From a bacterium (GTDB taxonomy: Bacteria; UBA10199; 2-02-FULL-50-16; JAJFLM01): a stretch of DNA of 64,000 bases. A program made the position numbers and the translations under genes. Under the pieces are notes generated by a model, which saw nothing but the letters and a program-made list of their open reading frames with translations, was not told where the DNA came from and did not search any database. Positions within the stretch are counted from its first letter, which is position 1, and every line of letters starts with the position of its first letter. The DNA lies in contig CBDCFN010000016.1 in the NCBI GenBank assembly GCA_965216315.1, positions 352,001 through 416,000 of the forward strand, written 5' to 3'. Of the stretch, positions 1-64,000 are shown in pieces.

Positions 1-918
1 CCGACCGAGCTGGCCGACTCGCTGACCCATTATGCCGGGGTGCTGCGGAGCCGTTTTGCGAGGGGCAAGGCGCAGGAACTGGCAGCGTTGCTCAAGTCGT
101 GGTCCGAACAATCGCCCGCCTTACCCATCCATGAGATCCATCCGGGCTGGCTCCTTGAAGTCGTCAAAGAAGAGAGTCCGCGCGTCATTGGACTCATCTG
201 TCGCTACCTTCCCGGTCATCATGTTCGTTTTGTCATCGAGAATCTTCCGCGCGAAATCCGCGACAAACTCCCGACCTTGAATGAAAGTTTCGGTCTCCCG
301 GTCGAATTGATTAATGAGGTGAAGTCCTTTTTGGGGTCTCGCTTCTTTCAAGGGACGCCGCCCAATGCCGGGGAACGTTTTTCCGTGCGTCATATCCCAT
401 GGATGAGTGCCCGGGACATTCGTTGCGTGGTGCGGGAGCTGGGCTATAGCGAGTTACGCAAGGCCTTTGTCGGCATGGATGTGCAGGCGATCCAGGCCTT
501 TCTGACCCGCTTTCCGCTCGAGGAGGCCAAGGAATTGCGGGCCCACATCGAGAAGGGTCCGGCGATTTCTGACGCGGAGCACAAGCGCGCGCAGGCCCAC
601 ATTGTCGGGATGAATTTAGATGTGAGTTGTGCGGCCGACCTCCCCTATGAAATTGGACTTTCCGCCCTGGCGGAAGCGGTGGCCGCCGATGAGACCGGCT
701 GGATTGAAGGCGTGGTCGTGCGGCTGGACCCGGCCGAGGGCTACAGCCTCCGTCGTTATGTCAAAGAGGCGCAGGCCAGTGGGCGTTCCGACTCATGCGA
801 GCGGCGTCAGACGGAATTGTTGGGCTTGATCCGTGAATTGGCCGATAATGGCAAAATTGCCCAGTATTGGGGGAGTCGAGCGGACGACGAAATCACTCAG
901 AGCGGAAAACCGACTTAA
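1..918 (+). CDS. SctK/CdsK-like T3SS sorting-platform protein with FliG-M-like motif (5' truncated by window edge)
   Basis: Frame is open back to base 1. Lies directly upstream of sctL (sctK position). IHPGWL resembles the Chlamydia CdsK motif and ESPRVIGLICRYLP resembles FliG EHPQxxALILSYL. Confidence 0.5.
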   Translation, partial: PTELADSLTHYAGVLRSRFARGKAQELAALLKSWSEQSPALPIHEIHPGWLLEVVKEESPRVIGLICRYLPGHHVRFVIENLPREIRDKLPTLNESFGLPVELINEVKSFLGSRFFQGTPPNAGERFSVRHIPWMSARDIRCVVRELGYSELRKAFVGMDVQAIQAFLTRFPLEEAKELRAHIEKGPAISDAEHKRAQAHIVGMNLDVSCAADLPYEIGLSALAEAVAADETGWIEGVVVRLDPAEGYSLRRYVKEAQASGRSDSCERRQTELLGLIRELADNGKIAQYWGSRADDEITQSGKPT

Positions 919-941
919 ATGGTATAATAAGGGCCGAAATT

Positions 942-1610
942 ATGACTGAAATCATTAAACGCGATGATCCCGAAGGACAGCTCAAAGTGAAGGAAACGGA
1001 GACGTTCAGTCCGAGCCACTTCGTGCCGTCACGGGGGGTCCTCTCCAAAGACGTCGTCGGGGCCCGAGACGAGGCCGCACGGCTCATTGCCGAGGCGCGC
1101 GTGGAAGGACAACGCGTCATTGAGCAGGCGCGTCAACTCAAAGAGCGCATGACCGCCCAGGTCGAGCAGGAGAGAAAAAAAGGTTACGCCATTGGTCGTG
1201 AAGAGGGCCTGGGCCAGGTGACGGAACTGATGGCCACGGCGACGGCCGAGCGCGAAAAGATGCTCCAGGCGGCCGAACCCGAAGTCGTTCGGATGGTCTT
1301 CCAGATCGTTGAAAAGATACTCGGTGACGCGGTCGACCGCGGGGCCATTGTCGCCGTCGTGCAGCAGGCCCTGACCGAAGCCATCGGCGAACGGATCACG
1401 GTTCGGGTGCATCCCGACGATTTGGACAAAGTCCGCTTGGCCGAGCCCCAGCTCAAAGAGCGGCTCCAAAATATCAAATCTCTGGTCACCGTTGCAGACG
1501 AAGGGATGGAAAAAGGGGGATGCAGCGTGGATACGGAAGTTGGGACAATTGACGCCCAGCTCAGCACGCAGATGGCGGCGATCAAAAAATCCTTAGGATT
1601 GGCGGATTAA
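942..1610 (+). CDS. sctL: T3SS stator SctL (FliH/YscL family)
   Basis: GYAIGREEG repeats, VRVHPDD, GGCSVDTEVGTIDA motifs; precedes the ATPase. Start moved to ATG 942. Confidence 0.88.
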   Translation: MTEIIKRDDPEGQLKVKETETFSPSHFVPSRGVLSKDVVGARDEAARLIAEARVEGQRVIEQARQLKERMTAQVEQERKKGYAIGREEGLGQVTELMATATAEREKMLQAAEPEVVRMVFQIVEKILGDAVDRGAIVAVVQQALTEAIGERITVRVHPDDLDKVRLAEPQLKERLQNIKSLVTVADEGMEKGGCSVDTEVGTIDAQLSTQMAAIKKSLGLAD

Positions 1611-1613
1611 GCG

Positions 1614-2939
1614 ATGACGATTATTGATCTGAAGAAATTTCAGCGCGACCTCTCTCAAGTGTCGACTTACAAGGTCAAGGGACGGGTGACTGAGCTGATC
1701 GGTTTGGTCGTGCGCGCCGTCGTGCCGAACGTACAGGTCGGCGAGCTCTGTCTGATTGAGCCTCTCAATGAACGGCCCAGTCTGCGGGCGGAGGTCGTTG
1801 GCTTTCAAGAAAATGAGGTCTTACTGATGCCGCTGGGGAATCTCGAAGGGATTGCCCCGGGTTGTAGCGTGATCCCCACCGGCCATGCCATGACGGTTCG
1901 GGTCGGACATGGTTTGTTGGGCCGGGTGCTCAATGGATTGGGGGATCCCCTCGATGAGGAGGAAAAGGGCCCTTTGTCGTGGGACGAAGAGTATCCTGTC
2001 CAAGCGGATCCTCCCCATGCCCTCAAGCGGGAACGCGTGCTGAATACCCTGTCCGTCGGGATCAAGGCGATCGATGCCGTGTGTACGGTCGGTGAGGGCC
2101 AGCGCGTCGGTTTGTTTGCCGGGGCCGGGGTGGGAAAATCGACGCTGATCGGGATGATCGCCCGTAATACGAGTGCCGAAATCAATGTTATTTGTCTGGT
2201 CGGGGAGCGTGGTCGCGAGGTCAGAGATTTCCTGGAACAGGATTTGGGGCCCGAGGGGTTGGCGCGTTCCGTCGTGATCGTGTCGACATCCGATCAACCG
2301 TCGTTGGTGCGTGCCAAGGCCGCCTATGTAGCGACGGCCATTGCCGAGTATTTCCGGGACCAGGGCAAGAGCGTCTTTTTGATGATGGATTCCGTGACGC
2401 GCTTTGCGCGCGCTCTGCGCGAGATTGGTCTGGCCGTCGGGGAGCCGCCGGCGCGTCAAGGCTATACCCCGTCGGTCTTTTCTACTTTGCCCCGTTTGCT
2501 CGAACGCTCCGGTAATTCGGACCGTGGCTCGATCACGGCCTTTTACACGGTGTTGGTGGCCGGGGACGATATGAACGAGCCCGTCGCCGATGAAACGATG
2601 TCGATTCTCGACGGTCATATCGTCTTGTCCCGGGACCTGGCGAATCGCGGTCATTACCCGGCGATCGATGTTTCCAAGTCGGTCAGTCGCGTCATGCTGG
2701 GAGTCGTGAGCCCGGAACACATGAAGGCGGCTCAACAGCTCAAGGAGGTCTTGGCCTCCTATGAAAAGGAGCGGGACCTGATCGTCATCGGGGCCTATGA
2801 GCCGGGGACGGACCCCAAGGTGGATTATGCGATCGATAAGATTGAAGAGGTCGAGACTTTTTTAAAGCAGGATGTCCACGACAAAGTCGGCCTCAACGAA
2901 TCCGTCCAGGAACTCCAGGAGATGTTCGATGATGTTTAA
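1614..2939 (+). CDS. sctN: T3SS ATPase SctN (FliI/YscN)
   Basis: Walker A AGAGVGKS, LVGERGREV, MDSVTRFARA, GEPPARQGY, DGHIVLSR. Confidence 0.96.
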   Translation: MTIIDLKKFQRDLSQVSTYKVKGRVTELIGLVVRAVVPNVQVGELCLIEPLNERPSLRAEVVGFQENEVLLMPLGNLEGIAPGCSVIPTGHAMTVRVGHGLLGRVLNGLGDPLDEEEKGPLSWDEEYPVQADPPHALKRERVLNTLSVGIKAIDAVCTVGEGQRVGLFAGAGVGKSTLIGMIARNTSAEINVICLVGERGREVRDFLEQDLGPEGLARSVVIVSTSDQPSLVRAKAAYVATAIAEYFRDQGKSVFLMMDSVTRFARALREIGLAVGEPPARQGYTPSVFSTLPRLLERSGNSDRGSITAFYTVLVAGDDMNEPVADETMSILDGHIVLSRDLANRGHYPAIDVSKSVSRVMLGVVSPEHMKAAQQLKEVLASYEKERDLIVIGAYEPGTDPKVDYAIDKIEEVETFLKQDVHDKVGLNESVQELQEMFDDV

Positions 2940-3039
2940 TAACGATAGCCATTCTAGCGAGCAACGCGAGCGAGAGGGGGAGGCTCCGATGGCTTTGCCA
3001 GTGGAGGGGGCGACGCGAGCCCCTATGAACAATGTCTGA
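2929..3039 (+). CDS. 36-aa mini-ORF reading through a palindromic element, overlapping the sctN stop and sctO start
   Basis: Hand translation MMFNNDSHSSEQREREGEAPMALPVEGATRAPMNNV*; AGGAG at 2917-2921; below the ORF-track cutoff. Confidence 0.4.
   Translation: MMFNNDSHSSEQREREGEAPMALPVEGATRAPMNNV
2954..3026. repeat. 73-bp dispersed palindromic element, copy 1
   Basis: 63/73 identical to 39483-39555; hairpins CTCC..TGGC-TTT-GCCA..GGAG and GGGGC-N7-GCCCC. Confidence 0.9.
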
Positions 3040-3535
3040 GAAGTATCGCTTAGAGCCGCTGTTGCGCATCAAAGCCCGCGCGCGGAAGCGCGCGGAGATT
3101 GCCCTGGCTCAGGCGATTGGCCACCTCGAAAAGGAAAAGAAGCGCAAGGAAGAGCTCGAGCAGGAGAAGCAGGATCTGATCACGACCAAGACCGAGATCC
3201 GGAATGAGCTCGATGCCCGCATGAACAGCGAGGCTGGCATCGTGTCGGATTCCTTTCAGTACATTAATTACATGCGCGGGCTCGAGGAGGATATCGGGCA
3301 GAAGGATCGTGATATCGAGCGCCAGGAAGATGTCATCGAGGACGCCAAGGTCGTCGTCGGTCGCGCACGGCGTGATTATATTGACGCGGCCCAGGAGCAT
3401 AAGGTGATGGAGAAGCACAAGGAGCTCTGGGAGAAGCGGCAACAGAAAGAGCTGATGCGGCGCGAACAAAAGGAGATGGATGAACTCGGACAGGTCATCC
3501 ATCAGATGGCGCACCGGGGCGGGAAAGGTTTATAA
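3032..3535 (+). CDS. sctO: T3SS stalk SctO (FliJ/YscO family)
   Basis: YRLEPLL start, long charged coiled coil, EQKEMDE end; follows the ATPase. Confidence 0.85.
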   Translation: MSEKYRLEPLLRIKARARKRAEIALAQAIGHLEKEKKRKEELEQEKQDLITTKTEIRNELDARMNSEAGIVSDSFQYINYMRGLEEDIGQKDRDIERQEDVIEDAKVVVGRARRDYIDAAQEHKVMEKHKELWEKRQQKELMRREQKEMDELGQVIHQMAHRGGKGL

Positions 3536-3542
3536 TTAAATG

Positions 3543-3619
3543 GACGGGTCCTGCCGCCTTCGCAATCCTTTTGCTGCGTCTCAAAACGACGGTCAAAAGG
3601 ATCGCTCGCGTCACCCGTC
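3543..3619. repeat. Long imperfect hairpin between sctO and sctP, spanned by mini-ORF 3540-3638
   Basis: Nested stems GACGGGT/ACCCGTC, ATCCTTTTG/CAAAAGGAT, CGTC/GACG. Confidence 0.7.
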
Positions 3620-3644
3620 GCAAGTGAGTATTTGGTAATTTAAT

Positions 3645-4565
3645 ATGGCTAAAAACATCGACAACGCTGCCTCCCGAGACGCCGCCCGCCAGGCCCAAAA
3701 AGTCAGCCAGGCCGAACAGGCCCGGACCGGCAAACAGGCGATGGGCATCGGTGCCCAGCCGTCTCAATCCCAGTTCGGCCAGATTCTCCAAGAGCAGATG
3801 GGCCAGTCCGCTCAACTGAATCGTCAGGACTCCGTGAAGCCCCGGGAGGACAAGCCGGAAGACCGGCGTTCCGATACCCGTGATTCCGGTAAGGGGAAAG
3901 AGTCGGCGCACAAGGACGCCGCGGTCCAAGATCGGGTCCGCGAGTCAAAAGGGCGCGATGACTCGCGAGACCGTTCCGATTCCCGCGAGGACTCCAAGGG
4001 GGGCGGGGAGCGCAAGGAGTCGACCCAGCAGGCCAAAGAGGCCGAACAGCGCGTCGTCGGCAAACAGCAGGGCCGCGGCGATGGCGAGGGTCAAAAGGGC
4101 GGCCAACAAGGGAAGGGCCAGGACGGGCGACATGGCGCGGGCCAGCAGTCTCAGGGCGAAGCGGGTACGATGGCCGGGAAGACCGCGAAGCAGCCGGCGC
4201 AGTCCCAGGCCAAGCCTCAGTTTGCTCAGGGGGCGATGGCAACCGCTCAAGCGAGTTCGACCTCAGCCGCGGCTAAATCAGCACCCATGACCCGGATTCC
4301 CCAGCAGGTTATCGACCAGATTGTTAGTTATGCACGGCTCCACAGCAAAAAAGACGGGGAAACCGAGATGGAGCTAGCCCTGCATGAAGAAGTCTTCAAG
4401 GGGCTCCGCATGCGTATTTCGACCAAGAACGGTAAAATCACGACGACCTTCATTACGAGCTCCCGGGACGTCAAGGACCTCTTCAATACCCACAAGCAGA
4501 CCCTCCGCCGTCAGCTGACCGAAAATGGTTTGGCGCTGGAGGGGATCGATGTTATTATGACCTAA
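3645..4565 (+). CDS. sctP: Length-control ruler SctP (FliK-like)
   Basis: Low-complexity Q/G/S/charged N-region plus C-terminal T3S4/FliK-like domain; syntenic position after sctO. Confidence 0.75.
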   Translation: MAKNIDNAASRDAARQAQKVSQAEQARTGKQAMGIGAQPSQSQFGQILQEQMGQSAQLNRQDSVKPREDKPEDRRSDTRDSGKGKESAHKDAAVQDRVRESKGRDDSRDRSDSREDSKGGGERKESTQQAKEAEQRVVGKQQGRGDGEGQKGGQQGKGQDGRHGAGQQSQGEAGTMAGKTAKQPAQSQAKPQFAQGAMATAQASSTSAAAKSAPMTRIPQQVIDQIVSYARLHSKKDGETEMELALHEEVFKGLRMRISTKNGKITTTFITSSRDVKDLFNTHKQTLRRQLTENGLALEGIDVIMT

Positions 4566-4603
4566 GAATTTCGCGTAGTTACGTGATTTTTGGGTCAAAT
4601 TCT

Positions 4604-5539
4604 ATGGAAGCTACAAGCCTTGATTTTTCGCGCTTAGAAAAGATTTCGCTCACGGAGCGACGTTTGCGGGAGACCCTCGACAATTTTATTCCGGCTGGGG
4701 AGCGACGGCTTCAGCTTCAACTGGCCATTGAACAGGCCCTGCAGCAATCCCTGCGAGGGGGCTGTACTCTCCATGGCAAGGCCTATCGCTTGGAGGCGGC
4801 CGAAGAATGGCGCGACCATGCCGCCGGTGATGCGCTGTATGTGACCTTATCAGTCATTCCGACCGGGGCCAAGATGGTCCTGGTCTGGGATCCGGTACTG
4901 GCGCTTGCGTTGGTCGATCGCGTGTTAGGAGGCGAACTCAAGGAAGTTCCTGTGGCGCGACAGCTGACGGAGATTGAGATCGGGGTCATTTCCTTTCTCT
5001 TGATGCAGGCCTGTCGCGTGTTTGACCAGATGGTGGCGGAATCCGCGAACGGGGAGTTTGCCCCGATTCGCATCGAAAAAGTCTTTCACGCCCGGGAGAC
5101 CTTACTGGCGGCCATGGCCGGCGCCAAGCAAGTGGCCGTTATGGATGTGTCGGTCGCGATTCCCGAGCTTACCGGGTTGATGCAGATGGTTTTGCCGGAC
5201 AACTTCATTGAGGAGGTCATGCAACCCCGTGTCAAACTGCCGGAACAGACCCTGGGGGTGGCGGAAGAACGGGCGCGACTTGAGTCGCTCGGTGACTTGA
5301 CCTTTCCGATGCGTGCCGTGGTCGGGGAGAGTGCGCTGCTTCCGGCCGAGTTGGGGGCCTTGGAGCCTGGAGACATCGTTCTGCTGGATCAAGCCCATGC
5401 CCGCATGGAGCAGGGTCGACTGCAAGGTCACGTGCAGTTGAAGGCCTTGCGCCCCGGTGCTCCGACGCTGATGACGCAGATTCGCGATGACGGGCCGCCG
5501 GCTCAACTCGAAATTATAGAAATGTACCGAGAGGCATAA
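4604..5539 (+). CDS. sctQ: C-ring protein SctQ/FliM-like
   Basis: LALVDRVLGG and RQLTEIE (FliM-type motifs); C-terminal SpoA-like LEPGDIVLLD. Alternative GTG start at 4583. Confidence 0.8.
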   Translation: MEATSLDFSRLEKISLTERRLRETLDNFIPAGERRLQLQLAIEQALQQSLRGGCTLHGKAYRLEAAEEWRDHAAGDALYVTLSVIPTGAKMVLVWDPVLALALVDRVLGGELKEVPVARQLTEIEIGVISFLLMQACRVFDQMVAESANGEFAPIRIEKVFHARETLLAAMAGAKQVAVMDVSVAIPELTGLMQMVLPDNFIEEVMQPRVKLPEQTLGVAEERARLESLGDLTFPMRAVVGESALLPAELGALEPGDIVLLDQAHARMEQGRLQGHVQLKALRPGAPTLMTQIRDDGPPAQLEIIEMYREA

Positions 5540-5544
5540 ATTTT

Positions 5545-6039
5545 ATGGAAGATAAAGCACCCGATAAAGAAGCGATTCCCGATACGCTGGGAGGCGTTGG
5601 CGAAGAGGGGCACGATCCCTATTTAGATCAGCTGGATAGTTCCTTGGAAGACCTCGGTGACGAGGAGGCGACGCGTTATGATATTCCCGCGGACACGCCG
5701 GCGCCTGGCAACCAGCTGCCTCCGGAGGCGCCGCTTGACCCGATGCCGGCCACGCCAGAGGAGCCGCCCGCGACGCCGGCGCCGACCATGGGTATGGATG
5801 AGGCCTTGGAAAATGCCGCGGCCATTCCGGTTTCATTGCGGGTCGTGATTGGAGATCGAGCGACAACTCTAGGCGAATTACTCAAGCTGAAGAAGGGGGA
5901 GTTGCTCGAACTCGATCGGGGGCTTGATTCGGCCGTCGACCTGATGGTCCAGGATAAGGTCGTGGCCCGTGGTGAGCTCGTCGAGATCGATGGGCGGATG
6001 GGTGTACGCATCATTCGTATCTTTGAGAATGCCTCATGA
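5545..6039 (+). CDS. fliN: FliN/SctQ-C SpoA-domain protein with acidic/Pro-rich N-extension
   Basis: IPVSLRVVIG, LLKLKKGELLEL, VARGELVEIDGRMGVRI. Confidence 0.85.
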   Translation: MEDKAPDKEAIPDTLGGVGEEGHDPYLDQLDSSLEDLGDEEATRYDIPADTPAPGNQLPPEAPLDPMPATPEEPPATPAPTMGMDEALENAAAIPVSLRVVIGDRATTLGELLKLKKGELLELDRGLDSAVDLMVQDKVVARGELVEIDGRMGVRIIRIFENAS

Positions 6040-6365
6040 TGACGTTTTGGGTCTTAGGAGCGGCGACGAGTACGGATGCAACCGTGGCGGCGTCCGAGCT
6101 CGATTACAGCGGGCTTTTCATCAAGATGGTCATTTTACTCATCTTGATTGTCGTAATGGGCTTCGTGTTGATGCGCTATTTAGGTCACTCCGCCAAGGCC
6201 CGGGGACGGGGTTCGGGGGCGCATTTTGAACTGATTTCCTGGTTTCGCTTGGAGCCCAAAAAGACGGTTTATTTGCTCAAGATCGGCAAACGAATCTTTG
6301 CCGTCGGGTCAGGAGACTCACAACTTAACCTGCTAGCGGAGATTGATGCGAGTGATCTGGAATAA
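6036..6365 (+). CDS. fliO: FliO-like export-gate assembly protein
   Basis: One TM helix followed by a beta domain LEPKKTVYLLKIGKRIFAVG..LNLLAEI; between fliN and fliP. Confidence 0.75.
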   Translation: MMTFWVLGAATSTDATVAASELDYSGLFIKMVILLILIVVMGFVLMRYLGHSAKARGRGSGAHFELISWFRLEPKKTVYLLKIGKRIFAVGSGDSQLNLLAEIDASDLE

Positions 6366-7233
6366 ATTAGGGGGGTTGAGGGGGACTTTACTAAGCCTCT
6401 TTTTTCTCCTCCTTCCCGCCATAACGTTTGCTCAAGAGCGGATTGACCAGCCCGATGCCGGTCTCGCGCCCGAGGGGGTCAGCCGACCGCTGGTCATGCT
6501 CCTGGTCCTGGCTGGCTTGGTTCTGTTGCCCATCCTGGCCATGATGACGACGGCCTTCGTCAAATTAGTCGTCGTGATGTCGATGCTGCGCAATGCCCTC
6601 GGGACCCAACAAATTCCACCGACCCCGGTTATTACCGGACTGGCGCTCATTTTGACGATCTACATCATGGCGCCGGTCGGGGCGCAGATGTATAAGACGG
6701 CGGAAGAGACGATCCAGCAAGGGAGCAACCAGCCGCTCCTCTCGCAGACCTCGGTCAATATGTTGATGACGGCCATTAGTCAGGCCAAGGAACCGATGCG
6801 GGAGTTTCTCATCAAGCATACCCATCCGCAGGAGCAGAAACTTTTTTATCAGATCGGTCGGGTGATGATGAATGTCCCCGGGGCGGAGGAAGCCAAGGAG
6901 GTGACCGCGGAGGCGGCGACCGAGGCGGAGATCACGGCCGAGACTGCCGGAGAGGAAAAACCCGCCAAGAAGCCGAAAGAACTGAGTCCGACGGATTTCA
7001 TGGTCCTGATCCCGGCCTTTACAATCAGCGAGCTGACCGAGTCCTTTCAGATCGCCTTTATTATCTTTTTGCCCTTTTTGATCATCGACATTGTCGTGAC
7101 CAATATCCTGCTGGCCCTCGGGATGTTCATGGTGCCTCCGGTCACGATGTCCTTGCCGGTCAAGCTGCTCCTCTTCGTCATGGTCGATGGGTGGCATATC
7201 CTCACGAAGGCACTCATTACCGGTTATATGTAG
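6346..7233 (+). CDS. sctR: Export gate SctR/FliP
   Basis: TTAFVK, RNALGTQQIPP, LIPAFTISEL, FLPFLIID, LGMFMVPP, KLLLFVMVDGW. Confidence 0.95.
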   Translation: MRVIWNKLGGLRGTLLSLFFLLLPAITFAQERIDQPDAGLAPEGVSRPLVMLLVLAGLVLLPILAMMTTAFVKLVVVMSMLRNALGTQQIPPTPVITGLALILTIYIMAPVGAQMYKTAEETIQQGSNQPLLSQTSVNMLMTAISQAKEPMREFLIKHTHPQEQKLFYQIGRVMMNVPGAEEAKEVTAEAATEAEITAETAGEEKPAKKPKELSPTDFMVLIPAFTISELTESFQIAFIIFLPFLIIDIVVTNILLALGMFMVPPVTMSLPVKLLLFVMVDGWHILTKALITGYM

Positions 7234-7399
7234 GAGAGACTTTATGAGCTTCAAAACGAAATGGTTGCGAGAGAGAGCGGATTTACTCCGGTCGAACGAG
7301 CCGGTCGGGGGTTCGGGGGTGTTGGGCCAAGCACACACCCCCGTTTCGAATGATGGGTGGCATATCCTCACGAAGGCACTGATTACGGGGTACATGTAA
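7186..7399 (+). repeat. 48-bp direct duplication of the sctR 3' end (7186-7233 and 7352-7399) flanking a GC-rich hairpin element
   Basis: Both copies encode DGWHILTKALITGYM*; 5 differences, all silent (CTC/CTG, ACC/ACG, GGT/GGG, TAT/TAC, TAG/TAA). Confidence 0.95.
7244..7399 (+). CDS. 51-aa mini-ORF ending in a copy of the SctR C-terminus
   Basis: AGGAGA RBS at 7232-7237; MSFKTKWLRERADLLRSNEPVGGSGVLGQAHTPVSNDGWHILTKALITGYM*. Confidence 0.5.
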   Translation: MSFKTKWLRERADLLRSNEPVGGSGVLGQAHTPVSNDGWHILTKALITGYM

Positions 7400-7408
7400 G
7401 GAGTTTCG

Positions 7409-7675
7409 ATGGATGCCTATATAATCAGCATTTCGCGTCAAACTCTTTATCTGACCTTGATCCTCACCGCGGCGCCGGTGGGGGCCGCCTTGATCGTCGG
7501 TCTCGCCGTCAGCCTCCTGCAGGCGACGACACAGATCCAAGAGCAGACCCTGACCTTCGTCCCTAAGCTGGTCATCGTCTTCGTGCTGCTCTCGGTATTA
7601 GGACCGTGGTCGTTTTTTCAGGTGGTCGCCTTTATGAATAGCCTGATCGAGAACATCCCACAGGTGATTAAGTGA
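7409..7675 (+). CDS. sctS: Export gate SctS/FliQ
   Basis: VGLAVSLLQATTQIQEQTLTFVPKL signature. Confidence 0.95.
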   Translation: MDAYIISISRQTLYLTLILTAAPVGAALIVGLAVSLLQATTQIQEQTLTFVPKLVIVFVLLSVLGPWSFFQVVAFMNSLIENIPQVIK

Positions 7676-7689
7676 AGCGGAGGTGATCG

Positions 7690-8514
7690 ATGGAGCAAGT
7701 CCTCCAGCTGCTCGGCTTTGAAATCGATTCCGGTCCGGCGCTCATCACGATGATGCTGATTTTGACGCGCATCTTTATCATCATCAACTTGATCCCCTTT
7801 CTCTTCGGCAATCCCGTCCCTGGGCTCGTCAAGCTTGGGGCTACCTTCATTTTTGTTGTCATCTTGTTTCCGTACATCTATCCGGGGGTGCCGGAAGGGG
7901 CCTATGACAACACCCTGTTTGTCGTGACGCTCTTTGTGAAAGAGGCCTTTTATGGGTCGGTGTTGGGACTCGTTGTCTCGATGATCTTTTATGCCTTTGA
8001 TTCCGCGGGGCAGATCATCGACAACCAGCGCGGGGCCTCGATGGCCCAGATCTTTTCACCCCAGACCGGGCGCCAGGTGACGATTTTTGGGTCCTTTACC
8101 TTTCAGCTGTCGGTCGTGATGTTCTTGTCTTTCGGGGGGCACATCATGTTCTTTCAGGCCCTCGGCCAGAGCTATGCCTACCTGCCCATCTATGAGATGC
8201 CGGCGGCCGGGGTCAATTTCTACAGCACGGTGATTCACTTCATCAAGGTGACGGGGACGGTCCTCTTTATCGCTGCCCAGTTGGCGGCCCCGATCCTGAT
8301 TTCGATCTTCGTCGTCGACCTGATCCTCGGCGTCATGAACCGCATCTCGCCGGCGATCAACGTGTTGACGCTCGGTTTCGCGATTCGCGGTATCATGGGG
8401 GTACTGATCTTCTTCCTCGCCTTTACGACGATTGCCTATCAGATGAAGGTCCTGTCGATCCAGAGTCTGGAGAATGTCACCCGGACGATTCGTTTTTTGG
8501 CGACGGGCGGGTGA
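7690..8514 (+). CDS. sctT: Export gate SctT/FliR
   Basis: Multi-TM; AGQIIDNQRGA (SctT-type), DLILGVMNRISPAINV. Confidence 0.92.
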   Translation: MEQVLQLLGFEIDSGPALITMMLILTRIFIIINLIPFLFGNPVPGLVKLGATFIFVVILFPYIYPGVPEGAYDNTLFVVTLFVKEAFYGSVLGLVVSMIFYAFDSAGQIIDNQRGASMAQIFSPQTGRQVTIFGSFTFQLSVVMFLSFGGHIMFFQALGQSYAYLPIYEMPAAGVNFYSTVIHFIKVTGTVLFIAAQLAAPILISIFVVDLILGVMNRISPAINVLTLGFAIRGIMGVLIFFLAFTTIAYQMKVLSIQSLENVTRTIRFLATGG

Positions 8515-8552
8515 TTTTTCCAATTTTCGCATAACTTTTCCTTAATTTTCCG

Positions 8553-8579
8553 GCAACTTTGGGTCGCTCGAGGCGATAA
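8553..8579 (+). promoter_or_regulatory. Sigma28(FliA)-like promoter GCAACTTT-N11-GGCGATAA
   Basis: -10 is one mismatch from GCCGATAA with canonical 11-nt spacer; same variant -35 as at 10888. Confidence 0.55.
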
Positions 8580-8589
8580 GCGGGTCGTA

Positions 8590-10743
8590 ATGGCTTATTT
8601 TATGGCGGGGGGGATTGCCACGACTCAGCTTGCGTCGGCTGGTGTCCCTGCCCTGAATTCAGGAATTTTATCAGCCCAGTTGCTCAGCCAACCGGCGGTC
8701 TTCGGCGAAATGGCGCCCGGAGCCCCGTTGGCCCTGTCGCTGCAAAGCCCTTATTCCCTGCAACGAACCCAGGCCCGCGAGAATGCCGCGACCGACGCGA
8801 CCTTTCAGGCCGCCGTTCAATTGTTGGACGATATTCAGCGTGGCGTTGATCCCGCGGAGGGAACGGCCGCCGCGTCATTGGATCGCGCTCGTGCGGCGAC
8901 CTTTGTCAGCCGCCTCCAGCGCGAGATCGATCAGGCCTTAGCGCAGACCGCACTCGGTGACCTGGCGGAACCGCTCCGCCAAATAATGACGCAGCATCCG
9001 GAGTTGGCGACTGCCGACCTGGCGACCTGGCGGGAAAATGACTTAGGCCGTAACTTTATCGAGCGCGTCAAAAATCTCTATCGTGAGCAATATTTAGGTT
9101 TTAGCGCCTTTCGTGCAACGACGCAGCTTCCCGGGACGGAGCAGGTTGCCGCCTTGGAAAATGCGGTGCGGGCGATCTATGGCGACGCCGGCCAGGCGCT
9201 GCTCTCCGAGCTGGCGCAAGAAAATCTCAGTGAACTCTTACAACGCGAGAGCTTGGCCGAGCGGGTTTCGCCGGAGGTGTTAGCCAGGCTTTTCCCCGCG
9301 GGACAGCCGCCGTTGACCGAGCGGTACCAAAAAATGGGTCACATGGCCCTGTTTGCGCGCTTTGTCGTGACGCAGCGTCAGTTCATGGAATCCCTCGTCG
9401 GTTCCCCGGAGCGCGTCGAACTCTTTTGGACCTTGCGTGGCTTGGAACTAGAGATGTCGCGACGGGATGATTTCGAGTCGGATGCGTTCAAGACCTTGAT
9501 GCGGCGGGTCCAGATGCCGGACTTAAGCCCCGTTGACCGGAGCCGTTATTTCGCCCTCCAAGAGGCTGTGGCCAAGAGTGGGGCGAATCCGGATCCAGCC
9601 CTCCAGGCGCAAGTCACCGAAGCGCTCCATTATTTTTCTCAGCGGACCGGTGAAACCGATTTAGCAACGGATGCTGGCCAGCATTTTGCCTACCGGGATG
9701 TCGTGCAACAGGTGGCGCTCCTGGCGCTCCGCGTCGGCGTCTCGGCGGAGGACATCAGACGGGAGACCAGCGGACAGGGGACGGCCCCATCGAATGAGCC
9801 GGTGACGCTCCAGCAGATTTATGACGGCACCCAGGTCGTGACCCTTGACGCACTGCCACCGGAAATAAAGGACATCCTTCGCGCCACGGGCCAGTGGGAT
9901 CTCGTCAATCAGGCGACGCGGCGGGTCATCCTCATGCCGGAGATCGCCTCGACGGACTACGTCAAGATGCTGGTCGGCTCGGCACCGAGCGGCCGGGGCT
10001 ATTTTGCCGACGGAACCCTGGTGATCTCGACCGCCCCGGACGGGCTGCGCTCACCGGTCTGGCGCATTGCCGGGTTGATTGCCCATGAAGCGGCGCATCT
10101 GCGCTCTTTGAATGGGATTATGGACAACCCGCAAGAGCTGATGGGAATGACCTCGAATGTACCTCAAGAGCGGGAGGCCTATGCCTGGGAGTCGAAGTTT
10201 TATCGGAGCTTTCTCAGTCGCTTTGGATCCCGCCTCAATGACGCGGATCGCGCCGCCATTGAGCAAACCGTTTTCAATACCGAGTCCATCGTCTATGCGA
10301 CCAATCTGCTCTTGAGCCATTCATTAGAGGACCTGGAGCCGGGGCGTGGGCTGCAGGCCGATCTGGAAATGCGGCGGTATGGCGGGCTGACCGTCGGGCA
10401 GTTGGATATCAATAGTTATCCGGAGCGGTTGCGGGACTTGATCGGGAGGATTGAGTTTAGTGGGGTCGACGGCATCCATCTCAGTAATTTGCGTTCCCGG
10501 CTGCGGCGTCGGATCGAAGATCTCGAACGGGCGCTCCAGGCGTCGCTACGGTTTCAACGCGAAGAGTTGGAGGCGCTGCGTCGGCAGACCGGATCCGACG
10601 CGCTCAGTCCCGAGGCGATTGCCGCCTTTGAGCAGCAGTTGACCGAGATGCCGGACGGGATCCGTCGGAGCCTTGAGGCCTATCGGCGGCAGTTTGGGTT
10701 GTTGGGGCAGGATAACGGGCATGCCGCGGTCAAACTTACCTAA
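8590..10743 (+). CDS. Hypothetical helical protein with HExxH zinc-metalloprotease motif; candidate T3SS effector
   Basis: LIAHEAAHLR (HEAAH at 10084-10098) and downstream EREAY; no signal peptide seen; follows sctT. Confidence 0.55.
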   Translation: MAYFMAGGIATTQLASAGVPALNSGILSAQLLSQPAVFGEMAPGAPLALSLQSPYSLQRTQARENAATDATFQAAVQLLDDIQRGVDPAEGTAAASLDRARAATFVSRLQREIDQALAQTALGDLAEPLRQIMTQHPELATADLATWRENDLGRNFIERVKNLYREQYLGFSAFRATTQLPGTEQVAALENAVRAIYGDAGQALLSELAQENLSELLQRESLAERVSPEVLARLFPAGQPPLTERYQKMGHMALFARFVVTQRQFMESLVGSPERVELFWTLRGLELEMSRRDDFESDAFKTLMRRVQMPDLSPVDRSRYFALQEAVAKSGANPDPALQAQVTEALHYFSQRTGETDLATDAGQHFAYRDVVQQVALLALRVGVSAEDIRRETSGQGTAPSNEPVTLQQIYDGTQVVTLDALPPEIKDILRATGQWDLVNQATRRVILMPEIASTDYVKMLVGSAPSGRGYFADGTLVISTAPDGLRSPVWRIAGLIAHEAAHLRSLNGIMDNPQELMGMTSNVPQEREAYAWESKFYRSFLSRFGSRLNDADRAAIEQTVFNTESIVYATNLLLSHSLEDLEPGRGLQADLEMRRYGGLTVGQLDINSYPERLRDLIGRIEFSGVDGIHLSNLRSRLRRRIEDLERALQASLRFQREELEALRRQTGSDALSPEAIAAFEQQLTEMPDGIRRSLEAYRRQFGLLGQDNGHAAVKLT

Positions 10744-10887
10744 TATTCTTTAACTTGGCCGCAACTGGAGCCGAGCGATCAGCGAAGAATGAGCTGGCGT
10801 TGAGATGAATGCCGCGAAATTTTTCAACTATTTGAATTTATTGAATAAATTTCTTTCAACTATTGGGATGAATTTGCCAATAAGGCG

Positions 10888-10914
10888 GCAACTATTCGTC
10901 GATCGAGCCGATAA
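10888..10914 (+). promoter_or_regulatory. Sigma28-like promoter GCAACTAT-N11-GCCGATAA
   Basis: Perfect GCCGATAA -10 box, 23 nt upstream of ATG 10938. Confidence 0.65.
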
Positions 10915-10937
10915 TCTAGATTAGAGATTATTTTATT

Positions 10938-12413
10938 ATGGGCAGTTATAGCATTTCAATTAGCGGCGCGCATACCCAGACCCTGACCGGGTCGGTGGCC
11001 ATCACGCGGGATGGGAATTTTACCGCGACGGAGCATGGCGCGGCCAAAACCGCCGTCCGTCAGGCCCTCGTTGCGGCAGGCTATTTCGATGGCGGGGGCG
11101 GCCGCTGGTATAAAGATCTTAATGGCGATGGCAATTATACTGCCGATGAGCGCGTCAATATCAGCGTTTCCTTATCCGGCGGCAGCGGTGCGAATTCCAC
11201 CGAGTGGAGCGGCGGGATTGGGACCCTGATGGGGGGAAGTCCTCCGACGGCCATCCCGATGTCCGGGAGTGGCGATACCAACGGCGGCGGTGATACGAAT
11301 GGGACGAACAATGGCACCGGCAATGGCAGTGGCGGTCGGCGTGGGAGCGGAGGACGTACGAGCGGTGGCGGTGGGACGAGTCGCACGACGACTAGTGACC
11401 CCAGCACCTGGACCGGCTATCCGATGCGCATCCGCGTCAAAAAGTCTGATGGGACCTGGGGCGAGTGGCGCACGATCCCTCACGGCCAGGATAACAATTA
11501 TGACGCGAGTGATGCCGAAATCCGCCAGTTGCTCGGGGTTTTGGAAAACGATGATACCGGAGACATGAATGCCCAGGTTCAGGTCGAGTATCAACGCAAT
11601 GGCAGTTGGGGACATGCGGATTCCTTCGATCAATTAGGTCCCCTCTATACCCGGGCCGGGATGGTCCGCCCGGGGGCGACGTCGGGGATGGGCAACGCGA
11701 CGATCAGTTACCGGGATGGCTCGCGGACACGAACGGTGACGGTGCAGTACCGTCTCGATCCCAATTCTGAAGGGGATGTCAGTCACGCCGAGGCGACGCG
11801 CATTCAAGAAATTTTTCGCAACATTCCCGGTTATCAAAGCAGCTGGCGGATCACGCAGGTGCAAGCGGAGGGCAAGACCCTGAATGCCGGTGCTTGGGCG
11901 AGCCGCCTGAGCCCGGATTATCGCTCGCCCAACAGCTCCGGGACTCCCGACGATTTTCTCGATGATTCCTTGAATCGCGGTTTTCTGGCCCGTTTGAGTC
12001 GCAACCGGCAGAGTCGCCGGGCGGAACAGCGGCGTTTGACCGCCATGTTGAATAATCTCCTCAGAGGCGGCCGGCTGAACTGGCGGACCTTCTTAAGCTA
12101 CATCAATCTCAGTGCGATGCGGCGCGAGGCCGTCGTGAACGAGTCCTTGAGCTGGGCGGTGCAGAGCCTGTCCGAAATCGAGGCCCGCCAGGGTGAACTC
12201 AATACCGAATTGCGCGGGCTGAGTTCGTCGGACCGCAACCGCTATACCTCGAGCATGACGCGCATCAACAACGAGCTCAATGAGCTCTCCGGGCAGCGTA
12301 ATTCAATCATGAGCTTTGTCCGCGACTCCAAGTCGGTCTCTGATGAAGGGAAGGAACTCGCGAAGAGTCTCTACGCCGAGCTCCAGCAGGAAGAAATGTT
12401 GATGCGCTTCTAG
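10938..12413 (+). CDS. Putative T3SS-secreted protein, paralogue A1 (EF-hand-like loop, Gly-rich linker, C-terminal helical domain)
   Basis: Strong paralogy with 12685-14067 from STWTG.PMRIRVK onward; DLNGDGNYTADE loop. Confidence 0.6.
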   Translation: MGSYSISISGAHTQTLTGSVAITRDGNFTATEHGAAKTAVRQALVAAGYFDGGGGRWYKDLNGDGNYTADERVNISVSLSGGSGANSTEWSGGIGTLMGGSPPTAIPMSGSGDTNGGGDTNGTNNGTGNGSGGRRGSGGRTSGGGGTSRTTTSDPSTWTGYPMRIRVKKSDGTWGEWRTIPHGQDNNYDASDAEIRQLLGVLENDDTGDMNAQVQVEYQRNGSWGHADSFDQLGPLYTRAGMVRPGATSGMGNATISYRDGSRTRTVTVQYRLDPNSEGDVSHAEATRIQEIFRNIPGYQSSWRITQVQAEGKTLNAGAWASRLSPDYRSPNSSGTPDDFLDDSLNRGFLARLSRNRQSRRAEQRRLTAMLNNLLRGGRLNWRTFLSYINLSAMRREAVVNESLSWAVQSLSEIEARQGELNTELRGLSSSDRNRYTSSMTRINNELNELSGQRNSIMSFVRDSKSVSDEGKELAKSLYAELQQEEMLMRF

Positions 12414-12490
12414 GCAGTGCACGCTGTCCCCCGCAACTGGAACTAGAACCCCCACGAAAACACTATGTCGGAGAATTTTAAGCGGACATC

Positions 12491-12530
12491 TGGGGTCTGT
12501 AGACCTCAAATCCCGGTCCCCTGGACCCGA
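12491..12530. promoter_or_regulatory. Tandem 18-bp palindromic enhancer-like sites (TGGGGTCT-N2-AGACCTCA plus a weaker copy 22 bp downstream)
   Basis: About 110 and 90 bp upstream of the sigma54 box at 12601; motif recurs at 14124 and 25091. Confidence 0.55.
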
Positions 12531-12600
12531 TTTCGTTGATCCCGGGCCGCCGTTTTAATTGTAAGTATTTGAAATTATAAAGGAAATTATTTCCGCCCCT

Positions 12601-12616
12601 TGGCATGAAACTTGCT
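12601..12616 (+). promoter_or_regulatory. Sigma54 -24/-12 promoter TGGCAT-GAAAC-TTGCT
   Basis: Matches TGGCAC-N5-TTGCW; IHF-like site at 12562-12574 just upstream. Confidence 0.8.
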
Positions 12617-12684
12617 ACTTAATTGGGCGGAGACCAAGGGTCCGTGAGGACCATAACAGACGCTAGAATTTATTAGGAATAACG

Positions 12685-14067
12685 ATGGCAACGGCATCAT
12701 TTACCATAACCTATACGAAAAACGGCACTCAGCACACGGCCAATATCACCACGGGTGAACTCGATCGCAACGGTGACGGTCAGGTAACGGCTCGTGAAGT
12801 TGATGAGGCAGTCTCTGCGGCGATCCGCGACTACCGGGTTGATGGTAATCGGGTATTTAACTGCGCGGATAGTGCGACGGCGATTACTGGCCGTTCCGGC
12901 GTAACCATTGATAGTCGCAGTGATGTGACGCTTTCCAATTTGACCGGGCATACGAGTTTTACAATGCCGGCGGTGCTCAATCGAAGTTCTTTATCCGCAC
13001 CGGTCCGGACGAGCAACGCGAGCGATCACTCGACCTGGACCGGACGGCCGATGCGCATCCGCGTCAAGAACGCCGATGGTTCCTGGGGACCGTGGCACGA
13101 GATTCCGCACAGCATGGACACTAATTCTGCCGTGAGTAACGAGGAGTTAGCCCGGTTGCTTGGCACACTTCCCTCAAATGAAACCGGTAATATGGGTGCC
13201 GATGTCCAGATTCAGTACCAGAATTCGAGTGGGCAATGGCACCGTTCCAGCGTTCATAATGAGGACTTGGGCAATCTCTATCCCCGCGCCGGCGTGACCC
13301 CGCCGGGAACCGGTGATGGCATGGGCTGGGCGACTATTAAATATCGGGATGGTAATAATACCCGGACGGTTCGTGTCCAGTACCGCTTGGACCCGAATTC
13401 GCCCAACGACGTCAACCACACCGAGGCGACCCGCATTCGAGATGTTTTTCGCAATCTACCCGGTTACCAAAGCTCTTGGCGCATCACCGAGATCCAGGCC
13501 GAAGGCCAGACTTTGGATGCCGGTGGGTTCGCCAGTCGTCTGAGTGATGACTATGTCTCGCCGAATAATCCTAATAATCCGGATAACCCGGATGACCCGA
13601 ACAATCCGGTCAATGGGGCGATTACGCGTAACCTGACCGAGCGCTTGGGCCGGAGTCGTCGCAGCAGTAAGGCGCAGCAGCGGCAGATCACGATGATCCT
13701 GCAGAGTCTGCTTAGAGGCGGTAATCTAAATTGGCGGACCTTTTTGAGCTATATCAATATGAGTACGATGCGGCGTGAGGCCGTGATGAACGAGGCCCTG
13801 ACCTATGCGGTCCAGAGCCTGTCCGGTCTCGAACAGCGCCAGAGTGAGCTGAATACCGAATTGCGTGGCCTGAGCACGAGTGACCGGAACCGCTATACCT
13901 CGAGCATGACCCGCATCAACAACGAACTCAACGAGCTCTCCGGGCAGCGGACGGCGATCATGAACTTTGTCCGTGACTCCAAATCCGTCTCGGATGAGGG
14001 CAAGGAACTCGTCAAGAGCCTGATGGCCGAGCTGCAGCAGGAAGAAGCCCTGATGCGTTTCGCATAA
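12685..14067 (+). CDS. Putative T3SS-secreted protein, paralogue A2
   Basis: Paralogue of A1 with a different N-terminus; DRNGDGQVTARE loop; (N/D)xP repeat linker; TAGGA RBS. Confidence 0.6.
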   Translation: MATASFTITYTKNGTQHTANITTGELDRNGDGQVTAREVDEAVSAAIRDYRVDGNRVFNCADSATAITGRSGVTIDSRSDVTLSNLTGHTSFTMPAVLNRSSLSAPVRTSNASDHSTWTGRPMRIRVKNADGSWGPWHEIPHSMDTNSAVSNEELARLLGTLPSNETGNMGADVQIQYQNSSGQWHRSSVHNEDLGNLYPRAGVTPPGTGDGMGWATIKYRDGNNTRTVRVQYRLDPNSPNDVNHTEATRIRDVFRNLPGYQSSWRITEIQAEGQTLDAGGFASRLSDDYVSPNNPNNPDNPDDPNNPVNGAITRNLTERLGRSRRSSKAQQRQITMILQSLLRGGNLNWRTFLSYINMSTMRREAVMNEALTYAVQSLSGLEQRQSELNTELRGLSTSDRNRYTSSMTRINNELNELSGQRTAIMNFVRDSKSVSDEGKELVKSLMAELQQEEALMRFA

Positions 14068-14090
14068 TCTAAGTTATTGATATTAGGGAG

Positions 14091-14118
14091 AAAGGCGGCC
14101 TTCATGGCCGCCTTTTTT
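14091..14118 (+). terminator. Rho-independent terminator
   Basis: AAAGGCGGCC-TTCAT-GGCCGCCTTT followed by T run. Confidence 0.85.
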
Positions 14119-14123
14119 ATTGC

Positions 14124-14185
14124 TGGGGCCCTCAGCCCCCATATCCCCGCCTCCAGACCCCAGGGAGTGGGGTATTCAGGGCCTA
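14124..14185. promoter_or_regulatory. Phased enhancer-like sites TGGGGCCC-TC-AGCCCCCA, a half-site AGACCCCA, and TGGGGTAT-TC-AGGGCCTA
   Basis: Three copies about 21-23 bp apart, upstream of the sigma54 box at 14259. Confidence 0.5.
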
Positions 14186-14258
14186 ATTTTTTGGCTTCAA
14201 ATTGTATAATCCCCTGATTTTAGGTATCATTTACTTAGTGCCCCTCTCCGGCGGAGGT

Positions 14259-14274
14259 TGGCATGGGTCTTGCA
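14259..14274 (+). promoter_or_regulatory. Sigma54 promoter TGGCAT-GGGTC-TTGCA
   Basis: GG-N10-GC geometry; implies the ORF-track start at 14258 is wrong. Confidence 0.75.
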
Positions 14275-14296
14275 TCTTAAGTCCGCGAGGACCTCT

Positions 14297-16132
14297 ATGG
14301 ATTTATGTTTGTTTGATAACAGCGCGATCGTTCTTGTCGGGAAGCAGGCCGGACTCTTTGACGTGAGTCATCCGGGCAGTGTCGGTGCCCCAAGCGGTCC
14401 GCAGAGTTCAGTTCAGAACCAGAGTACCTCCAGCTCCGGCGAGGCCCCGCAGTACGAAGCCAAGGTCGAAACCCCGACTTTATTGAGTCCGGAAGAAGAA
14501 GCCGCACTGGCCGACCAGAATTTACGCATGAGCAACGCGAATGTTGACCCCAACAAAGCTGCGATCCAGAGCAATCTGCAGGAGAGTAAACTTATTCATA
14601 AAGAGCAGATCACCTGGTTGGAGCACGTCCTGGGTGCGGATGTCGCCAAGGCCCTGCGCAGTGCCAATAAAGATAGTCTTCGCAATATTTCTGATGTCGC
14701 CCGCATTGTTTATGAAGTGACCGGCGGCGATCTCAAGGCCGTTCAAGCCCTGTTGAATAAACTGCACGCGATCAAGTCATCACTGCCCCGCGAAGCCCGC
14801 GCCGATCTCGATGCAATTACGGGCCTCATTGGAGAGATCGAGACCCGAGCCGCAGCGGATGGATTGAAAATCAGCTCTAGTGCTTCCACGCACGATCAGT
14901 ACAAGGCCCGCTCGGCTGAACTGGAGCAGGTGATCACGAAGCTGCAAGACAAGCTGGCCACGCTGCTCCCCAAAGAGCTCGCCGCTCAGTTGAAGAGCCA
15001 AGGATTTTTAGGCGTCGGTGTGGCCAAGAAGGTCAGCGACGCGATTACCAAGAAATTTGATGCCCAGCTCAAGGAGCTGCGTGCCGAACTCAAGGCGGCC
15101 AAGGACGCCGGCAACAAAGAGCGGGTCCAGTTAATCAAGTCGAAAATCAGCGATGTCCAGGCCAACCAAAAGCAGGCCCTGCAGCAGGCCCGCATTCTCG
15201 GCAAGGTCCTGCAGGCCGGTGACCGGGCGCTTAGCTCCGAGAATCTCGAGCAGATCAATCAATTTTTTAATCTTATTGATGCCCCGCGCGGTGGTGCGCA
15301 GGAAGGTATCCAGGCAGCGGTTCTCAATCTTGATGAGGTCCGTGACCTCGATCAACTCGAAGGCATTGTCAATGTCGTGTTGAACGCCGAAGAGACCGCC
15401 CAGGCCGGGACGCAGTCGACCGCGCATTCCGGTGACGCCGGAGCGCCGCAAGAGTCGTCTTCGGGCGCCGGCATTCAGTCTGCAGGCGGTACCGGTAACG
15501 ATGAGCCGGTCGACGAAGCCGAGATGGCCAAAAAAGTTTTAATGGAAGAAGGCCAGGACATCGAAGGCCAGGGCAGCGGTGCCGGGATTCAATCCGAAGG
15601 CGCGACTGCCGAAGAGCATGCCGAGATCCAGGGTGACTGGATGGGCCTGACGCAGGCCGAGATGGGCATGAAGATCGCCAGTTCGAGCGTCGTGATGGGG
15701 ATTACCTCGTCGTATTACCGCGGCCGCTCGGACGAGCGCAAACTCAAGGGCATGATCGACAAGTTGATCGCCGCGATTTCACGCGGTGATCTCGATGCGA
15801 TCAGTACCGCTCTGATCCTGATCGGACGCCGCTCGCAGGAGAGCCTACGCAAGGTCTCCCTGACGATGATCAAGGCGATGAAATATTATGAAGAACAGCA
15901 GTCGGGCCTCAATGATGAGCTGGAATCCTTGACCCGTGATATGGGTCCGACCTTTGGTGCGGATATGCAGGCGATTAACAACAAGATGAATATGTACTCG
16001 AGTAATCGCCAGGCCCTGATGTCGATGTTCCGTGATACCAAGGCGCAGGTCGATACGATTGAGAATTTAACCAAGTCGATACTGGATATCGAAGGCCGGC
16101 AGAAACGCCAGCTGGCGCAATTCCAGGCCTAA
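14297..16132 (+). CDS. Putative T3SS-secreted coiled-coil protein, paralogue B1
   Basis: GAGGA RBS; N-terminal motif shared with 16233; C-terminal domain related to B2 (MNxYSSNRQA) and more distantly to A1/A2. Confidence 0.6.
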   Translation: MDLCLFDNSAIVLVGKQAGLFDVSHPGSVGAPSGPQSSVQNQSTSSSGEAPQYEAKVETPTLLSPEEEAALADQNLRMSNANVDPNKAAIQSNLQESKLIHKEQITWLEHVLGADVAKALRSANKDSLRNISDVARIVYEVTGGDLKAVQALLNKLHAIKSSLPREARADLDAITGLIGEIETRAAADGLKISSSASTHDQYKARSAELEQVITKLQDKLATLLPKELAAQLKSQGFLGVGVAKKVSDAITKKFDAQLKELRAELKAAKDAGNKERVQLIKSKISDVQANQKQALQQARILGKVLQAGDRALSSENLEQINQFFNLIDAPRGGAQEGIQAAVLNLDEVRDLDQLEGIVNVVLNAEETAQAGTQSTAHSGDAGAPQESSSGAGIQSAGGTGNDEPVDEAEMAKKVLMEEGQDIEGQGSGAGIQSEGATAEEHAEIQGDWMGLTQAEMGMKIASSSVVMGITSSYYRGRSDERKLKGMIDKLIAAISRGDLDAISTALILIGRRSQESLRKVSLTMIKAMKYYEEQQSGLNDELESLTRDMGPTFGADMQAINNKMNMYSSNRQALMSMFRDTKAQVDTIENLTKSILDIEGRQKRQLAQFQA

Positions 16133-16179
16133 ACGGCCGGAATCTGAATGTAGGGGCGCTGCTCGCCGCGCCCGGAAAG

Positions 16180-16208
16180 GCAACTGGAAGAGGCTTTTGA
16201 GCCGATAA
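16180..16208 (+). promoter_or_regulatory. Sigma28-like promoter GCAACTGG-N13-GCCGATAA
   Basis: Perfect -10 box 24 nt before ATG 16233; spacer 2 nt longer than at the other two sites. Confidence 0.5.
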
Positions 16209-16232
16209 AATATTGTTGGAACTGTAAATACG

Positions 16233-18038
16233 ATGGAACTTTATCTTTCACATAGCGACTTACCGATCGTCCTGACCAGGCCGGGGCTGTTTGAGGTCCC
16301 TGTCGCAACGGTGGGTTCAGTCCAAACGGGTGGGACGCAGCCGACGGCGCCTGATGCAACGGTTGCGCAAGGAACGACGATCCCGACGGACGGGACGAAT
16401 GCCGGTCAATTGACGGTTCGCCGCGACACGGCCTGGCCGGAAGTTGGCAACGGTTCGGGACAGCTAGGTGTTCGTTATCGAGATGCTAGTGGTGCATGGC
16501 ACGACCTGCCAGGCTCTGCCATCACGCGGGGGGGCACCGACAATAGAGACCTGACGATTACCTTTCCGGAAACAGCTCGTACCGGGAACGTCGCTTACGA
16601 AATTTTTACAGGTTCGGGTGGATCCCGCACGTATCTCGCCGATGGAACGGCTCCCTTTGCGACGCGGACGGCGACAGATGGCGACGGGACGGCGCGTCCC
16701 GGGCAGACTCAGAGCCCTCCGACGAATGAGGCGCTTGGCTCTGTCGGTGGCGGTACGGGTGAAGACACACGGACCGCACTCAATACCTATGCGACCAATT
16801 TTGAGACCACGACAGGTCCCAACGCGATGCGTTCAATTTTTAATCTCGGGAGCGGTGTCGAATATTGGTCGAGTGGGACGACTTTAAATCCCGCTAATTT
16901 TGATCAAGCCGTGACGGACATGACTGCAGGTCGGGATCGGGTTCAAGCCCTGCGTGATACCGCGGTGTCCGATTTGGGCACGGCGACGACGGAGCTACAG
17001 CGTTTGGAAAATCTCCCGGCTGGCGAAAGACCTGCTGACTATGATACCCAATTATCAGCTGCTCGGACACGGGTTGAGACTTTGCGCACGCAGGTCCGGC
17101 AATATAGCGATTCTTTTGACGCGCATGTGCGTGGTCTGGGCCGAGCCTCTTCTTTCCGTACTATTTATGACGAATTCAGAACCGCACGGACGGCATTGGA
17201 TGGTGGTGATCCGACGCAAATGAGAGATTTTAGACAGCGCTATGATCGTCGTACGGTTGCGTCGTTAGGCAATGGGACCGTGATGGCAGGCATTACAAGC
17301 GGTAATTACACTGGCGAGCAGATCAATGCGGCGCGTACCGAAGTCAATCGGCCGGCCGGCGGTGGCAACGGCGGTGCCGGGACCCAGAGCGCCGGTTTCA
17401 CTAATACCGTCCACGGTATTAACCAAGGCATTAACGCCGTTGCAGGGACTGTCCACAGTGCGGCGAACGTGACGGATGCCCTCGGGCGTCTCACCCGTTC
17501 GTCAGCCAGCATTCCGCCGAACAGCGGCTTTGGCTATGGCGGTTTCGGTGGCGGCTATGGTTTCGGGGGTGGCTTTGGTTTCGGCGGTTTCGGACCGATG
17601 GGAATGATGGGACCGGTGGGTCAGCAAGACCAGCGTGAAGAATCTCGCAAGATCACGATGTTGTTGCAGATGTTGATGCATGCCATCCAGGCGGGGAATA
17701 CGGATGCGATCGGTACGGCCCTGACCTTCATCGCGATGCGCGGTAAAAAGACCTTGTTACAGGCGGCGGCACGCACCGTGCGGGCGATGGAATCTTTTGA
17801 GCGGCAGCAGCAGACGATCAATAATCAGATGGCCAACCTCAATGCCGAGGGCAATCGGAATTATCAGTCGCAGATGATGACCCTGACCAACGACATGAAC
17901 GTCTATTCTTCGAATCGTCAGGCCATCGTCAACTTCCTGCGGGACGTCAAAGGGATGGTCGATGAGCTCGATAATATGGATAAGAGCTGGCGCGATGTGG
18001 CGATCAGACAGCAGACGTCGTTGACTCGATTTGCCTAA
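16233..18038 (+). CDS. Putative T3SS-secreted protein, paralogue B2, with Gly/aromatic stretch
   Basis: Shared N- and C-terminal motifs with B1; GFGYGGFGGGYGFGGGFGFGGFG at 17526-17594. Confidence 0.6.
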   Translation: MELYLSHSDLPIVLTRPGLFEVPVATVGSVQTGGTQPTAPDATVAQGTTIPTDGTNAGQLTVRRDTAWPEVGNGSGQLGVRYRDASGAWHDLPGSAITRGGTDNRDLTITFPETARTGNVAYEIFTGSGGSRTYLADGTAPFATRTATDGDGTARPGQTQSPPTNEALGSVGGGTGEDTRTALNTYATNFETTTGPNAMRSIFNLGSGVEYWSSGTTLNPANFDQAVTDMTAGRDRVQALRDTAVSDLGTATTELQRLENLPAGERPADYDTQLSAARTRVETLRTQVRQYSDSFDAHVRGLGRASSFRTIYDEFRTARTALDGGDPTQMRDFRQRYDRRTVASLGNGTVMAGITSGNYTGEQINAARTEVNRPAGGGNGGAGTQSAGFTNTVHGINQGINAVAGTVHSAANVTDALGRLTRSSASIPPNSGFGYGGFGGGYGFGGGFGFGGFGPMGMMGPVGQQDQREESRKITMLLQMLMHAIQAGNTDAIGTALTFIAMRGKKTLLQAAARTVRAMESFERQQQTINNQMANLNAEGNRNYQSQMMTLTNDMNVYSSNRQAIVNFLRDVKGMVDELDNMDKSWRDVAIRQQTSLTRFA

Positions 18039-18066
18039 TTTTTGACCGAAAAAATGGAATTTTTAG

Positions 18067-18096
18067 AGGGTGGACCGGGTGTCCGCCCTTTTTTTT
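18067..18096 (+). terminator. Rho-independent terminator
   Basis: AGGGTGGAC-CGGGT-GTCCGCCCT plus T run. Confidence 0.75.
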
Positions 18097-18165
18097 GGCA
18101 AAAAACCCAAGGATTATTAGAACTTGTACGGCTCAGACGAAAATGTTATTTTATATCCAGAGGTT

Positions 18166-18810
18166 ATGGATTCGATGGCAAATCCGAAGGATACCGGTGT
18201 ACCCGAGAATCCCGCACCTGAAGGGGCAGAGGCCGGCCCGGAGGAGGTCTCCTTTGATGAGCTCGCCAATCAACTCGAGGCGGAGCTCAAAAAGGTGCCC
18301 CCCCAAAAGCTGGCAGAGGCCCAGAAGCAGGTAGCGGATTTTCTGGGGGGCGACCTGAAATGGGCCGATCTCGCCGATTGGACCCCCGAGAAGCTGCATG
18401 AGACCGCCAAGGAGGGCTACGCCCAATACGAGGCCGCCCAGTACGACCAGGCGGAGATCATTTTTAAGGGGCTGACCGTGCTGGATCCGGACAATTTCTA
18501 CTATCACCAGATGCTCGGGGCGTGTTTTCAGCAACAGAAGAAATTCGCCGAATCCATCGTCGAGTATTCAATCGCGGTCGATCTCAAGCCCGACGATATC
18601 ACCTCTTTTACCAACCGGGGCGAGGTCTACTATGAGCTCAAGCTCTGGGATCTGGCCGAACGGGATTTTAATGAGGCGATCCGCCTCGATACGACCGGAG
18701 GGGACCGCTGGGCCAATCGCTCCCGGCTGTTGTTGAAAAAGCTGGCGGGACTGCGTAGTACGCAACCCGTTGGGGCCTCTGAGCCGAAAATAGAAGCAGG
18801 AGATAAGTAA
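18166..18810 (+). CDS. TPR protein, SycD/LcrH (class II T3SS chaperone)-like
   Basis: GYAQYEAAQYDQAEIIFKGLTVLDP, LGACFQQQKKFAES; three TPRs. Start 18166 or 18175. Confidence 0.75.
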   Translation: MDSMANPKDTGVPENPAPEGAEAGPEEVSFDELANQLEAELKKVPPQKLAEAQKQVADFLGGDLKWADLADWTPEKLHETAKEGYAQYEAAQYDQAEIIFKGLTVLDPDNFYYHQMLGACFQQQKKFAESIVEYSIAVDLKPDDITSFTNRGEVYYELKLWDLAERDFNEAIRLDTTGGDRWANRSRLLLKKLAGLRSTQPVGASEPKIEAGDK

Positions 18811-18813
18811 TTT

Positions 18814-19710
18814 ATGGCCATTGATATGCCAGGCATGCAGACCGGCGCTTCCGATGTGAGGACGCAGACGCCCCCTGTCGTGACGGAGGGGCTCCTTAGC
18901 GGTCAGGTCGCCCAGGAGATCCGTCAGCTGCTCAAGACGGACGTGACGGCCACCGATATGCTGGCCTATCTCTCGCAGCAAGCGACGCGCCTGGCCGATC
19001 TCCAGTCACCGCCTTCGATCAAGGCGATGTCCGCGGACATCCCGCCGCCGCCGGAAGATAGCCCGCTTTGGAATGAATCGGATCCGTCGATGCAGGTCTC
19101 CGATGTGGAGCTGCAGGCCCTTGATGAGTTTACCCAACAGATGGCGGGCATTGCCTCGGAAGGGGGCGATGCGAATGACGCCTGGCTCAACGGGGCGGAT
19201 AGCATCCTCGATAAACTCAAAGAACAATACGGGGATCCGCAGATGGCCATCGGTGACGGCGAGATGACCGGTGGGATCTGGGACTGGATGATGACCGGTG
19301 AAGTCAGTCGTGAGGCCGCTGAGGTCGATGACAGATGGCGTACCCTGATTCAGTCGTTGCTGGCGGATCCCAAGGCCAGTGCGGTTGATGTGCTGATGGC
19401 GATGGGCCAATATTTAACGGAGAAAAACGGGAAGGGACTGACCGAGGCCTTCAAGCTGTTTCACAATAAAGAAGTCGCTTATCAAGAGAATATGGCGGAG
19501 CTGGGCCTGGGCGAAAAGGCCCTCAATCCGACGGAGATGATGCAGGCGCAGGAAGAGATGCGCCAGTTTGGGATGGACTCCCAGATGGGGATGCAGGTGA
19601 TCCAGCAGTTCCGTCAGGACATCGACCGGACGCAGAACTACGTGAAGTCTTCCGCGACGGCGGTTCATCAGACGCTCCGAGCCATGATCCAAAACTACGC
19701 GTTACGATAA
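18814..19710 (+). CDS. Putative T3SS-secreted filament/tip-like helical protein
   Basis: Lies between two TPR chaperones; Met/Gln-rich C-terminal helix ending AVHQTLRAMIQNY, reminiscent of EspA/Bsp22-type termini. Confidence 0.45.
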   Translation: MAIDMPGMQTGASDVRTQTPPVVTEGLLSGQVAQEIRQLLKTDVTATDMLAYLSQQATRLADLQSPPSIKAMSADIPPPPEDSPLWNESDPSMQVSDVELQALDEFTQQMAGIASEGGDANDAWLNGADSILDKLKEQYGDPQMAIGDGEMTGGIWDWMMTGEVSREAAEVDDRWRTLIQSLLADPKASAVDVLMAMGQYLTEKNGKGLTEAFKLFHNKEVAYQENMAELGLGEKALNPTEMMQAQEEMRQFGMDSQMGMQVIQQFRQDIDRTQNYVKSSATAVHQTLRAMIQNYALR

Positions 19711-19761
19711 GTGGGGGAGACGCGTTAGGGTGGCGCGTGAGTTGATACGGGTCGAACTATC

Positions 19762-20364
19762 ATGGATGAGACGTATACGAGGGGTCAAAAGACGACAACG
19801 CGGGAACAGGACCCTAATCCTGACCGGGTAAAACATCTCGCCGAACTCCTTCATCGATTTGCCACCAATAAAATCAGTCTGGCCGATATCGCGCGCCTGC
19901 CGCGCAAAGAATTGCGACGCATGACCGAGATCGGTCATACCAAGCTCAAATACGGTCGTTACAAAGAGGCCTTAGAGATCTTTTCGATGCTCGCCAAGGT
20001 CGACCACAAAAACTATTATTATCGTTCCGCTCTCGGTGGTGTGTATCAGAAGATGAAAAAATGGATCGAGTCCCTGGCGAGTTATACGATTGCCCTCAAA
20101 CTCAATAAGAATGATACCGCCAGCCTCGTCAATCGCGGGGAGATTTTTTTGCGTCATGACAAGTTCAAGCGGGCCGCGGAAGATTTTCGTCGCGCCATCC
20201 TGACGGACAAGGCGGGAAAAAACCTATGGGCGAATCGGGCCCGCTCTTTGGTGATTGCGCTCAAGCGCAGCGTGGAAGCCAAGAAAAATGTGAAGAAAGC
20301 CACCCGGCCCGCCTTGCCGGCATCACGTAAGCCGGTGCCGCGGAGTGCGGGAAGAAGAAGGTAA
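19762..20364 (+). CDS. Second SycD/LcrH-like TPR protein (basic)
   Basis: GRYKEALEIFSMLAKVDHKNYYY, NRGE, and WANRAR shared with the first TPR protein. Confidence 0.7.
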   Translation: MDETYTRGQKTTTREQDPNPDRVKHLAELLHRFATNKISLADIARLPRKELRRMTEIGHTKLKYGRYKEALEIFSMLAKVDHKNYYYRSALGGVYQKMKKWIESLASYTIALKLNKNDTASLVNRGEIFLRHDKFKRAAEDFRRAILTDKAGKNLWANRARSLVIALKRSVEAKKNVKKATRPALPASRKPVPRSAGRRR

Positions 20365-20370
20365 GAAATT

Positions 20371-20408
20371 TATCTCCCCCTTTACAAAGGGAGGGACTCT
20401 AAGTGGGA
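20371..20408. repeat. Degenerate REP-like palindrome between convergent genes
   Basis: TATCTCCCCCTTTACAAAGGGAGGGACT resembles the reverse complement of 32531-32569. Confidence 0.65.
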
Positions 20409-20421
20409 CAGTTGACGCTCT

Positions 20422-21819
20422 TTAATCGTTGTCGTTGAGGATCCCATATTTCTTGAGCAGATTGCGGATGTGCTTCCGGTCGATTCCAGCCTCGCGGGCG
20501 GTCTTGGAGATGTTGTAATTGTTGCGCCGGAGCAGGGCGGCCAGATAGTCCCGTTCAAAGGATTCGACGATCTTTTGCTTGGCCTCTTTGAAGGGCAGGC
20601 CGAGATCGACCTCCGGGAGTTTTTCAGTGACCTCGTCTTCTTCACGTTCCAACTCTTGAAAGACATAGGCTAAGTCCTGACCTTTGACGGAATCCCCGTT
20701 GACTAAGGGGACGACGCGCGAGAGGACGTTGACGAGTTCCCGGACGTTTCCCGGCCATTGATAACGAGTGAGCATCTTGAGGGCGTCATCTTCCACGCGC
20801 GTGACATGAAGGCTGCCATCGGGATTGCGATTGAAATCCCCCTCGGACAAGAAACGTTCGACCAGCATTTCGATGTCATCAGGGCGTTCGCGCAAGGGCG
20901 GAATGAAAATTTTGACGACGGAGAGCCGATAATAGAGATCCTCGCGAAAATTGCTATCAGCGACTTCTTTGCGCAGATTGCGATTGGTCGCGCAGAGCAC
21001 GCGGACATCAATGCTCACCGTATCGTTAGAACCGACCTTTTTGATTTGGCGTTGCTCTAAGGCGCGCAGCAGTTTCGGTTGCAGGTCCATGGAGAGTTCG
21101 CCGATTTCATCGAGAAAGATCGTCCCTCCAGTGGCTTCCTCAAAGGCCCCTTTGCGGGTCGACACGGCCCCGGTAAATGAACCTTTCATATGACCAAAGA
21201 GTTCCGATTCGATCAAATTTTCGGCCACGGCCGAACAATCGAAGACGACAAAGGGTTTATCTTTGCGGGGACTGTTGTCATGGATGGAGCGGGCAACGAC
21301 TTCTTTACCGACACCGGTTTCCCCTTCGATAATAACCGTCGCATTGGTAGGCGAGATCCGACTGAGGAGGCCGAAGATCTGGCGCATGCGCCGTGACCGG
21401 CCGATTAAACGCCCGAATTCGGTTTTTTCCGAGGGCTCCACCTGAACCTTTTCATCGAAAGCAATAAATTCAATGCGGGAGTTGCCGATGCGAATAATAT
21501 CGCCGGGGGCGAGATAGGCTTCTTTGACCCGCGTTTCGTTAATAAACGTGCCGTTAGTGCTCTCGAGATCTCTTAATAGAAAACTGTCTTCTTCCGGTAC
21601 GATTTCAAAGTGAGTCCGCGAGACCGCTCGGTCCTCGATGGCGAGTCCATTGTCCTCTTTTTTGCCGATCGTGATACGGTTGTCTTTAAGGTCCATCTTG
21701 CGGCCTTTGCTGGTCCCTTCAACGACTACGAGCTGGCATTTACGGAGACTGACGACATCCTTGTTTTCGTCGAGTCGTAAGAGTTGGGTATCACTCTCTA
21801 AGATTTCATTTTGCGCCAT
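20422..21819 (-). CDS. FHA-domain sigma54-dependent enhancer-binding protein (Fis-type HTH)
   Basis: FHA (VSRTH, STNGT), [39 protein letters not shown]-terminal HTH. Confidence 0.93.
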
Positions 21820-21838
21820 GCTGACTCCTTAACTTCAT

Positions 21839-24496
21839 TTAATTTTTTTGTAGCCGAACGTTATAACGTTTGTTTTTTTCGCGGCTCATATCGACGGATG
21901 TGGACCAAGGACGGAACCCGTTCATCTCCACGCGCAAGCTGTGTGAACGGTTGCGTGGGACCTTGCGAATCGTTACGGGAGTTCGGGCCCCGATGCGATT
22001 GCCATCAAAAATAACATCGGCTCGTGGGGGGATGGTTTCGACCTTGATCTCTCCAAACATGCCTTCTAATTTGATCGTACCTAAACTTTTCTTTTTGCCC
22101 CCCTGGAGGCTTACGCTTGATGAATGCTGCATAAATCCATCCTTACGCAGCATTACCGAGGCGCTTCCCGGACGGAGTCCGCTCACGGTGATCGGTGTCT
22201 TTCCTTTATACTCGGAGTTGACATAGACCTCGGCGCCGGAAGGGCTTGATCTAATCGACAGACTGGCCGGACGTCCTGAAGCGACGGGTTTGGGTGCCGG
22301 CGGCGGCGTATAGCGTGGCTCGGGTTTGGGCTCCGGCGGCGGAGTATATCTTGGTTCAGGCTTGGGTTTGGGCGTGGGCTTGGCCTCGCGAATCGGCTTT
22401 TCGACCGGCTTCGGTTTGGGTTTGGGCTCAGGTATTGCTTTGCCCTTGTCTAATGAGGCGATGAGCTTGTCGCCGGATTCTTGTTCGACCTTGACGCTCT
22501 TGGTGAAGACCTCATAGCCGCCTTTTTCCAGCTTGATCGTGTAAAACTTATCCAGCTCAAGGTTGTCGAGTTGGGTCGGGGTCACGCGCCCCGTATCCTT
22601 GCCATTTAAGAAGACCTTGGCCGCCCCCGGCTTGGAACGAACCACTAAAGAACCGAGCTTGGGAGGCGGAGGGGGCTCGGGTTTCTCTTCGAGCTTCGGA
22701 AGCTCAGGAAGTTTAGTCAAGGTAGCGCGGATATTGACCGGATTGAAATTGGCGATAGGAACCGTGCTGGCCCAATCACCGTAACCTTCCTTCTTTAAGT
22801 GAATCGCATAATCTTTTTTGATCTCAAGCTCGCCGATATCGGTTGGCGTGACCTTGCCCGTCTCTTTGCCGTTAAGCAGGATCGCGGCGCCGGGCGGATC
22901 CGATGAGATCTTGAGCATTCCTTCCGCGAGGGCCTGAAGGCTGACATGAACCTTGACGGGTTCTTCCGTCACGAGCGCGACGGTTTTTTCGTAGGGCTTA
23001 TAGTGTTCTCTTTCAATTGAGACTTTGTAGTCATCGCCAAGTGATAAGCGGCTTAAGGTCGCCGGTGTTGTTTTGCCGATGTTTTTTCCATTGAGCAGTA
23101 TCGTTGAATTAGAGGGTTCCGAGCTGACAATGATTGAGCCGTAATCAGCGAGGGGCGGCTTGGGTTCGGGCGGTTCGACGGGCTTTACGGGTTTGTCCGG
23201 GACTGTCGGTCCGACGAGTTCTTCCCAGAGCCCGCTGACTTTGTCGCCGATACCGAATTGGGACCAACTCAGATACCCGGCCGCGCCCAGTGCGAGGAAG
23301 ACGGCCAATATCATCCAGGGTCGCCTTCTTTTCGCCTGCTTGCGGACGATGGTGGGTTCGGGGACCGGAATGGCGCCGGCTTGGGTGGATTCATCGGTGA
23401 CGGATGATTCTTCATCAATTCCGATGTCAGTGCCCGTTCCGGCGTCTTTAATGCCGGCTTCCGTTCCCTGGCCTTCGTCCCCAACGAGGCTTTCACCGGT
23501 GCTGGCCTTGATCAGCAGTGAACGTGTTTTGTCGTCGACATGAGGTCCGCTCTCCTCGGTTGCTTTCATTTCTTTGTCAAAATAGTTTCGGACAAGAGAG
23601 GCGAGGTTGCGCGGTGAAAAATCGATGTACGAGGAATAAAGATATTTAGTGAGTTCGAGATGAAGGTCACCCGCCGTGGCGTAACGGTCCTTGGCATTGA
23701 AGGAAAGGGCCTTGGCGAGTATGGCTTTCAGCGGCCCGGGGATATCATCCGGCAGGTCCATTGTGTTGACGCGGGTCGTGCGGATTTTATTCAATACTTC
23801 AAATTGAGTCTCTCCGGTGTAGAATTTTTCGCCGGTCAACATTTCATAGAGAACGAGGCCTGCCGAGTAGATATCAGTCCGCCCATCGAGCGGTTTGCCG
23901 AGGGCTTGTTCGGGTGACATGTAAGCGATTTTGCCCTTCAGGACGCCGGCCATCGTGTGAGAGACGTTGAGTGCCGCTTTGGCGATTCCGAAGTCGACAA
24001 TCTTGACCTCGCCTTCATAGGAAATGAGGATATTTTGCGGGTTGATATCGCGGTGGACAATATTAAGCTGCTGGCCGTCGGGGCTCGATTTGCGATGGGC
24101 ATAATCAAGGCCCTTACACATTTCACTGACAGCATACACGGCAAGGTCTTCCGGCATCTTGCCCTCGTCGGAGGTCACCCGCCGGATAAGCTCGCGCAGA
24201 TTGGTGCCATGAATGAATTCCATAGAGATGTAGTAGTCATCACCGACTTTACCGAGGTCATAGACTTGAACGATATTGGCGTGCGAAAGCAGAACCGTTA
24301 GCTTGGCTTCATCAACCAGCATCGTGATGAAGTCTTTGTCGGCAGCGCAATGAGGGAGTATTCGTTTGATGGCGAGTAGCTTTTCAAAGCCGTCGACACC
24401 ATAAGTTTTGGCCTTGTAGATCTCGGCCATGCCGCCCACGGCAAGTTTGTCGATCAGCAGATAGCGCCCAAACTGTTTCGGTTCAAAATCGCTCAT
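21839..24496 (-). CDS. Membrane Hanks-type Ser/Thr kinase with multiple PEGA domains
   Basis: GGMAEIY, AIK, HRDINPQN, DFG, YMSPEQ; one TM helix; repeated S.P.GA.V.LNG...G.TP PEGA units; duplicated PEPRYTPPP. Confidence 0.93.
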   Translation of the reverse strand: MSDFEPKQFGRYLLIDKLAVGGMAEIYKAKTYGVDGFEKLLAIKRILPHCAADKDFITMLVDEAKLTVLLSHANIVQVYDLGKVGDDYYISMEFIHGTNLRELIRRVTSDEGKMPEDLAVYAVSEMCKGLDYAHRKSSPDGQQLNIVHRDINPQNILISYEGEVKIVDFGIAKAALNVSHTMAGVLKGKIAYMSPEQALGKPLDGRTDIYSAGLVLYEMLTGEKFYTGETQFEVLNKIRTTRVNTMDLPDDIPGPLKAILAKALSFNAKDRYATAGDLHLELTKYLYSSYIDFSPRNLASLVRNYFDKEMKATEESGPHVDDKTRSLLIKASTGESLVGDEGQGTEAGIKDAGTGTDIGIDEESSVTDESTQAGAIPVPEPTIVRKQAKRRRPWMILAVFLALGAAGYLSWSQFGIGDKVSGLWEELVGPTVPDKPVKPVEPPEPKPPLADYGSIIVSSEPSNSTILLNGKNIGKTTPATLSRLSLGDDYKVSIEREHYKPYEKTVALVTEEPVKVHVSLQALAEGMLKISSDPPGAAILLNGKETGKVTPTDIGELEIKKDYAIHLKKEGYGDWASTVPIANFNPVNIRATLTKLPELPKLEEKPEPPPPPKLGSLVVRSKPGAAKVFLNGKDTGRVTPTQLDNLELDKFYTIKLEKGGYEVFTKSVKVEQESGDKLIASLDKGKAIPEPKPKPKPVEKPIREAKPTPKPKPEPRYTPPPEPKPEPRYTPPPAPKPVASGRPASLSIRSSPSGAEVYVNSEYKGKTPITVSGLRPGSASVMLRKDGFMQHSSSVSLQGGKKKSLGTIKLEGMFGEIKVETIPPRADVIFDGNRIGARTPVTIRKVPRNRSHSLRVEMNGFRPWSTSVDMSREKNKRYNVRLQKN

Positions 24497-24936
24497 AAAA
24501 AGGCCCTAATAACGAATGAAAGCGCGATGACGATGCCGACAATTGCAAAAAAATAGAGGCCAATCGTGCCCCATTGATAGTGGCGATTGTCGTCAAGAAA
24601 GCCCACGGCTCTTAAAAAAGTTATGGTCGTTGAAGTCGTGACTTCTTCGATAGTCGTTTCCTCTGCGGTCACTTCAATGGGCTCATCTGTCTTGGCCGAG
24701 ACGCTCTCTTCCTCATGGGTTGCTGCCGGACGTTTATCCCAAAGTGACGGATGGTGCTGGCCTCCGGCGTCTTTGTCTCCGGTCCATTTTTTAAAGTCGA
24801 GTTTGGGGGCAAACTCATCGTGCTCTTCTTGTTCTTCTTGTTTTTGTTTTCCCCCGCCACCATGCTCGTCTGAAGTGTCCTCCTTGCGAAGGACTTTCAT
24901 GGCGTCTGATTCGACCTTTGGGATACGATCGACCAT
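24493..24936 (-). CDS. Hypothetical acidic protein with C-terminal TM anchor, coupled to the kinase gene
   Basis: GGAG RBS before ATG 24936; its stop overlaps the kinase start. Confidence 0.65.
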   Translation of the reverse strand: MVDRIPKVESDAMKVLRKEDTSDEHGGGGKQKQEEQEEHDEFAPKLDFKKWTGDKDAGGQHHPSLWDKRPAATHEEESVSAKTDEPIEVTAEETTIEEVTTSTTITFLRAVGFLDDNRHYQWGTIGLYFFAIVGIVIALSFVIRAFL

Positions 24937-25155
24937 TGCTACTCCGTAAATTCTCCGTTCTACTGCGAATTTACTTCGCACCTCAGGAGACCTGAGGTTT
25001 GACAATTCTGCTCCACAAATTCTGAACTCTAATTCATTCCCTCGGTGGCCCCGTGCTTGCATAAGATGTCCAACTGGGGACTTAGCTCTACGGGGACTAC
25101 AGACCCCATTTTAGAGATTTGTGAGACCGTTGTCTATAGGGATGTTCGTGCGGGA

Positions 25156-25467
25156 TTAGGGGGCGAGCAGGTCCCTGGCGACGTCGAAGAGAATGCCAAC
25201 CACGATCGTATCGAGCAGTATCAAGGCGAAAAAGACGAGCAGCGGGGCAAAATCGATGCCAGTACGATAAAGGGCTCGGGGCAAAATACGTCGGGCCTGG
25301 CGAAAGGCCGGTTCGGTCAGCTGACGCAGAATGCGGACAATCTGGTTGGAGGGGTCTGCATTGACCCAGGAGATGATCACGGCGGCCGCGACGACAAAGG
25401 TATAGATATTGATCAGCAGGCTTAAGAGTCGGGCGATAGCGAGGAGGATATATCCGAGCGCGGCCAT
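25156..25467 (-). CDS. yggT: YggT family membrane protein
   Basis: IISWV..DP, LTEP, IDFAPL; yggS-proC-yggT synteny. Confidence 0.9.
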   Translation of the reverse strand: MAALGYILLAIARLLSLLINIYTFVVAAAVIISWVNADPSNQIVRILRQLTEPAFRQARRILPRALYRTGIDFAPLLVFFALILLDTIVVGILFDVARDLLAP

Positions 25468-25468
25468 T

Positions 25469-26290
25469 TTATTTCCCCCTCAGTTGTTTGGCGCGGGCAG
25501 CGGCTGCCTTGACGGCACGTTCGAGGGCCTGCGGCCAACGGGCCTTTTTTAGCGTGTTGAGAGCAGCGGCTGTCGTGCCTCCCTTGGAGGTGACGCGTTC
25601 GCGCAGCGTTTTTAGCGCGGTCTTTTGGCTGGCGGCCAGTTCGGTCGCGCCGGTGAGCGTGGCCGTGGCCAGCTGACGTGCTTGTGTCTCCGCAAGTCCG
25701 CCCTTGACCGCGGCATTGACCAAGGATTCTAAAAACAAGAAGACGTAGGCCGGTCCACTTCCGGAGAGGGCCGTGACCCAGTCCAGCTGATCTTCTCGCT
25801 TGCAGACGATGACCTCCCCGACGCTGGAAAAAAGCGCATGCGTGTTTTTAATGTCGATGGGTCGTGCTGTCTTGGCGGCAAAGAGGGCGGTGATCCCCTT
25901 ACGGACCAGGGCCGGGGTGTTGGGCATGGTGCGCATGAGCCGGGCGGAGCGGCCGAGATGGCGCTGCATGAAGCGCGTATCGATACCGGCGGCGATTGAG
26001 ATCAGTAGGTGTTTCGAGTTGAGGCCGGGGCGGATTCCCTGGAGGACCGCAGCCATCACCTGGGGTTTCACGGCGAGTACGATAAGAGAACACTTTTTCA
26101 TCAGTTCCTGGTTGGCGGCGAGCGTCTTGACCCTGTAGCGCTTGCTCAGTTGATTGCGACGTGCCGCCAGCGGTTCGGCCACGTAGATATTGGCGGCGCG
26201 CGCTTGTTTGGAGGCCAAGAGGCCACTGACCAAAGCTTCGGCCATGTTGCCGCCACCGATGAAACCGATTTTTTTATTTTGTAATGACAT
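25469..26290 (-). CDS. proC: Pyrroline-5-carboxylate reductase
   Basis: IGGGNMA, LAVKPQ, MPNTP, SGSGPAY, VTSKGGTT. Confidence 0.96.
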   Translation of the reverse strand: MSLQNKKIGFIGGGNMAEALVSGLLASKQARAANIYVAEPLAARRNQLSKRYRVKTLAANQELMKKCSLIVLAVKPQVMAAVLQGIRPGLNSKHLLISIAAGIDTRFMQRHLGRSARLMRTMPNTPALVRKGITALFAAKTARPIDIKNTHALFSSVGEVIVCKREDQLDWVTALSGSGPAYVFLFLESLVNAAVKGGLAETQARQLATATLTGATELAASQKTALKTLRERVTSKGGTTAAALNTLKKARWPQALERAVKAAAARAKQLRGK

Positions 26291-26296
26291 AAAAGA

Positions 26297-26986
26297 TTAT
26301 TCTCGTGGCCCAAATAACAGGGTTCCAATGCGAATCATCGTGGCCCCTTCTTCGATCGCCACTTGATAGTCATGGCTCATGCCCATTGATAGCTCACGCA
26401 GGGGCTGCTTATACACGGCTTGTTGGTTGATTGCATCCCTTAATTCACGGACTTGGCTAAAAAATGGCCGTACCTGTTCCGTGTCATCAAAGTAGGGCGG
26501 AAGCGTCATCAATCCGCCGATGTGGACATGTTCAAAAGTATTGCATGCCCTAATCAACGAGGCCGCTTCCTCCGGAGGAACTCCGCCTTTGCTCGCTTCA
26601 GTGCCGGTATGGATTTGAATCAGTATGTTGCTGTGGGTGCCTTCTTGTGCTGCGCGGTGGTTGATTTCTTGCGCCAGTTCGATGCGATCGACGGAGTGGA
26701 TCCAATCCACGCGACCAATAATTTGTCGGACTTTCTTGCGCTGCAAATGGCCGATGAAATGCCAATGAATATCACGATGACTTTCAAGCGCTGCCTGTTT
26801 GTCGATAAGCTCCTGGACATAATTTTCGCCGAGGTCTGTCAGTCCCTCCTGAATGAGTCCTTGAATGCGATTGGGTGGCTGTCGTTTGCTTGCGCCAATG
26901 ACAACAACCTCTGACGCGTCGCGGCCGCAGTTGAGGCAGCAGCGACGTATATGGTCCCAGAGTATAGATAGTGAATGGGCTGCCAT
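26297..26986 (-). CDS. yggS: YggS/PLP homeostasis protein
   Basis: GENYVQE, WHFIGHLQ, LSMGMSHDY, RIGTLLFG. Confidence 0.95.
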   Translation of the reverse strand: MAAHSLSILWDHIRRCCLNCGRDASEVVVIGASKRQPPNRIQGLIQEGLTDLGENYVQELIDKQAALESHRDIHWHFIGHLQRKKVRQIIGRVDWIHSVDRIELAQEINHRAAQEGTHSNILIQIHTGTEASKGGVPPEEAASLIRACNTFEHVHIGGLMTLPPYFDDTEQVRPFFSQVRELRDAINQQAVYKQPLRELSMGMSHDYQVAIEEGATMIRIGTLLFGPRE

Positions 26987-27121
26987 AGCGGCTCTGTAGC
27001 GTGATTAGCCGGGTGCGTCATTCTTTTTTTTAGCCGCCTGCCATCATCTTTGGTATAATTTATAATGCGTTAACGATCTTTTACGATGCCGGCAACCTGT
27101 AACCTTAATCCATAGAATCAG

Positions 27122-29215
27122 ATGGGGAAAGAGACCATTATGGAACTTTCGCATGTCCTGCAAGAGATTCGGGAAGGCAAAGGTCAGCAAGAATTCCGAG
27201 ATCTCAAATGGGAAGGTAATTTTAAAGATTATCTAGGACTCGTTTTAAAGGAACCCCGCATTGCACGTTCGGCGTTCCAACGTATCTATGACATGATCAT
27301 GTCATACGGTTCTGAAGAGTATGTGGATCACCGCAAAAAAGTTACCCGTTATAAATTTTTCTCCGACCCACTCGAAGGCGGTAAAGACGCTATTTTCGGT
27401 CTCGATGTTCCCTTAATGAAGCTCGTGAATCTTTTCAATGCGTCAGCGCGTCGTTATGGTCCGGAGAAACGAGTGCTGTTGCTCCACGGCCCCGTTGGTA
27501 GTTCTAAAAGTACGATCGTTCGTCTCCTTAAGAAAGGTTTGTCTACTTATTCGCGCACTCCCGCCGGCAAGCTTTTTACCTTCAGTTGGGTGCCGTTAGA
27601 TCTTCCGATTCGGGAAGAATTATTCGGGAGTGCAGAAGTTTTCCCATGTCCCATGCATGAGGACCCGTTGCGACTGATCCCCCGGGAAGATCGCACCAAT
27701 TTTTTAACTGAACTGAATAAAGATCTCGCGGAAGATCAAAAAATAAATGTGGAAGGAGATTTATGCCCGCCGTGCCGCTATCTGTTTCGTGAGTTAATGA
27801 ATTACTATGATGGTGAATGGGAGAAAGTCGTTCAACATGTTCGCGTGCGTCGCATGGTTTTGTCGGAACAGGATCGGGTGGGAATTGGGACGTTTCAACC
27901 CAAAGATGAGAAGAATCAGGATTCGACCGAACTGACCGGCGATATCAATTATCGTAAAATTGCAGAGTACGGTTCTGACTCAGATCCGCGGGCGTTTAAT
28001 TTTGATGGAGAGTTCAATATCGCCAACCGTGGGCTTATCGAATTTATCGAGGTTCTCAAACTGGATGTCGCCTTTTTATATGATTTATTAGGGGCCTCTC
28101 AGGAGCATTCCATTAAACCGAAAAAATTTGCACAGACGACCATTGATGAAGTGATCATTGGACATACCAATGAAGCGGAGTTTCGCAAGCTGGAGAGTAA
28201 TGAATATATGGAGGCTTTGCGCGATCGAACGAGCCGCATTGATATTCCTTATATAACCAAGTTGCATCAGGAAATTAAAATTTATGAGCGTGATTTTAAT
28301 CCCGAGCGCATCATGGGGAAGCATATCGCACCGCATACTTTGGAGATGGCTGCAATGTGGGCGGTATTGTCGCGGCTTGAAGACCCTAAAATGCCTAATC
28401 TGACGCTCCTTCAGAAATTAAAACTTTACGATGGTAAGATGGTTCCCGGTTTTACGGAAGACAATGTAAAGGAGCTGCGCAAACAAGCCATGCGCGAGGG
28501 ACTTGATGGGATCAGCCCGCGCTATATCCAGGATAAGATTTCAAATGCGCTCGTATCTTCCAAATCGGAATCTTGCGTCAGTCCCTTCCTTGTCTTGAAG
28601 GAGCTTGAGAGCGGACTAAAATATCATACCTTGCTGAAAGGTGAGGAGCAGCGTAAGCGCTACCGCGAGTTGGTTTCCGTCGTGCGCGATGAGTATGAAG
28701 ATATCGTTAAGAATGAAGTGCAGCGTGCGATCAATGCGGATGAAGACGCCATCAGTCGACTCTGTGCCAACTATATCGACCATGTTCGTGCCTATACTCT
28801 ACGTGAAAAAGTTCAGGACTCTTACACGGGAGACTACGTCGATTCTGATGAACAGCTTATGCGCTCTATCGAAGAAAAAATTGATATTCCTGACTCCCGT
28901 AAAGATGATTTTAGGCGTGAGATAATGAACTACATTGCGGCCCTTGCCTTGGAAAATAAGACATTTGACTATCGTTCTAATGATCGCCTGCGTTCAGCTT
29001 TGGAGATAAAACTTTTTGAGGACCAGAAAGATACGATACGGTTGACTAACTTAATAGCATCGGAAGCCGTCGATCCGGCAGCTCATGATAATATTCAATT
29101 AATCAAGAGAAAGATGATCGACAACTACGGCTATTGCAAATTTTGTTCAACGGATGTCCTCAACTTTGTTGCTTCGGTGTTTGCTCGCGGTGACATTAAA
29201 GAAAAAAGAATTTAA
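27122..29215 (+). CDS. prkA: PrkA/YeaG AAA+ serine kinase
   Basis: [34 protein letters not shown]. Confidence 0.93.
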
Positions 29216-29218
29216 GGT

Positions 29219-30325
29219 ATGTTTTTGAAGATCGAGCCAGATCGATCTCGCTTTAAGCAGATTATCCGCGGTCGAATCAAGAAAGAGCTGCGCCGGTTTA
29301 TCCGCCAGGGTGAACTTATTGGAAAGCAGGGGAATGAAAATATTTCCATTCCTCTCCCGCAAATTGAACTTCCACACTTTATGTACGGTCCTCAAGAAAT
29401 GGGGGGCGTCGGTCAAGGAGATGGCAAGCCGGGGACCCCTTTGGGGACGGATGAAGTGGAGGGAGGTAAGCGAGAGGCGGGTAACCAGCCGGGGGATCAT
29501 ATTCTAGAAGTCGAAGTGACCTTGGAAGAGTTGGCACAGATGATGGGTGAGGAGTTGGAGTTGCCGAACATCAAGCCAAAGGGGCATTCGGGACTTGTGG
29601 CGGAAAAAGAACGTTATACCAGTATTCGAGCGACAGGTCCGGAATCGTTGCGACACTTTCGAAGAACTTTTAAGCAGGCGTTGCGTCGGCAGCTGGTTGC
29701 CGGCACTTACAATCCTAAAAATCCAATCATTGTGCCGATTCGTGAAGACCGGCGCTATCGGATGTGGCGTCAATATCGTCGCCCCGAGCGCAATGCCGTA
29801 ATCATTTATATGATGGACGTAAGTGGTAGTATGGGTGCGGAGCAAAAAGAGATCGTGCGTATTGCCTCGTTCTGGATTGATACATGGCTACGGTCGCAAT
29901 ATGACGGACTCGATATTCGGTATATTGTTCACGATGCCGTGGCGCGAGAAGTCGACCGGGATACCTTTTATCATACCCGAGAATCAGGCGGAACGATCAT
30001 TTCATCGGCCTATCGTTTGTGTTTGCAAATGATACGAGAGGAATATGACCCGACGGAATGGAATATTTATCCTTTTCATTTCTCGGATGGCGACAATTGG
30101 TCGGGTAATGACACGATGGAATGTGTTAAATTGTTACGCGAGGAGATTATCCCGAGGAGTAATATATTTTGTTACGGTCAGGTGGAGAGCGAATATGGAA
30201 GTGGCCAATTCATGAAAGATCTCGATGAAGCCTTCGAAGAAATGGATACGCTGACAATGGCGGCGATTGGCTCGCGAGATGCGATCTATGAGTCGATTAA
30301 GAAGTTCATGGGAAAGGGACGCTAG
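29219..30325 (+). CDS. yeaH: YeaH/YhbH (DUF444) vWA-like protein
   Basis: [34 protein letters not shown]. Confidence 0.9.
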
Positions 30326-30328
30326 CGA

Positions 30329-31723
30329 ATGAGCCTTGAGAGTACGTTGGCAGAGGTGAAGGAAAAGATCCGTGACCGGGTTATGCAGACCGGACTCGAT
30401 TTTTATGAAGTCATTTTTGAGATGGTTGACGCTGATCAAATGAATGCTATCGCCGCATATGGAGGGTTTCCTAATCGCTATCCACACTGGCGCTTCGGTA
30501 TGGAGTATGAGCGCTTGAGTAAAAGCTATACTTACGGGTTTTCAAAAATCTATGAAATGGTTGTCAATAATGATCCTTGCTACGCCTATCTGATGCGTGC
30601 CAACAGCCTTGTCGAACAGAAGCTTGTGATGGCCCATGTTTATGGTCACTCCGATTTTTTTAAAAATAATGTTTTTTTTGCGAATACGAATCGCAAAATG
30701 ATGGACCAAGCAGGGACGCACCGCTCTAAAATACAACGGATGATGTTGCGTCATGGGCAGGACAAGGTAGAGGATTTTATTGATATCTGCCTTTCGCTTG
30801 AAAACTTGGTGGATGTCAATGGGTCATTGCGCCGACCCCAAGGACAACTTACTGATGAGTTGTCTGTGGAGACGCGCGAGTCTGGTGAAGAAATGGACAG
30901 TGCTCCAGGAGATATAAGGCCTGAAAAAGATGTGTTGCTATATTTGTTGGAGCGCGCGCCGCTGCATGACTGGCAGCAGGAAGTTCTTTCGGTGATTCGC
31001 GAAGAGGCCTATTATTTTACACCACAGCGGCAAACAAAAATTATGAATGAAGGTTGGGCATCCTTTTGGCATTCAATGTTGATGACTTCGGGTATTTTAA
31101 CGGACTCGGAAGTTATTGATTATGCCGATAGACATTCTGGTTCGATGCAAATGACGGGAGGGTCATTGAATCCTTACAAAGTTGGAATAGAGCTGTTTCG
31201 GGATATCGAGCAACGATGGGACAAGGGGCGTTTTGGTCGTGAGTATAATGAGTGCGATGACATGCATGAAAAAGAGACATGGGACCGTGATTTGAAAAAG
31301 GGAAGAGAAAAAGTCTTTGAGGTGCGCCGGCTTCATAACGACGTGACATTTTTGGATAATTTTTTAACTCCTGAGTTTTGTGAGCGCATGAAGCTTTTCA
31401 CGTATGATTATGAGCAAAAGAGCTCCCAGTATCAGGTGCAAAGTCGTGACTATGAAGATGTAAAGAAGAAGTTGTTGCAGATGTTGACCAATGGAGGCAA
31501 TCCCGTAATCGGCGTCATTCCGAGCTCGAGTGGAAACGGCGGCGATCTCTATTTGCGCCATTATCATGAAGGAGTGGATCTCAAGCTTGATTATGCGCGC
31601 GAGACGATTAAGAATATCTACGCTATCTGGCAGCAGCCCGTACATATAGAGACATTGGTCGAGGACGTTCCTAAACAGATTTCTTTTGATGGCTCCGAAC
31701 ACCGAGAGAGACGAATTTCGTAA
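30329..31723 (+). CDS. spoVR: SpoVR/YcgB family protein
   Basis: RYPHWRFG, AHVYGHSDFF, TKIMNEGWASFWH. Confidence 0.93.
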   Translation: MSLESTLAEVKEKIRDRVMQTGLDFYEVIFEMVDADQMNAIAAYGGFPNRYPHWRFGMEYERLSKSYTYGFSKIYEMVVNNDPCYAYLMRANSLVEQKLVMAHVYGHSDFFKNNVFFANTNRKMMDQAGTHRSKIQRMMLRHGQDKVEDFIDICLSLENLVDVNGSLRRPQGQLTDELSVETRESGEEMDSAPGDIRPEKDVLLYLLERAPLHDWQQEVLSVIREEAYYFTPQRQTKIMNEGWASFWHSMLMTSGILTDSEVIDYADRHSGSMQMTGGSLNPYKVGIELFRDIEQRWDKGRFGREYNECDDMHEKETWDRDLKKGREKVFEVRRLHNDVTFLDNFLTPEFCERMKLFTYDYEQKSSQYQVQSRDYEDVKKKLLQMLTNGGNPVIGVIPSSSGNGGDLYLRHYHEGVDLKLDYARETIKNIYAIWQQPVHIETLVEDVPKQISFDGSEHRERRIS

Positions 31724-31731
31724 GCAGTCAA

Positions 31732-32439
31732 TCACTCACTCGTCAATCCAATTAATCTTTTTCTTAGCGCGACTAAAATCGGCAGGTGAATCAAGATCCC
31801 CGTGGTAACAATAAGATATTCACCTATATAGACGCCGATAATGCCCATAAATGTCATGATGCCATAGTAAAAGTAGGGACCCAGTTGCGGGGCTCGTAGT
31901 GGGGGTTCCGATGAAAACCATTTATTTGAGAGCTGCTCGTAAGAGAATAGAATGGCATAAGAGACGATAAACCAACCGACAAAGTTGCTGATTGGGACAC
32001 CAAAAAAGATGCCGCCTTCGGGATAGAAGTAGATTTTCCCTAAAAACCACTCATCGCCACGGACAGTGATGGGATCTATGACAACGTCGGCGAGTGTCAT
32101 CACGAGAGCGGATATCAAAATGAGCGGTCGCCACTTGAGATAGCTGACGGTTTCATAGCTGGCGTAAGCCAAAAAACTATACGAAACTGAGTCCCAAAGT
32201 GGAACGCCACCCAAAACGAGTTCGCCTTCAAAAGCAGAATCAATATAGAGATAATCTCCGTACGGAAAGCCCCAACGGATCGACATCCATTCGGAAATAT
32301 AGGCGATGACAAAGCCGATGACCAACAGAAGAAGCGTGCGCATCAAGCCGCGATTTAAAACGCCGATAATGATGAAAGTCGTCAAGAATATGAAGACGTA
32401 AGGGCGCATCCAGAGGGTTTTGAGGAGCATATCTAGCAT
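31732..32439 (-). CDS. CruF/DUF422-like membrane protein (carotenoid biosynthesis family)
   Basis: GFPYGDY.Y, GVP, DVVIDP, GVPISNFVGW. Confidence 0.75.
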   Translation of the reverse strand: MLDMLLKTLWMRPYVFIFLTTFIIIGVLNRGLMRTLLLLVIGFVIAYISEWMSIRWGFPYGDYLYIDSAFEGELVLGGVPLWDSVSYSFLAYASYETVSYLKWRPLILISALVMTLADVVIDPITVRGDEWFLGKIYFYPEGGIFFGVPISNFVGWFIVSYAILFSYEQLSNKWFSSEPPLRAPQLGPYFYYGIMTFMGIIGVYIGEYLIVTTGILIHLPILVALRKRLIGLTSE

Positions 32440-32463
32440 GGGCGAATTGCGTACCTCAGCGTC

Positions 32464-32566
32464 CCTCCCTTTGTAAAGGGAGGTTAGGAGGGATTTAATT
32501 TGTGCTGAGTCGCTATCTACTTGATGTCACTTAAATCCCCCTTAGTCCCCCTTTGCAAAGGGGGAG
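32464..32566. repeat. REPIN-like inverted doublet of a ~35-bp REP
   Basis: CCTCCCTTTGTAAAGGGAGGTTAGGAGGGATTTAA, 32-nt spacer, inverted variant TTAAATCCCCCTTAGTCCCCCTTTGCAAAGGGGGAG. Confidence 0.85.
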
Positions 32567-32628
32567 ATAGCGATTTCTAATGTTGGCTTTCATTGCGCTA
32601 GGCCCACCAATATGCTACACCTTCCACC

Positions 32629-34083
32629 GTGTGGAAATTCTTCCTAGGGCTGGGATTTAGCCTGCTTCTCTTGCAGGCGGCAGTCGGTGTCGGTACCGCT
32701 GCGGATGGGGATCGCCATGTCCATGTTCTGACCGTCGACGATCAAATTATCGGACCCGTTATCGTTGAGTATATTGAGGAAGGTATTAAGGGGGCCGAGG
32801 AGAGCGGTGCGGCGGCTTTGATCATTGTCCTGGATACGCCGGGTGGTTTGCTCAATTCAACGCGGACAATCGTCAAGGAGATACTCGGGGCTAAAGTACC
32901 TGTTGTTGTTTATGTGGGGCCGCGTGGGAGTCGTGCCGGATCGGCCGGTGTCTTCATTACTTTGGCCGCACACGTGGCTGCGATGGCGCCGTCGACGAAC
33001 ATCGGGGCGGCTCATCCAGTGAGCATTGGCGGCGATAGCCCACCAAAACCAAAAGAGAAAGACGACGAGGGAATTAGGGAACTCATCCGCTCGCTGGCAA
33101 AAGGGAAGAAGGATGAAAAAGCTAAGGATGCCGACAAGAAGACGGAAAAGGGGGCTGAAAAAACAGCTGAAGAGACCAAGGAGACCCCGGGTGGTCCGAT
33201 GGAAGCCAAGGTTCTGAATGATACGATCGCCTGGGTGACGGCAATTGCCAATGAACGCGGGCGCAATGCTGACTGGGCCATGAAGGCGGTGCGTGAAAGT
33301 GCATCTATTACGGAGCGAGAAGCTCTTGAAAAGAATGTCGTCGATGTTGTGGCCGAAGATATTCCTAATCTATTGAGTCAAATTGACGGACGCACTGTAA
33401 AACTCGGTTCTGAAGAACAGGTTCTCGTTGTCAAGGGGGCTGACATTGTAAAGAAGCCCATGAGTAAACGCCAAGAACTCTTAAGCATTTTAATCAATCC
33501 CAATATTGCCTATTTACTTATGATGTTGGGATTTTATGGGCTTCTGTTTGAAATCACTCACCCTGGCTCATGGATTCCAGGCATTGCCGGCTTGATTTGC
33601 CTCATTCTAGCCTTCTATTCGTTTCAGACCATTCCGACGAATTATGCCGGTTTTGCTTTAATAGCGATTGCTATTGGTTTGTTTGTTGCAGAAGCCTTTG
33701 TTCCGAGTTTTGGCTTGCTCACCGTAGGTGGGATTATATGTATGGTACTGGGTTCTCTGTTCTTGATTGATTCTCCTTTTGAGCTGATGCAGATCTCATT
33801 TGCCGTGATTATACCGATTGTACTGGCAACCGCATTTGTCGCGGTATTTCTGGTTAGCTTAGCTGCAAAGGCGGCGGTTCAAAAACACAGTACCGGATTG
33901 GAAAGTTTTATCGGTGATCTGGCAACGGCAGAGACGGACCTGGATCCAAACGGTAAAGTTTTTATCGATGGCGAAATATGGTACGCCCATTGCGATCAAC
34001 CGGTTGAAAAAGGCGAAAAAGTGAAAATAGAAGCGGTTGATGGCATGAACCTAAAGGTGACTAAAGTAAAGGAGACGTCATGA
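32629..34083 (+). CDS. nfeD: NfeD membrane-bound serine protease (ClpP class)
   Basis: [26 protein letters not shown] domain; C-terminal OB fold G.VFIDGEIW. Confidence 0.93.
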
Positions 34084-34826
34084 GTTTTAGTGCAATCATT
34101 ATAGCTATAGTCGTGCTCTATTTGTTGAGCTCGATTAAGATTTTGCGCGAGTATGAAAGAGGAGTTATTTTCCGACTCGGCCGTGCCTTGCAGAAACCAA
34201 AGGGTCCCGGAATTATTTTTGTTTTTGCCCCGATTGATCGCATGGTGCGTGTCAGCCTAAGGGTTCAGGTCTTCGATATTCCGCCGCAAGACATTATTAC
34301 GCGTGACAATGTTACCGCTAGCGTCAATGCTGTCGTTTACTTTAGGGTAGTTGATGCGATTAACTCCATTATTCAAGTCGAAGATTTTTATTACGCAACT
34401 TCGCAAATGGCGCAAACGACGCTGCGTAGCGTGATTGGTGAGGCGGAGTTGGATGACCTCTTAGCCGATCGTGAAAAACTGAATCACAAGGTTCAGGAGA
34501 TTCTTGATAAGCAAACCGATCCTTGGGGAGTGAAGGTCTCCAATGTGGAAGTGAAGCACGTTGAGTTGCCGCAAAGCATGCAGCGAGCAATGGCGCGCCA
34601 GGCTGAGGCCGAACGTGAACGTCGTGCGAAGATTATTGGCGCCGAAGGTGAGCATCAAGCGTCGAATAAACTCGTGTTGACGGCGCAGGCGATGGAAAAA
34701 CATCCCATCGCATTGCAGTTGCGGTATTTGCAGACACTGCTGGAAATTGGAACGGAGCACAATACGACGACTTTGTTTCCCATTCCAATTGATTTGATAG
34801 AGCAATTTATACCCAAGAAGGGATAG
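34080..34826 (+). CDS. SPFH/stomatin (slipin) protein
   Basis: [34 protein letters not shown]; partner of nfeD. Confidence 0.93.
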
Positions 34827-35789
34827 TTACGAAACGCGTTCCTTCATCATCTTGATGAACTCAGCGGTCAATTTGGGATCCCATTGCCCAAGGTCTTTCT
34901 CTTTGATGAGGATGTCGAGTGCATCCTTAGGTTTGATACCTTTACGATAGGGGCGGTTGGTTGTCATCGCATCAAAGGTATCGGCGATGGATGCGATGCG
35001 TGCGGGAAGTGGGATGTTCTCACCGCTAAGTTGGTCCGGATAACCACCACCTTCATAACGTTCGTGGTGATTGCGAATGACCGAAAGCGTTGGTGACAAC
35101 GATTGTAGCCGACAGCAGATGTCATAGCCTTTGACCGGGTGCTCTTGAACGTGCTGGATTTCATCGGCGGTGAGTGGTCCCGTCTTGAGTAAAACGCCTT
35201 CTCTAATCCCAATCTTACCTATGTCATGAAGCAGGGCGCCCTTGCGGATGATATCAATTTCACGTTGCGAGAGTCCAATGGCTGCAGCCAGATCGGCAGA
35301 ATATTTGGCGACTCGTTCCGAATGGCCGCGCGTATAATTATCCTTCGCTTCGAGAGCTTGCGCCAATGAAAAAAGGATGTTTTCACTGGTATCGAGATCA
35401 TCGTGCAGCTCTTTGAGTCGCAGTAGGCTTTTGACCCGGGTAACCAGTTCCAGTTTATTATAGGGCTTGATCAAAAAGTCATCGGCACCGATTTCTATGG
35501 CCTTAAGTTTGTCTTGTAGCTCGCGTAATGCCGTGACAACGATGACGGGAATAAACCAGGTATTCTTGTCTTTTTTGAGAATTTGACAAACCTCATAGCC
35601 ATCCATCTTTGGCATCATGAGATCAAGCAAGATGAGATCGGGTCCGAAGCTCTTGACTTTTTCGAGCGCTTCTTCGCCGTTATAGGCGACGTCGAGGGTG
35701 TACTCAAACGGCTTTAATTGCATCCGGAGCAACTCGACATTGGCCTGATTGTCATCGACAATTAAAACGCGAGGGGCTCGCTCCGTCAT
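34827..35789 (-). CDS. Response regulator with HD-GYP phosphodiesterase
   Basis: REC (VDDN, DLMMP), GHSERV, HDIGK, HHERYEGGGYP. Alternative start 35840. Confidence 0.92.
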   Translation of the reverse strand: MTERAPRVLIVDDNQANVELLRMQLKPFEYTLDVAYNGEEALEKVKSFGPDLILLDLMMPKMDGYEVCQILKKDKNTWFIPVIVVTALRELQDKLKAIEIGADDFLIKPYNKLELVTRVKSLLRLKELHDDLDTSENILFSLAQALEAKDNYTRGHSERVAKYSADLAAAIGLSQREIDIIRKGALLHDIGKIGIREGVLLKTGPLTADEIQHVQEHPVKGYDICCRLQSLSPTLSVIRNHHERYEGGGYPDQLSGENIPLPARIASIADTFDAMTTNRPYRKGIKPKDALDILIKEKDLGQWDPKLTAEFIKMMKERVS

Positions 35790-35946
35790 GAAACTAATTC
35801 CACCGACCGGGGCTGTTACGACTTTTTTGGTCTCAGGCATGCACTGGCATCCTATCACACGGTACAGGCACGTCAAACGGCAAAGCTCGAATAATGATGA
35901 CAAATCGCTTGATACCCTGCCTGAGAAGGGGTAGTTTAAACCCGCT

Positions 35947-36252
35947 ATGCGCTGGATAATTAAAAGACTTTTTTGGTTTGGGGTTCTGGCTGCCATTGTC
36001 TATTACGGTGCCATGTACAAAGTAGACGGGAAACCGTTGAAGGACTACGCACGCGAATTCTACCATTCACCGTTGGCCCAGGCCGCTCTCAAGGCGGGCA
36101 AAGAGATGGCCTCTGAATTCTGGAATGAACATATGGGATCTGACAAGAAGTCCACGCCGACTCCGGAGTCTGCTGAGCTTCCGCCCGTGGGAGACCAGCT
36201 GACCAAGCAGGATAAAGAGGCCCTTAATAAGGTGCTCGAACAGCAAGAATAG
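35947..36252 (+). CDS. Hypothetical small protein with N-terminal membrane anchor
   Basis: Hydrophobic N-terminus; 2 nt before the next gene. Confidence 0.6.
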   Translation: MRWIIKRLFWFGVLAAIVYYGAMYKVDGKPLKDYAREFYHSPLAQAALKAGKEMASEFWNEHMGSDKKSTPTPESAELPPVGDQLTKQDKEALNKVLEQQE

Positions 36253-36254
36253 CA

Positions 36255-36911
36255 GTGTTGCTCCAGATTTATAAGACTCTCCTGCAAGCACAGGGAAATC
36301 AACAATGGTGGCCCGGTGAAACCGCTCTGGAGATCGCCGTAGGCGCTATACTGACCCAAAATACCAACTGGTCTAACGTTGAAAAGGCCATTCAAAATCT
36401 AAAGACCGCCGGAGCCTTGTCTCTTAATGTGCTCCATCGATTGGACCAGGTTTCGCTCGCTGAATTAATTCGCCCGGCAGGGTATTTTAATATTAAGGCC
36501 AAGCGGCTTAAGAATTTCATCGGTCATATTGCCGAAGAATATGACGGTGACCTGGCGGCTTTTTTGGGACAGGAAACAGAAGGGGTGCGAGCCGAATTGC
36601 TTGCCATTTCAGGGATTGGCCCCGAGACGGCCGATTCGATCGCCCTTTATGCCGGACAGCATCCCGTTTTTGTCGTTGATGCTTACACTCAGCGGATTCT
36701 CTATCGACATGAATTCATTGATGAAGACGCGGATTATTTTTCCATGCAGGAATTTTTCGAATCGTCCCTGCCTCAGGATGTATCATTGTATAACGATTTT
36801 CACGCTCAACTCGTTATGGTAGGTAAGCATTGGTGTAAGAAATCGAATCCGGATTGTGAGAACTGTCCGTTAAGAGATTACCTTCCTGAAAATGGTCCGC
36901 GCGTTGAATAA
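36255..36911 (+). CDS. Endonuclease III-related HhH-GPD protein
   Basis: GAILTQNTNW, GIGPETAD, FVVDAY, C-terminal C-x6-C-x2-C motif. Confidence 0.9.
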   Translation: MLLQIYKTLLQAQGNQQWWPGETALEIAVGAILTQNTNWSNVEKAIQNLKTAGALSLNVLHRLDQVSLAELIRPAGYFNIKAKRLKNFIGHIAEEYDGDLAAFLGQETEGVRAELLAISGIGPETADSIALYAGQHPVFVVDAYTQRILYRHEFIDEDADYFSMQEFFESSLPQDVSLYNDFHAQLVMVGKHWCKKSNPDCENCPLRDYLPENGPRVE

Positions 36912-36917
36912 AGCTTT

Positions 36918-39470
36918 TTATGGTTTTACGATCACCGTCACCGACTGATCCAACTTAAGGTACTTTTGGGCGAGTTGCTGGACTTGTTTGCAAGTCACTC
37001 TTTTGATTTGTTCTGAATAGTTAAGATAATCGGCATAACCAAGACCGTAAATTTCATCGTAGGCGAGCAGTGCGCTGATGGAGCTATTGCGTTGTAAATC
37101 GAGTGAATACGTCCCGATTAAATAACGTTTCGCTCGCTCTAATTCGGCACGACTTATTGGTTTGGTGACAACCTTTTCCAGTTCCTTGATGATGCCCGAT
37201 TCCGCTGTGCTCAGTTTTTCAGGATCGGTACCCATGTAGACGGCAATAAAGCCACGTTCCATGCCTTCATATATGGCGGTGCTGACTGTGTAACAAAGGC
37301 TCTGCCGATCGCGCAGTTCTAGAAAGAGCCGTCCTCCCTGTCCCGCGAGGACGGCGTTGAGAACGTCTATCCCGTAGCGGTCCGGTGTATTAAGCACCGC
37401 TCCCAAAAAACCAGTAACGATATGCGCCTGTTGCATCCCTTTGCGACGGAGGATCGAGCGAACCGGCTGGCGCGGCGGCCGTTGTGACTTATGACGTACG
37501 GCCTTGGATTTATTTGCAGGGAGATGCTGCAGGTGTTCAAAGAGAACCTCTCGAATGTGTTCCGCATTGACATGACCGACGACACTCACGACAAGATTGT
37601 CCGGGCGCACCCATTTTCGGTAGGCCGAAATGAGTTGATTTGAACTTAGTGAGCGAACCGTGTTGGCTGTTCCGAGGATAGGAAAGCGATAGGGGTGATC
37701 AGGGAATAATTTTTGCACGAATTCTCGCATGGCCATGCGTGCGGGGACATCTCCTTGGTCGCGGATGGCGGTTAGAATATGTTTTTTTTCTTTTTGGACT
37801 TCGGCCTTGTCAAATGTAGGATTGCAGAGAACGTCAGCAAAAAGATCAAGCCCTTCATCTAGTTTTTCAGAGAGAAAGGTTGCCTTGAGTCCCAGTAAAT
37901 TGCGGCCTGCGTACCCGCTGATTGAGCCCGCCATCGTTTCGATTTGTGAGGCTATCTCCAGAGCATTACGGTGGATCGTTCCTTTGGTCGTTGTGTCGGA
38001 AATGAGGTTGGAAAGGCCGTTATTGCGGACTGTCTCAGAGCGAATTCCACCGAGTGAGGCCGATCGGATCGAGACCAGCGGAACGAGGGGATTTTCTTTG
38101 ACGATAAGTCGCAGTCCCCCGGGCAGGAAGAAACATTGAATATCCCCACTTTTCTTGACGGCGCGGCGACGTGTTTTTTTGGGTGGTTTGGGGAGCCCGC
38201 TGAGTAATTGCTGTTTGCTGATGGCTTTTTCTTCGCCTTTGGGATGGCAGAAGGCGAGATTAAGATTATTGCTGTTGAGGTAACGACATGCAACTTCCTG
38301 AATTTTTTCAGGCGTTACGGCTGCGACGGCCTCATAGTAAGTTTCTTCGTAAAGGTAGTCACCGGCGGTGATCTCAAAAAAACCAAGTTTACGGCACAGT
38401 CCCTCCACTGTTTCTCGCTCATAGACCTGGGCACTTTTCAGATTTGTCTTGGCTCGCATCAGCTCTCCCGGGCTAACGAGCTCGGCATGGAGTTTATATA
38501 ATTCCTTGAGGATGTTGTGAATGACTTGCTTGGGGCGACTGCGGGTGAGTTCCGCATCGACGAAAAACAGGCAAGGCTCGACGGGCGTATAGCATGCCGT
38601 ATCGATCGCGCGAACCAGTCCCTGGTTCTCTTTTAAGGACTGGTCAAGACGGGAACTTTCCCCTCCTGAGAGAATATGCGACAACACATCTAATGCAGGG
38701 ACATCTGGGTGAACCAGTTCAGGAGTATGAAAGGCAAGAGCGAGATAAGAGCCTTTGACATCCATCGTGCGCGTCCGGGCGCGGGGACGCCGCTGCTTCG
38801 GTTCTTTGGGTATCTTGATGCGTGGCGCCGGTGAATTTGAGAAACCATTGAGTAGTTTTTTGAGGCGCGGTAGAATTTTTATTGTTTCAAAGTCACCGCA
38901 TAATACAAAGATGAGATTAGGACCGACATACCAGCGCTTGTAAAAGGAAAGGAGCTGTTGCCGGCTTATTGCGCGTACGCTCTCTCGAGATCCGGCAATG
39001 GGATTGCCATAAGGATGGCGCTGAAAAGATGTTCGGAAAATATCCTCTGATACCTGGTGCCCGGGGGAATCCTCGGAACGCGATATTTCTTCGACGACGA
39101 CCTCTTTTTCGCGCGTGAGTTCTTCGCTGTCAAAGAGGGGGTTGAGGGCGGCATCAATGAGGATGTCGAGACCTTCTTTCATGAACTCGCTGGCCATGTT
39201 GATATAAAAAACCGTTTCGTCAAAGCTCGTATAGGCATTAATGTCTCCACCCGAGGCCTCGACTTGGCGGGCGATTTCGCCGACAGGATACTTCGGCGTT
39301 CCTTTGAATATCATATGCTCGATCAGATGGCAGATCCCCGCCTCTTTGGGGCCCTCATAGCGGCTCCCGACCTTGCAGCACAGGTTCATCGAAACCACGG
39401 GAGCGTTGTGGCTCTCTTGGATTAAGATGGTGAGTCCGTTATCGAGGACGATTTTTTGTGGTTCGTTCAT
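36918..39470 (-). CDS. M16 family zinc peptidase (fused double domain)
   Basis: HLIEH inverted zincin motif, NAYTSFDET, SRL, RLF.ELR. Confidence 0.93.
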   Translation of the reverse strand: MNEPQKIVLDNGLTILIQESHNAPVVSMNLCCKVGSRYEGPKEAGICHLIEHMIFKGTPKYPVGEIARQVEASGGDINAYTSFDETVFYINMASEFMKEGLDILIDAALNPLFDSEELTREKEVVVEEISRSEDSPGHQVSEDIFRTSFQRHPYGNPIAGSRESVRAISRQQLLSFYKRWYVGPNLIFVLCGDFETIKILPRLKKLLNGFSNSPAPRIKIPKEPKQRRPRARTRTMDVKGSYLALAFHTPELVHPDVPALDVLSHILSGGESSRLDQSLKENQGLVRAIDTACYTPVEPCLFFVDAELTRSRPKQVIHNILKELYKLHAELVSPGELMRAKTNLKSAQVYERETVEGLCRKLGFFEITAGDYLYEETYYEAVAAVTPEKIQEVACRYLNSNNLNLAFCHPKGEEKAISKQQLLSGLPKPPKKTRRRAVKKSGDIQCFFLPGGLRLIVKENPLVPLVSIRSASLGGIRSETVRNNGLSNLISDTTTKGTIHRNALEIASQIETMAGSISGYAGRNLLGLKATFLSEKLDEGLDLFADVLCNPTFDKAEVQKEKKHILTAIRDQGDVPARMAMREFVQKLFPDHPYRFPILGTANTVRSLSSNQLISAYRKWVRPDNLVVSVVGHVNAEHIREVLFEHLQHLPANKSKAVRHKSQRPPRQPVRSILRRKGMQQAHIVTGFLGAVLNTPDRYGIDVLNAVLAGQGGRLFLELRDRQSLCYTVSTAIYEGMERGFIAVYMGTDPEKLSTAESGIIKELEKVVTKPISRAELERAKRYLIGTYSLDLQRNSSISALLAYDEIYGLGYADYLNYSEQIKRVTCKQVQQLAQKYLKLDQSVTVIVKP

Positions 39471-39631
39471 TGATAACGCTCCCTAGTGAGCAAAGTGAAC
39501 GAGAGGGGGAGGCTCCGGGAGCTTTGCTTCTGGAGGGGGCGACGCGAGCCCCTATCGAAAGCCGCGTTGTGGCTCTCTTGGATCAAGATGGTGAGTCCGT
39601 TATCGAGGACGATTTTTTGTGGTTCATTCAT
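39467..39631 (-). CDS. 54-aa mini-ORF: duplicated peptidase N-terminus plus palindromic element; ATGA overlap with the peptidase start
   Basis: Hand translation MNEPQKIVLDNGLTILIQESHNAAFDRGSRRPLQKQSSRSLPLSFTLLTRERYQ*. Confidence 0.5.
   Translation of the reverse strand: MNEPQKIVLDNGLTILIQESHNAAFDRGSRRPLQKQSSRSLPLSFTLLTRERYQ
39483..39555. repeat. 73-bp dispersed palindromic element, copy 2
   Basis: Aligns without gaps to 2954-3026. Confidence 0.9.
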
Positions 39632-39693
39632 GAGGAACCCTCACGTATCAGTATTCAGGTGGCAGCGTAAAGTGTAAAGATTTGGAGTGCGTT

Positions 39694-39728
39694 CCTCCCT
39701 TTGTAAAGGGAGGCTAGGAGGGATTTAA
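39694..39728. repeat. REP singlet
   Basis: 34/35 identical to 32464-32498. Confidence 0.85.
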
Positions 39729-39832
39729 TATACGAAAGAGGGGGATAGTGGTTATCACTTGATATTCGAACATACCCCTTGAAGGCATCTGTAGGGCCGT
39801 GTAGAGTGAAGCAGGGAATTTATGGAGTTAAA

Positions 39833-40483
39833 ATGTTTGAGATAATCTTTGTCCGTCATGGAGAAACCGAGTGGAATCGCGGCCGCCGCATCATGGGAGC
39901 GAAGCCGATTCCCTTGAATGAGAACGGCCAGCGCCAGATCCGTGACTTGGCGGCCTATTTTAAAGATGTGTCGTTTGATGCGATTTATACCAGCCCGATC
40001 ATCCGTGCGGCTGAAAGTGCCGCTATCTTGGCTGAGGGCCGTGATATTGCCCCTATCGAAGATGAAGCCCTTGCCGAGATTAATTATGGACCGTGGGTGG
40101 GAATGACCTTTGATGAGGTTCGGGAGCGTCCTGAGTTTCGTGACTACCATTTAAGGCCTTCTCAAGCCAAAGTACCGGGTGGCGAGGATATGGATGAAGT
40201 GTTTCAACGCATCGGTGGTTTTGTAGAGCGCCTCCGTAAAGAAGAAAAGAACAAACGTATACTTGCCGTGTCTCATGCAGATGTTATTAAACTGGCTGTC
40301 GTCAAGTACCTGGCCATGCCTCTTGACGATATGCATCGCATGCGCATTGATAATGGCTCTCATTCGCACATATGGTTTAGCGGGCCCCTGGAGCGGGTCC
40401 TAATCGTGAATGGTTTGCCCCGGGTTGATGGGTTTTTTGAAAAAACCAGTTTATTTGCCCGAGAATATCCGGGGAAAAAATAA
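39833..40483 (+). CDS. Histidine phosphatase (phosphoglycerate mutase-like)
   Basis: RHGETEWN, PGGE, VSH; GGAG RBS. Confidence 0.9.
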   Translation: MFEIIFVRHGETEWNRGRRIMGAKPIPLNENGQRQIRDLAAYFKDVSFDAIYTSPIIRAAESAAILAEGRDIAPIEDEALAEINYGPWVGMTFDEVRERPEFRDYHLRPSQAKVPGGEDMDEVFQRIGGFVERLRKEEKNKRILAVSHADVIKLAVVKYLAMPLDDMHRMRIDNGSHSHIWFSGPLERVLIVNGLPRVDGFFEKTSLFAREYPGKK

Positions 40484-40491
40484 CAAAAGCT

Positions 40492-42420
40492 ATGGCACCT
40501 CCTAAGGTTCCCGTTGATAAACCTTATCAAAAGATGACAGCGGCGGAACTTGAGGACGCGGTACGCTATCACAATTATCTTTATTTCACGGAAAATAATC
40601 CCGTTATCTCCGACTACGATTTTGATCGGATGGTGCGTCGCCTTGAGAAGTTGCAGCCGGAGGCAGGCGTACTACAAGAAATTCCTTCCGAAGGAGAAAC
40701 ACGTTCCAAGGTAAAGCATCTGCAACCCATGCTGTCGTTGGAAAAGGCATATTCCGCAGCTGAGGTGCAAAAGTGGGCGGGTAAGTTTGAGGGATCCCTG
40801 ATGGTATCGCCGAAGATTGACGGGTTGGCACTGGAGATTCGCTATGACAAGGATGGACAATTGATTTTGGCCGCGACTAGGGGGAATGGCATTCAAGGTG
40901 AGCTGATTACGGATAATGTCCGCATGATCGCAGATATTCCGCAACAAGTCCCCCAAGGCCCGGTAGAAGTGCGCGGTGAGATTTACATGAAACTTTCTAT
41001 CTTTAGGCGGCATTATGCCGATCAATTTGCCAACCCGAGAAATTTGGCCGCTGGCGCCTTGAAACAAAAAGATCCCAGTAAAACCAAGGAATATCGTTTG
41101 TCATTTTTTGCTTACGGGTTGAAGGGGACGGCACATCAGTCGGAGTGGGAAAAGTTTCAGGAGCTAAAAAAATGGGAGTTCCCCATCGTCGAATTAAAAA
41201 AAATTGACCGCGACATAATCGAGGAGACCTATCAGTATTTTCTGTCGCGGAGGGAAGAGTATGATTATGAGACGGATGGTGTCGTTTTCATGGCCGACGA
41301 TGTAGCGGTTCAAGAAGAGCTGGGCTCTACGGCGCATCATCCACGCTGGAGCATTGCTTATAAATATCAAGGCGACTCCGGCGTGACGACGCTTCACGAC
41401 GTTGAATGGAGTGTCGCGCGGAGTGGAGCCATAACGCCCATCGGCATTGTTGAACCGGTGGCCCTTTCCGGAGCCATGGTTTCACGGGTTTCGCTGCATA
41501 ATTACGGCCAGATGATGGAGAAAAAGCTGAAGCGAGGGGCTCAGGTCGTCATGGTAAGGCGTGGTGGAGTGATCCCCTATCTTGAGGCCGTTGAAAAGGC
41601 CGGCAGGGGAAAATTATTTAAGGCGCCGGAGCGATGTCCTTCCTGTGGTTCGCCGACGGAAGTCAGGGACGAATTTCTTTATTGTACGAATGCCAAGGGG
41701 TGCAGTCAGACCAAGATCGCCGAGTTAGAGCATTTTATTAAGACGGTTGAGATAGATGGCTTTGGTCCAAAATTAGTGACTAAACTATATGATAACGAAC
41801 TGGTAACGGAGCCAGCCGATTTTTATGATCTCACTAAGGAAGCCCTTCTTGATCTAGAGCGGATGGGGGATAAACTCGCGACAAAATTGATCCGCAATAT
41901 TCAAGACAAGCGCTTTTTAGACCTGGAAACATTTCTGGCGTGTCTCGGTATTAGAGAAGTCGGTCGTCAAGTGGCACGTGTGCTGAGTGAGAGATTCGGG
42001 ACGTTTGAGGCGGTGCGCACGGCTTCAGCGGAAGATCTGACTTCTGTCGATATGGTAGGGCCTGTCATTGCCGAGGAATTAAGCGGCGGTCTTAAGGCGC
42101 GGGAAGAGAGTATTGCGAGGTTACTAGCACACGTTTCAATTAAGAAAACTGAAGTTACGGAAATGACAGGGAAGCTGGCCGGAAAAAAAATCTGCTTTAC
42201 CGGCTCGCTGGCGGGTATGTCGCGCAGCGACGGGCAGAAAAAAGTCAAGGCGCTGGGAGGTATTGCAACGAGTTCCGTAACGAAAGATCTGGATTATCTT
42301 GTCGTCGGCAGTGAAGGCAAGGCGGGGAGCAAGTTGACCAAGGCGGAGAAATTAGTACAATCAGGCGCCGATTTAAAGATTATTCAGGAAGACGATTTCT
42401 TAAAATTGATTGGCGCTTAA
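40492..42420 (+). CDS. ligA: NAD-dependent DNA ligase
   Basis: KIDG, TRGNG, EVRGE, ANPRN, CPSCG, BRCT. Confidence 0.95.
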
Positions 42421-43373
42421 CTCCAGTCCAGCATTTTCTGTAACGGTCGGAGCGCTGATTTTCTCAGTTTTTCATCCATGGTGATTTCCGGTTCAAGATC
42501 GCGTAAGCAGAGGTAGAGCTTTTCGAGCGTATTTAGTCTCATGTGAGGGCATTCGTTACAGGCGCAACTTTGATCTTCCGGGGGTCCCGCTAGCAGCGTT
42601 TTGTGCGGAACCTTTTTTTGCATCTGGTGGAGAATGCCGGATTCCGTGACGACAATGAATTCCTCTGCCGGGTCTTCTTCAGCAAATTTCAAGAGTTTTG
42701 AGGTTGAACCAATGAACGAGGCGTGTCTCAGGATTTTCTCCTCGCATTCCGGGTGGGCGATAACCTTGGCGTGGGGATGGCGCATCTTGAGCTGGATGAT
42801 ACGCTTTTCCGAAAAGATATCGTGAACCATGCAACTCCCATTCCAGAGAACCATATCGCGACCCGTTTCTTTCATTAAGTAACGGCCGAGATTGCGGTCA
42901 GGGGCGAATACGATCGGTCGATTGGCTGGGATATGACTGAGAATTTTAGCCGCGTTGGATGAGGTGCAGATGACGTCACTCATCGCCTTTATTTCGGCCG
43001 TGCAGTTGATGTAGCTCACGACAAAATGTGCCGGATGGGACATTTTGAATTCAGCAAATTTCTCGGGTGGGCAGCTGTCAGCTAAAGAGCAGCCGGCATT
43101 TAAGTCGGGAACAACAACCGTTTTATTGGGATTAAGTATTTTAGCCGTTTCAGCCATGAAATGAACGCCGGCAAAGGCAATGACCTTGGCGTCAGTTTCT
43201 TGTGCCCGCCGAGCGAGGCCGAGACTGTCTTCGACGTAATCGGCAAGGTCTTGAATTTCCGATTCTTGATAGAAGTGCGCCAGGATGACAGCACTGCGCT
43301 CTTCCTTGAGACGGATGATCTCGGAGGCGAGATCAGGCGCAGGTTTAGTTACTGTGTTCTCTAGAAATGGCAT
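42417..43373 (-). CDS. nadA: Quinolinate synthase
   Basis: [33 protein letters not shown]. Confidence 0.96.
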
Positions 43374-43501
43374 GATAAGTTCCCTAAGAGTGCACTGACA
43401 TCTACTAAGATAAGAGGTCCTTGCCGTGATGTCAATCCTGCTAAAAAGCCTTATGTTTTTAGGGTTTACATTTATTTGCCCTCCGATTACATCGCAGGGC
43501 C

Positions 43502-44515
43502 ATGACTGAGCAAAGAGGGATGAAAGTATCTCATGTATTGAAGCGTGCCTCGGTCGGCTTGGGAATGATATTCATTGCGAGTTCATTGCTCTACTGGTGT
43601 CTTCGCCAAATTGATTTTGGTGCGCTTTGGCAGGATATCTATAAGGCGGATTTCTTGAGTCTTATTGCAGCGATGGTCTGCATCTATACGATTCTCCTCA
43701 TTAATACGTGGCAGTGGCAACTTTTTTTGCCAAAATCGCGTCCTTTGTCATTTGAGCGGATGTTTCGAGTGATCCGTGTGATGGGGCTGATGGATAACGT
43801 GATTCCGTGGGGCAAGGCTTTTATTATTTATCACTTGGGTCAAATTGAGAAAGTGGGTAAGGCCGTTGCGGTATCTGTATTGACTTTAGATCAAGTTGCA
43901 GAGGGGGCTTCGAAACTTATCATTTTTTTGATAGTCGCCTATGTTGCGCCTCTCCCTTTATGGATGACGCAAGGGATTTCCATTGCCGTTGTGACTATCG
44001 TGATCAGCTACTTCACTTTATTATATCTAGCTTACCGACATAAAGAATATGAAGAAGCCGATCCGGAAGATTTGCATCAATGGCACCAAAAAATTTTCCA
44101 TTTTATCTCGAAATGGGCCCATCATTTGCACGCGATGCGGGATTATAAGATAACCCTGCTCACCATATTTCATGCGATTCTGATGAAGGCCTGCGAAGTG
44201 GGGGCTGTTTATTTCGTGCAGTTATCGTTCGGTGTCGACTTGCCGCTCTGGTCATCCTTTTTTCTGGTGGCCGCTTACAATCTATCCACGATCATTCCCG
44301 TGACACCTGGTAATGTCGGAATATTTGAGGCGACGGTTTTTTACGCCTACAAGTCGATGGGAGTTGATCCGACGCAGGCCATGTCATTGGCCTTGCTCAA
44401 CCATTTTGTTTATTTGGTTCCGATGGTGGTGCCCGGCTACTGGGTATCCGTGCGAATGGGCATAAACCTCAGTCAGACGTTATTTGATCGCGATTCCAGG
44501 CTTGTCACCGACTGA
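43502..44515 (+). CDS. Lysylphosphatidylglycerol-synthase TM-region (UPF0104) flippase-like protein
   Basis: Multi-[13 protein letters not shown] motif. Confidence 0.8.
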
Positions 44516-44537
44516 TGATTGCTATAGCTTGCCGCAA

Positions 44538-46193
44538 ATGTGTCGCTTAAGTGCCATAATTGTTGCCGTAGTTCTATGCGCGAGTTCGAGTCTGTGGGCC
44601 TACAGCTCGCCCAATGTTCCCATTGATCGGCGAGTCTATAAGGATATCGATAAACTCGTCGCTTCAAAACTCGTCAGTAACGTCATTTATGGGCAACGGC
44701 CCTGGAGTCGCAATGAGATTGCCCGGATTATTGCCGTTGCGCTGCGAAATCGTGAGGCTGCCGATCAAAGCATTGCACCCAACGGACGGGAATCATTGCG
44801 ATGGATGTATATGGACAGTGTTCTGGAGTATCTAAAGAAAGAATATCGGGAGGAATTGATTGAGCAGGGGGTTATTGAAGGGGAAAAGAAGACAACTTCT
44901 TTTCGTCCATTAGAGTATGTTCAGGCAGAATACACTTTTCTCGATAATGATTTAAGAAATATTCACGACAATGGGCAAGGTCGTATCAATGCTGTCGTTT
45001 CACCATTGACTGCCTATGAAGAAGGTCGACGATATCCGGACGGTCATCAATTAGCTGTCGAAACTGAGAGTTGGTTAAGGGCCTCTCGATTTTTTTCAAT
45101 GTATCTTCGGCCCCGCTTTCAGTTAAGTGTGACTCATGGAGGAGATGCTAGTCTGAGACCTTATGTGCAGCAACTCTATGCCAAATTTGCGGTCCCCCAT
45201 TTTGAATTGGAAGTAGGGCGTGATTCAATAGAATGGGGCCAAGGTGAGTTTGGCGGGGTTCTCCTTTCTAATAACGCACGGCCTCTTGATCTCATAAAAA
45301 TTTCTAATCCTTCGCCGTCACAACTACCATGGGTATTTAAGCATCTCGGACACTGGCGGTACACGTTTTTTGTCGCCAATATGGGACCAGAGCGAGAATT
45401 TCCCTATGCCTATCTTACGGGGATTAAGATAAGTCTTAAACCGGCGTCATTTTTTGAAATCGGTTTTTCCCAGCTTATGTTGCTTGGTGGTGATGGTTCT
45501 CCAGGCTCATACAGTGCAGGCGGGGTAATTCGGGAATTTTTTGGTGGGAGAAGCAGCGGAAGAAACCGCACGAATCGACAGGCCGGCTTTGATATGCGCT
45601 TCTTTTTGCCTTTCCTGCGAAACACACAAATTTATCTAGATATTCAATTTGAGGATGACTATTACACTTCTCTGGAGAAGCTGAAGTTTCAGTTTGGGCA
45701 TCTGGCAAGCTATCATACAGGCATCTATTTTCCACGACTTGATTATGATGGGCGTATGTCTCTTAGGCTTGAGTATCTTCATGGCTCTCCTTATTTTTAT
45801 CGGCATGCCCCATATGTGACGGGGATGGCCCTGAATGGGAAAATTTTGGGGAATGAGGTTGGGCCAGACAGTGATGCTGCCTATGTAACTTTTTCATATG
45901 ACTATTCACGGGATTTATGGTTCTCTTTTTTGCTTAAATATGAATTGAGAGATGGGGACGATATCCAGGAGTTTTTCGCTCCTAACAGGCAAATAATTAC
46001 TGTTCTAGATCGGCCTGATGAAAGCCGGTTTGGCATTAGTGCCAATGTGAACTGCAGAATCAAGAAATCATGGGAGTTATTGTTGGAGGCAGGATACGAA
46101 CATGTCAACTCATATAACTTCATTGCCGGTGAGATCCGCGAGAATTTCTTGCTACGTGCCGGTTTACGTTATCATGCTCAAATGGGGAGATAA
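44538..46193 (+). CDS. wzi: Capsule assembly Wzi-family outer-membrane protein
   Basis: Signal peptide, RPWSR.E, GRDSIEWGQG, LLSNNARP. Confidence 0.8.
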   Translation: MCRLSAIIVAVVLCASSSLWAYSSPNVPIDRRVYKDIDKLVASKLVSNVIYGQRPWSRNEIARIIAVALRNREAADQSIAPNGRESLRWMYMDSVLEYLKKEYREELIEQGVIEGEKKTTSFRPLEYVQAEYTFLDNDLRNIHDNGQGRINAVVSPLTAYEEGRRYPDGHQLAVETESWLRASRFFSMYLRPRFQLSVTHGGDASLRPYVQQLYAKFAVPHFELEVGRDSIEWGQGEFGGVLLSNNARPLDLIKISNPSPSQLPWVFKHLGHWRYTFFVANMGPEREFPYAYLTGIKISLKPASFFEIGFSQLMLLGGDGSPGSYSAGGVIREFFGGRSSGRNRTNRQAGFDMRFFLPFLRNTQIYLDIQFEDDYYTSLEKLKFQFGHLASYHTGIYFPRLDYDGRMSLRLEYLHGSPYFYRHAPYVTGMALNGKILGNEVGPDSDAAYVTFSYDYSRDLWFSFLLKYELRDGDDIQEFFAPNRQIITVLDRPDESRFGISANVNCRIKKSWELLLEAGYEHVNSYNFIAGEIRENFLLRAGLRYHAQMGR

Positions 46194-47114
46194 ATGAGGA
46201 AAACGGTTTTCATATTGCCGAGCTGTTCTAAGGCACCTAACTCTTTAATAGCGGGTGTGTCTTGTCGTGAGAGACTTAGTCGTTCTCTCGAAGCTAATGA
46301 GTATGATGTTGTAGGTAGGGCAAGCGACGCTGATCTCAAAATACAAGCATGCTATATGTTGATCGATGGTGAAAAAGTTCACCTCTGTGAGAAAGGTGTC
46401 AATGCTATAGAAGATCGGCTATTGAACTCGCTTCGCAAGCCAGCAGATGGGCTGATAGCACGATTAATTAATCGCCGTATTTCCTTGGCGATTACTAAGC
46501 GCCTTATGAATACTTCAGTAATGCCAAATCACATCACGATTTTGACGCTTGTTCTGGGTTTAGCCTGTGGTTTTGTTGTGGCTTTAGGCGGTTATTGGGC
46601 AGGAATTTGGGGGGCGCTTTTATTTCAAATGCAATCGACTCTTGATGGGGTTGACGGCGAGTTAGCACGATTGCGCTTTCAAGGTTCACTCTTGGGACAG
46701 TGGCTTGATACCATAAGTGATGATCTGTCAGAGCTGTCATTTGTCATAGGATTGACAGTTATTACCCAGTTTCAAGCGCTGCGCATGATTGGGATTGTAG
46801 GAATCGCGGTTTTTGTCCTTACTCAAGGAATCTTATATTACAGATTGGCGACGGTCTATCGGTCTGGCGATCTTCAGGTGATAAAGTGGGATTCAGGATC
46901 GTCCACTGGGATTGTAGCTCAACTTAGGTTCATGTTTAGACATGATTTTTTCTGTTTTATTAGTGTTGTCCTGGCTGTTCTGAATAGCCTGGATGTGCTG
47001 CTCGTGATGGCGACAGTCGGACGAATCGCCGTTTTCACTGTGCTCGTGAAGTATCTCGTTCAAGGTGAAGCACCGCGGAGAACGGCGCTAAAGGATCACC
47101 GTGCTGAATATTAG
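46194..47114 (+). CDS. CDP-alcohol phosphatidyltransferase (DIPPS-like)
   Basis: DGLIARLINRRIS, PNHIT, DGVDGELAR..S..G.WLD..SD. Confidence 0.85.
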   Translation: MRKTVFILPSCSKAPNSLIAGVSCRERLSRSLEANEYDVVGRASDADLKIQACYMLIDGEKVHLCEKGVNAIEDRLLNSLRKPADGLIARLINRRISLAITKRLMNTSVMPNHITILTLVLGLACGFVVALGGYWAGIWGALLFQMQSTLDGVDGELARLRFQGSLLGQWLDTISDDLSELSFVIGLTVITQFQALRMIGIVGIAVFVLTQGILYYRLATVYRSGDLQVIKWDSGSSTGIVAQLRFMFRHDFFCFISVVLAVLNSLDVLLVMATVGRIAVFTVLVKYLVQGEAPRRTALKDHRAEY

Positions 47115-47131
47115 AGCGAGTCGTTTTTGTC

Positions 47132-48220
47132 TTAGCCTTCTTTTATAACAGCTGAGCCTTTTTGATGCTTTAAGTATTCCAAAAAGAACGCCAAGAATAT
47201 CGCCATAAATGAAGACATAGCGAACGTGCCGATGACAATCAGAGTCCTCCTCGGTCTATGCCTTTTTACTGGAACTCTCGCAGGGTCAATAATTTGAAAG
47301 CTTATATCTTCTCGGGCTTCCTCGATTTTGGCCATTTCATATTGCTGAGTAAGCAATGCATTAATGCTTCCTAATAATTTGTAGTAACCAGTGAGGTATT
47401 CCAGGTAGACCTGTTGAGGGACGTTTTCTACAAGGCGACTTTTGTTGAGTTGTTTTTCTATTTCTTCTCGTTTTTTCTCTAGTGAAGAAAGGATCTGCGG
47501 TGTTGGTGTTTCATTGTCAACTTCGATGTCTATTCTTGGGTCACGATCCGATACATTACGATTTTTATAAAAATGTGAGAGCTCTTTCCCTGTCTCAAGT
47601 AAGCGCATTTTATTTTTTTCTAACTGACCGCTTATGAATATGCGATTTCTTTTAGCCGACGTCAGGTTGTTTGTTGCTAGGAAAGCGGCCAATTCCTCGA
47701 TGTAGGCAGTGACTATTTTTTCTGAAAGTCGTGGGTCTCTGGTTTCCGCGGTTATCGTAATTAACATTGTCTTCTTATTCTCTTTCGCTAATGCAATTCT
47801 CTTTAGTTTCATTACAGCAAGTTCCATGCTTGGGACTTCGTCTTTGGGAACTTTCCATGCCTTTTTCTTGGTGTCCCAGAGATCACTGAAAAGGGTCTGC
47901 TTAAGCTCAAGTTTATTGATCACGTTCTCCGCTAGTGTCCGGCTCTTGAGCACGACCATCAGAGGAGCGCCGGATGTATTGATGCCGAAGCCGCCTAAGA
48001 GGCCGCCAAGTCCGCTTTGGGCGATTAGGGCTGATACGCCAGACCCCTCTTTGCCTCCACCTCCGATGGGCAGAATACCTGCTTCGGCCTGATAGGTCTT
48101 TGGAAGCAAAAGTGCCACTACGATTGAAATGACAGTCGTGACAAATATAATGCCGATTATGGAATTGCGCCTACGCCATAATATGTTCCAGTAATCTAGC
48201 AGACTGAGTTCGTTTTCCAT
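47132..48220 (-). CDS. Wzz/polysaccharide co-polymerase (no kinase domain)
   Basis: ELSLLDYW, TM, PKTY, LKSRTLA, IIDPARVP...PRR, TM. Confidence 0.85.
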   Translation of the reverse strand: MENELSLLDYWNILWRRRNSIIGIIFVTTVISIVVALLLPKTYQAEAGILPIGGGGKEGSGVSALIAQSGLGGLLGGFGINTSGAPLMVVLKSRTLAENVINKLELKQTLFSDLWDTKKKAWKVPKDEVPSMELAVMKLKRIALAKENKKTMLITITAETRDPRLSEKIVTAYIEELAAFLATNNLTSAKRNRIFISGQLEKNKMRLLETGKELSHFYKNRNVSDRDPRIDIEVDNETPTPQILSSLEKKREEIEKQLNKSRLVENVPQQVYLEYLTGYYKLLGSINALLTQQYEMAKIEEAREDISFQIIDPARVPVKRHRPRRTLIVIGTFAMSSFMAIFLAFFLEYLKHQKGSAVIKEG

Positions 48221-48221
48221 A

Positions 48222-49370
48222 TTATTTTGCAATTGCGAGTACAGTAGCGGTGATACCAACAGCCGTACTTGTGATGGTAAGAATAAGCGTTAACAAGGTT
48301 TCCGGCGCCATATACCTTTCCGGGACTATAATCGTGTCGCCAGGATTTATTTGAGTGCCATTTTCAGCTTTAATTTTTTTTCCTAGCGCTGACATTATGT
48401 AAATCTTTTTTTCACTTTTTGCCAATCGTGTTAGGCCGCCAGCCTGCGTCAGATATTCTCGAACTTTATAATAAGGGCTGAAGGCGTAGGGGCCCGGTTG
48501 GAAAACCGCACCAAGAACGAAAACACGCTCTTCAAAGGAAGGAAAGAATACTTCGCTATCCCCTGGCAGGTTTGGCACATTGTAGTCAAATCTTGTGCCT
48601 TCCGTTAATAGATGTGGAATGACAACGATATCGGCGCCGTGGACTCTAAACTGAGACATTGAACTCTTGTCCAAATCGACATCAATAAGCTCTTTATGAC
48701 CATTGACGTAGCGAATCACTTTCGCGGGTGCTTGTTTCGCAACGCCCGGCGCAAAACCGCCGGCCAATTTTAATAGGCGATAGAGCGTCGCTTTCCCCGT
48801 CATTTCATAACTGTCAGGCCGTTTGACGGCACCAGCAATTTGAATCACATTTTTCTTGAGCGGAACGAAGACGACATCATTATCAAGCAGATAGGGGTTT
48901 GCGTCCAGATTCCCCATCATTTTAAACGAAAGCAGGTCGATCCAACGTGTTTTCGATCCCTTACGACGCAATTGAATCCCTCTCATGGCCCCACGTTCCA
49001 GAAGGCCACCGGCCAATTGGACCGCTTCTGAGAGCCTCGTTGAGGCTGGCACTCTGAAGGTACCCGGGTTTTCAACTTCGCCCAGAATATGGACTTGGTA
49101 GGTAGGTCCCTGCAGGAGGTCGGCAGCACTAGGTCGCTGTATTTGCGGGATCTGCGATTGGAACGGGTTCGCCTTATCTTTCCTTGATTTTGATCCAAAA
49201 CTGGTTCCCCCAAGCCTATCATCCCTGGAATCAGGCGAGAAAAATTGACTCGGCATACCGACTGCCGGCGCTTGTCTTCGCTGCGCGAATAGCGAGGCGC
49301 TGGGTAGTAGAAATAAAATGACTAAGAATACACTTATGGGTCGCAATATTTGGACTGGAAGAAATCGCAT
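48222..49370 (-). CDS. SLBB-repeat polysaccharide export protein (Wza/KpsD-like)
   Basis: Three SLBB units (GEVENPG, GAVKRPD, GAVFQPG, each with a downstream AGG), signal peptide, C-terminal helix. Confidence 0.8.
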   Translation of the reverse strand: MRFLPVQILRPISVFLVILFLLPSASLFAQRRQAPAVGMPSQFFSPDSRDDRLGGTSFGSKSRKDKANPFQSQIPQIQRPSAADLLQGPTYQVHILGEVENPGTFRVPASTRLSEAVQLAGGLLERGAMRGIQLRRKGSKTRWIDLLSFKMMGNLDANPYLLDNDVVFVPLKKNVIQIAGAVKRPDSYEMTGKATLYRLLKLAGGFAPGVAKQAPAKVIRYVNGHKELIDVDLDKSSMSQFRVHGADIVVIPHLLTEGTRFDYNVPNLPGDSEVFFPSFEERVFVLGAVFQPGPYAFSPYYKVREYLTQAGGLTRLAKSEKKIYIMSALGKKIKAENGTQINPGDTIIVPERYMAPETLLTLILTITSTAVGITATVLAIAK

Positions 49371-49532
49371 CTTATATATGGACAATAATCTAGTATTTAC
49401 GTCTAAGAAGAGGCGTTTACGTACTTTTCTTAGGGGTTGTTGTCAATGGCCCCATCTGCCCTTTTTCTCTTGCCTATTCGGACATATTCATCCTATAGGT
49501 TCATGCTTCGAACGTTCAATTATTAAACATAT

Positions 49533-50054
49533 ATGGATAAGCTCAGCGACAAGGAATTGCAGGTGTTGGATCGGGTTGGTCGCAACTCGTCAATATCTCA
49601 ACGGGAATTGGCCCGAGATACGGGAATTTCACTGGGGTTGATTAACGTCATTCTCAAGAAGTTCTTGCAGGTTGGGTATTTACAGGTCTCTCGGCTTAAT
49701 AAGAGAAAGTTGGAATATGTCCTCACGCCGGCCGGCTTTTTAGCGATGGCCCGACGAACCTACAATTATGCAACGAGGACTATTCGGAATTATCAATCGC
49801 TGCATTCTCAAATTGCAGCGCTCCTGAGTGAGCTGTGCAAATCTGGTTATGATTATTTTTCCATTCACGGCGATGGGGAACTTCGTGAGATGATCGAAGT
49901 CATTGCCCCTGGAATTCTTTCCGAGGGTCTCGCCAGTTTAGGTTCCGAGCACCGCGACGGACCGAATGCAGTCGTATTAAATATTACAGCTGAACCCATA
50001 GTGCCCGAGTTCAACGGATCTGTGGTCAGTGTTTTGGAGCGCATCGAGCAATGA
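49533..50054 (+). CDS. EPS-associated MarR-type winged-helix regulator
   Basis: SQRELARDTGISLGLIN, YVLTPAG. Confidence 0.85.
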   Translation: MDKLSDKELQVLDRVGRNSSISQRELARDTGISLGLINVILKKFLQVGYLQVSRLNKRKLEYVLTPAGFLAMARRTYNYATRTIRNYQSLHSQIAALLSELCKSGYDYFSIHGDGELREMIEVIAPGILSEGLASLGSEHRDGPNAVVLNITAEPIVPEFNGSVVSVLERIEQ

Positions 50055-50527
50055 CTTATTGGTACGTCATAAAAACAAAGCCGAAGCAGGAGAAGGCGGT
50101 GTTTGGCCAATTATCAAAGGCCGGTTACGAGATTTTTTTGCCCCAGATTGAAGGAGTTCATGCGCCTAAACCTCTGTTCCCGTCGTATTTATTTATCTCT
50201 GCAAGGCTCGAGAACGCTGAAGAGTATAGATTGGTAAAATATACCCGTGGTGTGAACTGTGTGTTGGGAGATTCAGAGGGTCCATCTCCTATTTCAACTT
50301 TAGTTGTTGATGAGCTGAAATGCAGAACACGCGATGGTCAGATAGTATCACCGGAATTGCTTTTTCAAGCAGGTGACACGGTTAGAGTCAGGCGCGGTTT
50401 GCTCAAAGATCTCATTGGGATGATAGAGCGACATTATCCGGAAGAGAAGCGTGTACAGATTTTATTTAAATGGTGGTCGACCAGCATGAGAGCCAAGCTG
50501 AGATATTCGGATCTCGAGGCTGCTTGA
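50051..50527 (+). CDS. RfaH/NusG-paralogue antiterminator
   Basis: WYVIKTKPKQE, PLFPSYLF, YTRGV, KOW motif GDTVRV. Confidence 0.88.
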   Translation: MTYWYVIKTKPKQEKAVFGQLSKAGYEIFLPQIEGVHAPKPLFPSYLFISARLENAEEYRLVKYTRGVNCVLGDSEGPSPISTLVVDELKCRTRDGQIVSPELLFQAGDTVRVRRGLLKDLIGMIERHYPEEKRVQILFKWWSTSMRAKLRYSDLEAA

Positions 50528-50601
50528 GTCATCAGAAATAGTTTATGAGCCCCATTGGGGATAACAGTATAGAATTATTGAAGAATCTGTATCGATTCAA
50601 T

Positions 50602-50613
50602 GGCGGTAGCCTG
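50602..50613 (+). promoter_or_regulatory. ops element GGCGGTAGCCTG
   Basis: Exact match to GGCGGTAGnnTG in the leader between the RfaH-like gene and the sugar operon. Confidence 0.85.
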
Positions 50614-50685
50614 CCCTCTTGCCATTAGCTCGGAGATGATATTGATGTACGAGAAAACGCTAAAAGATATACGAGTGGAGGAGAA

Positions 50686-51990
50686 ATGATGAAGACGGCC
50701 GTTGAAAAGTTGCACAGTCGGGAAGCGAAGGTAGCTGTTATTGGTATGGGCTATGTCGGGTTGCCCTTAGCAGTAGAAATTGCAAGTGCTGGGTTTGTGA
50801 CTACGGGAATTGACCTGGTGACAGATAAAATTAAGTCAATCAATGCTGGGGTTAACTATATTAAGGACGTCGACGATGTCACTTTGAGAAATTTAGTGGC
50901 TGACGGAAAGCTACGAGCGTCTAGCGATTTTTCATTATTAAGTGATTTTGATTATATTGCGATTGCCGTTCCAACTCCTCTAGGGAAAGGGAAAATACCG
51001 GATATTTCATTTGTCGCCTCAGCCGTTGGAGAAGTGAGTCAGCATCTTAGGAAGGGACAAGTCATTATCTTGGAGTCGACAACATATCCGGGCACAACGG
51101 AGGAAGTTGTATTGCCTTTATTGGAGGAATCCGGTCTCAAGGTAGGCGAGGATTTTCATTTAGCTTATTCTCCAGAGCGGGTCGATCCTGGCAATAAGTC
51201 TTACGGTCTTAAGAATACGCCTAAAGTTATTGGGGGAGTCACTCCTAATTGCACCGAAGCGGCGCAGTCACTTTATGCAACATTTGTTGATCACCTTGTA
51301 CCTGTGAGTTCGACGAGAGCAGCAGAGATGGTAAAAATATTAGAGAACACCTTTAGGGCGATCAATATCGGTCTTGCTAATGAAGTAGCTATTATTTGCA
51401 ATCACCTTGATATTGATACATGGGAAGTTATTGATGCAGCGGCTTCAAAGCCTTTTGGCTTCATGCCTTTTTACCCCGGCCCGGGGCTAGGGGGACACTG
51501 TATTCCTGTTGATCCACATTACCTCGTTTGGAAGCTTAAATCGTTAGATTATAATCCACGATTTATTCAGTTGGCAGATGAAGTTAACTCTTCAATGCCC
51601 AAATTGGTTGTCGATAAGATCTCGCATGCCTTAAATTTTGCAGGTAAGCCGCTTAAGGATTCAAAAATTCTCGTATTAGGAGTCGCGTATAAACCAGATG
51701 TAGACGACTACAGAGAATCACCATCATTAGACGTCATACAATTGCTTCAAAAATCTGGAGCTATTGTATCGTATCATGATCCTCATGTGCCAAGCTTGAA
51801 GGTAAGTGGGATTAATCTTGAGTCATGTCCGATTAACGGAACTTTGTCGGATTATGATTGTGTCGTGCTGCTCACGCAGCATTCCGTGTTTAAAATGGAG
51901 GAGATAGTTATGAAGTCCCAGTTATTAGTGGATACGCGCAATGCGACGAGAGATATTAGAGGGCATTCTTCCAAGATTGTTAAATTATAA
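50686..51990 (+). CDS. wbpA: UDP-GlcNAc 6-dehydrogenase (WbpA/WecC family)
   Basis: [34 protein letters not shown]. Confidence 0.85.
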
Positions 51991-52016
51991 TATTTAGGAA
52001 TGGAGAGGCTAAAAAA

Positions 52017-53648
52017 GTGCCAGATAATAAATCAGTAAAAAAGAACATTGCTGTCGTGGGCGCGGGGTACTGGGGTAAGAACTTGATTCGTAACTTCAGT
52101 GTATTATCGGCTTTAGGGGCTATATGTGATTCCAATAGAGAAAGCTTGGCGGAGTGGAAAAAAAAATATCCGAATTGTGAATTCTTCAGTTCGTTTGATG
52201 AAGTGCTAGAGCAAAAAAATATTGAAGGGGTTGTCATTGCAACACCCGCTGAAACCCATGCAGGCCTTGTTGAAAAAGCTCTAAATGCAAACAAAGATGT
52301 CCTGGTGGAAAAGCCGCTCTGTCTTGATGTTTCTGAAGGAGAGCGCCTTATCGCGCTGGCACGACAGAAAAATCGTATTCTTATGGTTGGACACTTGCTT
52401 TGGTATCACCCTGCTGTGTTGAAGTTGAAAGAACTGTTGAAGTCCGGAGAGCTAGGACGCATCCAGTATATTTATTCAAATCGATTAAACTTGGGAAAAA
52501 TTCGTCGAGAAGAGAATATTCTTTGGTCGTTTGCGCCACATGATCTTTCGGTTATTCTAGGTCTTTTAAATGAGATGCCTGACTCTGTACAGGCACAAGG
52601 AGGGAACTATCTGCATCAACAAATTGCAGATGTAACAGTGAGTATGCTTTCTTTTCCCAGTGGCGTCAAGGCTCACATATTCGTTTCTTGGCTTCATCCC
52701 TTCAAGGAGCAGAAGCTAGTTGTCGTTGGGGACCGCCAAATGGCTGTTTTTAATGATGTGGAGAAGGAGAATAAGCTCTTGCTGTTCCCTCACACGATAG
52801 ATTGGAAAAATCAAATACCTGTGGCTAAGAAAGAAGAAGCGCGGCCAATTCAGATCGACGATTATGAACCATTGCGTGCCGAATGCTCCCATTTTCTCGA
52901 TTGCGTCGCAACTCGTCAGGCCCCGCGGACGGACGGCGAAGAGGGGATACGCGTTCTAAAAGTTCTTCATCAGTGTCAACAAGCGCTTGAGCTTGTGCAG
53001 AGGAGTGGGGATGCACAGTCTTCTTCTCCCGATTATTTTGTTCACGAATCAGCTTGGATTGATGAAGGTGTCGAAATTGGAGCGGGTAGTAAAATATGGC
53101 ATACGAGTCATATCTTAACGGGATCAAAGCTGGGGAAAAAATGTAATGTGGGTCAAAATGTTGTCATTGGGCCCCGCGTTTCGATCGGGGATGGCGTAAA
53201 GATACAGAATAATGTCTCAGTTTATCAGGGCGTGACTCTAGAAGATGGAGTTTTCTGTGGTCCGTCAATGGTCTTTACGAACATTATGAACCCAAGAAGT
53301 GAAATACCCCGAATGGATCAGGTGAAACCAACTTTAGTGAAGCGCGGAGCAACACTGGGGGCTAATTCAACGATTGTGTGCGGCGTGACAATTGGTCGAT
53401 ATGCTTTTGTTGGAGCCGGAGCTGTCGTTACTAAAGATATTCCGGACAATGCCTTGGTTATGGGTAACCCGGCGCGTATTACAGGTTGGATGTGTGCGTG
53501 CGGTGTTAAGCTTGATAAAGGCTCAGATGACATTTTTTCTTGTCCAGATTGCAAAGACACATATCAAATAAATAGCGATGGCTTTTTAATGCATTCAGGG
53601 CCCGATGATGTGAGCCTGAGTGAAGATAAAGTCGCAATATCTAACTAA
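52017..53648 (+). CDS. Fusion of Gfo/Idh/MocA oxidoreductase (WbpB-like) and hexapeptide N-acetyltransferase (WbpD-like)
   Basis: GAGYWG, EKP, then [32 protein letters not shown]. Confidence 0.88.
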
Positions 53649-53670
53649 CTTAACAGAAAACAGGAATAAA

Positions 53671-54810
53671 ATGAAAGTCCCACTTCTTGATTTGAAGGCT
53701 CAGCACGATCCTATCCGTAGTGAGATAAGTGCAGCCATTGAAAAGGTATTAGATAGCAACATTTATATCTTAGGCCCAGAAGTTAAAAGGCTGGAACAGC
53801 GGGTAGCTGATTATAGTGGAGCTCAACACGGTATCGGGGTTTCTTCCGGAACAGATGCCTTGCTAGTAGCATTGATGGCACTAGACTTAGAGCCCGGAGA
53901 TGAAGTTATCACGACAGACTACTCTTTTTTTGCAACTGCGGGTGCCATTGCGCGCGTGGGTGCTAAGCCCGTTTTTGTTGATATTGATCCAGCTACATAT
54001 AATTTGGACCCCAATAAAATTGAAGCGGCGATTACAAGTAAAACCAGAGCGATTATAGTTGTTCATTTGTTCGGCCAGTGTGCGGATATGGCTCCAATCA
54101 TAGAAATTGGTAGGCGCCATAATTTAAAGATTATTGAAGATGCGGCTCAGGCAATTGGTGTTGATTATAGTGATGGGCGTCGCGCGGGGAGTATAGGTGA
54201 TATAGGTTGTTTTTCATTTTTCCCTAGTAAGAACCTAGGTGCGTTGGGCGATGGCGGAATGGTTGTAACGAGCGATGATGCGTTAGCTGAAAAAATGACT
54301 ATTTTAAGGGCTCATGGGGGCAAGCCAAAGTATCATCACAAAATTATTGGGGGCAATTTCCGATTAGACGCCATTCAAGCGGCAGTGTTGAATGTTAAGC
54401 TAGGTGAATTAGACAAGTGGACAAAGCAACGACAGGAAAATGCAGATGCTTATGTGGAGTTATTTAAACAGAGCGATTTATTGGAAAAGACAGAATTACG
54501 TCTTCCAGCTGCAGTGTATGAGCGGTCAGGCCATCAACATCACCATATTTATAATCAGTTCATAATTCGTATTAAAGAGAGAGATGCGCTTAGAGATTTT
54601 TTGAAATCGCATGAAATTGGGTCAGAAGTTTATTACCCGATTCCATTTCATTTGCAGGAATGTTTTCAAGGCCTTGGTTATCATACTGAAGATTTCCCTT
54701 TGTCCCGACAGGCTGCACAGGAGAGTTTAGCCTTGCCTGTGTACCCAGGGCTTACTCGTGACATGCAACAGTATGTCATCGAAGTAATTCACGAATTTTA
54801 CAGAAAATGA
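53671..54810 (+). CDS. DegT/DnrJ/EryC1/StrS aminotransferase (WbpE-like)
   Basis: SSGTDAL, EDAAQA, SFFPSKNLG. Confidence 0.9.
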   Translation: MKVPLLDLKAQHDPIRSEISAAIEKVLDSNIYILGPEVKRLEQRVADYSGAQHGIGVSSGTDALLVALMALDLEPGDEVITTDYSFFATAGAIARVGAKPVFVDIDPATYNLDPNKIEAAITSKTRAIIVVHLFGQCADMAPIIEIGRRHNLKIIEDAAQAIGVDYSDGRRAGSIGDIGCFSFFPSKNLGALGDGGMVVTSDDALAEKMTILRAHGGKPKYHHKIIGGNFRLDAIQAAVLNVKLGELDKWTKQRQENADAYVELFKQSDLLEKTELRLPAAVYERSGHQHHHIYNQFIIRIKERDALRDFLKSHEIGSEVYYPIPFHLQECFQGLGYHTEDFPLSRQAAQESLALPVYPGLTRDMQQYVIEVIHEFYRK

Positions 54811-55952
54811 AGTTAGCTACGATAGTTGGTGCTCGTCCTCAATTTGTAAAAGCGGCGATGGTCTCGCGCGCAATTCGTGAGTATAATGACAACTGTGAGG
54901 CAAGTCTTCGGCTGGAGGAGCTACTGATCCATACAGGTCAGCATTACGACTTTGAAATGAGCCAGGTATTTTTTGATCAACTTGATTTGCCAAGTCCGTA
55001 TATTCACCTCGGTATTGGCTCGGGAACGCACGGAGAGCAGACTGCAAGTATGCTTTCGTCTCTGGAACAGGCACTGATTGAGGCAAGTCCTGATGCTGTC
55101 TTGGTTTACGGGGATACAAACTCGACACTTGCAGGGGCATTGGCGGCCGCAAAGCTTAATATCCCCATAGGGCATGTTGAGGGCGGAATGCGTTCTTTTA
55201 ACCGCAAAATGCCTGAGGAAATCAATCGCGTTTTAACGGACCATGTAGCCAATTGGCATTTTTGTGCGACGCAAACAGCCATTAATAATCTCCTTGCTGA
55301 AGGCGTTAATGAAAATGTTCTGTTGGTTGGTGACGTTATGCTTGAGGCCGTGAATTTGTATCAAACTATAGCCGAAAAGAAATCTAATATACTATCAAGG
55401 CTAGCGCTTTATGATTCGCGAACAGAAAAAGTGAAACCGTTTGGCCTTGTGACGCTTCATAGGGCGGAGAATGTTGATGATGATAAACGTATTGGAAGCA
55501 TTCTAGACGCACTTATAAAAGTTTCGAAAGATATCGAACTAGTATTCACGATTCACCCCAGGACGAGAAAAGCTATGGAAACTCATCGACTAAAAGACAA
55601 CTTAGATGTTGCTGCATCAAGTGGGCGTATTAAGCTGATAGATCCTCTTCCCTATCTGGATATGATCCGTCTAGAGGAAGCCGCGGAGTTGATATTTACT
55701 GATTCAGGCGGTGTTCAAAAAGAGGCCTATTGGCTTGGTACGCCGTGTGTAACCCTGCGTGACGAGACAGAATGGGTTGAAACTGTTGAGAGGGGTTGGA
55801 ACGCAGTTGTTGGAGCGGATTCGGAGAAAATTCTTCTGGCAGCTAGGGTGCGAAAAGGAAGTATGGATCAACCGAAGCATGTTTTAGGTAATGAGCAAGC
55901 ATCTCAGAAAATTATCTTAGCACTCGTATCTCAATTTAGGGAGGCAAAGTGA
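54807..55952 (+). CDS. wecB: Non-hydrolysing UDP-N-acetylhexosamine 2-epimerase (WecB/WbpI)
   Basis: VGARPQFVK, HTGQHYD, GDTNSTL, PEEINR, DSGGVQKEA. Confidence 0.9.
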   Translation: MKLATIVGARPQFVKAAMVSRAIREYNDNCEASLRLEELLIHTGQHYDFEMSQVFFDQLDLPSPYIHLGIGSGTHGEQTASMLSSLEQALIEASPDAVLVYGDTNSTLAGALAAAKLNIPIGHVEGGMRSFNRKMPEEINRVLTDHVANWHFCATQTAINNLLAEGVNENVLLVGDVMLEAVNLYQTIAEKKSNILSRLALYDSRTEKVKPFGLVTLHRAENVDDDKRIGSILDALIKVSKDIELVFTIHPRTRKAMETHRLKDNLDVAASSGRIKLIDPLPYLDMIRLEEAAELIFTDSGGVQKEAYWLGTPCVTLRDETEWVETVERGWNAVVGADSEKILLAARVRKGSMDQPKHVLGNEQASQKIILALVSQFREAK

Positions 55953-57265
55953 GGATTGCAATCATAGGTTCTGGTTATGTGGGGCTTGTCAGTGGAGCGT
56001 GCCTGGCTGAGCTAGGCCATCGAGTGATGTGTGTCGATGTTGATAAGAGTAAAATAGATCTTCTAAATACTGGTGCTTGTCCTATTTATGAGCCCCGGCT
56101 CGAAGATTTACTGAAGGATAATATTGGCAGAGAGCAGATTTCTTTTACGACAGACATGAAAAAGGCCATTGCCGAGGCAGAAGTCGTATTTATCGCGGTT
56201 GGTACGCCCAGCTGTCGTCGGGGAAGCGGTTATGCTGACATGAGATATGTATATGAAGCGGCTCGATCTGTGGCCCCTCATCTTAACGATTACAAGGTGA
56301 TCGTTAATAAGTCGACAGTTCCCGTGGGTTCGGCGCGACAAGTGGAACGGATAATCCGTGAAGTGAATCCAAACGCGACATTTGACGTCGCTTCAAATCC
56401 AGAATTTCTAAGAGAAGGTGCAGCCGTCCATGATTTTATGCATCCAGACCGAGTTGTTATTGGAGTCGAGTCCCAACGAGCACGGGACGTGCTTAAGAGA
56501 GTCTATGAACCACTCTATTTATTGGGGACTCCATGTGTTGTAACTGATCTGGAGACGGCTGAATTGACGAAGTACGCTTCCAACGCTTTCTTGGCGACGA
56601 AGATTAGTTTTATTAACGAAATGGCAAATCTTTGTGAGGCAGTCGGTGCTAATGTTCAGGATGTGGCCAAAGGAATGGGTTTGGATGGAAGAATTGGGCA
56701 GAAGTTTTTGCATGCAGGACCGGGATATGGCGGATCTTGTTTTCCTAAGGACACAATGGCCTTATTAAGGATTGCTCAAGAGAAGAGTGTGCCCTGTAGA
56801 ATTGCTGAAGCGGTCGTAGAAGTTAATAATGCTCAAAAGGCTCGAATGGTAGGCAAAATTCTTCATGCGATGGGCAATAAAACTTCTGGAAAGACGTTAG
56901 CGATATTGGGGCTGACATATAAACCGGAAACGGATGACATGCGTGAGGCTCCCTCATTGACTATTATTCCCGCCCTTATTGATAAGGGTGTAAAGATTAA
57001 AGCACATGATCCTGAAGGAATGAATGAAGCAAAACAGCTGATGCCCGAGGTAGCATACTGCAATGATCCTTATAGTGCTTGTGACAGCGCTGATGCGGTC
57101 TGTCTCTTAACAGAGTGGAATCCGTACCGTGCATTAGATCTGAAGCGCATTAAGGAGTCGATGAAGCAGCCAATTTTTATCGATTTGCGAAATGTCTATA
57201 ACCCTCAATTGATGCGTGAGATGGGCTTTTACTATGAAAGTGTCGGGCGAAATAGCGTTGACTGA
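55949..57265 (+). CDS. ugd: UDP-glucose 6-dehydrogenase
   Basis: GSGYVGL, KSTVPVG, NPEFLREG, GYGGSCFPKD. Confidence 0.93.
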   Translation: MRIAIIGSGYVGLVSGACLAELGHRVMCVDVDKSKIDLLNTGACPIYEPRLEDLLKDNIGREQISFTTDMKKAIAEAEVVFIAVGTPSCRRGSGYADMRYVYEAARSVAPHLNDYKVIVNKSTVPVGSARQVERIIREVNPNATFDVASNPEFLREGAAVHDFMHPDRVVIGVESQRARDVLKRVYEPLYLLGTPCVVTDLETAELTKYASNAFLATKISFINEMANLCEAVGANVQDVAKGMGLDGRIGQKFLHAGPGYGGSCFPKDTMALLRIAQEKSVPCRIAEAVVEVNNAQKARMVGKILHAMGNKTSGKTLAILGLTYKPETDDMREAPSLTIIPALIDKGVKIKAHDPEGMNEAKQLMPEVAYCNDPYSACDSADAVCLLTEWNPYRALDLKRIKESMKQPIFIDLRNVYNPQLMREMGFYYESVGRNSVD

Positions 57266-58241
57266 CCAGACAATACTCGTCACAGGTGCCGCAGGATTCA
57301 TCGGGTTTCATGTCTCCAATGAGTTATTGAAGCAGGGTGTGCGTGTTGTTGGAGTAGATAATTTAAACGATTATTATGATGTGACTTTAAAGGAGGCCAG
57401 GCTCGCTAGATTAAAAGGCTCAGTAGGTTTTGAATTTAATAAATTAGATATTGCTAATTCTGATGATGTTACCGAGCTTTTCTCGAATCATTCATTCACG
57501 GCGGTAGTTCATTTAGCTGCCCAAGCAGGTGTTCGCTATTCTCTCAAGAATCCTCAAGCATACATCGACAGCAATCTAGGCGGGTTTGCAAATATATTAG
57601 AGGCGTGTCGAAACAGTGAAGTGAAGCACCTCGTATTCGCTTCTTCGAGTTCTGTGTATGGTGCGAATGAACGTATGCCGTTTTCGGAGCGTGATAGAAC
57701 TGATTGGCCGATCAGTTTATACGGAGCGACAAAAAAAGCAAATGAAGTAATGGCGCATTCTTATGCCTATCTTTATGGGCTTCCTTGTACAGGGTTGCGA
57801 TTTTTTACGGTCTACGGTCCCTGGGGACGTCCCGATATGGCTTATTTTAAGTTTACAAAGGCGATTTTGGAAAGGCAGCAGATAGACTTATACAATCATG
57901 GCAAGATGAAGCGAGATTTTACTTATGTAGATGATGTAACGGAAGGAGTCGTGCGAGCCCTTAAAAAGGTTCCTCAAAGAGATCACGTCACTAGTGCCCC
58001 CTGTGCAATTTATAATGTAGGAAGCAGTAAGCCCGTTGCGTTGCTTGATTTTGTAAAGTCATTAGAAAAGTTGATTGGTAAGGAGGCTGTAGTGAGAATG
58101 CAGGATAGGCAAGTCGGTGATATGTTGGAGACATATTGTGATGGGGAAGATTTCTTGGCTGCGACGGGTTGGAAGCCGTCAACGTCAATAGATAAAGGTC
58201 TCCAGTACTTCGTGAACTGGTATCGAGAGTATTATAAATAG
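57234..58241 (+). CDS. UDP-glucuronate 4-epimerase
   Basis: TGAAGFIG, HLAAQAGVRYS, YGATK, RFFTVYGPWGRPDMA. Start uncertain (57234 or 57258). Confidence 0.88.
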   Translation: MKVSGEIALTDQTILVTGAAGFIGFHVSNELLKQGVRVVGVDNLNDYYDVTLKEARLARLKGSVGFEFNKLDIANSDDVTELFSNHSFTAVVHLAAQAGVRYSLKNPQAYIDSNLGGFANILEACRNSEVKHLVFASSSSVYGANERMPFSERDRTDWPISLYGATKKANEVMAHSYAYLYGLPCTGLRFFTVYGPWGRPDMAYFKFTKAILERQQIDLYNHGKMKRDFTYVDDVTEGVVRALKKVPQRDHVTSAPCAIYNVGSSKPVALLDFVKSLEKLIGKEAVVRMQDRQVGDMLETYCDGEDFLAATGWKPSTSIDKGLQYFVNWYREYYK

Positions 58242-58252
58242 GGTATGGAGTC

Positions 58253-59938
58253 ATGGTAAGATCACTAAAGAGCCTAATAGTAGTTATAATGATTTGCGGT
58301 TGTAGTAAGGGGGTACAACTAGAATACAATCCTGCGCTTACGTTCGATCAAGATGTATATCAGCGCTCTGAACCTCCAGAGTCTGAAGAGATCATTTCTG
58401 ATAGGTTGGTCATGCCTCCAGTTGATTGGAAAAACAATCATTCTGCAACTCTTGTGGATGAAGAGGGTATACAGGAACAAATTGAAGGCGTCGTTTATGT
58501 AACGGAGACTCAAGCGGGAAAAACAAAATTTTCAGGCTGGAGTGTTTACCCCGTTTTATCCGTTATTAACACGGCGTATCTGGTTACTGGGAGTTCAAGC
58601 TATTTGGAGCGATTCGTTGAACTATTCCAATATTTTCTTAGTGTTCGAATGGATAAACAGGGAAGAGTTAGTTTTGCCGGTGATATCAAGGCGCAATGGG
58701 AGCGTCAGGATAACTATAATATATTTTCAGTAAGTCCTTACAAAGACTACAGCGCTGTTGATCAAGATACGCTGATGAACGAGAGAGGATGGTATAGTCT
58801 GTATTTTTCTGATGTGAACTATAGTGGTCTCTTTGTAGATCAGATGCTGCGTTTCGTGCAAATTGTGAAAGAGAATAATCTTGATCAATATATGGATGTT
58901 GCAGAGCAGATGATTTTAGAGTCTGTCAAGGTTATTGAGTCTCACAAAGCTGATTGGGTACCGATAAGTTCTGATGAGGGATATTATATTTTTCCAAAGG
59001 GGTGTCCTTTTTTTCTCGATGGGGTTGAGATGCCTATCAATGAGGCGGCTATTTTTGGCTCGGCTCTTGTGCGTCTGTATTTGATTACAAATAACGATAA
59101 GTGGTTGGACCGAGCAAAAGCAATGTGGACACATTGGAAGAAGGCCTTTGCTCTCGATGAGTATGGCTATATTACCTATCCTTATGTGTTGGGTGATTGG
59201 TATGAAGGCTGGACTGAACAGGATACTGTGAGCGTAAACTCTCCTAGTGCACCGCCAAATACACAGCATGAAACTTTCCATAAAGCCGCCTTAACTATTA
59301 ATTTCATGATTCTTCTAGAGCGTGCTTTGCCGGGTAGTACATTTGATTATTTAGTTGAATTTAAGAAACTTATTCTAGCAGCTCAGTCGATGGGGGGAAC
59401 TGTCATATCTCAGTACCCTTCTATGCTAGGCTTCGGGTGGCCATTAAATACTTTCCATGCACTGCCTCCCTATTACGCGGAAGGTTGGGTTGCACTAATG
59501 CACGACAATGAATTTTTTCAAGAGGGTATCCATCGCTACTGGTGGGTACAGCAGCGGAATAATGAAATCAGGACAAATCTAAACTATGGGAAATTGCTAG
59601 GAGCTGGTCCTCAAACTATAGAAACGAATAATGCGACTATATATCCGGACTTATTTGAGGATGAGGTGGGGGATTGCCAGATTTTTGAACTGCGGTCCTC
59701 TGTGGCTAAGATGACATTCGCTCATTCAACCCCAAAACATAGGACGCTCTACCTGTATGTGAATAAATCATTAAGTGAGCGAGTGCGCCTCGACATAAAT
59801 GTTGATGAAGGCACGTTTTCATCTATTATATATGTTCCCGCAGAAAGATGTATTTTATTGAGCTGGTTGCCAGAAGATGAGCATGGATACCCATTAACGG
59901 AGGAAGAGAACGTATTACAGTTGATGCATGCTTATTAG
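58253..59938 (+). CDS. Hypothetical lipoprotein, possibly an (alpha/alpha)6 carbohydrate-active fold
   Basis: Lipobox-like ICGC; repeated AYLVTGSSSYLE and LYLITNNDKWLDRA helix-cap motifs. Confidence 0.5.
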   Translation: MVRSLKSLIVVIMICGCSKGVQLEYNPALTFDQDVYQRSEPPESEEIISDRLVMPPVDWKNNHSATLVDEEGIQEQIEGVVYVTETQAGKTKFSGWSVYPVLSVINTAYLVTGSSSYLERFVELFQYFLSVRMDKQGRVSFAGDIKAQWERQDNYNIFSVSPYKDYSAVDQDTLMNERGWYSLYFSDVNYSGLFVDQMLRFVQIVKENNLDQYMDVAEQMILESVKVIESHKADWVPISSDEGYYIFPKGCPFFLDGVEMPINEAAIFGSALVRLYLITNNDKWLDRAKAMWTHWKKAFALDEYGYITYPYVLGDWYEGWTEQDTVSVNSPSAPPNTQHETFHKAALTINFMILLERALPGSTFDYLVEFKKLILAAQSMGGTVISQYPSMLGFGWPLNTFHALPPYYAEGWVALMHDNEFFQEGIHRYWWVQQRNNEIRTNLNYGKLLGAGPQTIETNNATIYPDLFEDEVGDCQIFELRSSVAKMTFAHSTPKHRTLYLYVNKSLSERVRLDINVDEGTFSSIIYVPAERCILLSWLPEDEHGYPLTEEENVLQLMHAY

Positions 59939-59941
59939 ATT

Positions 59942-60925
59942 ATGAAACTTAAAGGAAAAAAAATACTTGTCATTGGCGGGGCCGGTTTTATTGGAAGTCA
60001 CGTAGTGGACCAGCTGGTTCAAACAGATGTCGCTGAAATCATTATTTATGATGATTTTTCCAGGGGGTCGATGAGTAATTTAGAACAGGCACTGCAAGAT
60101 CCACGCGTTAAGATATTCCCTCACGGCGGGAACATACTGCATGCAGATATCCTCGATAAAGCGATGGAGGGGGTCGACGGAGTTTTTCATCTAGCAGCTT
60201 TGTGGATTTTGCACTGTTACGATTATCCGAGGTCGGCCTTTGAAGTGAACATACGGGGTACATTCAATGTGATCGAGGCCTGCGTCAAGCATAACGTCGA
60301 ACGTGTTGTGTATTCCTCATCAGCTTCGGTCTATGGCGACGCACTCGAAATTCCAATGACGGAGGAACACGTTTATAATAACGAAACGTTTTACGGTGCG
60401 ACGAAGATTGCCGGTGAGCATATGTTTAAGTCTCTGGGTAAACGTTATGGGCTGAATTGGGTCGGTCTCAGGTATATGAATGTCTATGGGCCACGACAAG
60501 ACTACAAGGGTGCCTATACGGCAGTAATGATGAAGATATTAGATAGGCTTGATAGAGGCGAAGCGCCCATTGTGTATGGGGATGGTTCTCAGCAGTATGA
60601 TTTTGTCAGTGTCGAAGATACAGCAAGAGCGAACATTGCTGCGCTGAAAGCGTCAACTAGTGGTGAGTGTTATAATGTTGGTCGGGGCATTGGAACATCT
60701 ATCAAGGAGCTATCTGAATTGCTTGTTGAGCTTCATGGTGAAACTAAGGAAATTCAATATGAAGATGCGGGGCTTACGTTTGTTACCAATAGGATTGGAT
60801 CAATTGAAAAGGCACAGAAAGACTTAGATTTTCTATGGAAAGATGACTTGAGAGACGGCCTGGATCGACTTATGAGTTGGCGTAAAGCTACAATAGTAAA
60901 TGAGCAGTGCGATCGCGCTGAGTGA
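59942..60925 (+). CDS. NAD-dependent epimerase/dehydratase
   Basis: GGAGFIG, SSSASVYG, YGATK. Confidence 0.9.
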   Translation: MKLKGKKILVIGGAGFIGSHVVDQLVQTDVAEIIIYDDFSRGSMSNLEQALQDPRVKIFPHGGNILHADILDKAMEGVDGVFHLAALWILHCYDYPRSAFEVNIRGTFNVIEACVKHNVERVVYSSSASVYGDALEIPMTEEHVYNNETFYGATKIAGEHMFKSLGKRYGLNWVGLRYMNVYGPRQDYKGAYTAVMMKILDRLDRGEAPIVYGDGSQQYDFVSVEDTARANIAALKASTSGECYNVGRGIGTSIKELSELLVELHGETKEIQYEDAGLTFVTNRIGSIEKAQKDLDFLWKDDLRDGLDRLMSWRKATIVNEQCDRAE

Positions 60926-60983
60926 AAAAAACATCCCATTTAAATTTTTCAGCTCCTTTTTTGTTTAAAAGAATAAGAATATC

Positions 60984-62876
60984 ATGTGCGGAATAGCAGG
61001 AATTTTTCATCCTTTCAATAGTCCTGTTGAGCAGAAACTAATCAATCACATGACAGCTGCTCTAGAGCATCGTGGTCCAGATGGGTCGGGGCAATATTGT
61101 CACGGATCTATTGGTTTAGGTCATCGACGCCTTGCAATCATTGATTTGTCAGATAAGGCAAGTCAGCCTATGCCTAATGAAGATAAAAGTATCTGGATGG
61201 TATGCAATGGAGAAATTTATAATTTTAAGGAATTACGTTGTGAATTAGAGCAACGAGGTCACGTATTTAGATCAGGCACGGATAGCGAAGTTATAATTCA
61301 CGGTTATGAAGAGGAAGGGATAGGGTTTGTTCGGAAACTTAATGGGATGTTCGCTTTTGCGCTTTGGGATTCTAATAAAGAACAATTGTACTTAGCTCGA
61401 GATCGTTATGGCATTAAGCCATTATATTATTACTTTAATGGTAAAATACTTATTTTTGCTTCTGAAATAAAAGCTATTTTAAGGCACCCCAAAGTTTCAG
61501 CTGAACTTAATTGCAATGCTTTGAATGAATATTTTACTTTTCAGAATCTTTTTCAATACCACACTCTCTTTAAGGGTGTAAGCATCGTCCCTCAAGCGAA
61601 TTACTTTCTCTTTAGGCAAGGGCAAGATGATTTTGAGCGGCACTGCTACTGGGACTACAATTTTACCGACCGCGATGAAGAGATGAGTGAAGAAGAGGCT
61701 AGTGCTGAGACGTTGCGTCTCATGAAACAGGCCACAGAGAGGCAATTAGTGGCAGATGTGTCGGTTGGGGCCTACCTTTCAGGGGGAATGGATTCGGGTT
61801 CTATCGTTGCGATTGCGTCCCAGCAGGTTCCACGCATTGCGACGTTCACATGTGGTTTTGATATGTCAGAGGTAACAGGCCGGGAGGCAAATTTTGATGA
61901 ACGCCGAGAGGCAGAATTTATAGCAAGTCATTTTGGTACAGAACATTATGAGCAAGTTCTTGGCGTGAATGATATCGAGTGGGCGCTTCCCAAGGTTGTT
62001 TGGCATCTCGAGGATTTGCGTCTAGGAATGTGCTATCCCAATTACTATATTTCGCGGCTCGCATCAAAATTTGTCAAAGTGTGCTTGTCGGGTGCCGGAG
62101 GTGACGAGCTATACGGTGGGTATCCATGGCGCTACTATCGATCATTTAGGTCGATTGATAGAGAGGCGTTCTTTGAAAAATACTATTTTGAATGGCAGAG
62201 GCTGGTTTCAGAGGAGGAAAAGCAATCATTTTTCACAAATGAGACTTGGAATCAAATAACGGATAGAGACGTTAGGCAAGCACTAAGTCGAGTTTTTACC
62301 TTTAATGAAGAATTAAGATACGACAATCCGGAAGATCATATTGCCAATTCATTGTATTTCGAAATTAAAACCTTCCTTCACGGTTTATTCCTTGTTCAGG
62401 ATAAGCTCTCAATGGCAAATGGTTTAGAAGAACGCGTACCATTTTTGGACAATGACCTTGTTGATTTTTCACAACGCGTTCCAATTAGACATAAGCTAAA
62501 AAATCTAACGCATATGAAGAGGCTTGATGAAGACGACTTTCATAAGCATGCGCGTTACTTCAGTGAGACAGATGATGGGAAAAATTGCCTCAGGAGCGCA
62601 ATGAATTCATTATTGCCAAACTCTATTGTCAATCGTCCTAAGCAAGGATTTAGTTCTCCCGATGAGTCATGGTATCGCGGTGAAGGGATTATGTATGTCA
62701 AGAAGATACTATTGGATAAAAAGTCGGTTTATAGGGACTTTATCAATCCCGATGAAGTAAGTCGCATCATAAATGAACACTGTGAACTAAACATTAATCA
62801 TCGCCTACTTATCTGGTCTTTGCTTTGCTTTGAATGGTGGTGTCGAATATTTCTGCGGGGAGATCGGTGGATATAA
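60984..62876 (+). CDS. asnB: Asparagine-synthase-type glutamine amidotransferase (probably sugar amidation)
   Basis: MCGIAG, HRGPD, NGEIYN, LSGGMDS, SGAGGDE, KQGF. Confidence 0.9.
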   Translation: MCGIAGIFHPFNSPVEQKLINHMTAALEHRGPDGSGQYCHGSIGLGHRRLAIIDLSDKASQPMPNEDKSIWMVCNGEIYNFKELRCELEQRGHVFRSGTDSEVIIHGYEEEGIGFVRKLNGMFAFALWDSNKEQLYLARDRYGIKPLYYYFNGKILIFASEIKAILRHPKVSAELNCNALNEYFTFQNLFQYHTLFKGVSIVPQANYFLFRQGQDDFERHCYWDYNFTDRDEEMSEEEASAETLRLMKQATERQLVADVSVGAYLSGGMDSGSIVAIASQQVPRIATFTCGFDMSEVTGREANFDERREAEFIASHFGTEHYEQVLGVNDIEWALPKVVWHLEDLRLGMCYPNYYISRLASKFVKVCLSGAGGDELYGGYPWRYYRSFRSIDREAFFEKYYFEWQRLVSEEEKQSFFTNETWNQITDRDVRQALSRVFTFNEELRYDNPEDHIANSLYFEIKTFLHGLFLVQDKLSMANGLEERVPFLDNDLVDFSQRVPIRHKLKNLTHMKRLDEDDFHKHARYFSETDDGKNCLRSAMNSLLPNSIVNRPKQGFSSPDESWYRGEGIMYVKKILLDKKSVYRDFINPDEVSRIINEHCELNINHRLLIWSLLCFEWWCRIFLRGDRWI

Positions 62877-63730
62877 TCGTAACAGGCTCTACAGGCTTTC
62901 TTGGCCAGAATCTTGTAGAATTTCTTTCAGGAATAAATGAATGTAATGTTATTCCGGTTGCACCTGCAACAGGTTTTGATTTTCGGACAGATGATTGGTG
63001 CGATAATTTACCGTCGGCAGACATCGTTGTACATTTAGCGCAATCAAAAAAGTATAAAGATTTTCCAGCGTCGGCGGAAGACATTTATGCTGTCAATGTA
63101 TCATCAACGACAAAGCTTCTGGAGTGGGGACGCAAACAACAAATTAAGTCATTCATTTTTGCTTCAACCGGCAGTGTGTATAAAACGGATGGGAGCAGGA
63201 GCTATAAAGAAAGCGATATATGCGATCCGCAAAACTATTATGAGGCGTCTAAGCTGTGTGCAGAGCATCTAGTGAGCCAATATGGGCCTTTTTTCCCTGT
63301 CACGATACTTCGGATATTTAGTTTATATGGGCCACGGCAAGAAGGGAAGATGGTGCCAATGATTGTTAATAAAATTATGAATAATGAGAGCTTAGCACTT
63401 GCCCAGGGTGTAGGCCATAATTTCACGCCATTGTATATCGATGATGCTGTTAAGATGATTCAGTTGATAATTAGTAAAGGTCACCAAATAAATCTAACAA
63501 GTCCTCAAGTTCTAAATATAGCAGGTAAAGAAATAATAAGCCTGAGAGAAGTCGCACATATAATTGCACGTGAATTAGGAGAGAAAGTGACTATTGAAGA
63601 TATCAATGAGGAAGTTCGCTATCTGTGCGGTGATATATCAAAATTTAGGGATCTATTTGATTTTATACCGAAGTTTGATTTCCAGAGCGGGATTAAAGAG
63701 ACCTTGGCGAGTCGGTTGGCTGATAATTAG
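62867..63730 (+). CDS. NAD-dependent epimerase/dehydratase
   Basis: TGSTGFLG, STGSVY, YEASK; GTG start after GGGGAG. Confidence 0.85.
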   Translation: MDIIVTGSTGFLGQNLVEFLSGINECNVIPVAPATGFDFRTDDWCDNLPSADIVVHLAQSKKYKDFPASAEDIYAVNVSSTTKLLEWGRKQQIKSFIFASTGSVYKTDGSRSYKESDICDPQNYYEASKLCAEHLVSQYGPFFPVTILRIFSLYGPRQEGKMVPMIVNKIMNNESLALAQGVGHNFTPLYIDDAVKMIQLIISKGHQINLTSPQVLNIAGKEIISLREVAHIIARELGEKVTIEDINEEVRYLCGDISKFRDLFDFIPKFDFQSGIKETLASRLADN

Positions 63731-63742
63731 CTTCATAAACAA

Positions 63743-64000
63743 TTGTCGAAAAATAAGATATACATAACCTTTGATATTGAGTGGTCACACGATGAAGTTC
63801 TATCTGAGTGCATAGATCTGTGTGAAGAATATCGAGTGAGGGCAACTTTTTTTGCTACTCACGATACTCCCTTGCTTGATAGAATCCGGGCGAATCCTAA
63901 TTTTGAATTAGGCATTCATCCCAACTTCAATCCGCTGTTGGAGAAAAGCGACTCGGCTACGGATGCGGTCACATCAATCGATGGATTAAAGAAGATTGTG
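63743..64000 (+). CDS. WbmS-like polysaccharide deacetylase (CE4), 3' truncated
   Basis: Hand translation (absent from ORF track): ITFDIEW...ATFFATH...FELGIHPNF. Confidence 0.75.
   Translation, partial: MSKNKIYITFDIEWSHDEVLSECIDLCEEYRVRATFFATHDTPLLDRIRANPNFELGIHPNFNPLLEKSDSATDAVTSIDGLKKIV

Follow-up and report, generated by a model that had tools for sequence, protein, structure and literature searches.

Two described systems come closest to the locus reported here, one in the behaviour of a repeat and the other in the pattern left at a gene end. MIRU are dispersed repeats of 40-100 bp that are located between operon genes, are co-transcribed with them and contain small ORFs that overlap the stop and start codons on either side; the review passages devoted to them describe sites that are filled in one species and empty in another, as well as tandem copies, and mention tetranucleotide direct repeats (PMC3184786). 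At the site of prophage e14 in Escherichia coli K-12, an intact icd gene, the insert and a displaced C-terminal fragment, icdC, follow one another; in the sections of the source that treat this site, the ends of icd and icdC differ mostly by synonymous changes (including the TTA to CTG type), with a few conservative replacements (PMC13626634). Other bacterial repeats, namely REP/BIME, ERIC, Correia and RPE, are small, non-coding, hairpin-forming and dispersed, occupy gene boundaries or in-frame positions inside genes and have lineage-specific copy numbers, as outlined in the relevant parts of the review (PMC3184786).

The window (the whole stretch of bacterial DNA that was analysed, 64,000 nt) contains a fliP gene whose end is repeated beyond a spacer, and this spacer is one member of a dispersed element of about 95 nt, named E. 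As far as descriptions can be compared, MIRU is the system nearest to E in behaviour: both share the size class, the intercistronic position, filled and empty sites, tandems and, in several copies of E, a small ORF of their own that overlaps the flanking stop and start codons. E differs from MIRU in that (i) it forms two hairpins with strong covariation, (ii) it also abuts the ends of tRNA genes and (iii) it is flanked by gene-end duplications of 23-75 nt, the length varying by site, of which the review passages on MIRU mention none (PMC3184786). In pattern, the fliP case is nearest to e14/icd, with an intact gene, an insert and a displaced end. An identical core with a surrogate and a displaced end, as in attL/attR, is indeed present (a 29-nt block at fliP; a two-part pattern in eight pairs), whereas an integrase-coding body is not, since 118 nt separate the copies and the neighbours are flagellar. 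The prophage is described as having about 15 kb, its own recombination functions and one target (PMC13626634), whereas the insert carrying E is about 120 nt long, gene-less and found at many genes and tRNAs.

The characters listed above for REP/BIME, ERIC, Correia and RPE are shared by E, and many dispersed copies and filled and empty sites are found as in MITEs. In contrast to these MITE-like families, E lacks terminal inverted repeats and a target duplication of short, fixed length; it is always oriented with the downstream gene and keeps a constant spacing between its 3' end and the start codon. Indeed, no terminal inverted repeats were found at the insert ends by a repeat search of 6300-7800, and an alignment of 11 copies shows unlike ends and two internal hairpins. 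The duplications far exceed ordinary target-site duplications, and six of the 11 copies in this genome have none. A Y1 transposase (RAYT) was rejected as an obvious mobiliser on the distribution of Y1_Tnp (PF01797), which is found in 78 of 93 genomes of the class, is unrelated to the counts of E and has no match in the E-rich genomes G017 and G008. A limited literature search returned no publication on E, which is weak evidence of absence.

The repeated fliP end and element E

The features of the locus, in window coordinates, are the following.

6343..7233, + strand: FliP/SctR-family gene of the export gate, 296 codons in the ORF list when read from TTG 6343 (a provisional start); Pfam PF00813 (FliP), E-value 2.6e-62
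7186..7233, + strand: copy 1 (D1), functional fliP end, 15 codons plus TAG; identical block 7186-7214, divergent tail 7215-7233
7232..7246, + strand: SD-like AGGAGA (7232-7237, overlapping TAG) and ATG at 7244; the local alignment continues through AGGAG with one gap
7244..7399, + strand: 51-codon mini-ORF from the ORF list, read as duplicated start region, E in an arbitrary frame and copy 2; no Pfam family
7256..7355, + strand: copy of E at fliP, 92.5 bits with covariance model R1 (L001:1571-1670); nhmmer core 7261-7349
7261..7353, + strand: E's own 30-codon ORF (ATG to TGA) from the ORF list, intact here; elsewhere its stop overlaps the ATG of the downstream gene
7275..7293, + strand: hairpin 1 of E, four inner pairs (7278-7281/7287-7290) and a 5-nt loop; compensatory changes in 7/7 pairs over 61 copies
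7307..7311, + strand: unpaired G-run 3 nt 5' of hairpin 2, candidate SD-like motif read from the sequence; layout conserved among copies
7315..7342, + strand: hairpin 2 of E (G+C-rich), stem arms 7315-7322/7335-7342, with covariation
7352..7399, + strand: copy 2 (D2), native-like fliP end, apparently displaced; block 7352-7380 identical to copy 1, tail 7381-7399 (TAA); agrees with relative L136 at 5/5 differing sites
7398..7411, + strand: SD of fliQ, AAGGAG (7398-7403, overlapping the second stop), and start codon (7409-7411), read from the sequence
7409..7675, + strand: fliQ/sctS-family gene; Pfam PF01313

Pfam identifies the neighbours as FliM, FliN, FliO, FliQ and FliR together with a FliK-like domain. 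The cluster is thus of flagellar type, and the names sctR and sctS given in an earlier reading of the sequence alone are better replaced by fliP and fliQ.

The two copies of the fliP end, recognised by direct reading, are also returned by the repeat search as the family D1 pair 7186-7232/7352-7398 (91% identity, spacing 166), with an insert of 118 nt (7234-7351) between the full copies. Their first 29 nt are without difference. All five differences (7215/7381, 7221/7387, 7224/7390, 7227/7393 and 7233/7399) fall within the last 19 nt of each copy and are synonymous or stop-to-stop, the last being TAG against TAA, which gives 11 identical, five synonymous and no nonsynonymous codons. When five changes were placed at random, no amino-acid change resulted in 0.04% of 5000 trials (P about 0.0004). 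The duplicated C-terminus and its silent-only divergence, both claimed by the sequence-only reading, were thus borne out, as were the overlap of each stop codon with an RBS (AGGAGA at TAG, AAGGAG at TAA) and the finding that the second copy recreates the native stop/RBS/start junction before the next export-gate gene. The AAGGAG motif ends 5 nt upstream of the fliQ ATG. The segment 7232-7246 is weakly similar to the SD and ATG of fliQ (7398-7411), and this resemblance suggests that the original duplication probably extended through the fliQ start codon.

The repeated fliP end is real and not an artefact. Logan contigs of four sequencing runs, made on two samples of a single study that may include the source sample, cover 6700-7900, 6700-7456, 6700-7462 and 7174-7563; they match the whole structure with 0 differences, and a joined form without the insert was not seen among them.

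When 7186-7409 was compared with its own genome, the middle part alone matched eight other places, at 75-80% identity. An nhmmer profile detected 11 full copies of E in this genome in addition to partial ones, and covariance model R1 detected E in 38 of 93 genomes of the class (1-35 copies each) and not in the other 55; tandem arrays occur among the class genomes. A cmscan of eight E loci against Rfam 15, at E-values up to 1, gave tRNA and chance matches and no family.

From 5' to 3', E consists of a motif around GTGAGCGA (often preceded by ATG), hairpin 1, an unpaired G-run, 3 nt, hairpin 2 and a short A/T-rich tail. Across 61 copies from 30 genomes, pairing is observed in 96.1% of cells, against 36-53% in slid controls, and compensatory changes occur in 18 of 22 pairs, in an alignment that was fitted to the model and is somewhat biased toward structure. 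The fold of 7225-7415 as a single RNA is not distinctive (z-score -0.55); the evidence for structure comes instead from covariation. The earlier reading had noticed a G+C-rich hairpin in the spacer, which is indeed present as hairpin 2, and had missed that the spacer is a dispersed repeat. In 6900-7700, no terminator-like site was found, at most three or four T following hairpin 2, which argues against an intrinsic terminator, and a promoter pattern scan of the same interval found none.

Gene-end duplications and silent divergence at E

The architecture seen at fliP recurs. In this genome, five of the 11 full copies of E are flanked on both sides by the 10-24 terminal codons and the stop of the upstream gene, namely fliP and the genes of a thiolase, MnmE, an inositol-phosphate-synthase-like protein and an ABC permease (the last four named from reading protein ends, without a family search), and the other six copies lie behind divergent promoters or before tRNAs. 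Gene-end duplication at E is also found in the class genomes G025 (two loci), G038, G051, G049, G087 and G043; the same gltD-like gene is duplicated in both G049 and G087, and a cysteine desulfurase gene end is among those affected. Furthermore, tRNA genes are concerned: in G028 E is followed by a second copy of the 3' 54 nt of a tRNA-Thr, the identity stopping exactly at the tRNA 3' end, and in G049 a tRNA-Pro gene stands intact after E while its 5' 29 nt occur a second time before E.

Sites with and without E were compared among relatives. No such duplication is seen at the fliP-fliQ junctions of 19 relatives, where the gap is mostly 2-25 nt and where four junctions contain palindromic inserts unrelated to E. 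The comparison of orthologous loci suggested earlier therefore yielded 19 junctions without the insert and none with it. In the closest relative, L136 (a metagenome contig, 74% FliP identity), the stop codon of fliP and the start codon of fliQ overlap; this single relative is the basis for dating and polarising the fliP insertion. At the other four loci of this genome, neither E nor the duplication was found in G001, G002 and G003. Within genera, the site is filled in G051 and empty in its congener G010, and filled in G049 and empty in G036, with a decayed tRNA fragment and a remnant of the E tail in G043. Young duplications are nearly identical (73/75 nt in G087; about 75 nt with three differences in G049; 38/39 nt in G043). 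In G008, congeneric with G087, a degenerate E directly follows the stop of the same gene and the displaced copy is a decayed remnant; decay of a displaced copy is also seen in G043. Together, the near-identical young copies and the decayed displaced ones indicate that insertion duplicates host sequence in place and that displaced copies can rot.

Older pairs consist of an identical block of 3-29 nt adjoining the 3' end of E, followed by a divergent tail near synonymous saturation, in which 50-80% of degenerate codons are changed, multi-step switches of six-fold codons included. For eight protein-gene pairs pooled, pS is 0.71, pN 0.092 and pN/pS 0.13, and every pair singly departs from random placement (P of 0.0004 or less). 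As regards the copy that changed, L136 agrees with the downstream fliP copy at all five differing sites, and in G051 the tail of copy 2 equals G010 at 32/32 nt, whereas that of copy 1 differs at 14/36 nt, replacements included. Judged from these relatives, at fliP and in G051 the displaced copy is native-like, and change or import concerns the functional upstream tail. For mnmE and the thiolase, comparison with distant, saturated outgroups suggests changes in both copies.

A neutral relic would lose its reading long before the functional copy had diverged to that extent, and simple duplication followed by neutral decay of the displaced copy does not fit the older pairs. Possibly silent changes accumulate rapidly in the functional copy where it stands, the displaced copy being constrained at the nucleotide level by the start region of the downstream gene; the displaced fliP tail lies 10-28 nt upstream of the fliQ ATG. 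Recombination with an element-free allele that would refresh the displaced copy is unlikely as a sole cause, given tails near synonymous saturation next to an undecayed block at E. Gene conversion alone was rejected because it would leave either a small number of random differences or amino-acid replacements in the displaced copy, and a diversity-generating retroelement because the differences are not adenine-specific and no reverse transcriptase is nearby.

The reading that we favour, at a probability of about 0.7, is that the repeated fliP end is the footprint of an insertion of E into the fliP-fliQ junction with both neighbours preserved. A single insertion into this tight junction would have left the region from the last 15 codons of fliP to about the fliQ start on both flanks of E. 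The upstream copy would complete FliP, and the downstream copy would be the displaced native end, giving fliQ its original stop/RBS/start context. The differences would be silent because they are located in the tail of the functional upstream copy, which tolerates synonymous changes only. The family of E, its recurrent architecture, the filled and empty sites and the copy that changed at two loci are observed, whereas we infer the mechanism of insertion and this explanation of the rapid divergence in the upstream tail.

A possible, though clearly less probable, origin of the same structure is a surrogate gene end: the tail 7215-7233, the spacer and E would have entered jointly, as a single small mobile unit, from a diverged lineage by recombination at the 29-nt identical block, displacing the native end, much as e14 substitutes the 3' end of icd and leaves icdC behind. 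Both tails would then be functional ends in their own lineages, which would explain why they diverge at silent sites only. This origin is consistent with the two regimes of all older pairs, with the upstream tail being the odd one at fliP and in G051 relative to G010, and with the same signature at icd and icdC, as described for e14 (PMC13626634). Import from a related allele, proposed in the earlier reading, is still a live explanation for the upstream tail, as L136 agrees with the downstream copy at every differing site. Against a surrogate end, the body of the unit, only about 100-130 nt, is too small for an integrase, and the target genes are many and unrelated; the young pairs, with 39-75 nt near-identical, show in-place duplication of host sequence by insertion; lineage-specific residues are common to upstream and downstream tails; and a donor of the G051 upstream tail was not found in the 93 class genomes, where a short query of low sensitivity matched itself and the congeneric upstream region.

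Siting of E at gene boundaries

The orientation of E is always that of the following gene. In 39 of 87 copies an ATG stands exactly 6 nt past the C-run that closes hairpin 2, and in 13 more at 4-9 nt; the remaining copies precede tRNA genes, an ordinary SD with ATG, or other sequence. The interior of the hairpin varies while the layout of G-run, 3 nt, hairpin, 6 nt and ATG stays conserved, and folded hairpin 2 may bring the SD-like G-run to a working distance from the start codon. The genes 3' of E, named by eye from N-terminal sequences, are unrelated housekeeping genes including efp, hisA, ffh, nuoA, gatC, mraZ, thyA, purF and secG; efp and hisA are preceded by E in both G000 and G017. In the copies before efp, an ABC-F gene and a kinase-like gene, and in many elsewhere, the stop of the small E ORF overlaps the following ATG (as ATGA or TAATG). 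Among 20 tRNA-adjacent loci checked with ARAGORN, the 3' end of E abuts the tRNA 5' end in the same orientation in 15, and in at least two it meets a convergent tRNA at the 3' end of the latter. On the other side, the 5' motif of E overlaps the TGA of the upstream gene in G087, G049 and G008. With an ATG at its 3' side, E thus in effect spans from stop codon to start codon.

From this siting, and more speculatively than the foregoing, E could be a miniature mobile cassette running from stop to start, which would insert at exact gene boundaries (start codons, stop codons and tRNA ends), spare both neighbours through duplication of the gene end and, once established, cross lineages together with a recoded surrogate end, the G-run, hairpin and ATG forming a portable translation-start module. 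If this were true, E would be a gene-less, 150-nt version of an integrative element.

That E is instead immobile appears unlikely. It would then be a vertically inherited cis-acting leader, either a structured ribosome-binding cassette or a processing site, and the duplications would come from local rearrangements. The fixed distance to the ATG, the contact with tRNA 5' ends, the shared positions before efp and hisA and the layout kept despite a changing hairpin interior are what a leader would lead one to expect, but congeneric genomes show filled and empty sites, copy numbers range from 0 to 35 per genome, tandem arrays occur and the genes downstream are unrelated to one another. Leader function and mobility of E are compatible and not exclusive.

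Translation across E and meaning of the family

Under the favoured reading of an insertion with preserved neighbours, the 51-codon ORF, which is nested in a longer 70-aa ORF (7187-7399), would be a by-product composed of a duplicated start region, E in an arbitrary frame and a displaced gene end. Ribosomes finishing FliP at 7231-7233 could restart at 7244, melt both hairpins of E, read to 7397-7399 and halt 10 nt short of the fliQ start, which would additionally be served by its own SD. Such a putative relay would imitate the ancestral tight coupling seen in L136 and most relatives. It is counted against the relay that the displaced copy has a frame open across all of E in only eight of 12 protein-gene cases, namely 5/5 in this genome and 3/7 elsewhere (one of these seven, L044, was poorly framed by the script).

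The sequence-only reading had considered that the ORF might yield a micropeptide, translated and mimicking the FliP C-terminus at the export gate, the copy being kept by protein-level selection. The good SD and ATG at 7232-7246, the frame open through E in all duplication cases of this genome and a tail without amino-acid differences would suit such a peptide. It is nevertheless improbable, as the same pattern is found at enzymes, a permease and tRNA genes; E is open in two or three frames anyway and the frame used varies between copies; the young gltD-like cases are closed by the stop of E itself; displaced copies have decayed in G008 and G043; and the ORF has neither a Pfam family nor a counterpart in any of the 19 relatives' junctions examined. 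The proposal of a selected micropeptide gene or gate-interacting peptide is therefore not supported, nor is that of a peptide and frame conserved among copies or relatives. An assembly chimera of two strains joined via the 29-nt block, conceivable in a 16-contig assembly whose copies differ like alleles of two strains, can be set aside, because independently assembled contigs of four runs cross both copies and E unchanged and show no alternative joint, and the same architecture stands at four other loci here and in seven other genomes.

In summary, about 40% of the sampled genomes of a single bacterial class contain E, an apparently undescribed, class-wide and boundary-seeking family of structured repeats with a puzzling signature of recoded gene ends. 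It is sited with nucleotide precision before start codons and tRNA genes and is able to enter tightly coupled operons with neither neighbour broken. For annotation, short ORFs that end in a copy of the C-terminus of the upstream protein are to be regarded as insertion scars and not as micropeptide genes. The family offers a natural system for the choice of gene boundaries by small non-autonomous elements, for the origin of long target duplications and for displaced gene ends that resemble selected sequence.

Flagellar genes around the insertion and junctions of relatives

The Pfam match to the FliP domain extends over protein residues 56-291 against a model of 191 positions, which indicates that a loop of the protein holds roughly 40 additional residues, acidic in character. 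Downstream, the slot after fliR, which is usually that of a gene of the FlhB/SctU type, is taken in the window by a long ORF for which no Pfam family match was found.

Window about 6880-7000: extra stretch within fliP, acidic and Ala/Glu/Lys-rich, in a loop
Window 8590-10743: 717-codon ORF after fliR

Other palindromic inserts, of 50-187 nt, lie between fliP and fliQ in four relatives, namely G031 (L022), G051 (L012), G037 (L023) and G058 (L011), and gene-end duplication is absent at all four of these junctions. The insert of G051 is similar to the G-run and hairpin-2 half of the dispersed repeat element E.

Tandem copies, tRNA genes and an interlocked gene end

Tandem pairs of E, with 0-160 nt between copies, are present in several genomes: G024 (L037), G008 (L046; L244/L260), G087 (L038/L241) and G049 (L246/L250). 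These pairs resemble the behaviour of variable-number repeats. E and a convergent tRNA gene meet at their 3' ends in G040 (L043, tRNA Leu) and in G008 (L257/L253, tRNA Val); the latter genome also has a second E, after which 32 nt of the convergent tRNA recur. In another copy, hairpin 1 is extended, and the upstream gene's new tail contributes its last codons and its stop as the outer 5' arm; gene end and element are thus structurally interlocked in this copy.

G051:C168, locus L044 1501-1597, minus strand: E copy

Shared positions and possible turnover

Public contigs with the hairpin-1 motif carry labels of three different phyla-level taxa, so that at least some labels of these metagenome-assembled genomes are unreliable. 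Both efp and hisA are directly preceded by E in the window's own genome (G000) and in G017, which belongs to a different family.

C16:1328670-1328758: E copy before efp, G000
C15:136374-136419: partial E copy before hisA, G000
L133 and L130: E copies before efp and hisA, G017

These shared positions are either very old and conserved or the result of repeated hits on the same sites. The sequence of hairpin 2 is genome-specific, a sign of either turnover or concerted evolution.

Follow-up and report, generated by a model that had tools for sequence, protein, structure and literature searches.

Two promoter types, σ54 and σ28-like, precede the paralogous genes studied here, and they are probably two tiers of one cascade that runs from σ54 to a FliA-like σ factor. 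Motifs, spacing, conservation, gene content, and a missing terminator were observed directly, and from these we infer σ and activator binding, transcription, timing, and protein role as follows. In tier 1, an activator, probably a cluster-linked FHA protein, would bind TGGGG-N8-CCCCA ~100 to 180 bp upstream of σ54 promoters, and transcription would cover the FliA-like σ gene and the apparatus genes behind it, to sctT, together with A2 and with B1, the last reading through into B2. In tier 2, the FliA-like σ would transcribe RCAACW-N13/N15-GYCGATAA promoters, namely, those of A1, B2, C, the HExxH gene, small cluster genes, and ~100 scattered genes. The products would be made in sequence and used together, not as alternative sets.

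RESULTS

Promoters and genes of the type III secretion cluster

The window is the whole stretch of 64,000 nucleotides that was analyzed. It holds the following genes and promoters.

8553..8579, plus strand: σ28-like promoter of the HExxH gene, GCAACT-N13-GGCGATAA, N13 class
8590..10743, plus strand: HExxH ORF, 717 aa, one HEAAH motif
10888..10914, plus strand: σ28-like promoter of A1 (N13 class), with the highest possible matrix score
10938..12413, plus strand: A1, 491 aa, variable N terminus containing DxNGDG, helical hairpin shared at the C terminus
12600..12616 (box 12601-12616), plus strand: σ54 promoter of A2, TGGCA-N6-TTGCW
12685..14067, plus strand: A2, 460 aa, 61% identity to A1 over 376 aa
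14258..14274 (box 14259-14274), plus strand: σ54 promoter of B1, TGGCA-N6-TTGCW
14297..16132, plus strand: B1, 611 aa when counted from the ATG that follows the promoter, with the shared C-terminal hairpin
16180..16208, plus strand: σ28-like promoter of B2, N15 class
16233..18038, plus strand: B2, 601 aa, shared C-terminal hairpin
18124..18810, plus strand: SycD/LcrH-like TPR chaperone (E 2.9e-21, under the curated cutoff)
18762..18790, plus strand: sixth box, σ28-like, N15, before ORF C (ORF 18814)
18814..19710, plus strand: ORF C, 298 aa, a fifth and distant hairpin-family protein
19762..20364, plus strand: second SycD/LcrH-like TPR chaperone (E 2.5e-19, under the curated cutoff)

The five boxes claimed by the earlier note were all present on the plus strand where it had placed them, far above chance: when the intergenic region around each box was shuffled 20,000 times, the box reappeared in a fraction of ≤0.0005 of the shuffles. 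The sixth box had been overlooked, and no counterpart was found before the ORF C orthologues of relatives. The HExxH box ends 10 nt from the ATG, which suggests a near-leaderless mRNA. This ORF, called "protease" earlier, is a putative one, with a single HEAAH motif and no Pfam or NCBIfam match; one search returned only the ORF itself. Its orthologues in the related genomes G002 and G003 are preceded by the same promoter, with a score of 18.4 in G002 and a weak one (11.1) in G003.

The T3SS has an export gate, an ATPase, and SctJ; no flagellar rod or filament genes were found, and SctV scores above the nonflagellar cutoff and below the FlhA cutoff, in keeping with the earlier description of a nonflagellar system. 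The T3SS cluster contains no secretin, and the genome has one strong secretin in a T2SS-like operon plus one weak match. Both LcrH/SycD-like chaperone genes adjoin the hairpin genes in a conserved order. The hairpin products are most likely late secretion substrates, filament or translocon-like subunits, that would be used together. A flagellin identity was rejected, as the 25 Pfam families listed for the 49 members included no flagellin family. SctE/SctB hydrophobic translocators would fit the adjacent SycD-class chaperones, but no transmembrane segment was found (maximal 19-residue hydropathy, median 1.15, >1.6 in 1 of 48). Chaperone-binding motifs were not enriched in the family (4 versus 2.5 expected). 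The predicted hairpin model has a pLDDT of 84; fold searches with it returned generic coiled coils, needle_F matched 6 of 49 members (best E 0.0023), and needle chains matched at E 0.25 to 0.95.

A FliA-like σ factor in a genome without detected flagellin or rod genes

A two-σ arrangement, as the earlier note recognized, needs both σ28- and σ54-type factors, and the genome has σ54 and one FliA-like σ, the latter inside the T3SS cluster. Orthologues of the FliA-like σ occur in 88/90 genomes of the phylum. Its best NCBIfam match is TIGR02479 (E 1.2e-38; 133 bits versus a cutoff of 189.6), and its best relatives with solved structures are WhiG/FliA. The region 2.4/3.0 residues reading GCCGATAA are kept: in 28 sequences, the R matching P. 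aeruginosa R97 (extended −10) is invariant and the D matching D66 nearly so, the numbering offset being inferred. Region 4.2 departs from the canonical TAAAG-reading form; in its −35 helix, SKSWTSRLH, an R and a W, invariant in the 28 sequences, replace Q228 and a neighboring R. The altered −35 helix and the kept −10 residues fit RCAACW-N13/N15-GYCGATAA.

A search for rod and filament genes found neither Flagellin_N nor flagellar rod genes in this genome, and flagellin is present in 11 of 90 phylum genomes. The proposed search for a fliA/flgM pair yielded the FliA-like σ but no FlgM (PF04316, no Pfam match at E ≤ 1). A fast-evolving ORF of 100 to 143 aa precedes the σ gene in 29 aligned loci.

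The FliA-like σ gene has a conserved σ54 box and a candidate enhancer

To score the σ54 box before the σ gene, we used 39 of 48 loci, the other 9 being truncated. The score was at least 11 in 32 of the 39, compared with 0/39 on the opposite strand and 1% of shuffles, and by eye GG-N10-GC was present in 38/39. The same GG-N10-GC box precedes A2 and B1. Farther upstream of the σ gene lies a palindromic candidate enhancer, TGGGG-N8-CCCCA, with ≤1 mismatch in 27 of 38 loci; it was exact in 9 loci, versus 0 to 1 at other spacings and a shuffle mean of 0.1, in a set of related loci that are not independent and for a motif first noticed in these very promoters. The elements relevant to tier 1 are as follows.

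12491..12508, plus strand: A2 candidate enhancer TGGGG-N8-CCCCA, 1 mismatch, 109 nt upstream of the A2 σ54 box
12562..12574, strand not assigned: IHF-like site, 1 mismatch to the consensus
14124..14141, plus strand: B1 candidate enhancer TGGGG-N8-CCCCA, exact, 134 nt upstream of the B1 σ54 box
20422..21819, minus strand: FHA-domain σ54 activator, candidate reader of the enhancer
21839..24496, minus strand: PEGA-repeat Ser/Thr kinase, immediately upstream of the activator gene

The palindromes before A2 and B1 had escaped earlier notice. The B1 copy recurs exactly at −131 in G002, and G003 has copies with 2 mismatches. The enhancer accompanies 14 of the 237 σ54-like sites of the genome, three of which are those of the σ gene, A2, and B1; it was not found before A1, B2, C, or the HExxH gene, and only 6 of 14 σ54-type promoters of the hairpin family have it at ≤1 mismatch. 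Among the 17 full σ54 activators of the genome, one is cluster linked. Orthologues of this FHA protein (65 to 88% identity, with a near-invariant HTH) adjoin the cluster in 14 of 24 loci of the family, and in four relatives a different activator lies right beside the σ gene. The FHA activator probably binds TGGGG-N8-CCCCA, and the kinase is a possible source of its input signal.

The two promoter classes are placed in series because the FliA-like σ gene itself carries a conserved σ54 promoter and the enhancer of A2 and B1; to that extent, the flagellar-type regulatory logic proposed earlier is borne out. Alternatively, the FliA-like σ factor could sustain its own expression from the upstream N15 promoter, with σ54 and its activator providing an independent boost to σ, A2, and B1. 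An N15 box between sctJ and the σ gene (17 of 32 loci), the dual promoters ahead of hairpin-family genes in G003 and G061, and the lack of a FlgM match point this way; however, a loop that drives itself must first be started, and the σ54 box and enhancer before the σ gene are more widely kept than the upstream N15 box. We consider this reading unlikely. Within the cascade, the N15 promoter two genes upstream could read into the σ gene, so that self-feeding is possible and the tiers would be blurred. N15 boxes also precede the o183 position (20 of 24 loci) and sctV, the latter within the upstream ORF.

A probably divided promoter at A1/A2 and likely read-through at B1/B2

Further elements around the four paralogues are as follows.

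10863..10879, plus strand: broken σ54 box upstream of A1, its −24 element altered by C>G and its GG-to-GC distance one base short
12433..12460, plus strand: weak distal σ28-like remnant, N14, score 11.0, ~99th percentile of the null
12630..12656, plus strand: decayed σ28-like box upstream of A2, lying in register with that of A1 and still with a 13-nt spacer
14091..14118, plus strand: strong intrinsic terminator after A2, kept after the single A gene of G003
16150..16173, strand not assigned: hairpin of a dispersed repeat whose pattern occurs 44 times in the genome; it lacks a U tract and was not called as a terminator
18065..18096, plus strand: strong intrinsic terminator after B2, kept in G003

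The upstream regions of A1 and A2 are homologous (score reached by 0/300 shuffles), and broken copies of the opposite promoter type, overlooked before, lie ahead of both genes. The broken A1 σ54 box aligns with the intact A2 box and with the box of G003, and contig X1 record 2 covers it with zero differences. The decayed A2 box, with a matrix score of −2.6, is presumably dead and on its own indistinguishable from chance; a stretch homologous to the distal remnant lies upstream of A1. The single A gene of G003 has the enhancer, a σ54 box (14.4), and a σ28 box (12.7); that of G002 has a σ28 box only, and its upstream region does not align to those of A1 and A2 (z 1.7 and −0.5). A1 and A2 group together with a support of 99/75, below the starred level. 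These data suggest a recent duplication of a dual-promoter gene, after which each copy would have kept one promoter, A1 losing the enhancer and breaking its σ54 box and A2 losing its σ28 box. The split was seen only in this genome among the three of its family examined. Two weak hairpins between A1 and A2 leave read-through possible.

B1 and B2 have in common a 133-aa C-terminal domain with 35% identity. The B1 σ54 promoter is kept in G002 and also in G003, where it spans a contig end, and the B2 N15 box is present in both. The B arrangement appears older than the A duplication. The terminators reported after A2 and B2 were both recovered as strong ones, and the A2-type terminator was not seen after the A gene of G002. 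An additional observation is that none of the three genomes has a terminator between B1 and B2, a gap missed earlier; B2 would accordingly belong to both tiers. Among genomes of other families with two adjacent hairpin-family members, the second member is without its own promoter in 11 of 11, and such paralogues are apparently cotranscribed from a single promoter.

The earlier note had proposed a switch between alternative subunit sets for different conditions, A2+B1 versus A1+B2+protease. Each of the four genes does have exactly one intact box type in this genome, the similar A1 and A2 differ in their N termini, and terminators separate units. Nonetheless, the σ28-like gene would itself be driven by σ54, B1 and B2 have no terminator between them, G002 and G003 have a single A gene, one promoter serves two genes in the other families, and the proposed set would combine different subclasses, N13 for A1 and the HExxH gene and N15 for B2. 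We regard the switch as quite improbable. One σ per paralogue describes A1/A2 in this genome but not B2, which would be reachable from both promoters; of the "different assembly stages or conditions" invoked, stages are the likely meaning, as the classes stand in series.

Two spacings of one σ28-like motif

Genome-wide, GCAACT-Nn-G.CGAWAA gave 16 matches at n = 13, 13 at n = 15, and 0 to 2 at all other spacers from 5 to 30, a sharply bimodal distribution with a trough at 14. The −35 element is thus the GCAACT variant previously described and not TAAAGT, since a TAAAG version had no spacer peak (0 to 5 matches). The consensus in this genome is RCAACW-N13/N15-GYCGATAA, with identical −35 and −10 elements in the two classes; the N13 motif occurs in 89 of 90 phylum genomes and the N15 motif in 50 of 51. 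The σ54 pattern had 110 matches versus 6 to 22 at other spacers.

N13 and N15 might be read by different factors, e.g., an ECF σ or the same σ with a cofactor. Besides the bimodal spacing, the spacers differ in G+C (0.46 versus 0.57), N15 boxes dominate the cluster, and charge-poor N termini mark 44 of 77 N13 targets versus 497 of 2432 ORFs overall. On the other hand, both spacings have the −35 and −10 elements in common, of 30 genomes with a completeness of ≥97%, 11 gave no match to either G000 ECF factor with the queries used, and all 11 hold 5 to 46 N13 and 6 to 20 N15 exact matches. Three separate classes are therefore very doubtful; a cofactor may still act, and such classes can be compatible with the two-tier cascade. 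A chance origin of the boxes, or an assembly artifact, has a next to negligible probability, given the spacing peaks, the phylum-wide motifs, the shuffle tests, and contigs covering the A1, A2, and B1 promoter regions from two public runs of one study, which may be the source, with no box difference among those listed.

DISCUSSION

The cascade favored here has counterparts elsewhere. Chlamydia is a T3SS bacterium without a flagellum, and HrpL is an ECF σ factor.

In Vibrio cholerae, the σ54 activator tier of the polar flagellum includes fliA and basal apparatus genes, and the filament paralogues are split, flaA under σ54 and flaB-E under σ28 (PMC6504787). Here, likewise, a σ54 tier would hold a fliA-type gene and apparatus genes, and paralogues are split by σ; unlike in V. 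cholerae, no flagellin or rod genes were found, SctV is nonflagellar by score, FlgM had no match, the −35 element is altered, and there are two spacings. The tandem flagellins of Campylobacter jejuni, flaA under σ28 and flaB under σ54, are a good fit for A1/A2 as tandem paralogues with one σ each (PMC5126078); however, flagellins are not what these genes encode, the A split lacks conservation within the family, and B1/B2 are distant paralogues probably joined by read-through. In Pseudomonas syringae, cluster-linked HrpRS and σ54 transcribe HrpL, which drives the T3SS and scattered genes via one box (PMC8228185). The order activator and σ54, alternative σ, T3SS and scattered genes would be shared, whereas here the second σ is FliA-like, an FHA-domain protein is the candidate activator, and σ54 would act directly on apparatus genes and on some substrates. 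The Bdellovibrio attack-phase regulon, with a FliA-type box at 92/140 promoters, is likewise an expansion to a large nonflagellar regulon, but with the canonical TTAAG −35 and a flagellar FliA in place of a T3SS-embedded paralogue with RCAACW (PMC3627812). Chlamydia also uses both σ28 and σ54 for late genes; ChIP found only two targets for each, section headings name σ66 as transcribing both σ genes, and, in contrast to the cascade proposed here, no σ54-to-σ28 cascade is described (PMC12282069, PMC7482065). The Myxococcus T3SS*/"Myxo" cluster is similarly a deltaproteobacterial nonflagellar T3SS with LcrH-like chaperones and no linked secretin; its descriptions mention no σ factor in the cluster (PMC3459982, PMC10433427).

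A bolder version of the cascade, which we offer tentatively and consider rather unlikely as a whole, would have the base and first filament subunits (A2, B1, and B2) made by the activator and σ54. An anti-σ, a small unrecognized protein encoded before the σ gene and exported at completion, would then free the FliA paralogue for distal subunits and ~100 substrates. In this version, the hairpin proteins would form a novel polymer family that resembles flagellin and has outer domains open to exchange, and a phylum-wide injectisome-like machine would have retained the flagellar transcription program once the flagellum was lost.

Each component is known elsewhere, both σ54-to-alternative σ cascades and paralogues split between σ factors. 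What is new is the σ54 box and palindromic enhancer of the FliA-like gene itself, the enhancer lying also before A2 and B1. A1/A2 would be a neat case, found in nature, of duplicates dividing a dual promoter between them. With two motifs, genes of an uncultured phylum can be sorted by sequence only into early and late secretion classes, and the resulting predictions of start sites, enhancer, and activator are testable. Nonflagellar T3SSs are thought to descend from the flagellum (PMC3459982); if our reading is true, a FliA paralogue under σ54 would be a flagellar control circuit that outlived the change from flagellum to T3SS.

Genomic setting and proteins of the region

The genome under study (G000; 2.96 Mb, 98.3% complete) has relatives among uncultured Deltaproteobacteria, part of them titled UBA10199. 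The window lies at the end of a type III secretion (T3SS) cluster on contig C16. Upstream of it are sctV, sctJ and small genes, followed by a FliG-like gene, sctL, N, O, P, Q, fliN, fliO and sctRST; sctU is located elsewhere in the genome, and a short ORF at window 7186-7409 is a duplicated sctR tail. By sequence, G000 encodes five sigma70-type factors (RpoD, an RpoH-like factor, two of ECF size and one FliA/WhiG-like) and one sigma54; a sigma28-like and a sigma54 factor, as the earlier note had required, are both present. The FliA-like sigma gene sits within the T3SS cluster, its 3' end ~600 bp upstream of the window start. A domain search of the genome found no flagellin or rod domains.

Three small genes, o117-o183-TPR147, lie 5' of sctJ (phylum locus L008:12006-13460; G000 C16:347005-348459). 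TPR147 weakly matches CdsG/SctY, and o183 has no Pfam match. Their order resembles that of a needle-subunit gene and the genes of its two chaperones, and by this analogy the system may not be needle-less.

The genes and boxes analyzed are as follows.

Genes and promoter boxes in the window
8590..10743 (+), HExxH gene; sigma28-like box ending GCCGATAA at 8579 (+)
10938..12413 (+), A1; sigma28-like box ending GCCGATAA at 10914 (+)
12685..14067 (+), A2; sigma54 box ending at 12616 (+)
14297..16132 (+), B1; sigma54 box ending at 14274 (+)
16233..18038 (+), B2; sigma28-like box ending GCCGATAA at 16208 (+)
18814..19710 (+), C; sigma28-like box ending GCCGATAA at 18790 (+)
20422..21819 (-), FHA-domain activator

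A1, A2, B1, B2 and C have a common C-terminal domain of ~135 aa, modelled as a helical hairpin and found in 322 representatives at E <=0.001. Neither Pfam nor NCBIfam assigned a family to the five ORFs; Foldseek gave no match to the hairpin at E<=0.001, VIA matched it to unrelated coiled coils with Z scores reaching 11.6, which is usual for helical bundles, and the B2 C terminus had no usable match in the Atlas. Names checked for 10 of 150 listed profile matches were hypothetical or absent. The genes adjoin, in conserved order, two SycD/LcrH-like chaperone genes, which points to late secretion substrates, and transmembrane segments were not found in the proteins, which argues against pore-forming translocators. 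Similarity to needle proteins is weak, and a chaperone-binding motif is not enriched in the family. Tentatively, the hairpin proteins may be subunits of a filament or of a tip-like structure, their outer domains being variable. A remote sixth member (G000 C16:1437033-1438475), with an orthologue in the family relative G003, has a sigma54-like box without the palindrome described below. At loci L072, L074, L076, L078, L080 and L081, family members and unrelated inserts after sctT share an M-[ED]-[LF]-W-G-F-E-like start, possibly an export signal. The HExxH gene, the "protease" of the earlier note, encodes a single HEAAH motif and has no family match.

Two promoter classes and their genome-wide distribution

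The earlier note had placed boxes of both promoter types before five genes, and all five were found as written, each in <=0.0005 of 20,000 shuffles of its own intergenic stretch. Genome-wide, the sigma28-like variant motif, counted as GCAACT-Nn-G.CGAWAA, peaks at spacers of 13 (16 matches) and 15 (13 matches), compared with 0 to 2 at others, and the sigma54 pattern has 110 matches at its proper spacing versus 6 to 22 at others. A matrix for the 13-nt spacer class (N13) returned 103 sites at score >=16, 84 of them intergenic, versus 8 to 28 at unrelated spacers, a count that is partly circular as the matrix was seeded on the motif matches themselves. The exact N13 pattern occurs in 89/90 phylum genomes and that of the 15-nt class (N15) in 50/51, with 0 to 2 for reversed controls; these genomes, as in all phylum and family counts here, are kin and not independent.

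About 28/68 N13 sites end 0 to 11 nt 5' of an in-frame ATG, implying putative leaderless or near-leaderless mRNAs, and N13 targets often have charge-poor N termini. Across the phylum, N13 spacers are often rich in A/T tracts and N15 spacers in G/C runs, suggesting that DNA shape may compensate for the spacing difference. At G000 C16:2163444-2201489, at least 14 minus-strand N13 boxes stand before large genes of unknown function that form a tandem array.

The FliA-like sigma as candidate reader of the variant box

An orthologue of the cluster sigma is present in 88/90 phylum genomes and flagellin in 11/90; several flagellated members have a second, weaker FliA-like match. In sigma28 of Pseudomonas aeruginosa, the GC of the extended -10 is read by R97, whereas contacts to the -35 element are made by S224 and Q228 (PMC12784957). 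Under a numbering offset of 5, deduced from three residues, the cluster sigma keeps the R97 and S224 positions and has R, adjoining W, at that of Q228, all invariant in 28 sequences. This pattern agrees with a -10 that is conserved and a -35 that has diverged. The FliA-like sigma is the candidate reader of the variant box. The ECF sigmas of G000 are disfavoured as readers, since with the queries used neither was found in 11/30 near-complete genomes, where both spacings are abundant. We infer all such sigma and activator assignments from sequence.

Directly before the sigma gene in 29 aligned loci lies a fast-evolving ORF of 100 to 143 aa with a low-complexity N terminus (L008:15011-15370; G000 C16:350010-350369), by position an anti-sigma candidate. 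In L033, L034, L035 and L043, an opposite-strand N13 box just upstream of sigma points away from it, possibly an antisense or small RNA promoter.

A sigma54 box and a candidate enhancer precede the sigma gene

In G000, a sigma54 box lies ~40 nt upstream of the sigma gene (C16:350530). Among the 39 of 48 loci scored (9 were skipped as truncated), 32 have such a box at score >=11; the opposite strand gives 0/39 and shuffles 1%. Inspection by eye found GG-N10-GC in 38/39. Alignment of the A2 and B1 upstream regions revealed a common palindrome. Its longer form, TGGGGTCT-N3-AGACCCCA, failed: it matches the genome 5 times, each time away from sigma54 sites. The candidate enhancer was therefore shortened to TGGGG-N8-CCCCA, and the loci of the sigma gene served as its test. 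With <=1 mismatch, this form lies no more than 200 bp 5' of the sigma-gene box in 27/38 loci (shuffles, 0.1). Spacings close to it (6, 7 and 9) give 7 to 10 loci, their matches overlapping via G/C runs, and others give 0 to 2; exact matches number 9 versus 0 to 1 at other spacings. It marks 14/237 sigma54-like sites in G000, including those of sigma, A2 and B1, and not A1, B2, C or the HExxH gene. In the hairpin family, 6/14 sigma54-type promoters carry it with <=1 mismatch. The genes behind the eleven further G000 sites are mostly unknown and may form a set of early substrates.

The FHA-domain activator, at the cluster end in 14/24 family loci (65 to 88% identity; HTH near-invariant), is a natural candidate reader of the enhancer; however, G000 encodes 17 full activators, and in four relatives the activator beside sigma is a different one. 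Boxes of either kind are rare from sigma to sctT, mostly in 0 to 2 loci per gene (sctS, 5/30). N15 boxes occur at the o183 position in 20/24 loci and in the sctJ-sigma interval in 17/32.

Promoter divergence in the A and B pairs

A1 and A2, with 61% identity across 376 aa, are sisters (support 99/75) within a family-specific A clade; the relatives G002 and G003 each have a single A gene within the regions examined. Homology extends to the regions upstream of A1 and A2 (0/300 shuffles reach the score). In that of A1, the enhancer segment is missing and the sigma54 box carries one substitution and one missing base (10863); that of A2 retains a decayed sigma28 box (12630) in register with A1's, and contains an IHF-like site. 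The A gene of G003 has enhancer, sigma54 box and sigma28 box together, as would be expected of the ancestor of both promoters; that of G002 has a sigma28 box only, in an upstream region that aligns poorly. The evidence favours reciprocal promoter loss in one putative recent duplicate. The A2 terminator was missed by a generic scan and found by a separate scan of our own.

B1 and B2 are 35% identical over 133 aa, with separate orthologues for each; a resemblance of their N termini noted on inspection falls short of significance (E, 0.14). In 3/3 family genomes, B1 has a sigma54 box and B2 an N15 box (the G003 link spans a contig end), and there is no terminator between them. A hairpin at 16150 was rejected as a terminator, being a member of a 44-copy repeat without a U tract. 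A strong conserved terminator (window 18065-18124) lies directly 5' of the first chaperone gene, for which a box of either class was not found.

In other families, the second of two adjacent members has no box of its own in 11/11 genomes; before the first, the box varies by genome and may be N15, sigma54, both of these or none that could be assigned. Promoter type thus appears evolutionarily mobile on the hairpin family, and co-expression the rule.

Promoter types probably in series

A literature search, mostly of articles outside subscription and for most matches at the level of listings, returned nothing on T3SS regulation in this lineage. HrpL of Pseudomonas syringae is an ECF sigma. One parallel to the sigma54-before-sigma arrangement here is the HrpRS-sigma54-HrpL chain of that species (PMC8228185); another is V. 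cholerae, with fliA and basal genes in sigma54 class II and the flagellins divided between sigmas (PMC6504787). The flagellar analogy of the earlier note is apt. The note had proposed a switch between alternative sets, A2 and B1 versus A1, B2 and the protease. Over that switch, the evidence favours a cascade in which sigma54 would act before the FliA-like sigma, with overlapping outputs.

Follow-up and report, generated by a model that had tools for sequence, protein, structure and literature searches.

Gene organization of the locus

The locus lies in a bacterial genome, within a window of 64,000 nucleotides (the whole stretch of DNA analysed), and its export gate is encoded on the + strand (6343..8514) by sctR (6343-7233; Pfam FliP, 2.6e-62), sctS (7409-7675; Pfam Bac_export_3, 6.8e-26) and sctT (7690-8514; Pfam Bac_export_1, 9.5e-50). 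The next gene on the + strand is an ORF of 717 aa (8590-10743), which has an HExxH motif and belongs to no family. The initial annotation had placed A1 directly after the export gate; this has to be corrected, since the 717-aa ORF lies between sctT and A1. This ORF has no match to the module described below (BLASTP, module HMM) and is thus a neighbour, not a module protein.

Four genes of the + strand follow: A1 (491 aa, 10938-12413, C-terminal module at 12000-12410), its paralogue A2 (460 aa, 12685-14067, module at 13648-14064), B1 (ORF 14258-16132, module at 15710-16129) and B2 (601 aa, 16233-18038, module at 17616-18035). The true start of B1 is probably ATG 14297 (611 aa), because the database copy P0009 begins there and a sigma54-like site is found at 14259-14273. 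The best intrinsic-terminator-like hairpin of the region, i.e., an 11-pair stem with a T run, is found after B2 (18065-18101, +). It is followed on the same strand by TPR1 (18124-18810), 18814 (also designated C18; 298 aa, 18814-19710, module-like over residues ~176-293, i.e., 19339-19692) and TPR2 (19762-20364). An FHA-sigma54 activator (20422-21819) and a PEGA-domain Ser/Thr kinase (21839-24496) are encoded on the - strand, convergent with the cassette and conserved beside it.

TPR1 and TPR2 are SycD/LcrH-like TPR proteins and candidate class II chaperones. Their best family is TIGR02552 (LcrH_SycD), with E 2.9e-21 (75.6 bits) and 2.5e-19 (69.3 bits) over model positions 4-117 and 3-119 of 136, respectively; both scores are under the curated equivalog cut-off of 104.8 bits. 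With this qualification, the two interleaved SycD-like genes reported initially are retained.

The cassette is surrounded by genes for SctV, SctJ, SctL/N/O/P/Q/R/S/T and an FHA (SctD-like) protein; that of SctU is ~390 kb distant. The system is a non-flagellar T3SS with flagellum-like parts, i.e., FliG/M/N/O-like proteins and a FliA-like sigma factor (FliA/WhiG type, E 1.3e-38, encoded in the cluster). The locus contains no secretin for passage across the outer membrane, which counts against the secreted role proposed below. The host phylum is uncultured and has small genomes (1.1-4.6 Mb).

A common C-terminal module

In an all-against-all BLASTP, A1, A2, B1 and B2 have in common a C-terminal module of ~135 aa (E 8e-25 to 7.5e-7, these values referring to a six-protein database). 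A1 and A2 are 61% identical across 375 aa. Over the C-terminal ~135 aa the identities are 35% for B1 and B2 (E 8e-25), 31% for A2 and B2 (6e-15), 30% for A1 and B1 (9e-9), 27% for A2 and B1 (3e-8) and 23% for A1 and B2 (7.5e-7). The common helical end of ~130 aa proposed initially for these four proteins is therefore a real alignment, and it is helical in the models of B2 and A2.

18814 has no significant BLASTP match to the A/B proteins in the same six-protein database (best E 0.19). Profile-profile comparison (hhalign) gives a probability of 92.9% (E 3.8e-7) with the module, and of 96.6% (E 6.3e-10, 122 columns) with a module alignment of 91 sequences; a search of the 18,054 ORFs of the genome with the module HMM recovers 18814 (E 6.3e-4). 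On the profile comparisons (93-97% probability) 18814 is a distant member, in line with the more distant architecture noted initially, and all five genes are, by sequence, paralogous members of a single family without annotation.

In the B2 model the module consists of three helices, a short one (462-486) and a long antiparallel two-helix hairpin (491-535, 544-600), with pLDDT above 90. The same three helices are found in the A2 model at 311-343, 350-396 and 401-459. The front parts are very different among the family proteins, unlike their common module. A1 has an N-terminal EF-hand-like loop, then a Gly/Ser/Asn-rich linker and an alpha/beta domain common to A2 (120-290 in the A2 model). B1 and B2 have a conserved N-terminus of ~22 aa in common; the middle of B1 is a coiled coil. 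In the B2 model residues 1-53 are disordered, and an Ig-like beta domain (59-141), a coiled coil (176-356) and a Gly-rich linker (380-459) are found ahead of the module. The fold searches give only generic helical matches: above E 1e-3 for Foldseek, and at Z 10.3 or below for VIA, where helical models commonly reach 13-14.

The maximum Kyte-Doolittle mean over 19 residues is 0.61 for A1, 0.64 for A2, 1.42 for B1, 1.24 for B2 and 1.03 for 18814, i.e., none of the five has a transmembrane-like hydrophobic helix on this scale. Among 89 family proteins, values of at least 1.6 are found in only 5, and in two of these they come from N-terminal signal-like stretches. When the five N-termini were read by eye, the Sec-like pattern of charged and hydrophobic residues was not seen. 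The proposed lack of Sec signals and of translocator-type hydrophobic helices agrees with these values.

Distribution of the family and conservation of the cassette

From 1.84 billion representatives, a profile of the four modules retrieves 87 proteins with E of at most 1e-3, of which 68 have E of at most 1e-10. The module is C-terminal in 84 of the 87 and internal in three relatives of 739-1006 aa. No Pfam family reaches its cut-off in the 74 relatives scanned, so that the module is indeed unannotated; no T3SS family was found by Pfam in modules and relatives, nor by profile-to-sequence searches of PDB sequences.

Among 93 genomes of the same uncultured phylum, SctR of this system is present in all, module matches in 22 and 18814 homologues in 24. 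Where a module match and sctR are on one contig (12 genomes), both are on the same strand and 3-31 kb apart in 12/12. The order sctRST-(X)-TPR-C18-TPR-activator-kinase, X being the module protein as detected by the module HMM, recurs in 12 further genomes sampled (TPRs 12/12, C18 11/12, X 8/12). There is one genome in which the 10 kb upstream of the cassette contain no T3SS gene. The ancestral operon right after sctRST is thus composed of X, a SycD-like TPR protein, an 18814-like protein and a second SycD-like TPR protein, and 18814/C18 is the best-conserved secreted-type gene of this cassette. In the present genome X has expanded to the class A pair (A1, A2) and the class B pair (B1, B2). Since most genomes have one or two module proteins and an 18814 homologue, the fivefold array is a local, lineage-specific expansion.

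The linkage check proposed initially, with an HMM of the module, gave a positive result: sctR-linked in 12/12 same-contig genomes, with the cassette kept beside sctRST. As a general statement T3SS linkage holds for these genomes but not for every copy, because a sixth family member of the present genome (C16:1437003-1438472) is found among unrelated genes, unlinked to the T3SS.

Promoter motifs

Sigma28-like motifs of the form GCAACT-N14-18-CGATAA are located 10-26 nt before the 717-aa ORF, A1, B2, u183 and u151. Three of them are on the + strand at 8553-8579 (10 nt ahead of the 717-aa ORF, with the sequence GCAACT-N15-CGATAA), 10888-10914 (23 nt upstream of A1) and 16180-16208 (24 nt upstream of B2). 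The genome has 57 such sites vs. 0-5 in each of five shuffled genomes. Sigma54-like -24/-12 sites with one mismatch to TGGCAC-N5-TTGC are found on the + strand at 12601-12615 (70 nt upstream of A2) and 14259-14273 (24 nt upstream of the B1 ATG); this pattern is not enriched over the window (68 matches vs. 56.5 expected). From these motifs, expression appears to be driven by two inputs, i.e., sigma28-like for A1, B2 and the 717-aa ORF, and sigma54-like for A2 and B1. The latter is probably fed by the adjacent FHA activator and PEGA kinase.

Similarity of the module to SctF

A weak similarity is obtained between the module and an alignment of 122 SctF sequences (hhalign probability 61%, P 8e-5), in which module positions 65-109 are aligned with SctF 34-76, turn of the hairpin on turn. 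Reversed controls give P 0.14-0.17 for this pair and 0.14-0.53 over the module, u183 and 18814 comparisons; SctF vs. SctI gives 5.6e-4 in the same set-up. Eleven other T3SS and flagellar families have P 0.11 or above, the comparators including SctI, YopD, IpaC, YopB-type, LcrV, SctA, SctO, SctL, SctP and YopN. SctF would thus be the sole specific, albeit weak, similarity of the module among 12 comparator families.

The modules of the A/B proteins have no match to PF09392 even at E 10. 18814 gives 14.3 bits (E 0.047 at the protein level), under the gathering score of 29.4 bits, and contains the sole match of the genome at E 1 or below (E 0.14); of 14 control genomes, 6 likewise give weak matches at this threshold, and only 1 of 22 homologues of 18814 has a PF09392 match. 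By hhalign, 18814 and SctF are related with a probability of only 0.5-1%. A home-made SctF HMM finds nothing significant among the genome ORFs: u183 is sixth (E 4.5), and neither 18814 nor any A/B protein is listed. It should be noted that the module is carried by proteins of 300-620 aa vs. ~80 aa for needle protomers, which counts against the tip or filament reading given below.

u183 is a conserved protein of 183 aa, the gene of which adjoins sctJ and which is present in 70/93 genomes. Its family is similar to that of C18 (probability 72%, P 3.3e-5) and, to a lesser extent, to SctF (28%, P 6.1e-4). Many homologues of 18814 and u183 have a C-terminal pattern like I-I-x-N-F/I-R/K, as at the ends of MxiH and YscF. 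Protein-language-model look-alikes of 18814 include clusters with the LcrV, T3SS_TC and EspA families (0.87-0.89), where recognition is low; this is a lead only.

Possible role of the family

The five-gene family is read here, with slightly better than even confidence, as chaperoned T3SS substrates building a distal tip or filament layer, of which secretion and polymerisation are what we infer. It probably represents the missing secreted outer components of a needle-less-type T3SS. The proteins would be made in the cytoplasm, kept unassembled by the two TPR chaperones until the T3SS exports them as late substrates. The hairpin modules would pack together outside the inner membrane, perhaps also with the SctF-like u183, into a distal tip or filament layer, and the variable front parts would face outward, i.e., the Ig-like domain and coiled coil of B2, and the EF-hand-like loop and alpha/beta domain of A1 and A2. 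The tip or filament interpretation given initially is supported in part, by a real T3SS-linked module, SycD-like neighbours and a long helical hairpin with weak similarity to SctF; similarity to LcrV, SctA, flagellin or HAP3-like proteins was not found by hhalign. The term «interchangeable subunits» is speculation.

A further reading, which we consider doubtful, is that the basal «needle-less» T3SS is not needle-less: u183, 18814-type and module proteins would form an axial appendage of SctF-like hairpins and large display domains, and paralogues under sigma28-like vs. sigma54-like promoters (the latter with kinase input) would swap to change the tip display. If true, this appendage would link the axial proteins of flagella to the needle, tip and filament proteins of injectisomes, a connection that has been missing.

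The proteins might instead be translocon-type equivalents of SctE/SctB, acting on or in a target or outer membrane and forming no filament. SycD, IpgC and SicA are class II chaperones of translocators in known systems, and the best family of both TPR proteins is that one; moreover, the genes follow the export gate as do sicA-sctE-sipC-sctA (Providencia), lcrH-yopB-yopD and ipgC-ipaB-ipaC, and each system has X and C18 as a pair of conserved substrates. Hydrophobicity peaks in the first part of the module in several relatives, but no segment in the window proteins is transmembrane-like (1.42 at most). X shares homology with C18, whereas SctE and SctB are not homologous, and in hhalign comparisons with YopB/AopB/IpaB/SctE, YopD/AopD and IpaC/SipC the module has P values of at least 0.12 (C18, 0.021-0.5). 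We regard this explanation as unlikely.

It is less likely still that the family consists of ordinary effectors or toxins, in which the module would be just a common domain for chaperone binding, targeting or an immunity-related function, with the activities in the variable parts. The very different front parts, the several paralogues per genome with an unlinked sixth copy, the three relatives with an internal module and the 717-aa HExxH neighbour under the same promoter type would fit. Nevertheless, no enzymatic family was found in the 74 relatives scanned (Pfam) or in the model folds searched; even between distant families of the phylum, X and C18 hold a fixed position within the core operon, as effectors do not usually do; and the chaperone-binding regions of T3SS substrates known so far are N-terminal, whereas the module is C-terminal.

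Non-secreted cytoplasmic coiled-coil regulators or a scaffold (gatekeeper-, ruler- or anti-sigma-like) are improbable despite the long coiled-coil architecture, the tight linkage to the FliA-like sigma factor, sigma54 activator and kinase, and a generic VIA match of the hairpin to FliJ (Z 8.5), since the known partners of SycD-like chaperones are secreted substrates, the machine already has SctO, SctP, SctL and FliG/M/N-like parts, the module has P 0.28 or above with SctO, SctP, SctL and YopN (hhalign), and Ig-like and EF-hand-like display domains better suit extracytoplasmic life.

Comparison with known systems

The tip or filament reading can be compared with five known systems. (i) Flagellin and hook-associated proteins also have a variable middle with conserved terminal helices, and a sigma28-type promoter logic. 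Flagellin (PF00669) has no match at E 1 or below in the genome, where the FliC HMM of the phylum finds nothing either, and the module vs. same-phylum flagellins and HAP3-like proteins gives P 0.27 or above (hhalign).

(ii) As for SctE/SctB and their class II chaperones (SycD/LcrH, IpgC, SicA), SycD-like TPR genes lie among at least two substrates after the export gate; a Providencia SPI-1-type locus is arranged alike, with sctRSTU followed by sicA, sctE, a sipC-like gene and sctA. Unlike SctE/SctB, the substrates of the cassette have no transmembrane helices, no sequence similarity to them, and are paralogous to one another.

(iii) With the EspA/SseB filaments and SctA tips (LcrV, IpaD/SipD), the family would have in common a coiled coil joined to a globular display part, secretion with a chaperone and genes encoded with translocators. 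No Pfam match to LcrV (PF04792), T3SS_TC (PF06511) or EspA (PF03433) was obtained in the window proteins, the 18814 homologues or the relatives, and the hhalign comparisons of the module with LcrV/AcrV and with an SctA of Providencia have P values of at least 0.11.

(iv) The SctF needle protomers (MxiH, YscF, AscF; PF09392) are also helical hairpins, aligned turn on turn, with a TPR-type chaperone nearby. They are single hairpins of ~70-90 aa, whereas the family proteins have 298-611 aa, of which the hairpin is only the C-terminal part, and the module has an extra helix ahead of the hairpin and ~17 residues more after it.

(v) The «needleless» T3SS* of Myxococcus (Myxo-type NF-T3SS) is described, in the passages of the literature drawn on here, as lacking a secretin in the locus as well as any annotated needle, tip or translocon, with FliO present and FHA, PEGA and kinase regulators around (Abby and Rocha 2012, PMC3459982; PMC12075869, PMC10849154, PMC12403147). 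As far as these passages go, the present locus shares the secretin-less state without annotated needle, tip or translocon, FliO and the FHA/PEGA/kinase surroundings. Unlike T3SS*, it belongs to an uncultured phylum of small genomes, and a conserved chaperone-substrate cassette and an SctF-like gene of 183 aa are visible in it.

The secretion system around the genes

The host genome (2.96 Mb, 98% complete) carries, at positions 40-8514 of the window, genes for FliG-like, SctL, SctN, SctO, FliK/SctP-like, FliM-like, FliN, FliO, SctR, SctS and SctT proteins. The 20 kb upstream of the window contain genes for SctV, two FHA proteins (one being a weak SctD match), SctJ, a small TPR protein, a FliA/WhiG-type sigma factor and several small family-less ORFs; SctU is localized ~390 kb from the T3SS locus. 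No secretin was found at the locus, the only secretin-family matches of the genome being far from it, and no flagellin was found in the genome. The gene content, the remoteness of the secretin-family matches and the lack of flagellin lead to the conclusion that the locus is a non-flagellar T3SS, without secretin in the locus and with flagellum-like traits. An 860-aa ORF with a flagellin-like start was rejected as a flagellin since the FliC HMM of the phylum matches nothing in the genome. The T3SS block is compositionally distinct within the window: from 1 to 26 kb, where the T3SS lies, G+C is ~58%, against 40-49% past 26 kb.

The host phylum, an uncultured lineage of small genomes, comprises 93 species genomes in one class. 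SctR is present in all 93, i.e., a non-flagellar T3SS is kept by every one of them. About a dozen have a second SctR/FliP copy; flagellin was found in the five of these that were tested (5/5), which identifies the second copy as flagellar.

The five proteins and their common module

The gene order is a 717-aa ORF (8590-10743), A1, A2, B1, B2 (the four neighbours at 10938-18038), TPR1 (18124-18810), 18814 (18814-19710) and TPR2 (19762-20364), both TPR proteins being SycD/LcrH-like. The initial annotation, in which the five non-TPR proteins from A1 to 18814 were proposed as interchangeable filament/tip subunits, had placed the genes from A1 to TPR2 correctly. Its description of the proteins is also borne out: A1 and A2 are close paralogues (61% identity over 375 aa), and A1, A2, B1 and B2 end in a common stretch of ~135 aa, the module (BLASTP against a six-protein database, E 8e-25 to 7.5e-7). 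The alignment of six modules has 21 invariant columns. 18814, regarded from the start as a distant member, has no significant BLASTP match in this comparison; it is recovered as such by profiles, with hhalign probabilities of 92.9% and 96.6% and a module HMM E of 6.3e-4 among the 18,054 ORFs of the genome. A sixth member (same HMM, E 1e-8) is localized at C16:1437003-1438472, on the same contig, amid unrelated housekeeping genes.

Pfam and NCBIfam detected no family but TPR when run on the 717-aa ORF and the five proteins. Queried against PDB sequences, B2 and the profiles of the module and of 18814 gave only chance coiled-coil matches (E 0.0057 or above), and profile-to-sequence searches placed the module in no known family.

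Distribution and conservation of the cassette

The four-module profile has 87 matches at E 1e-3 or below among 1.84 billion representative proteins, including three of the window's own; the module is C-terminal in 84 of the 87. The claim that it belongs to no known family holds among the 74 of these relatives scanned with Pfam: none reaches any cut-off, two having sub-threshold chance matches. For ten relatives looked up, no source gave a name. Word-index searches with B2 and with 18814 each found just two close relatives. The search for related loci gave nothing with the six-module alignment; with a subfamily alignment it gave three loci with the same cassette (genomes G052, G054 and G057), one of which has no T3SS core gene within 10 kb upstream. 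These three loci are not independent because their genomes were already in the sample.

Within the phylum, the six-module profile matches 22 of the 93 genomes (16 strongly, 6 at E 1e-5 to 1e-3), and 18814 homologues occur in 24. The linkage to sct genes expected by the initial annotation is found in 12/12 genomes where module match and sctR share a contig (3-31 kb from sctR, same strand); it does not extend to the sixth member, which is unlinked. In the other 10 matching genomes, the match and sctR are on separate contigs of fragmented assemblies.

The region past sctR was fetched in 12 more genomes, in which the earlier module matches were weak (7), strong (2) or absent (3). All 12 regions show sctR-sctS-sctT followed, after 0.2-4.5 kb, by TPR1, a gene-sized interval and TPR2. 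C18, i.e., the counterpart of 18814, lies between both TPR genes in 11 of them (one of these weak), and an ORF matching the module HMM is present in the post-sctT gap in 8. Downstream, a convergent FHA-sigma54 activator is found in 10, accompanied by a PEGA kinase in 9. The cassette recurs across the sampled genomes; the ancestral unit is therefore X-TPR-C18-TPR, X being the module protein, and it was within the family of the host genome that the array expanded to five proteins. The protein family, its module, its fixed genomic place and its partners are established.

Predicted structures

The B2 model (62 aligned relatives, mean pLDDT 69) comprises a disordered N-terminus (residues 1-53), a beta domain (59-141) with Ig-like Foldseek matches (E about 1e-2), a coiled coil predicted with confidence (176-356), a disordered linker rich in Gly (380-459) and the three module helices (462-486, 491-535 and 544-600; pLDDT above 90). 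The A2 model (10 sequences, mean pLDDT 60) has an alpha/beta middle domain at 120-290 (pLDDT 61-86), without fold match in Foldseek, followed by the same three helices. Foldseek gave nothing at E 1e-3 or below with either model; bMERB-like three-helix matches of the A2 module are weaker than that value. A wide VIA search with the helical parts returned generic helical matches (Z 10.3 or below), FliJ being among them at Z 8.5, and a protein atlas search with the B2 module gave no usable match.

Near the N-terminus, the A-class proteins (A1, A2) contain a D-x-N-x-D-G-x-[IVY]-x-x-x-E loop, also present in the sole X protein of small-cassette genomes (loci L061, L063 and L069). We take this loop to be EF-hand-like, of the calcium-binding type, though Pfam does not flag it. 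In complex predictions of TPR1, TPR2 and 18814, the median score was 0.40 with 18814 as partner, 0.00 with the partner replaced and 0.52 in the TPR1-replaced control; these values speak neither for nor against a complex.

Likeness to the needle protein SctF

The module was compared by hhalign with 120 MxiH-type needle proteins and, from four annotated plasmids, with the genes for needle, rod, tip, translocator and gatekeeper proteins and for SctO, SctL and SctP. Residues 65-109 of the module (91 sequences) align on residues 34-76 of SctF (122 sequences), turn on turn, with a probability of 61% (P 8e-5); with three needle sequences only, the probability is 42% (P 2.7e-4). Reversed-sequence controls give 0.4% (P 0.14-0.17). 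As a calibration, SctF against SctI gives 30% (P 5.6e-4) in the same set-up. The module gives 0.5% or below (P 0.11-0.81) against SctI, YopD, IpaC, YopB-type, LcrV, SctA, SctO, SctL, SctP and YopN, and 0.2% (P 0.27-0.33) against flagellin and a HAP3-like protein of the same phylum. The 18814 family against SctF gives 0.5-1% (P 0.056-0.11).

The sole match of the genome to PF09392 (SctF) at E 1 or below is inside 18814 (E 0.14). Pfam scores 18814 below cut-off for both PF09392 (E 0.047) and SctI, PF17001 (E 0.1), with unrelated families equally weak; PF09392 matches of such weakness occur also in 6 of 14 control genomes. With a purpose-built SctF HMM, the host genome gave no significant match. 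Taken together, the hhalign scores, the controls and these weak matches point, with roughly even odds, to a likeness of the module to SctF that is specific but weak.

A further candidate is u183, a 183-aa ORF upstream of the window (G000:C16:347385-347936, i.e., L002:15385-15936), with a Gly/Ala-rich front and a helical tail of ~60 aa. It precedes the small TPR protein, which has weak LcrH_SycD, SctY and CdsG matches, and sctJ; this position is like that of yscF, yscG and yscI ahead of yscJ in an annotated plasmid. It is present in 70 of the 93 genomes; in those checked, it lies ~10-13 kb upstream of sctR. Its family aligns weakly with two others: with the 18814 family at P 3.3e-5 (probability 72%), and with the C-terminal helix of SctF, up to its final residue, at P 6.1e-4 (28%), against P 0.53 for the reversed control. 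We regard u183 as a candidate for a needle- or rod-like role in this system, which bears a needle-less annotation.

Promoters and regulators

The motif GCAACT-N14-18-CGATAA is found 10-26 nt ahead of the 717-aa ORF, A1, B2, the 183-aa ORF and a 151-aa ORF. The window contains three sites (8553-8579, 10888-10914 and 16180-16208) and the rest of the genome 54, i.e., 57 sites in total; five shuffled genomes contain 0-5. Nearly all of the sites are 5-150 nt ahead of an ORF. Among the ORFs concerned are a paralogue run at C16:2.164-2.186 Mb, T3SS genes and many ORFs of lipoprotein-like type. The CGATAA half is similar to the sigma28 -10 element, and the motif probably marks the regulon of the FliA-like sigma factor of the cluster. 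This sigma factor and its motif suggest that a flagellum-like regulatory logic is retained in a non-flagellar system.

The 717-aa ORF, between sctT and A1, belongs to no family, has this promoter type and contains a HExxH motif (HEAAH); its product may be a metalloprotease-like T3SS cargo. Two more ORFs behind the motif are C16:1468133-1468525 (130 aa, B-class-like start) and C16:2199360-2201381 (673 aa, A-class-like start), both without module match. The N-terminal ~20-40 residues, common to module and module-less proteins, suggest a portable signal.

A2 and B1 have instead sites one mismatch off TGGCAC-N5-TTGC (at 12601 and 14259), which we take as the sigma54 consensus; this pattern has no overall enrichment (68 matches vs. 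56.5 expected). A strong terminator-like hairpin is listed 3' of B2; another, 3' of A2, was found by direct reading and is absent from that terminator listing. The convergent neighbours of the cassette at 20422-24496 encode a sigma54 activator with an FHA domain and a Ser/Thr kinase with a PEGA domain, in the same place in 9 of the 12 sampled genomes; this suggests that some of the substrate genes are under phospho-threonine control.

Proposed role and comparison with known systems

The module proteins would be exported by the T3SS, with the TPR proteins as chaperones of these substrates, and would assemble through the hairpin. Two other readings keep weight: (i) translocon-type proteins, in view of the chaperone class of the TPR proteins; (ii) effectors, given how much the front parts vary and that one copy is unlinked. 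As initially annotated, the five proteins lack both a Sec-like N-terminal sequence and any hydrophobic stretch of transmembrane grade. All genomes sampled from this uncultured phylum carry a system related to the early-branching T3SSs discussed below; it brings with it a fixed, chaperone-flanked cassette of unannotated proteins whose hairpin is weakly SctF-like.

No description of the module family was found in the literature searched. Early-branching secretin-less T3SSs, e.g., the Myxococcus T3SS*, are described in the relevant parts of PMC3459982 and PMC12075869 without needle, tip, translocon and known substrates. The host system is similar to the class that Abby and Rocha call "Myxo", described in PMC3459982 as having no SctF, tip or translocon; FliO occurs in this class according to PMC12403147. 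For such systems, the cassette proteins can be named as candidates for the outer parts that are missing or for the first substrates, and their HMMs allow a search for them in other genomes.
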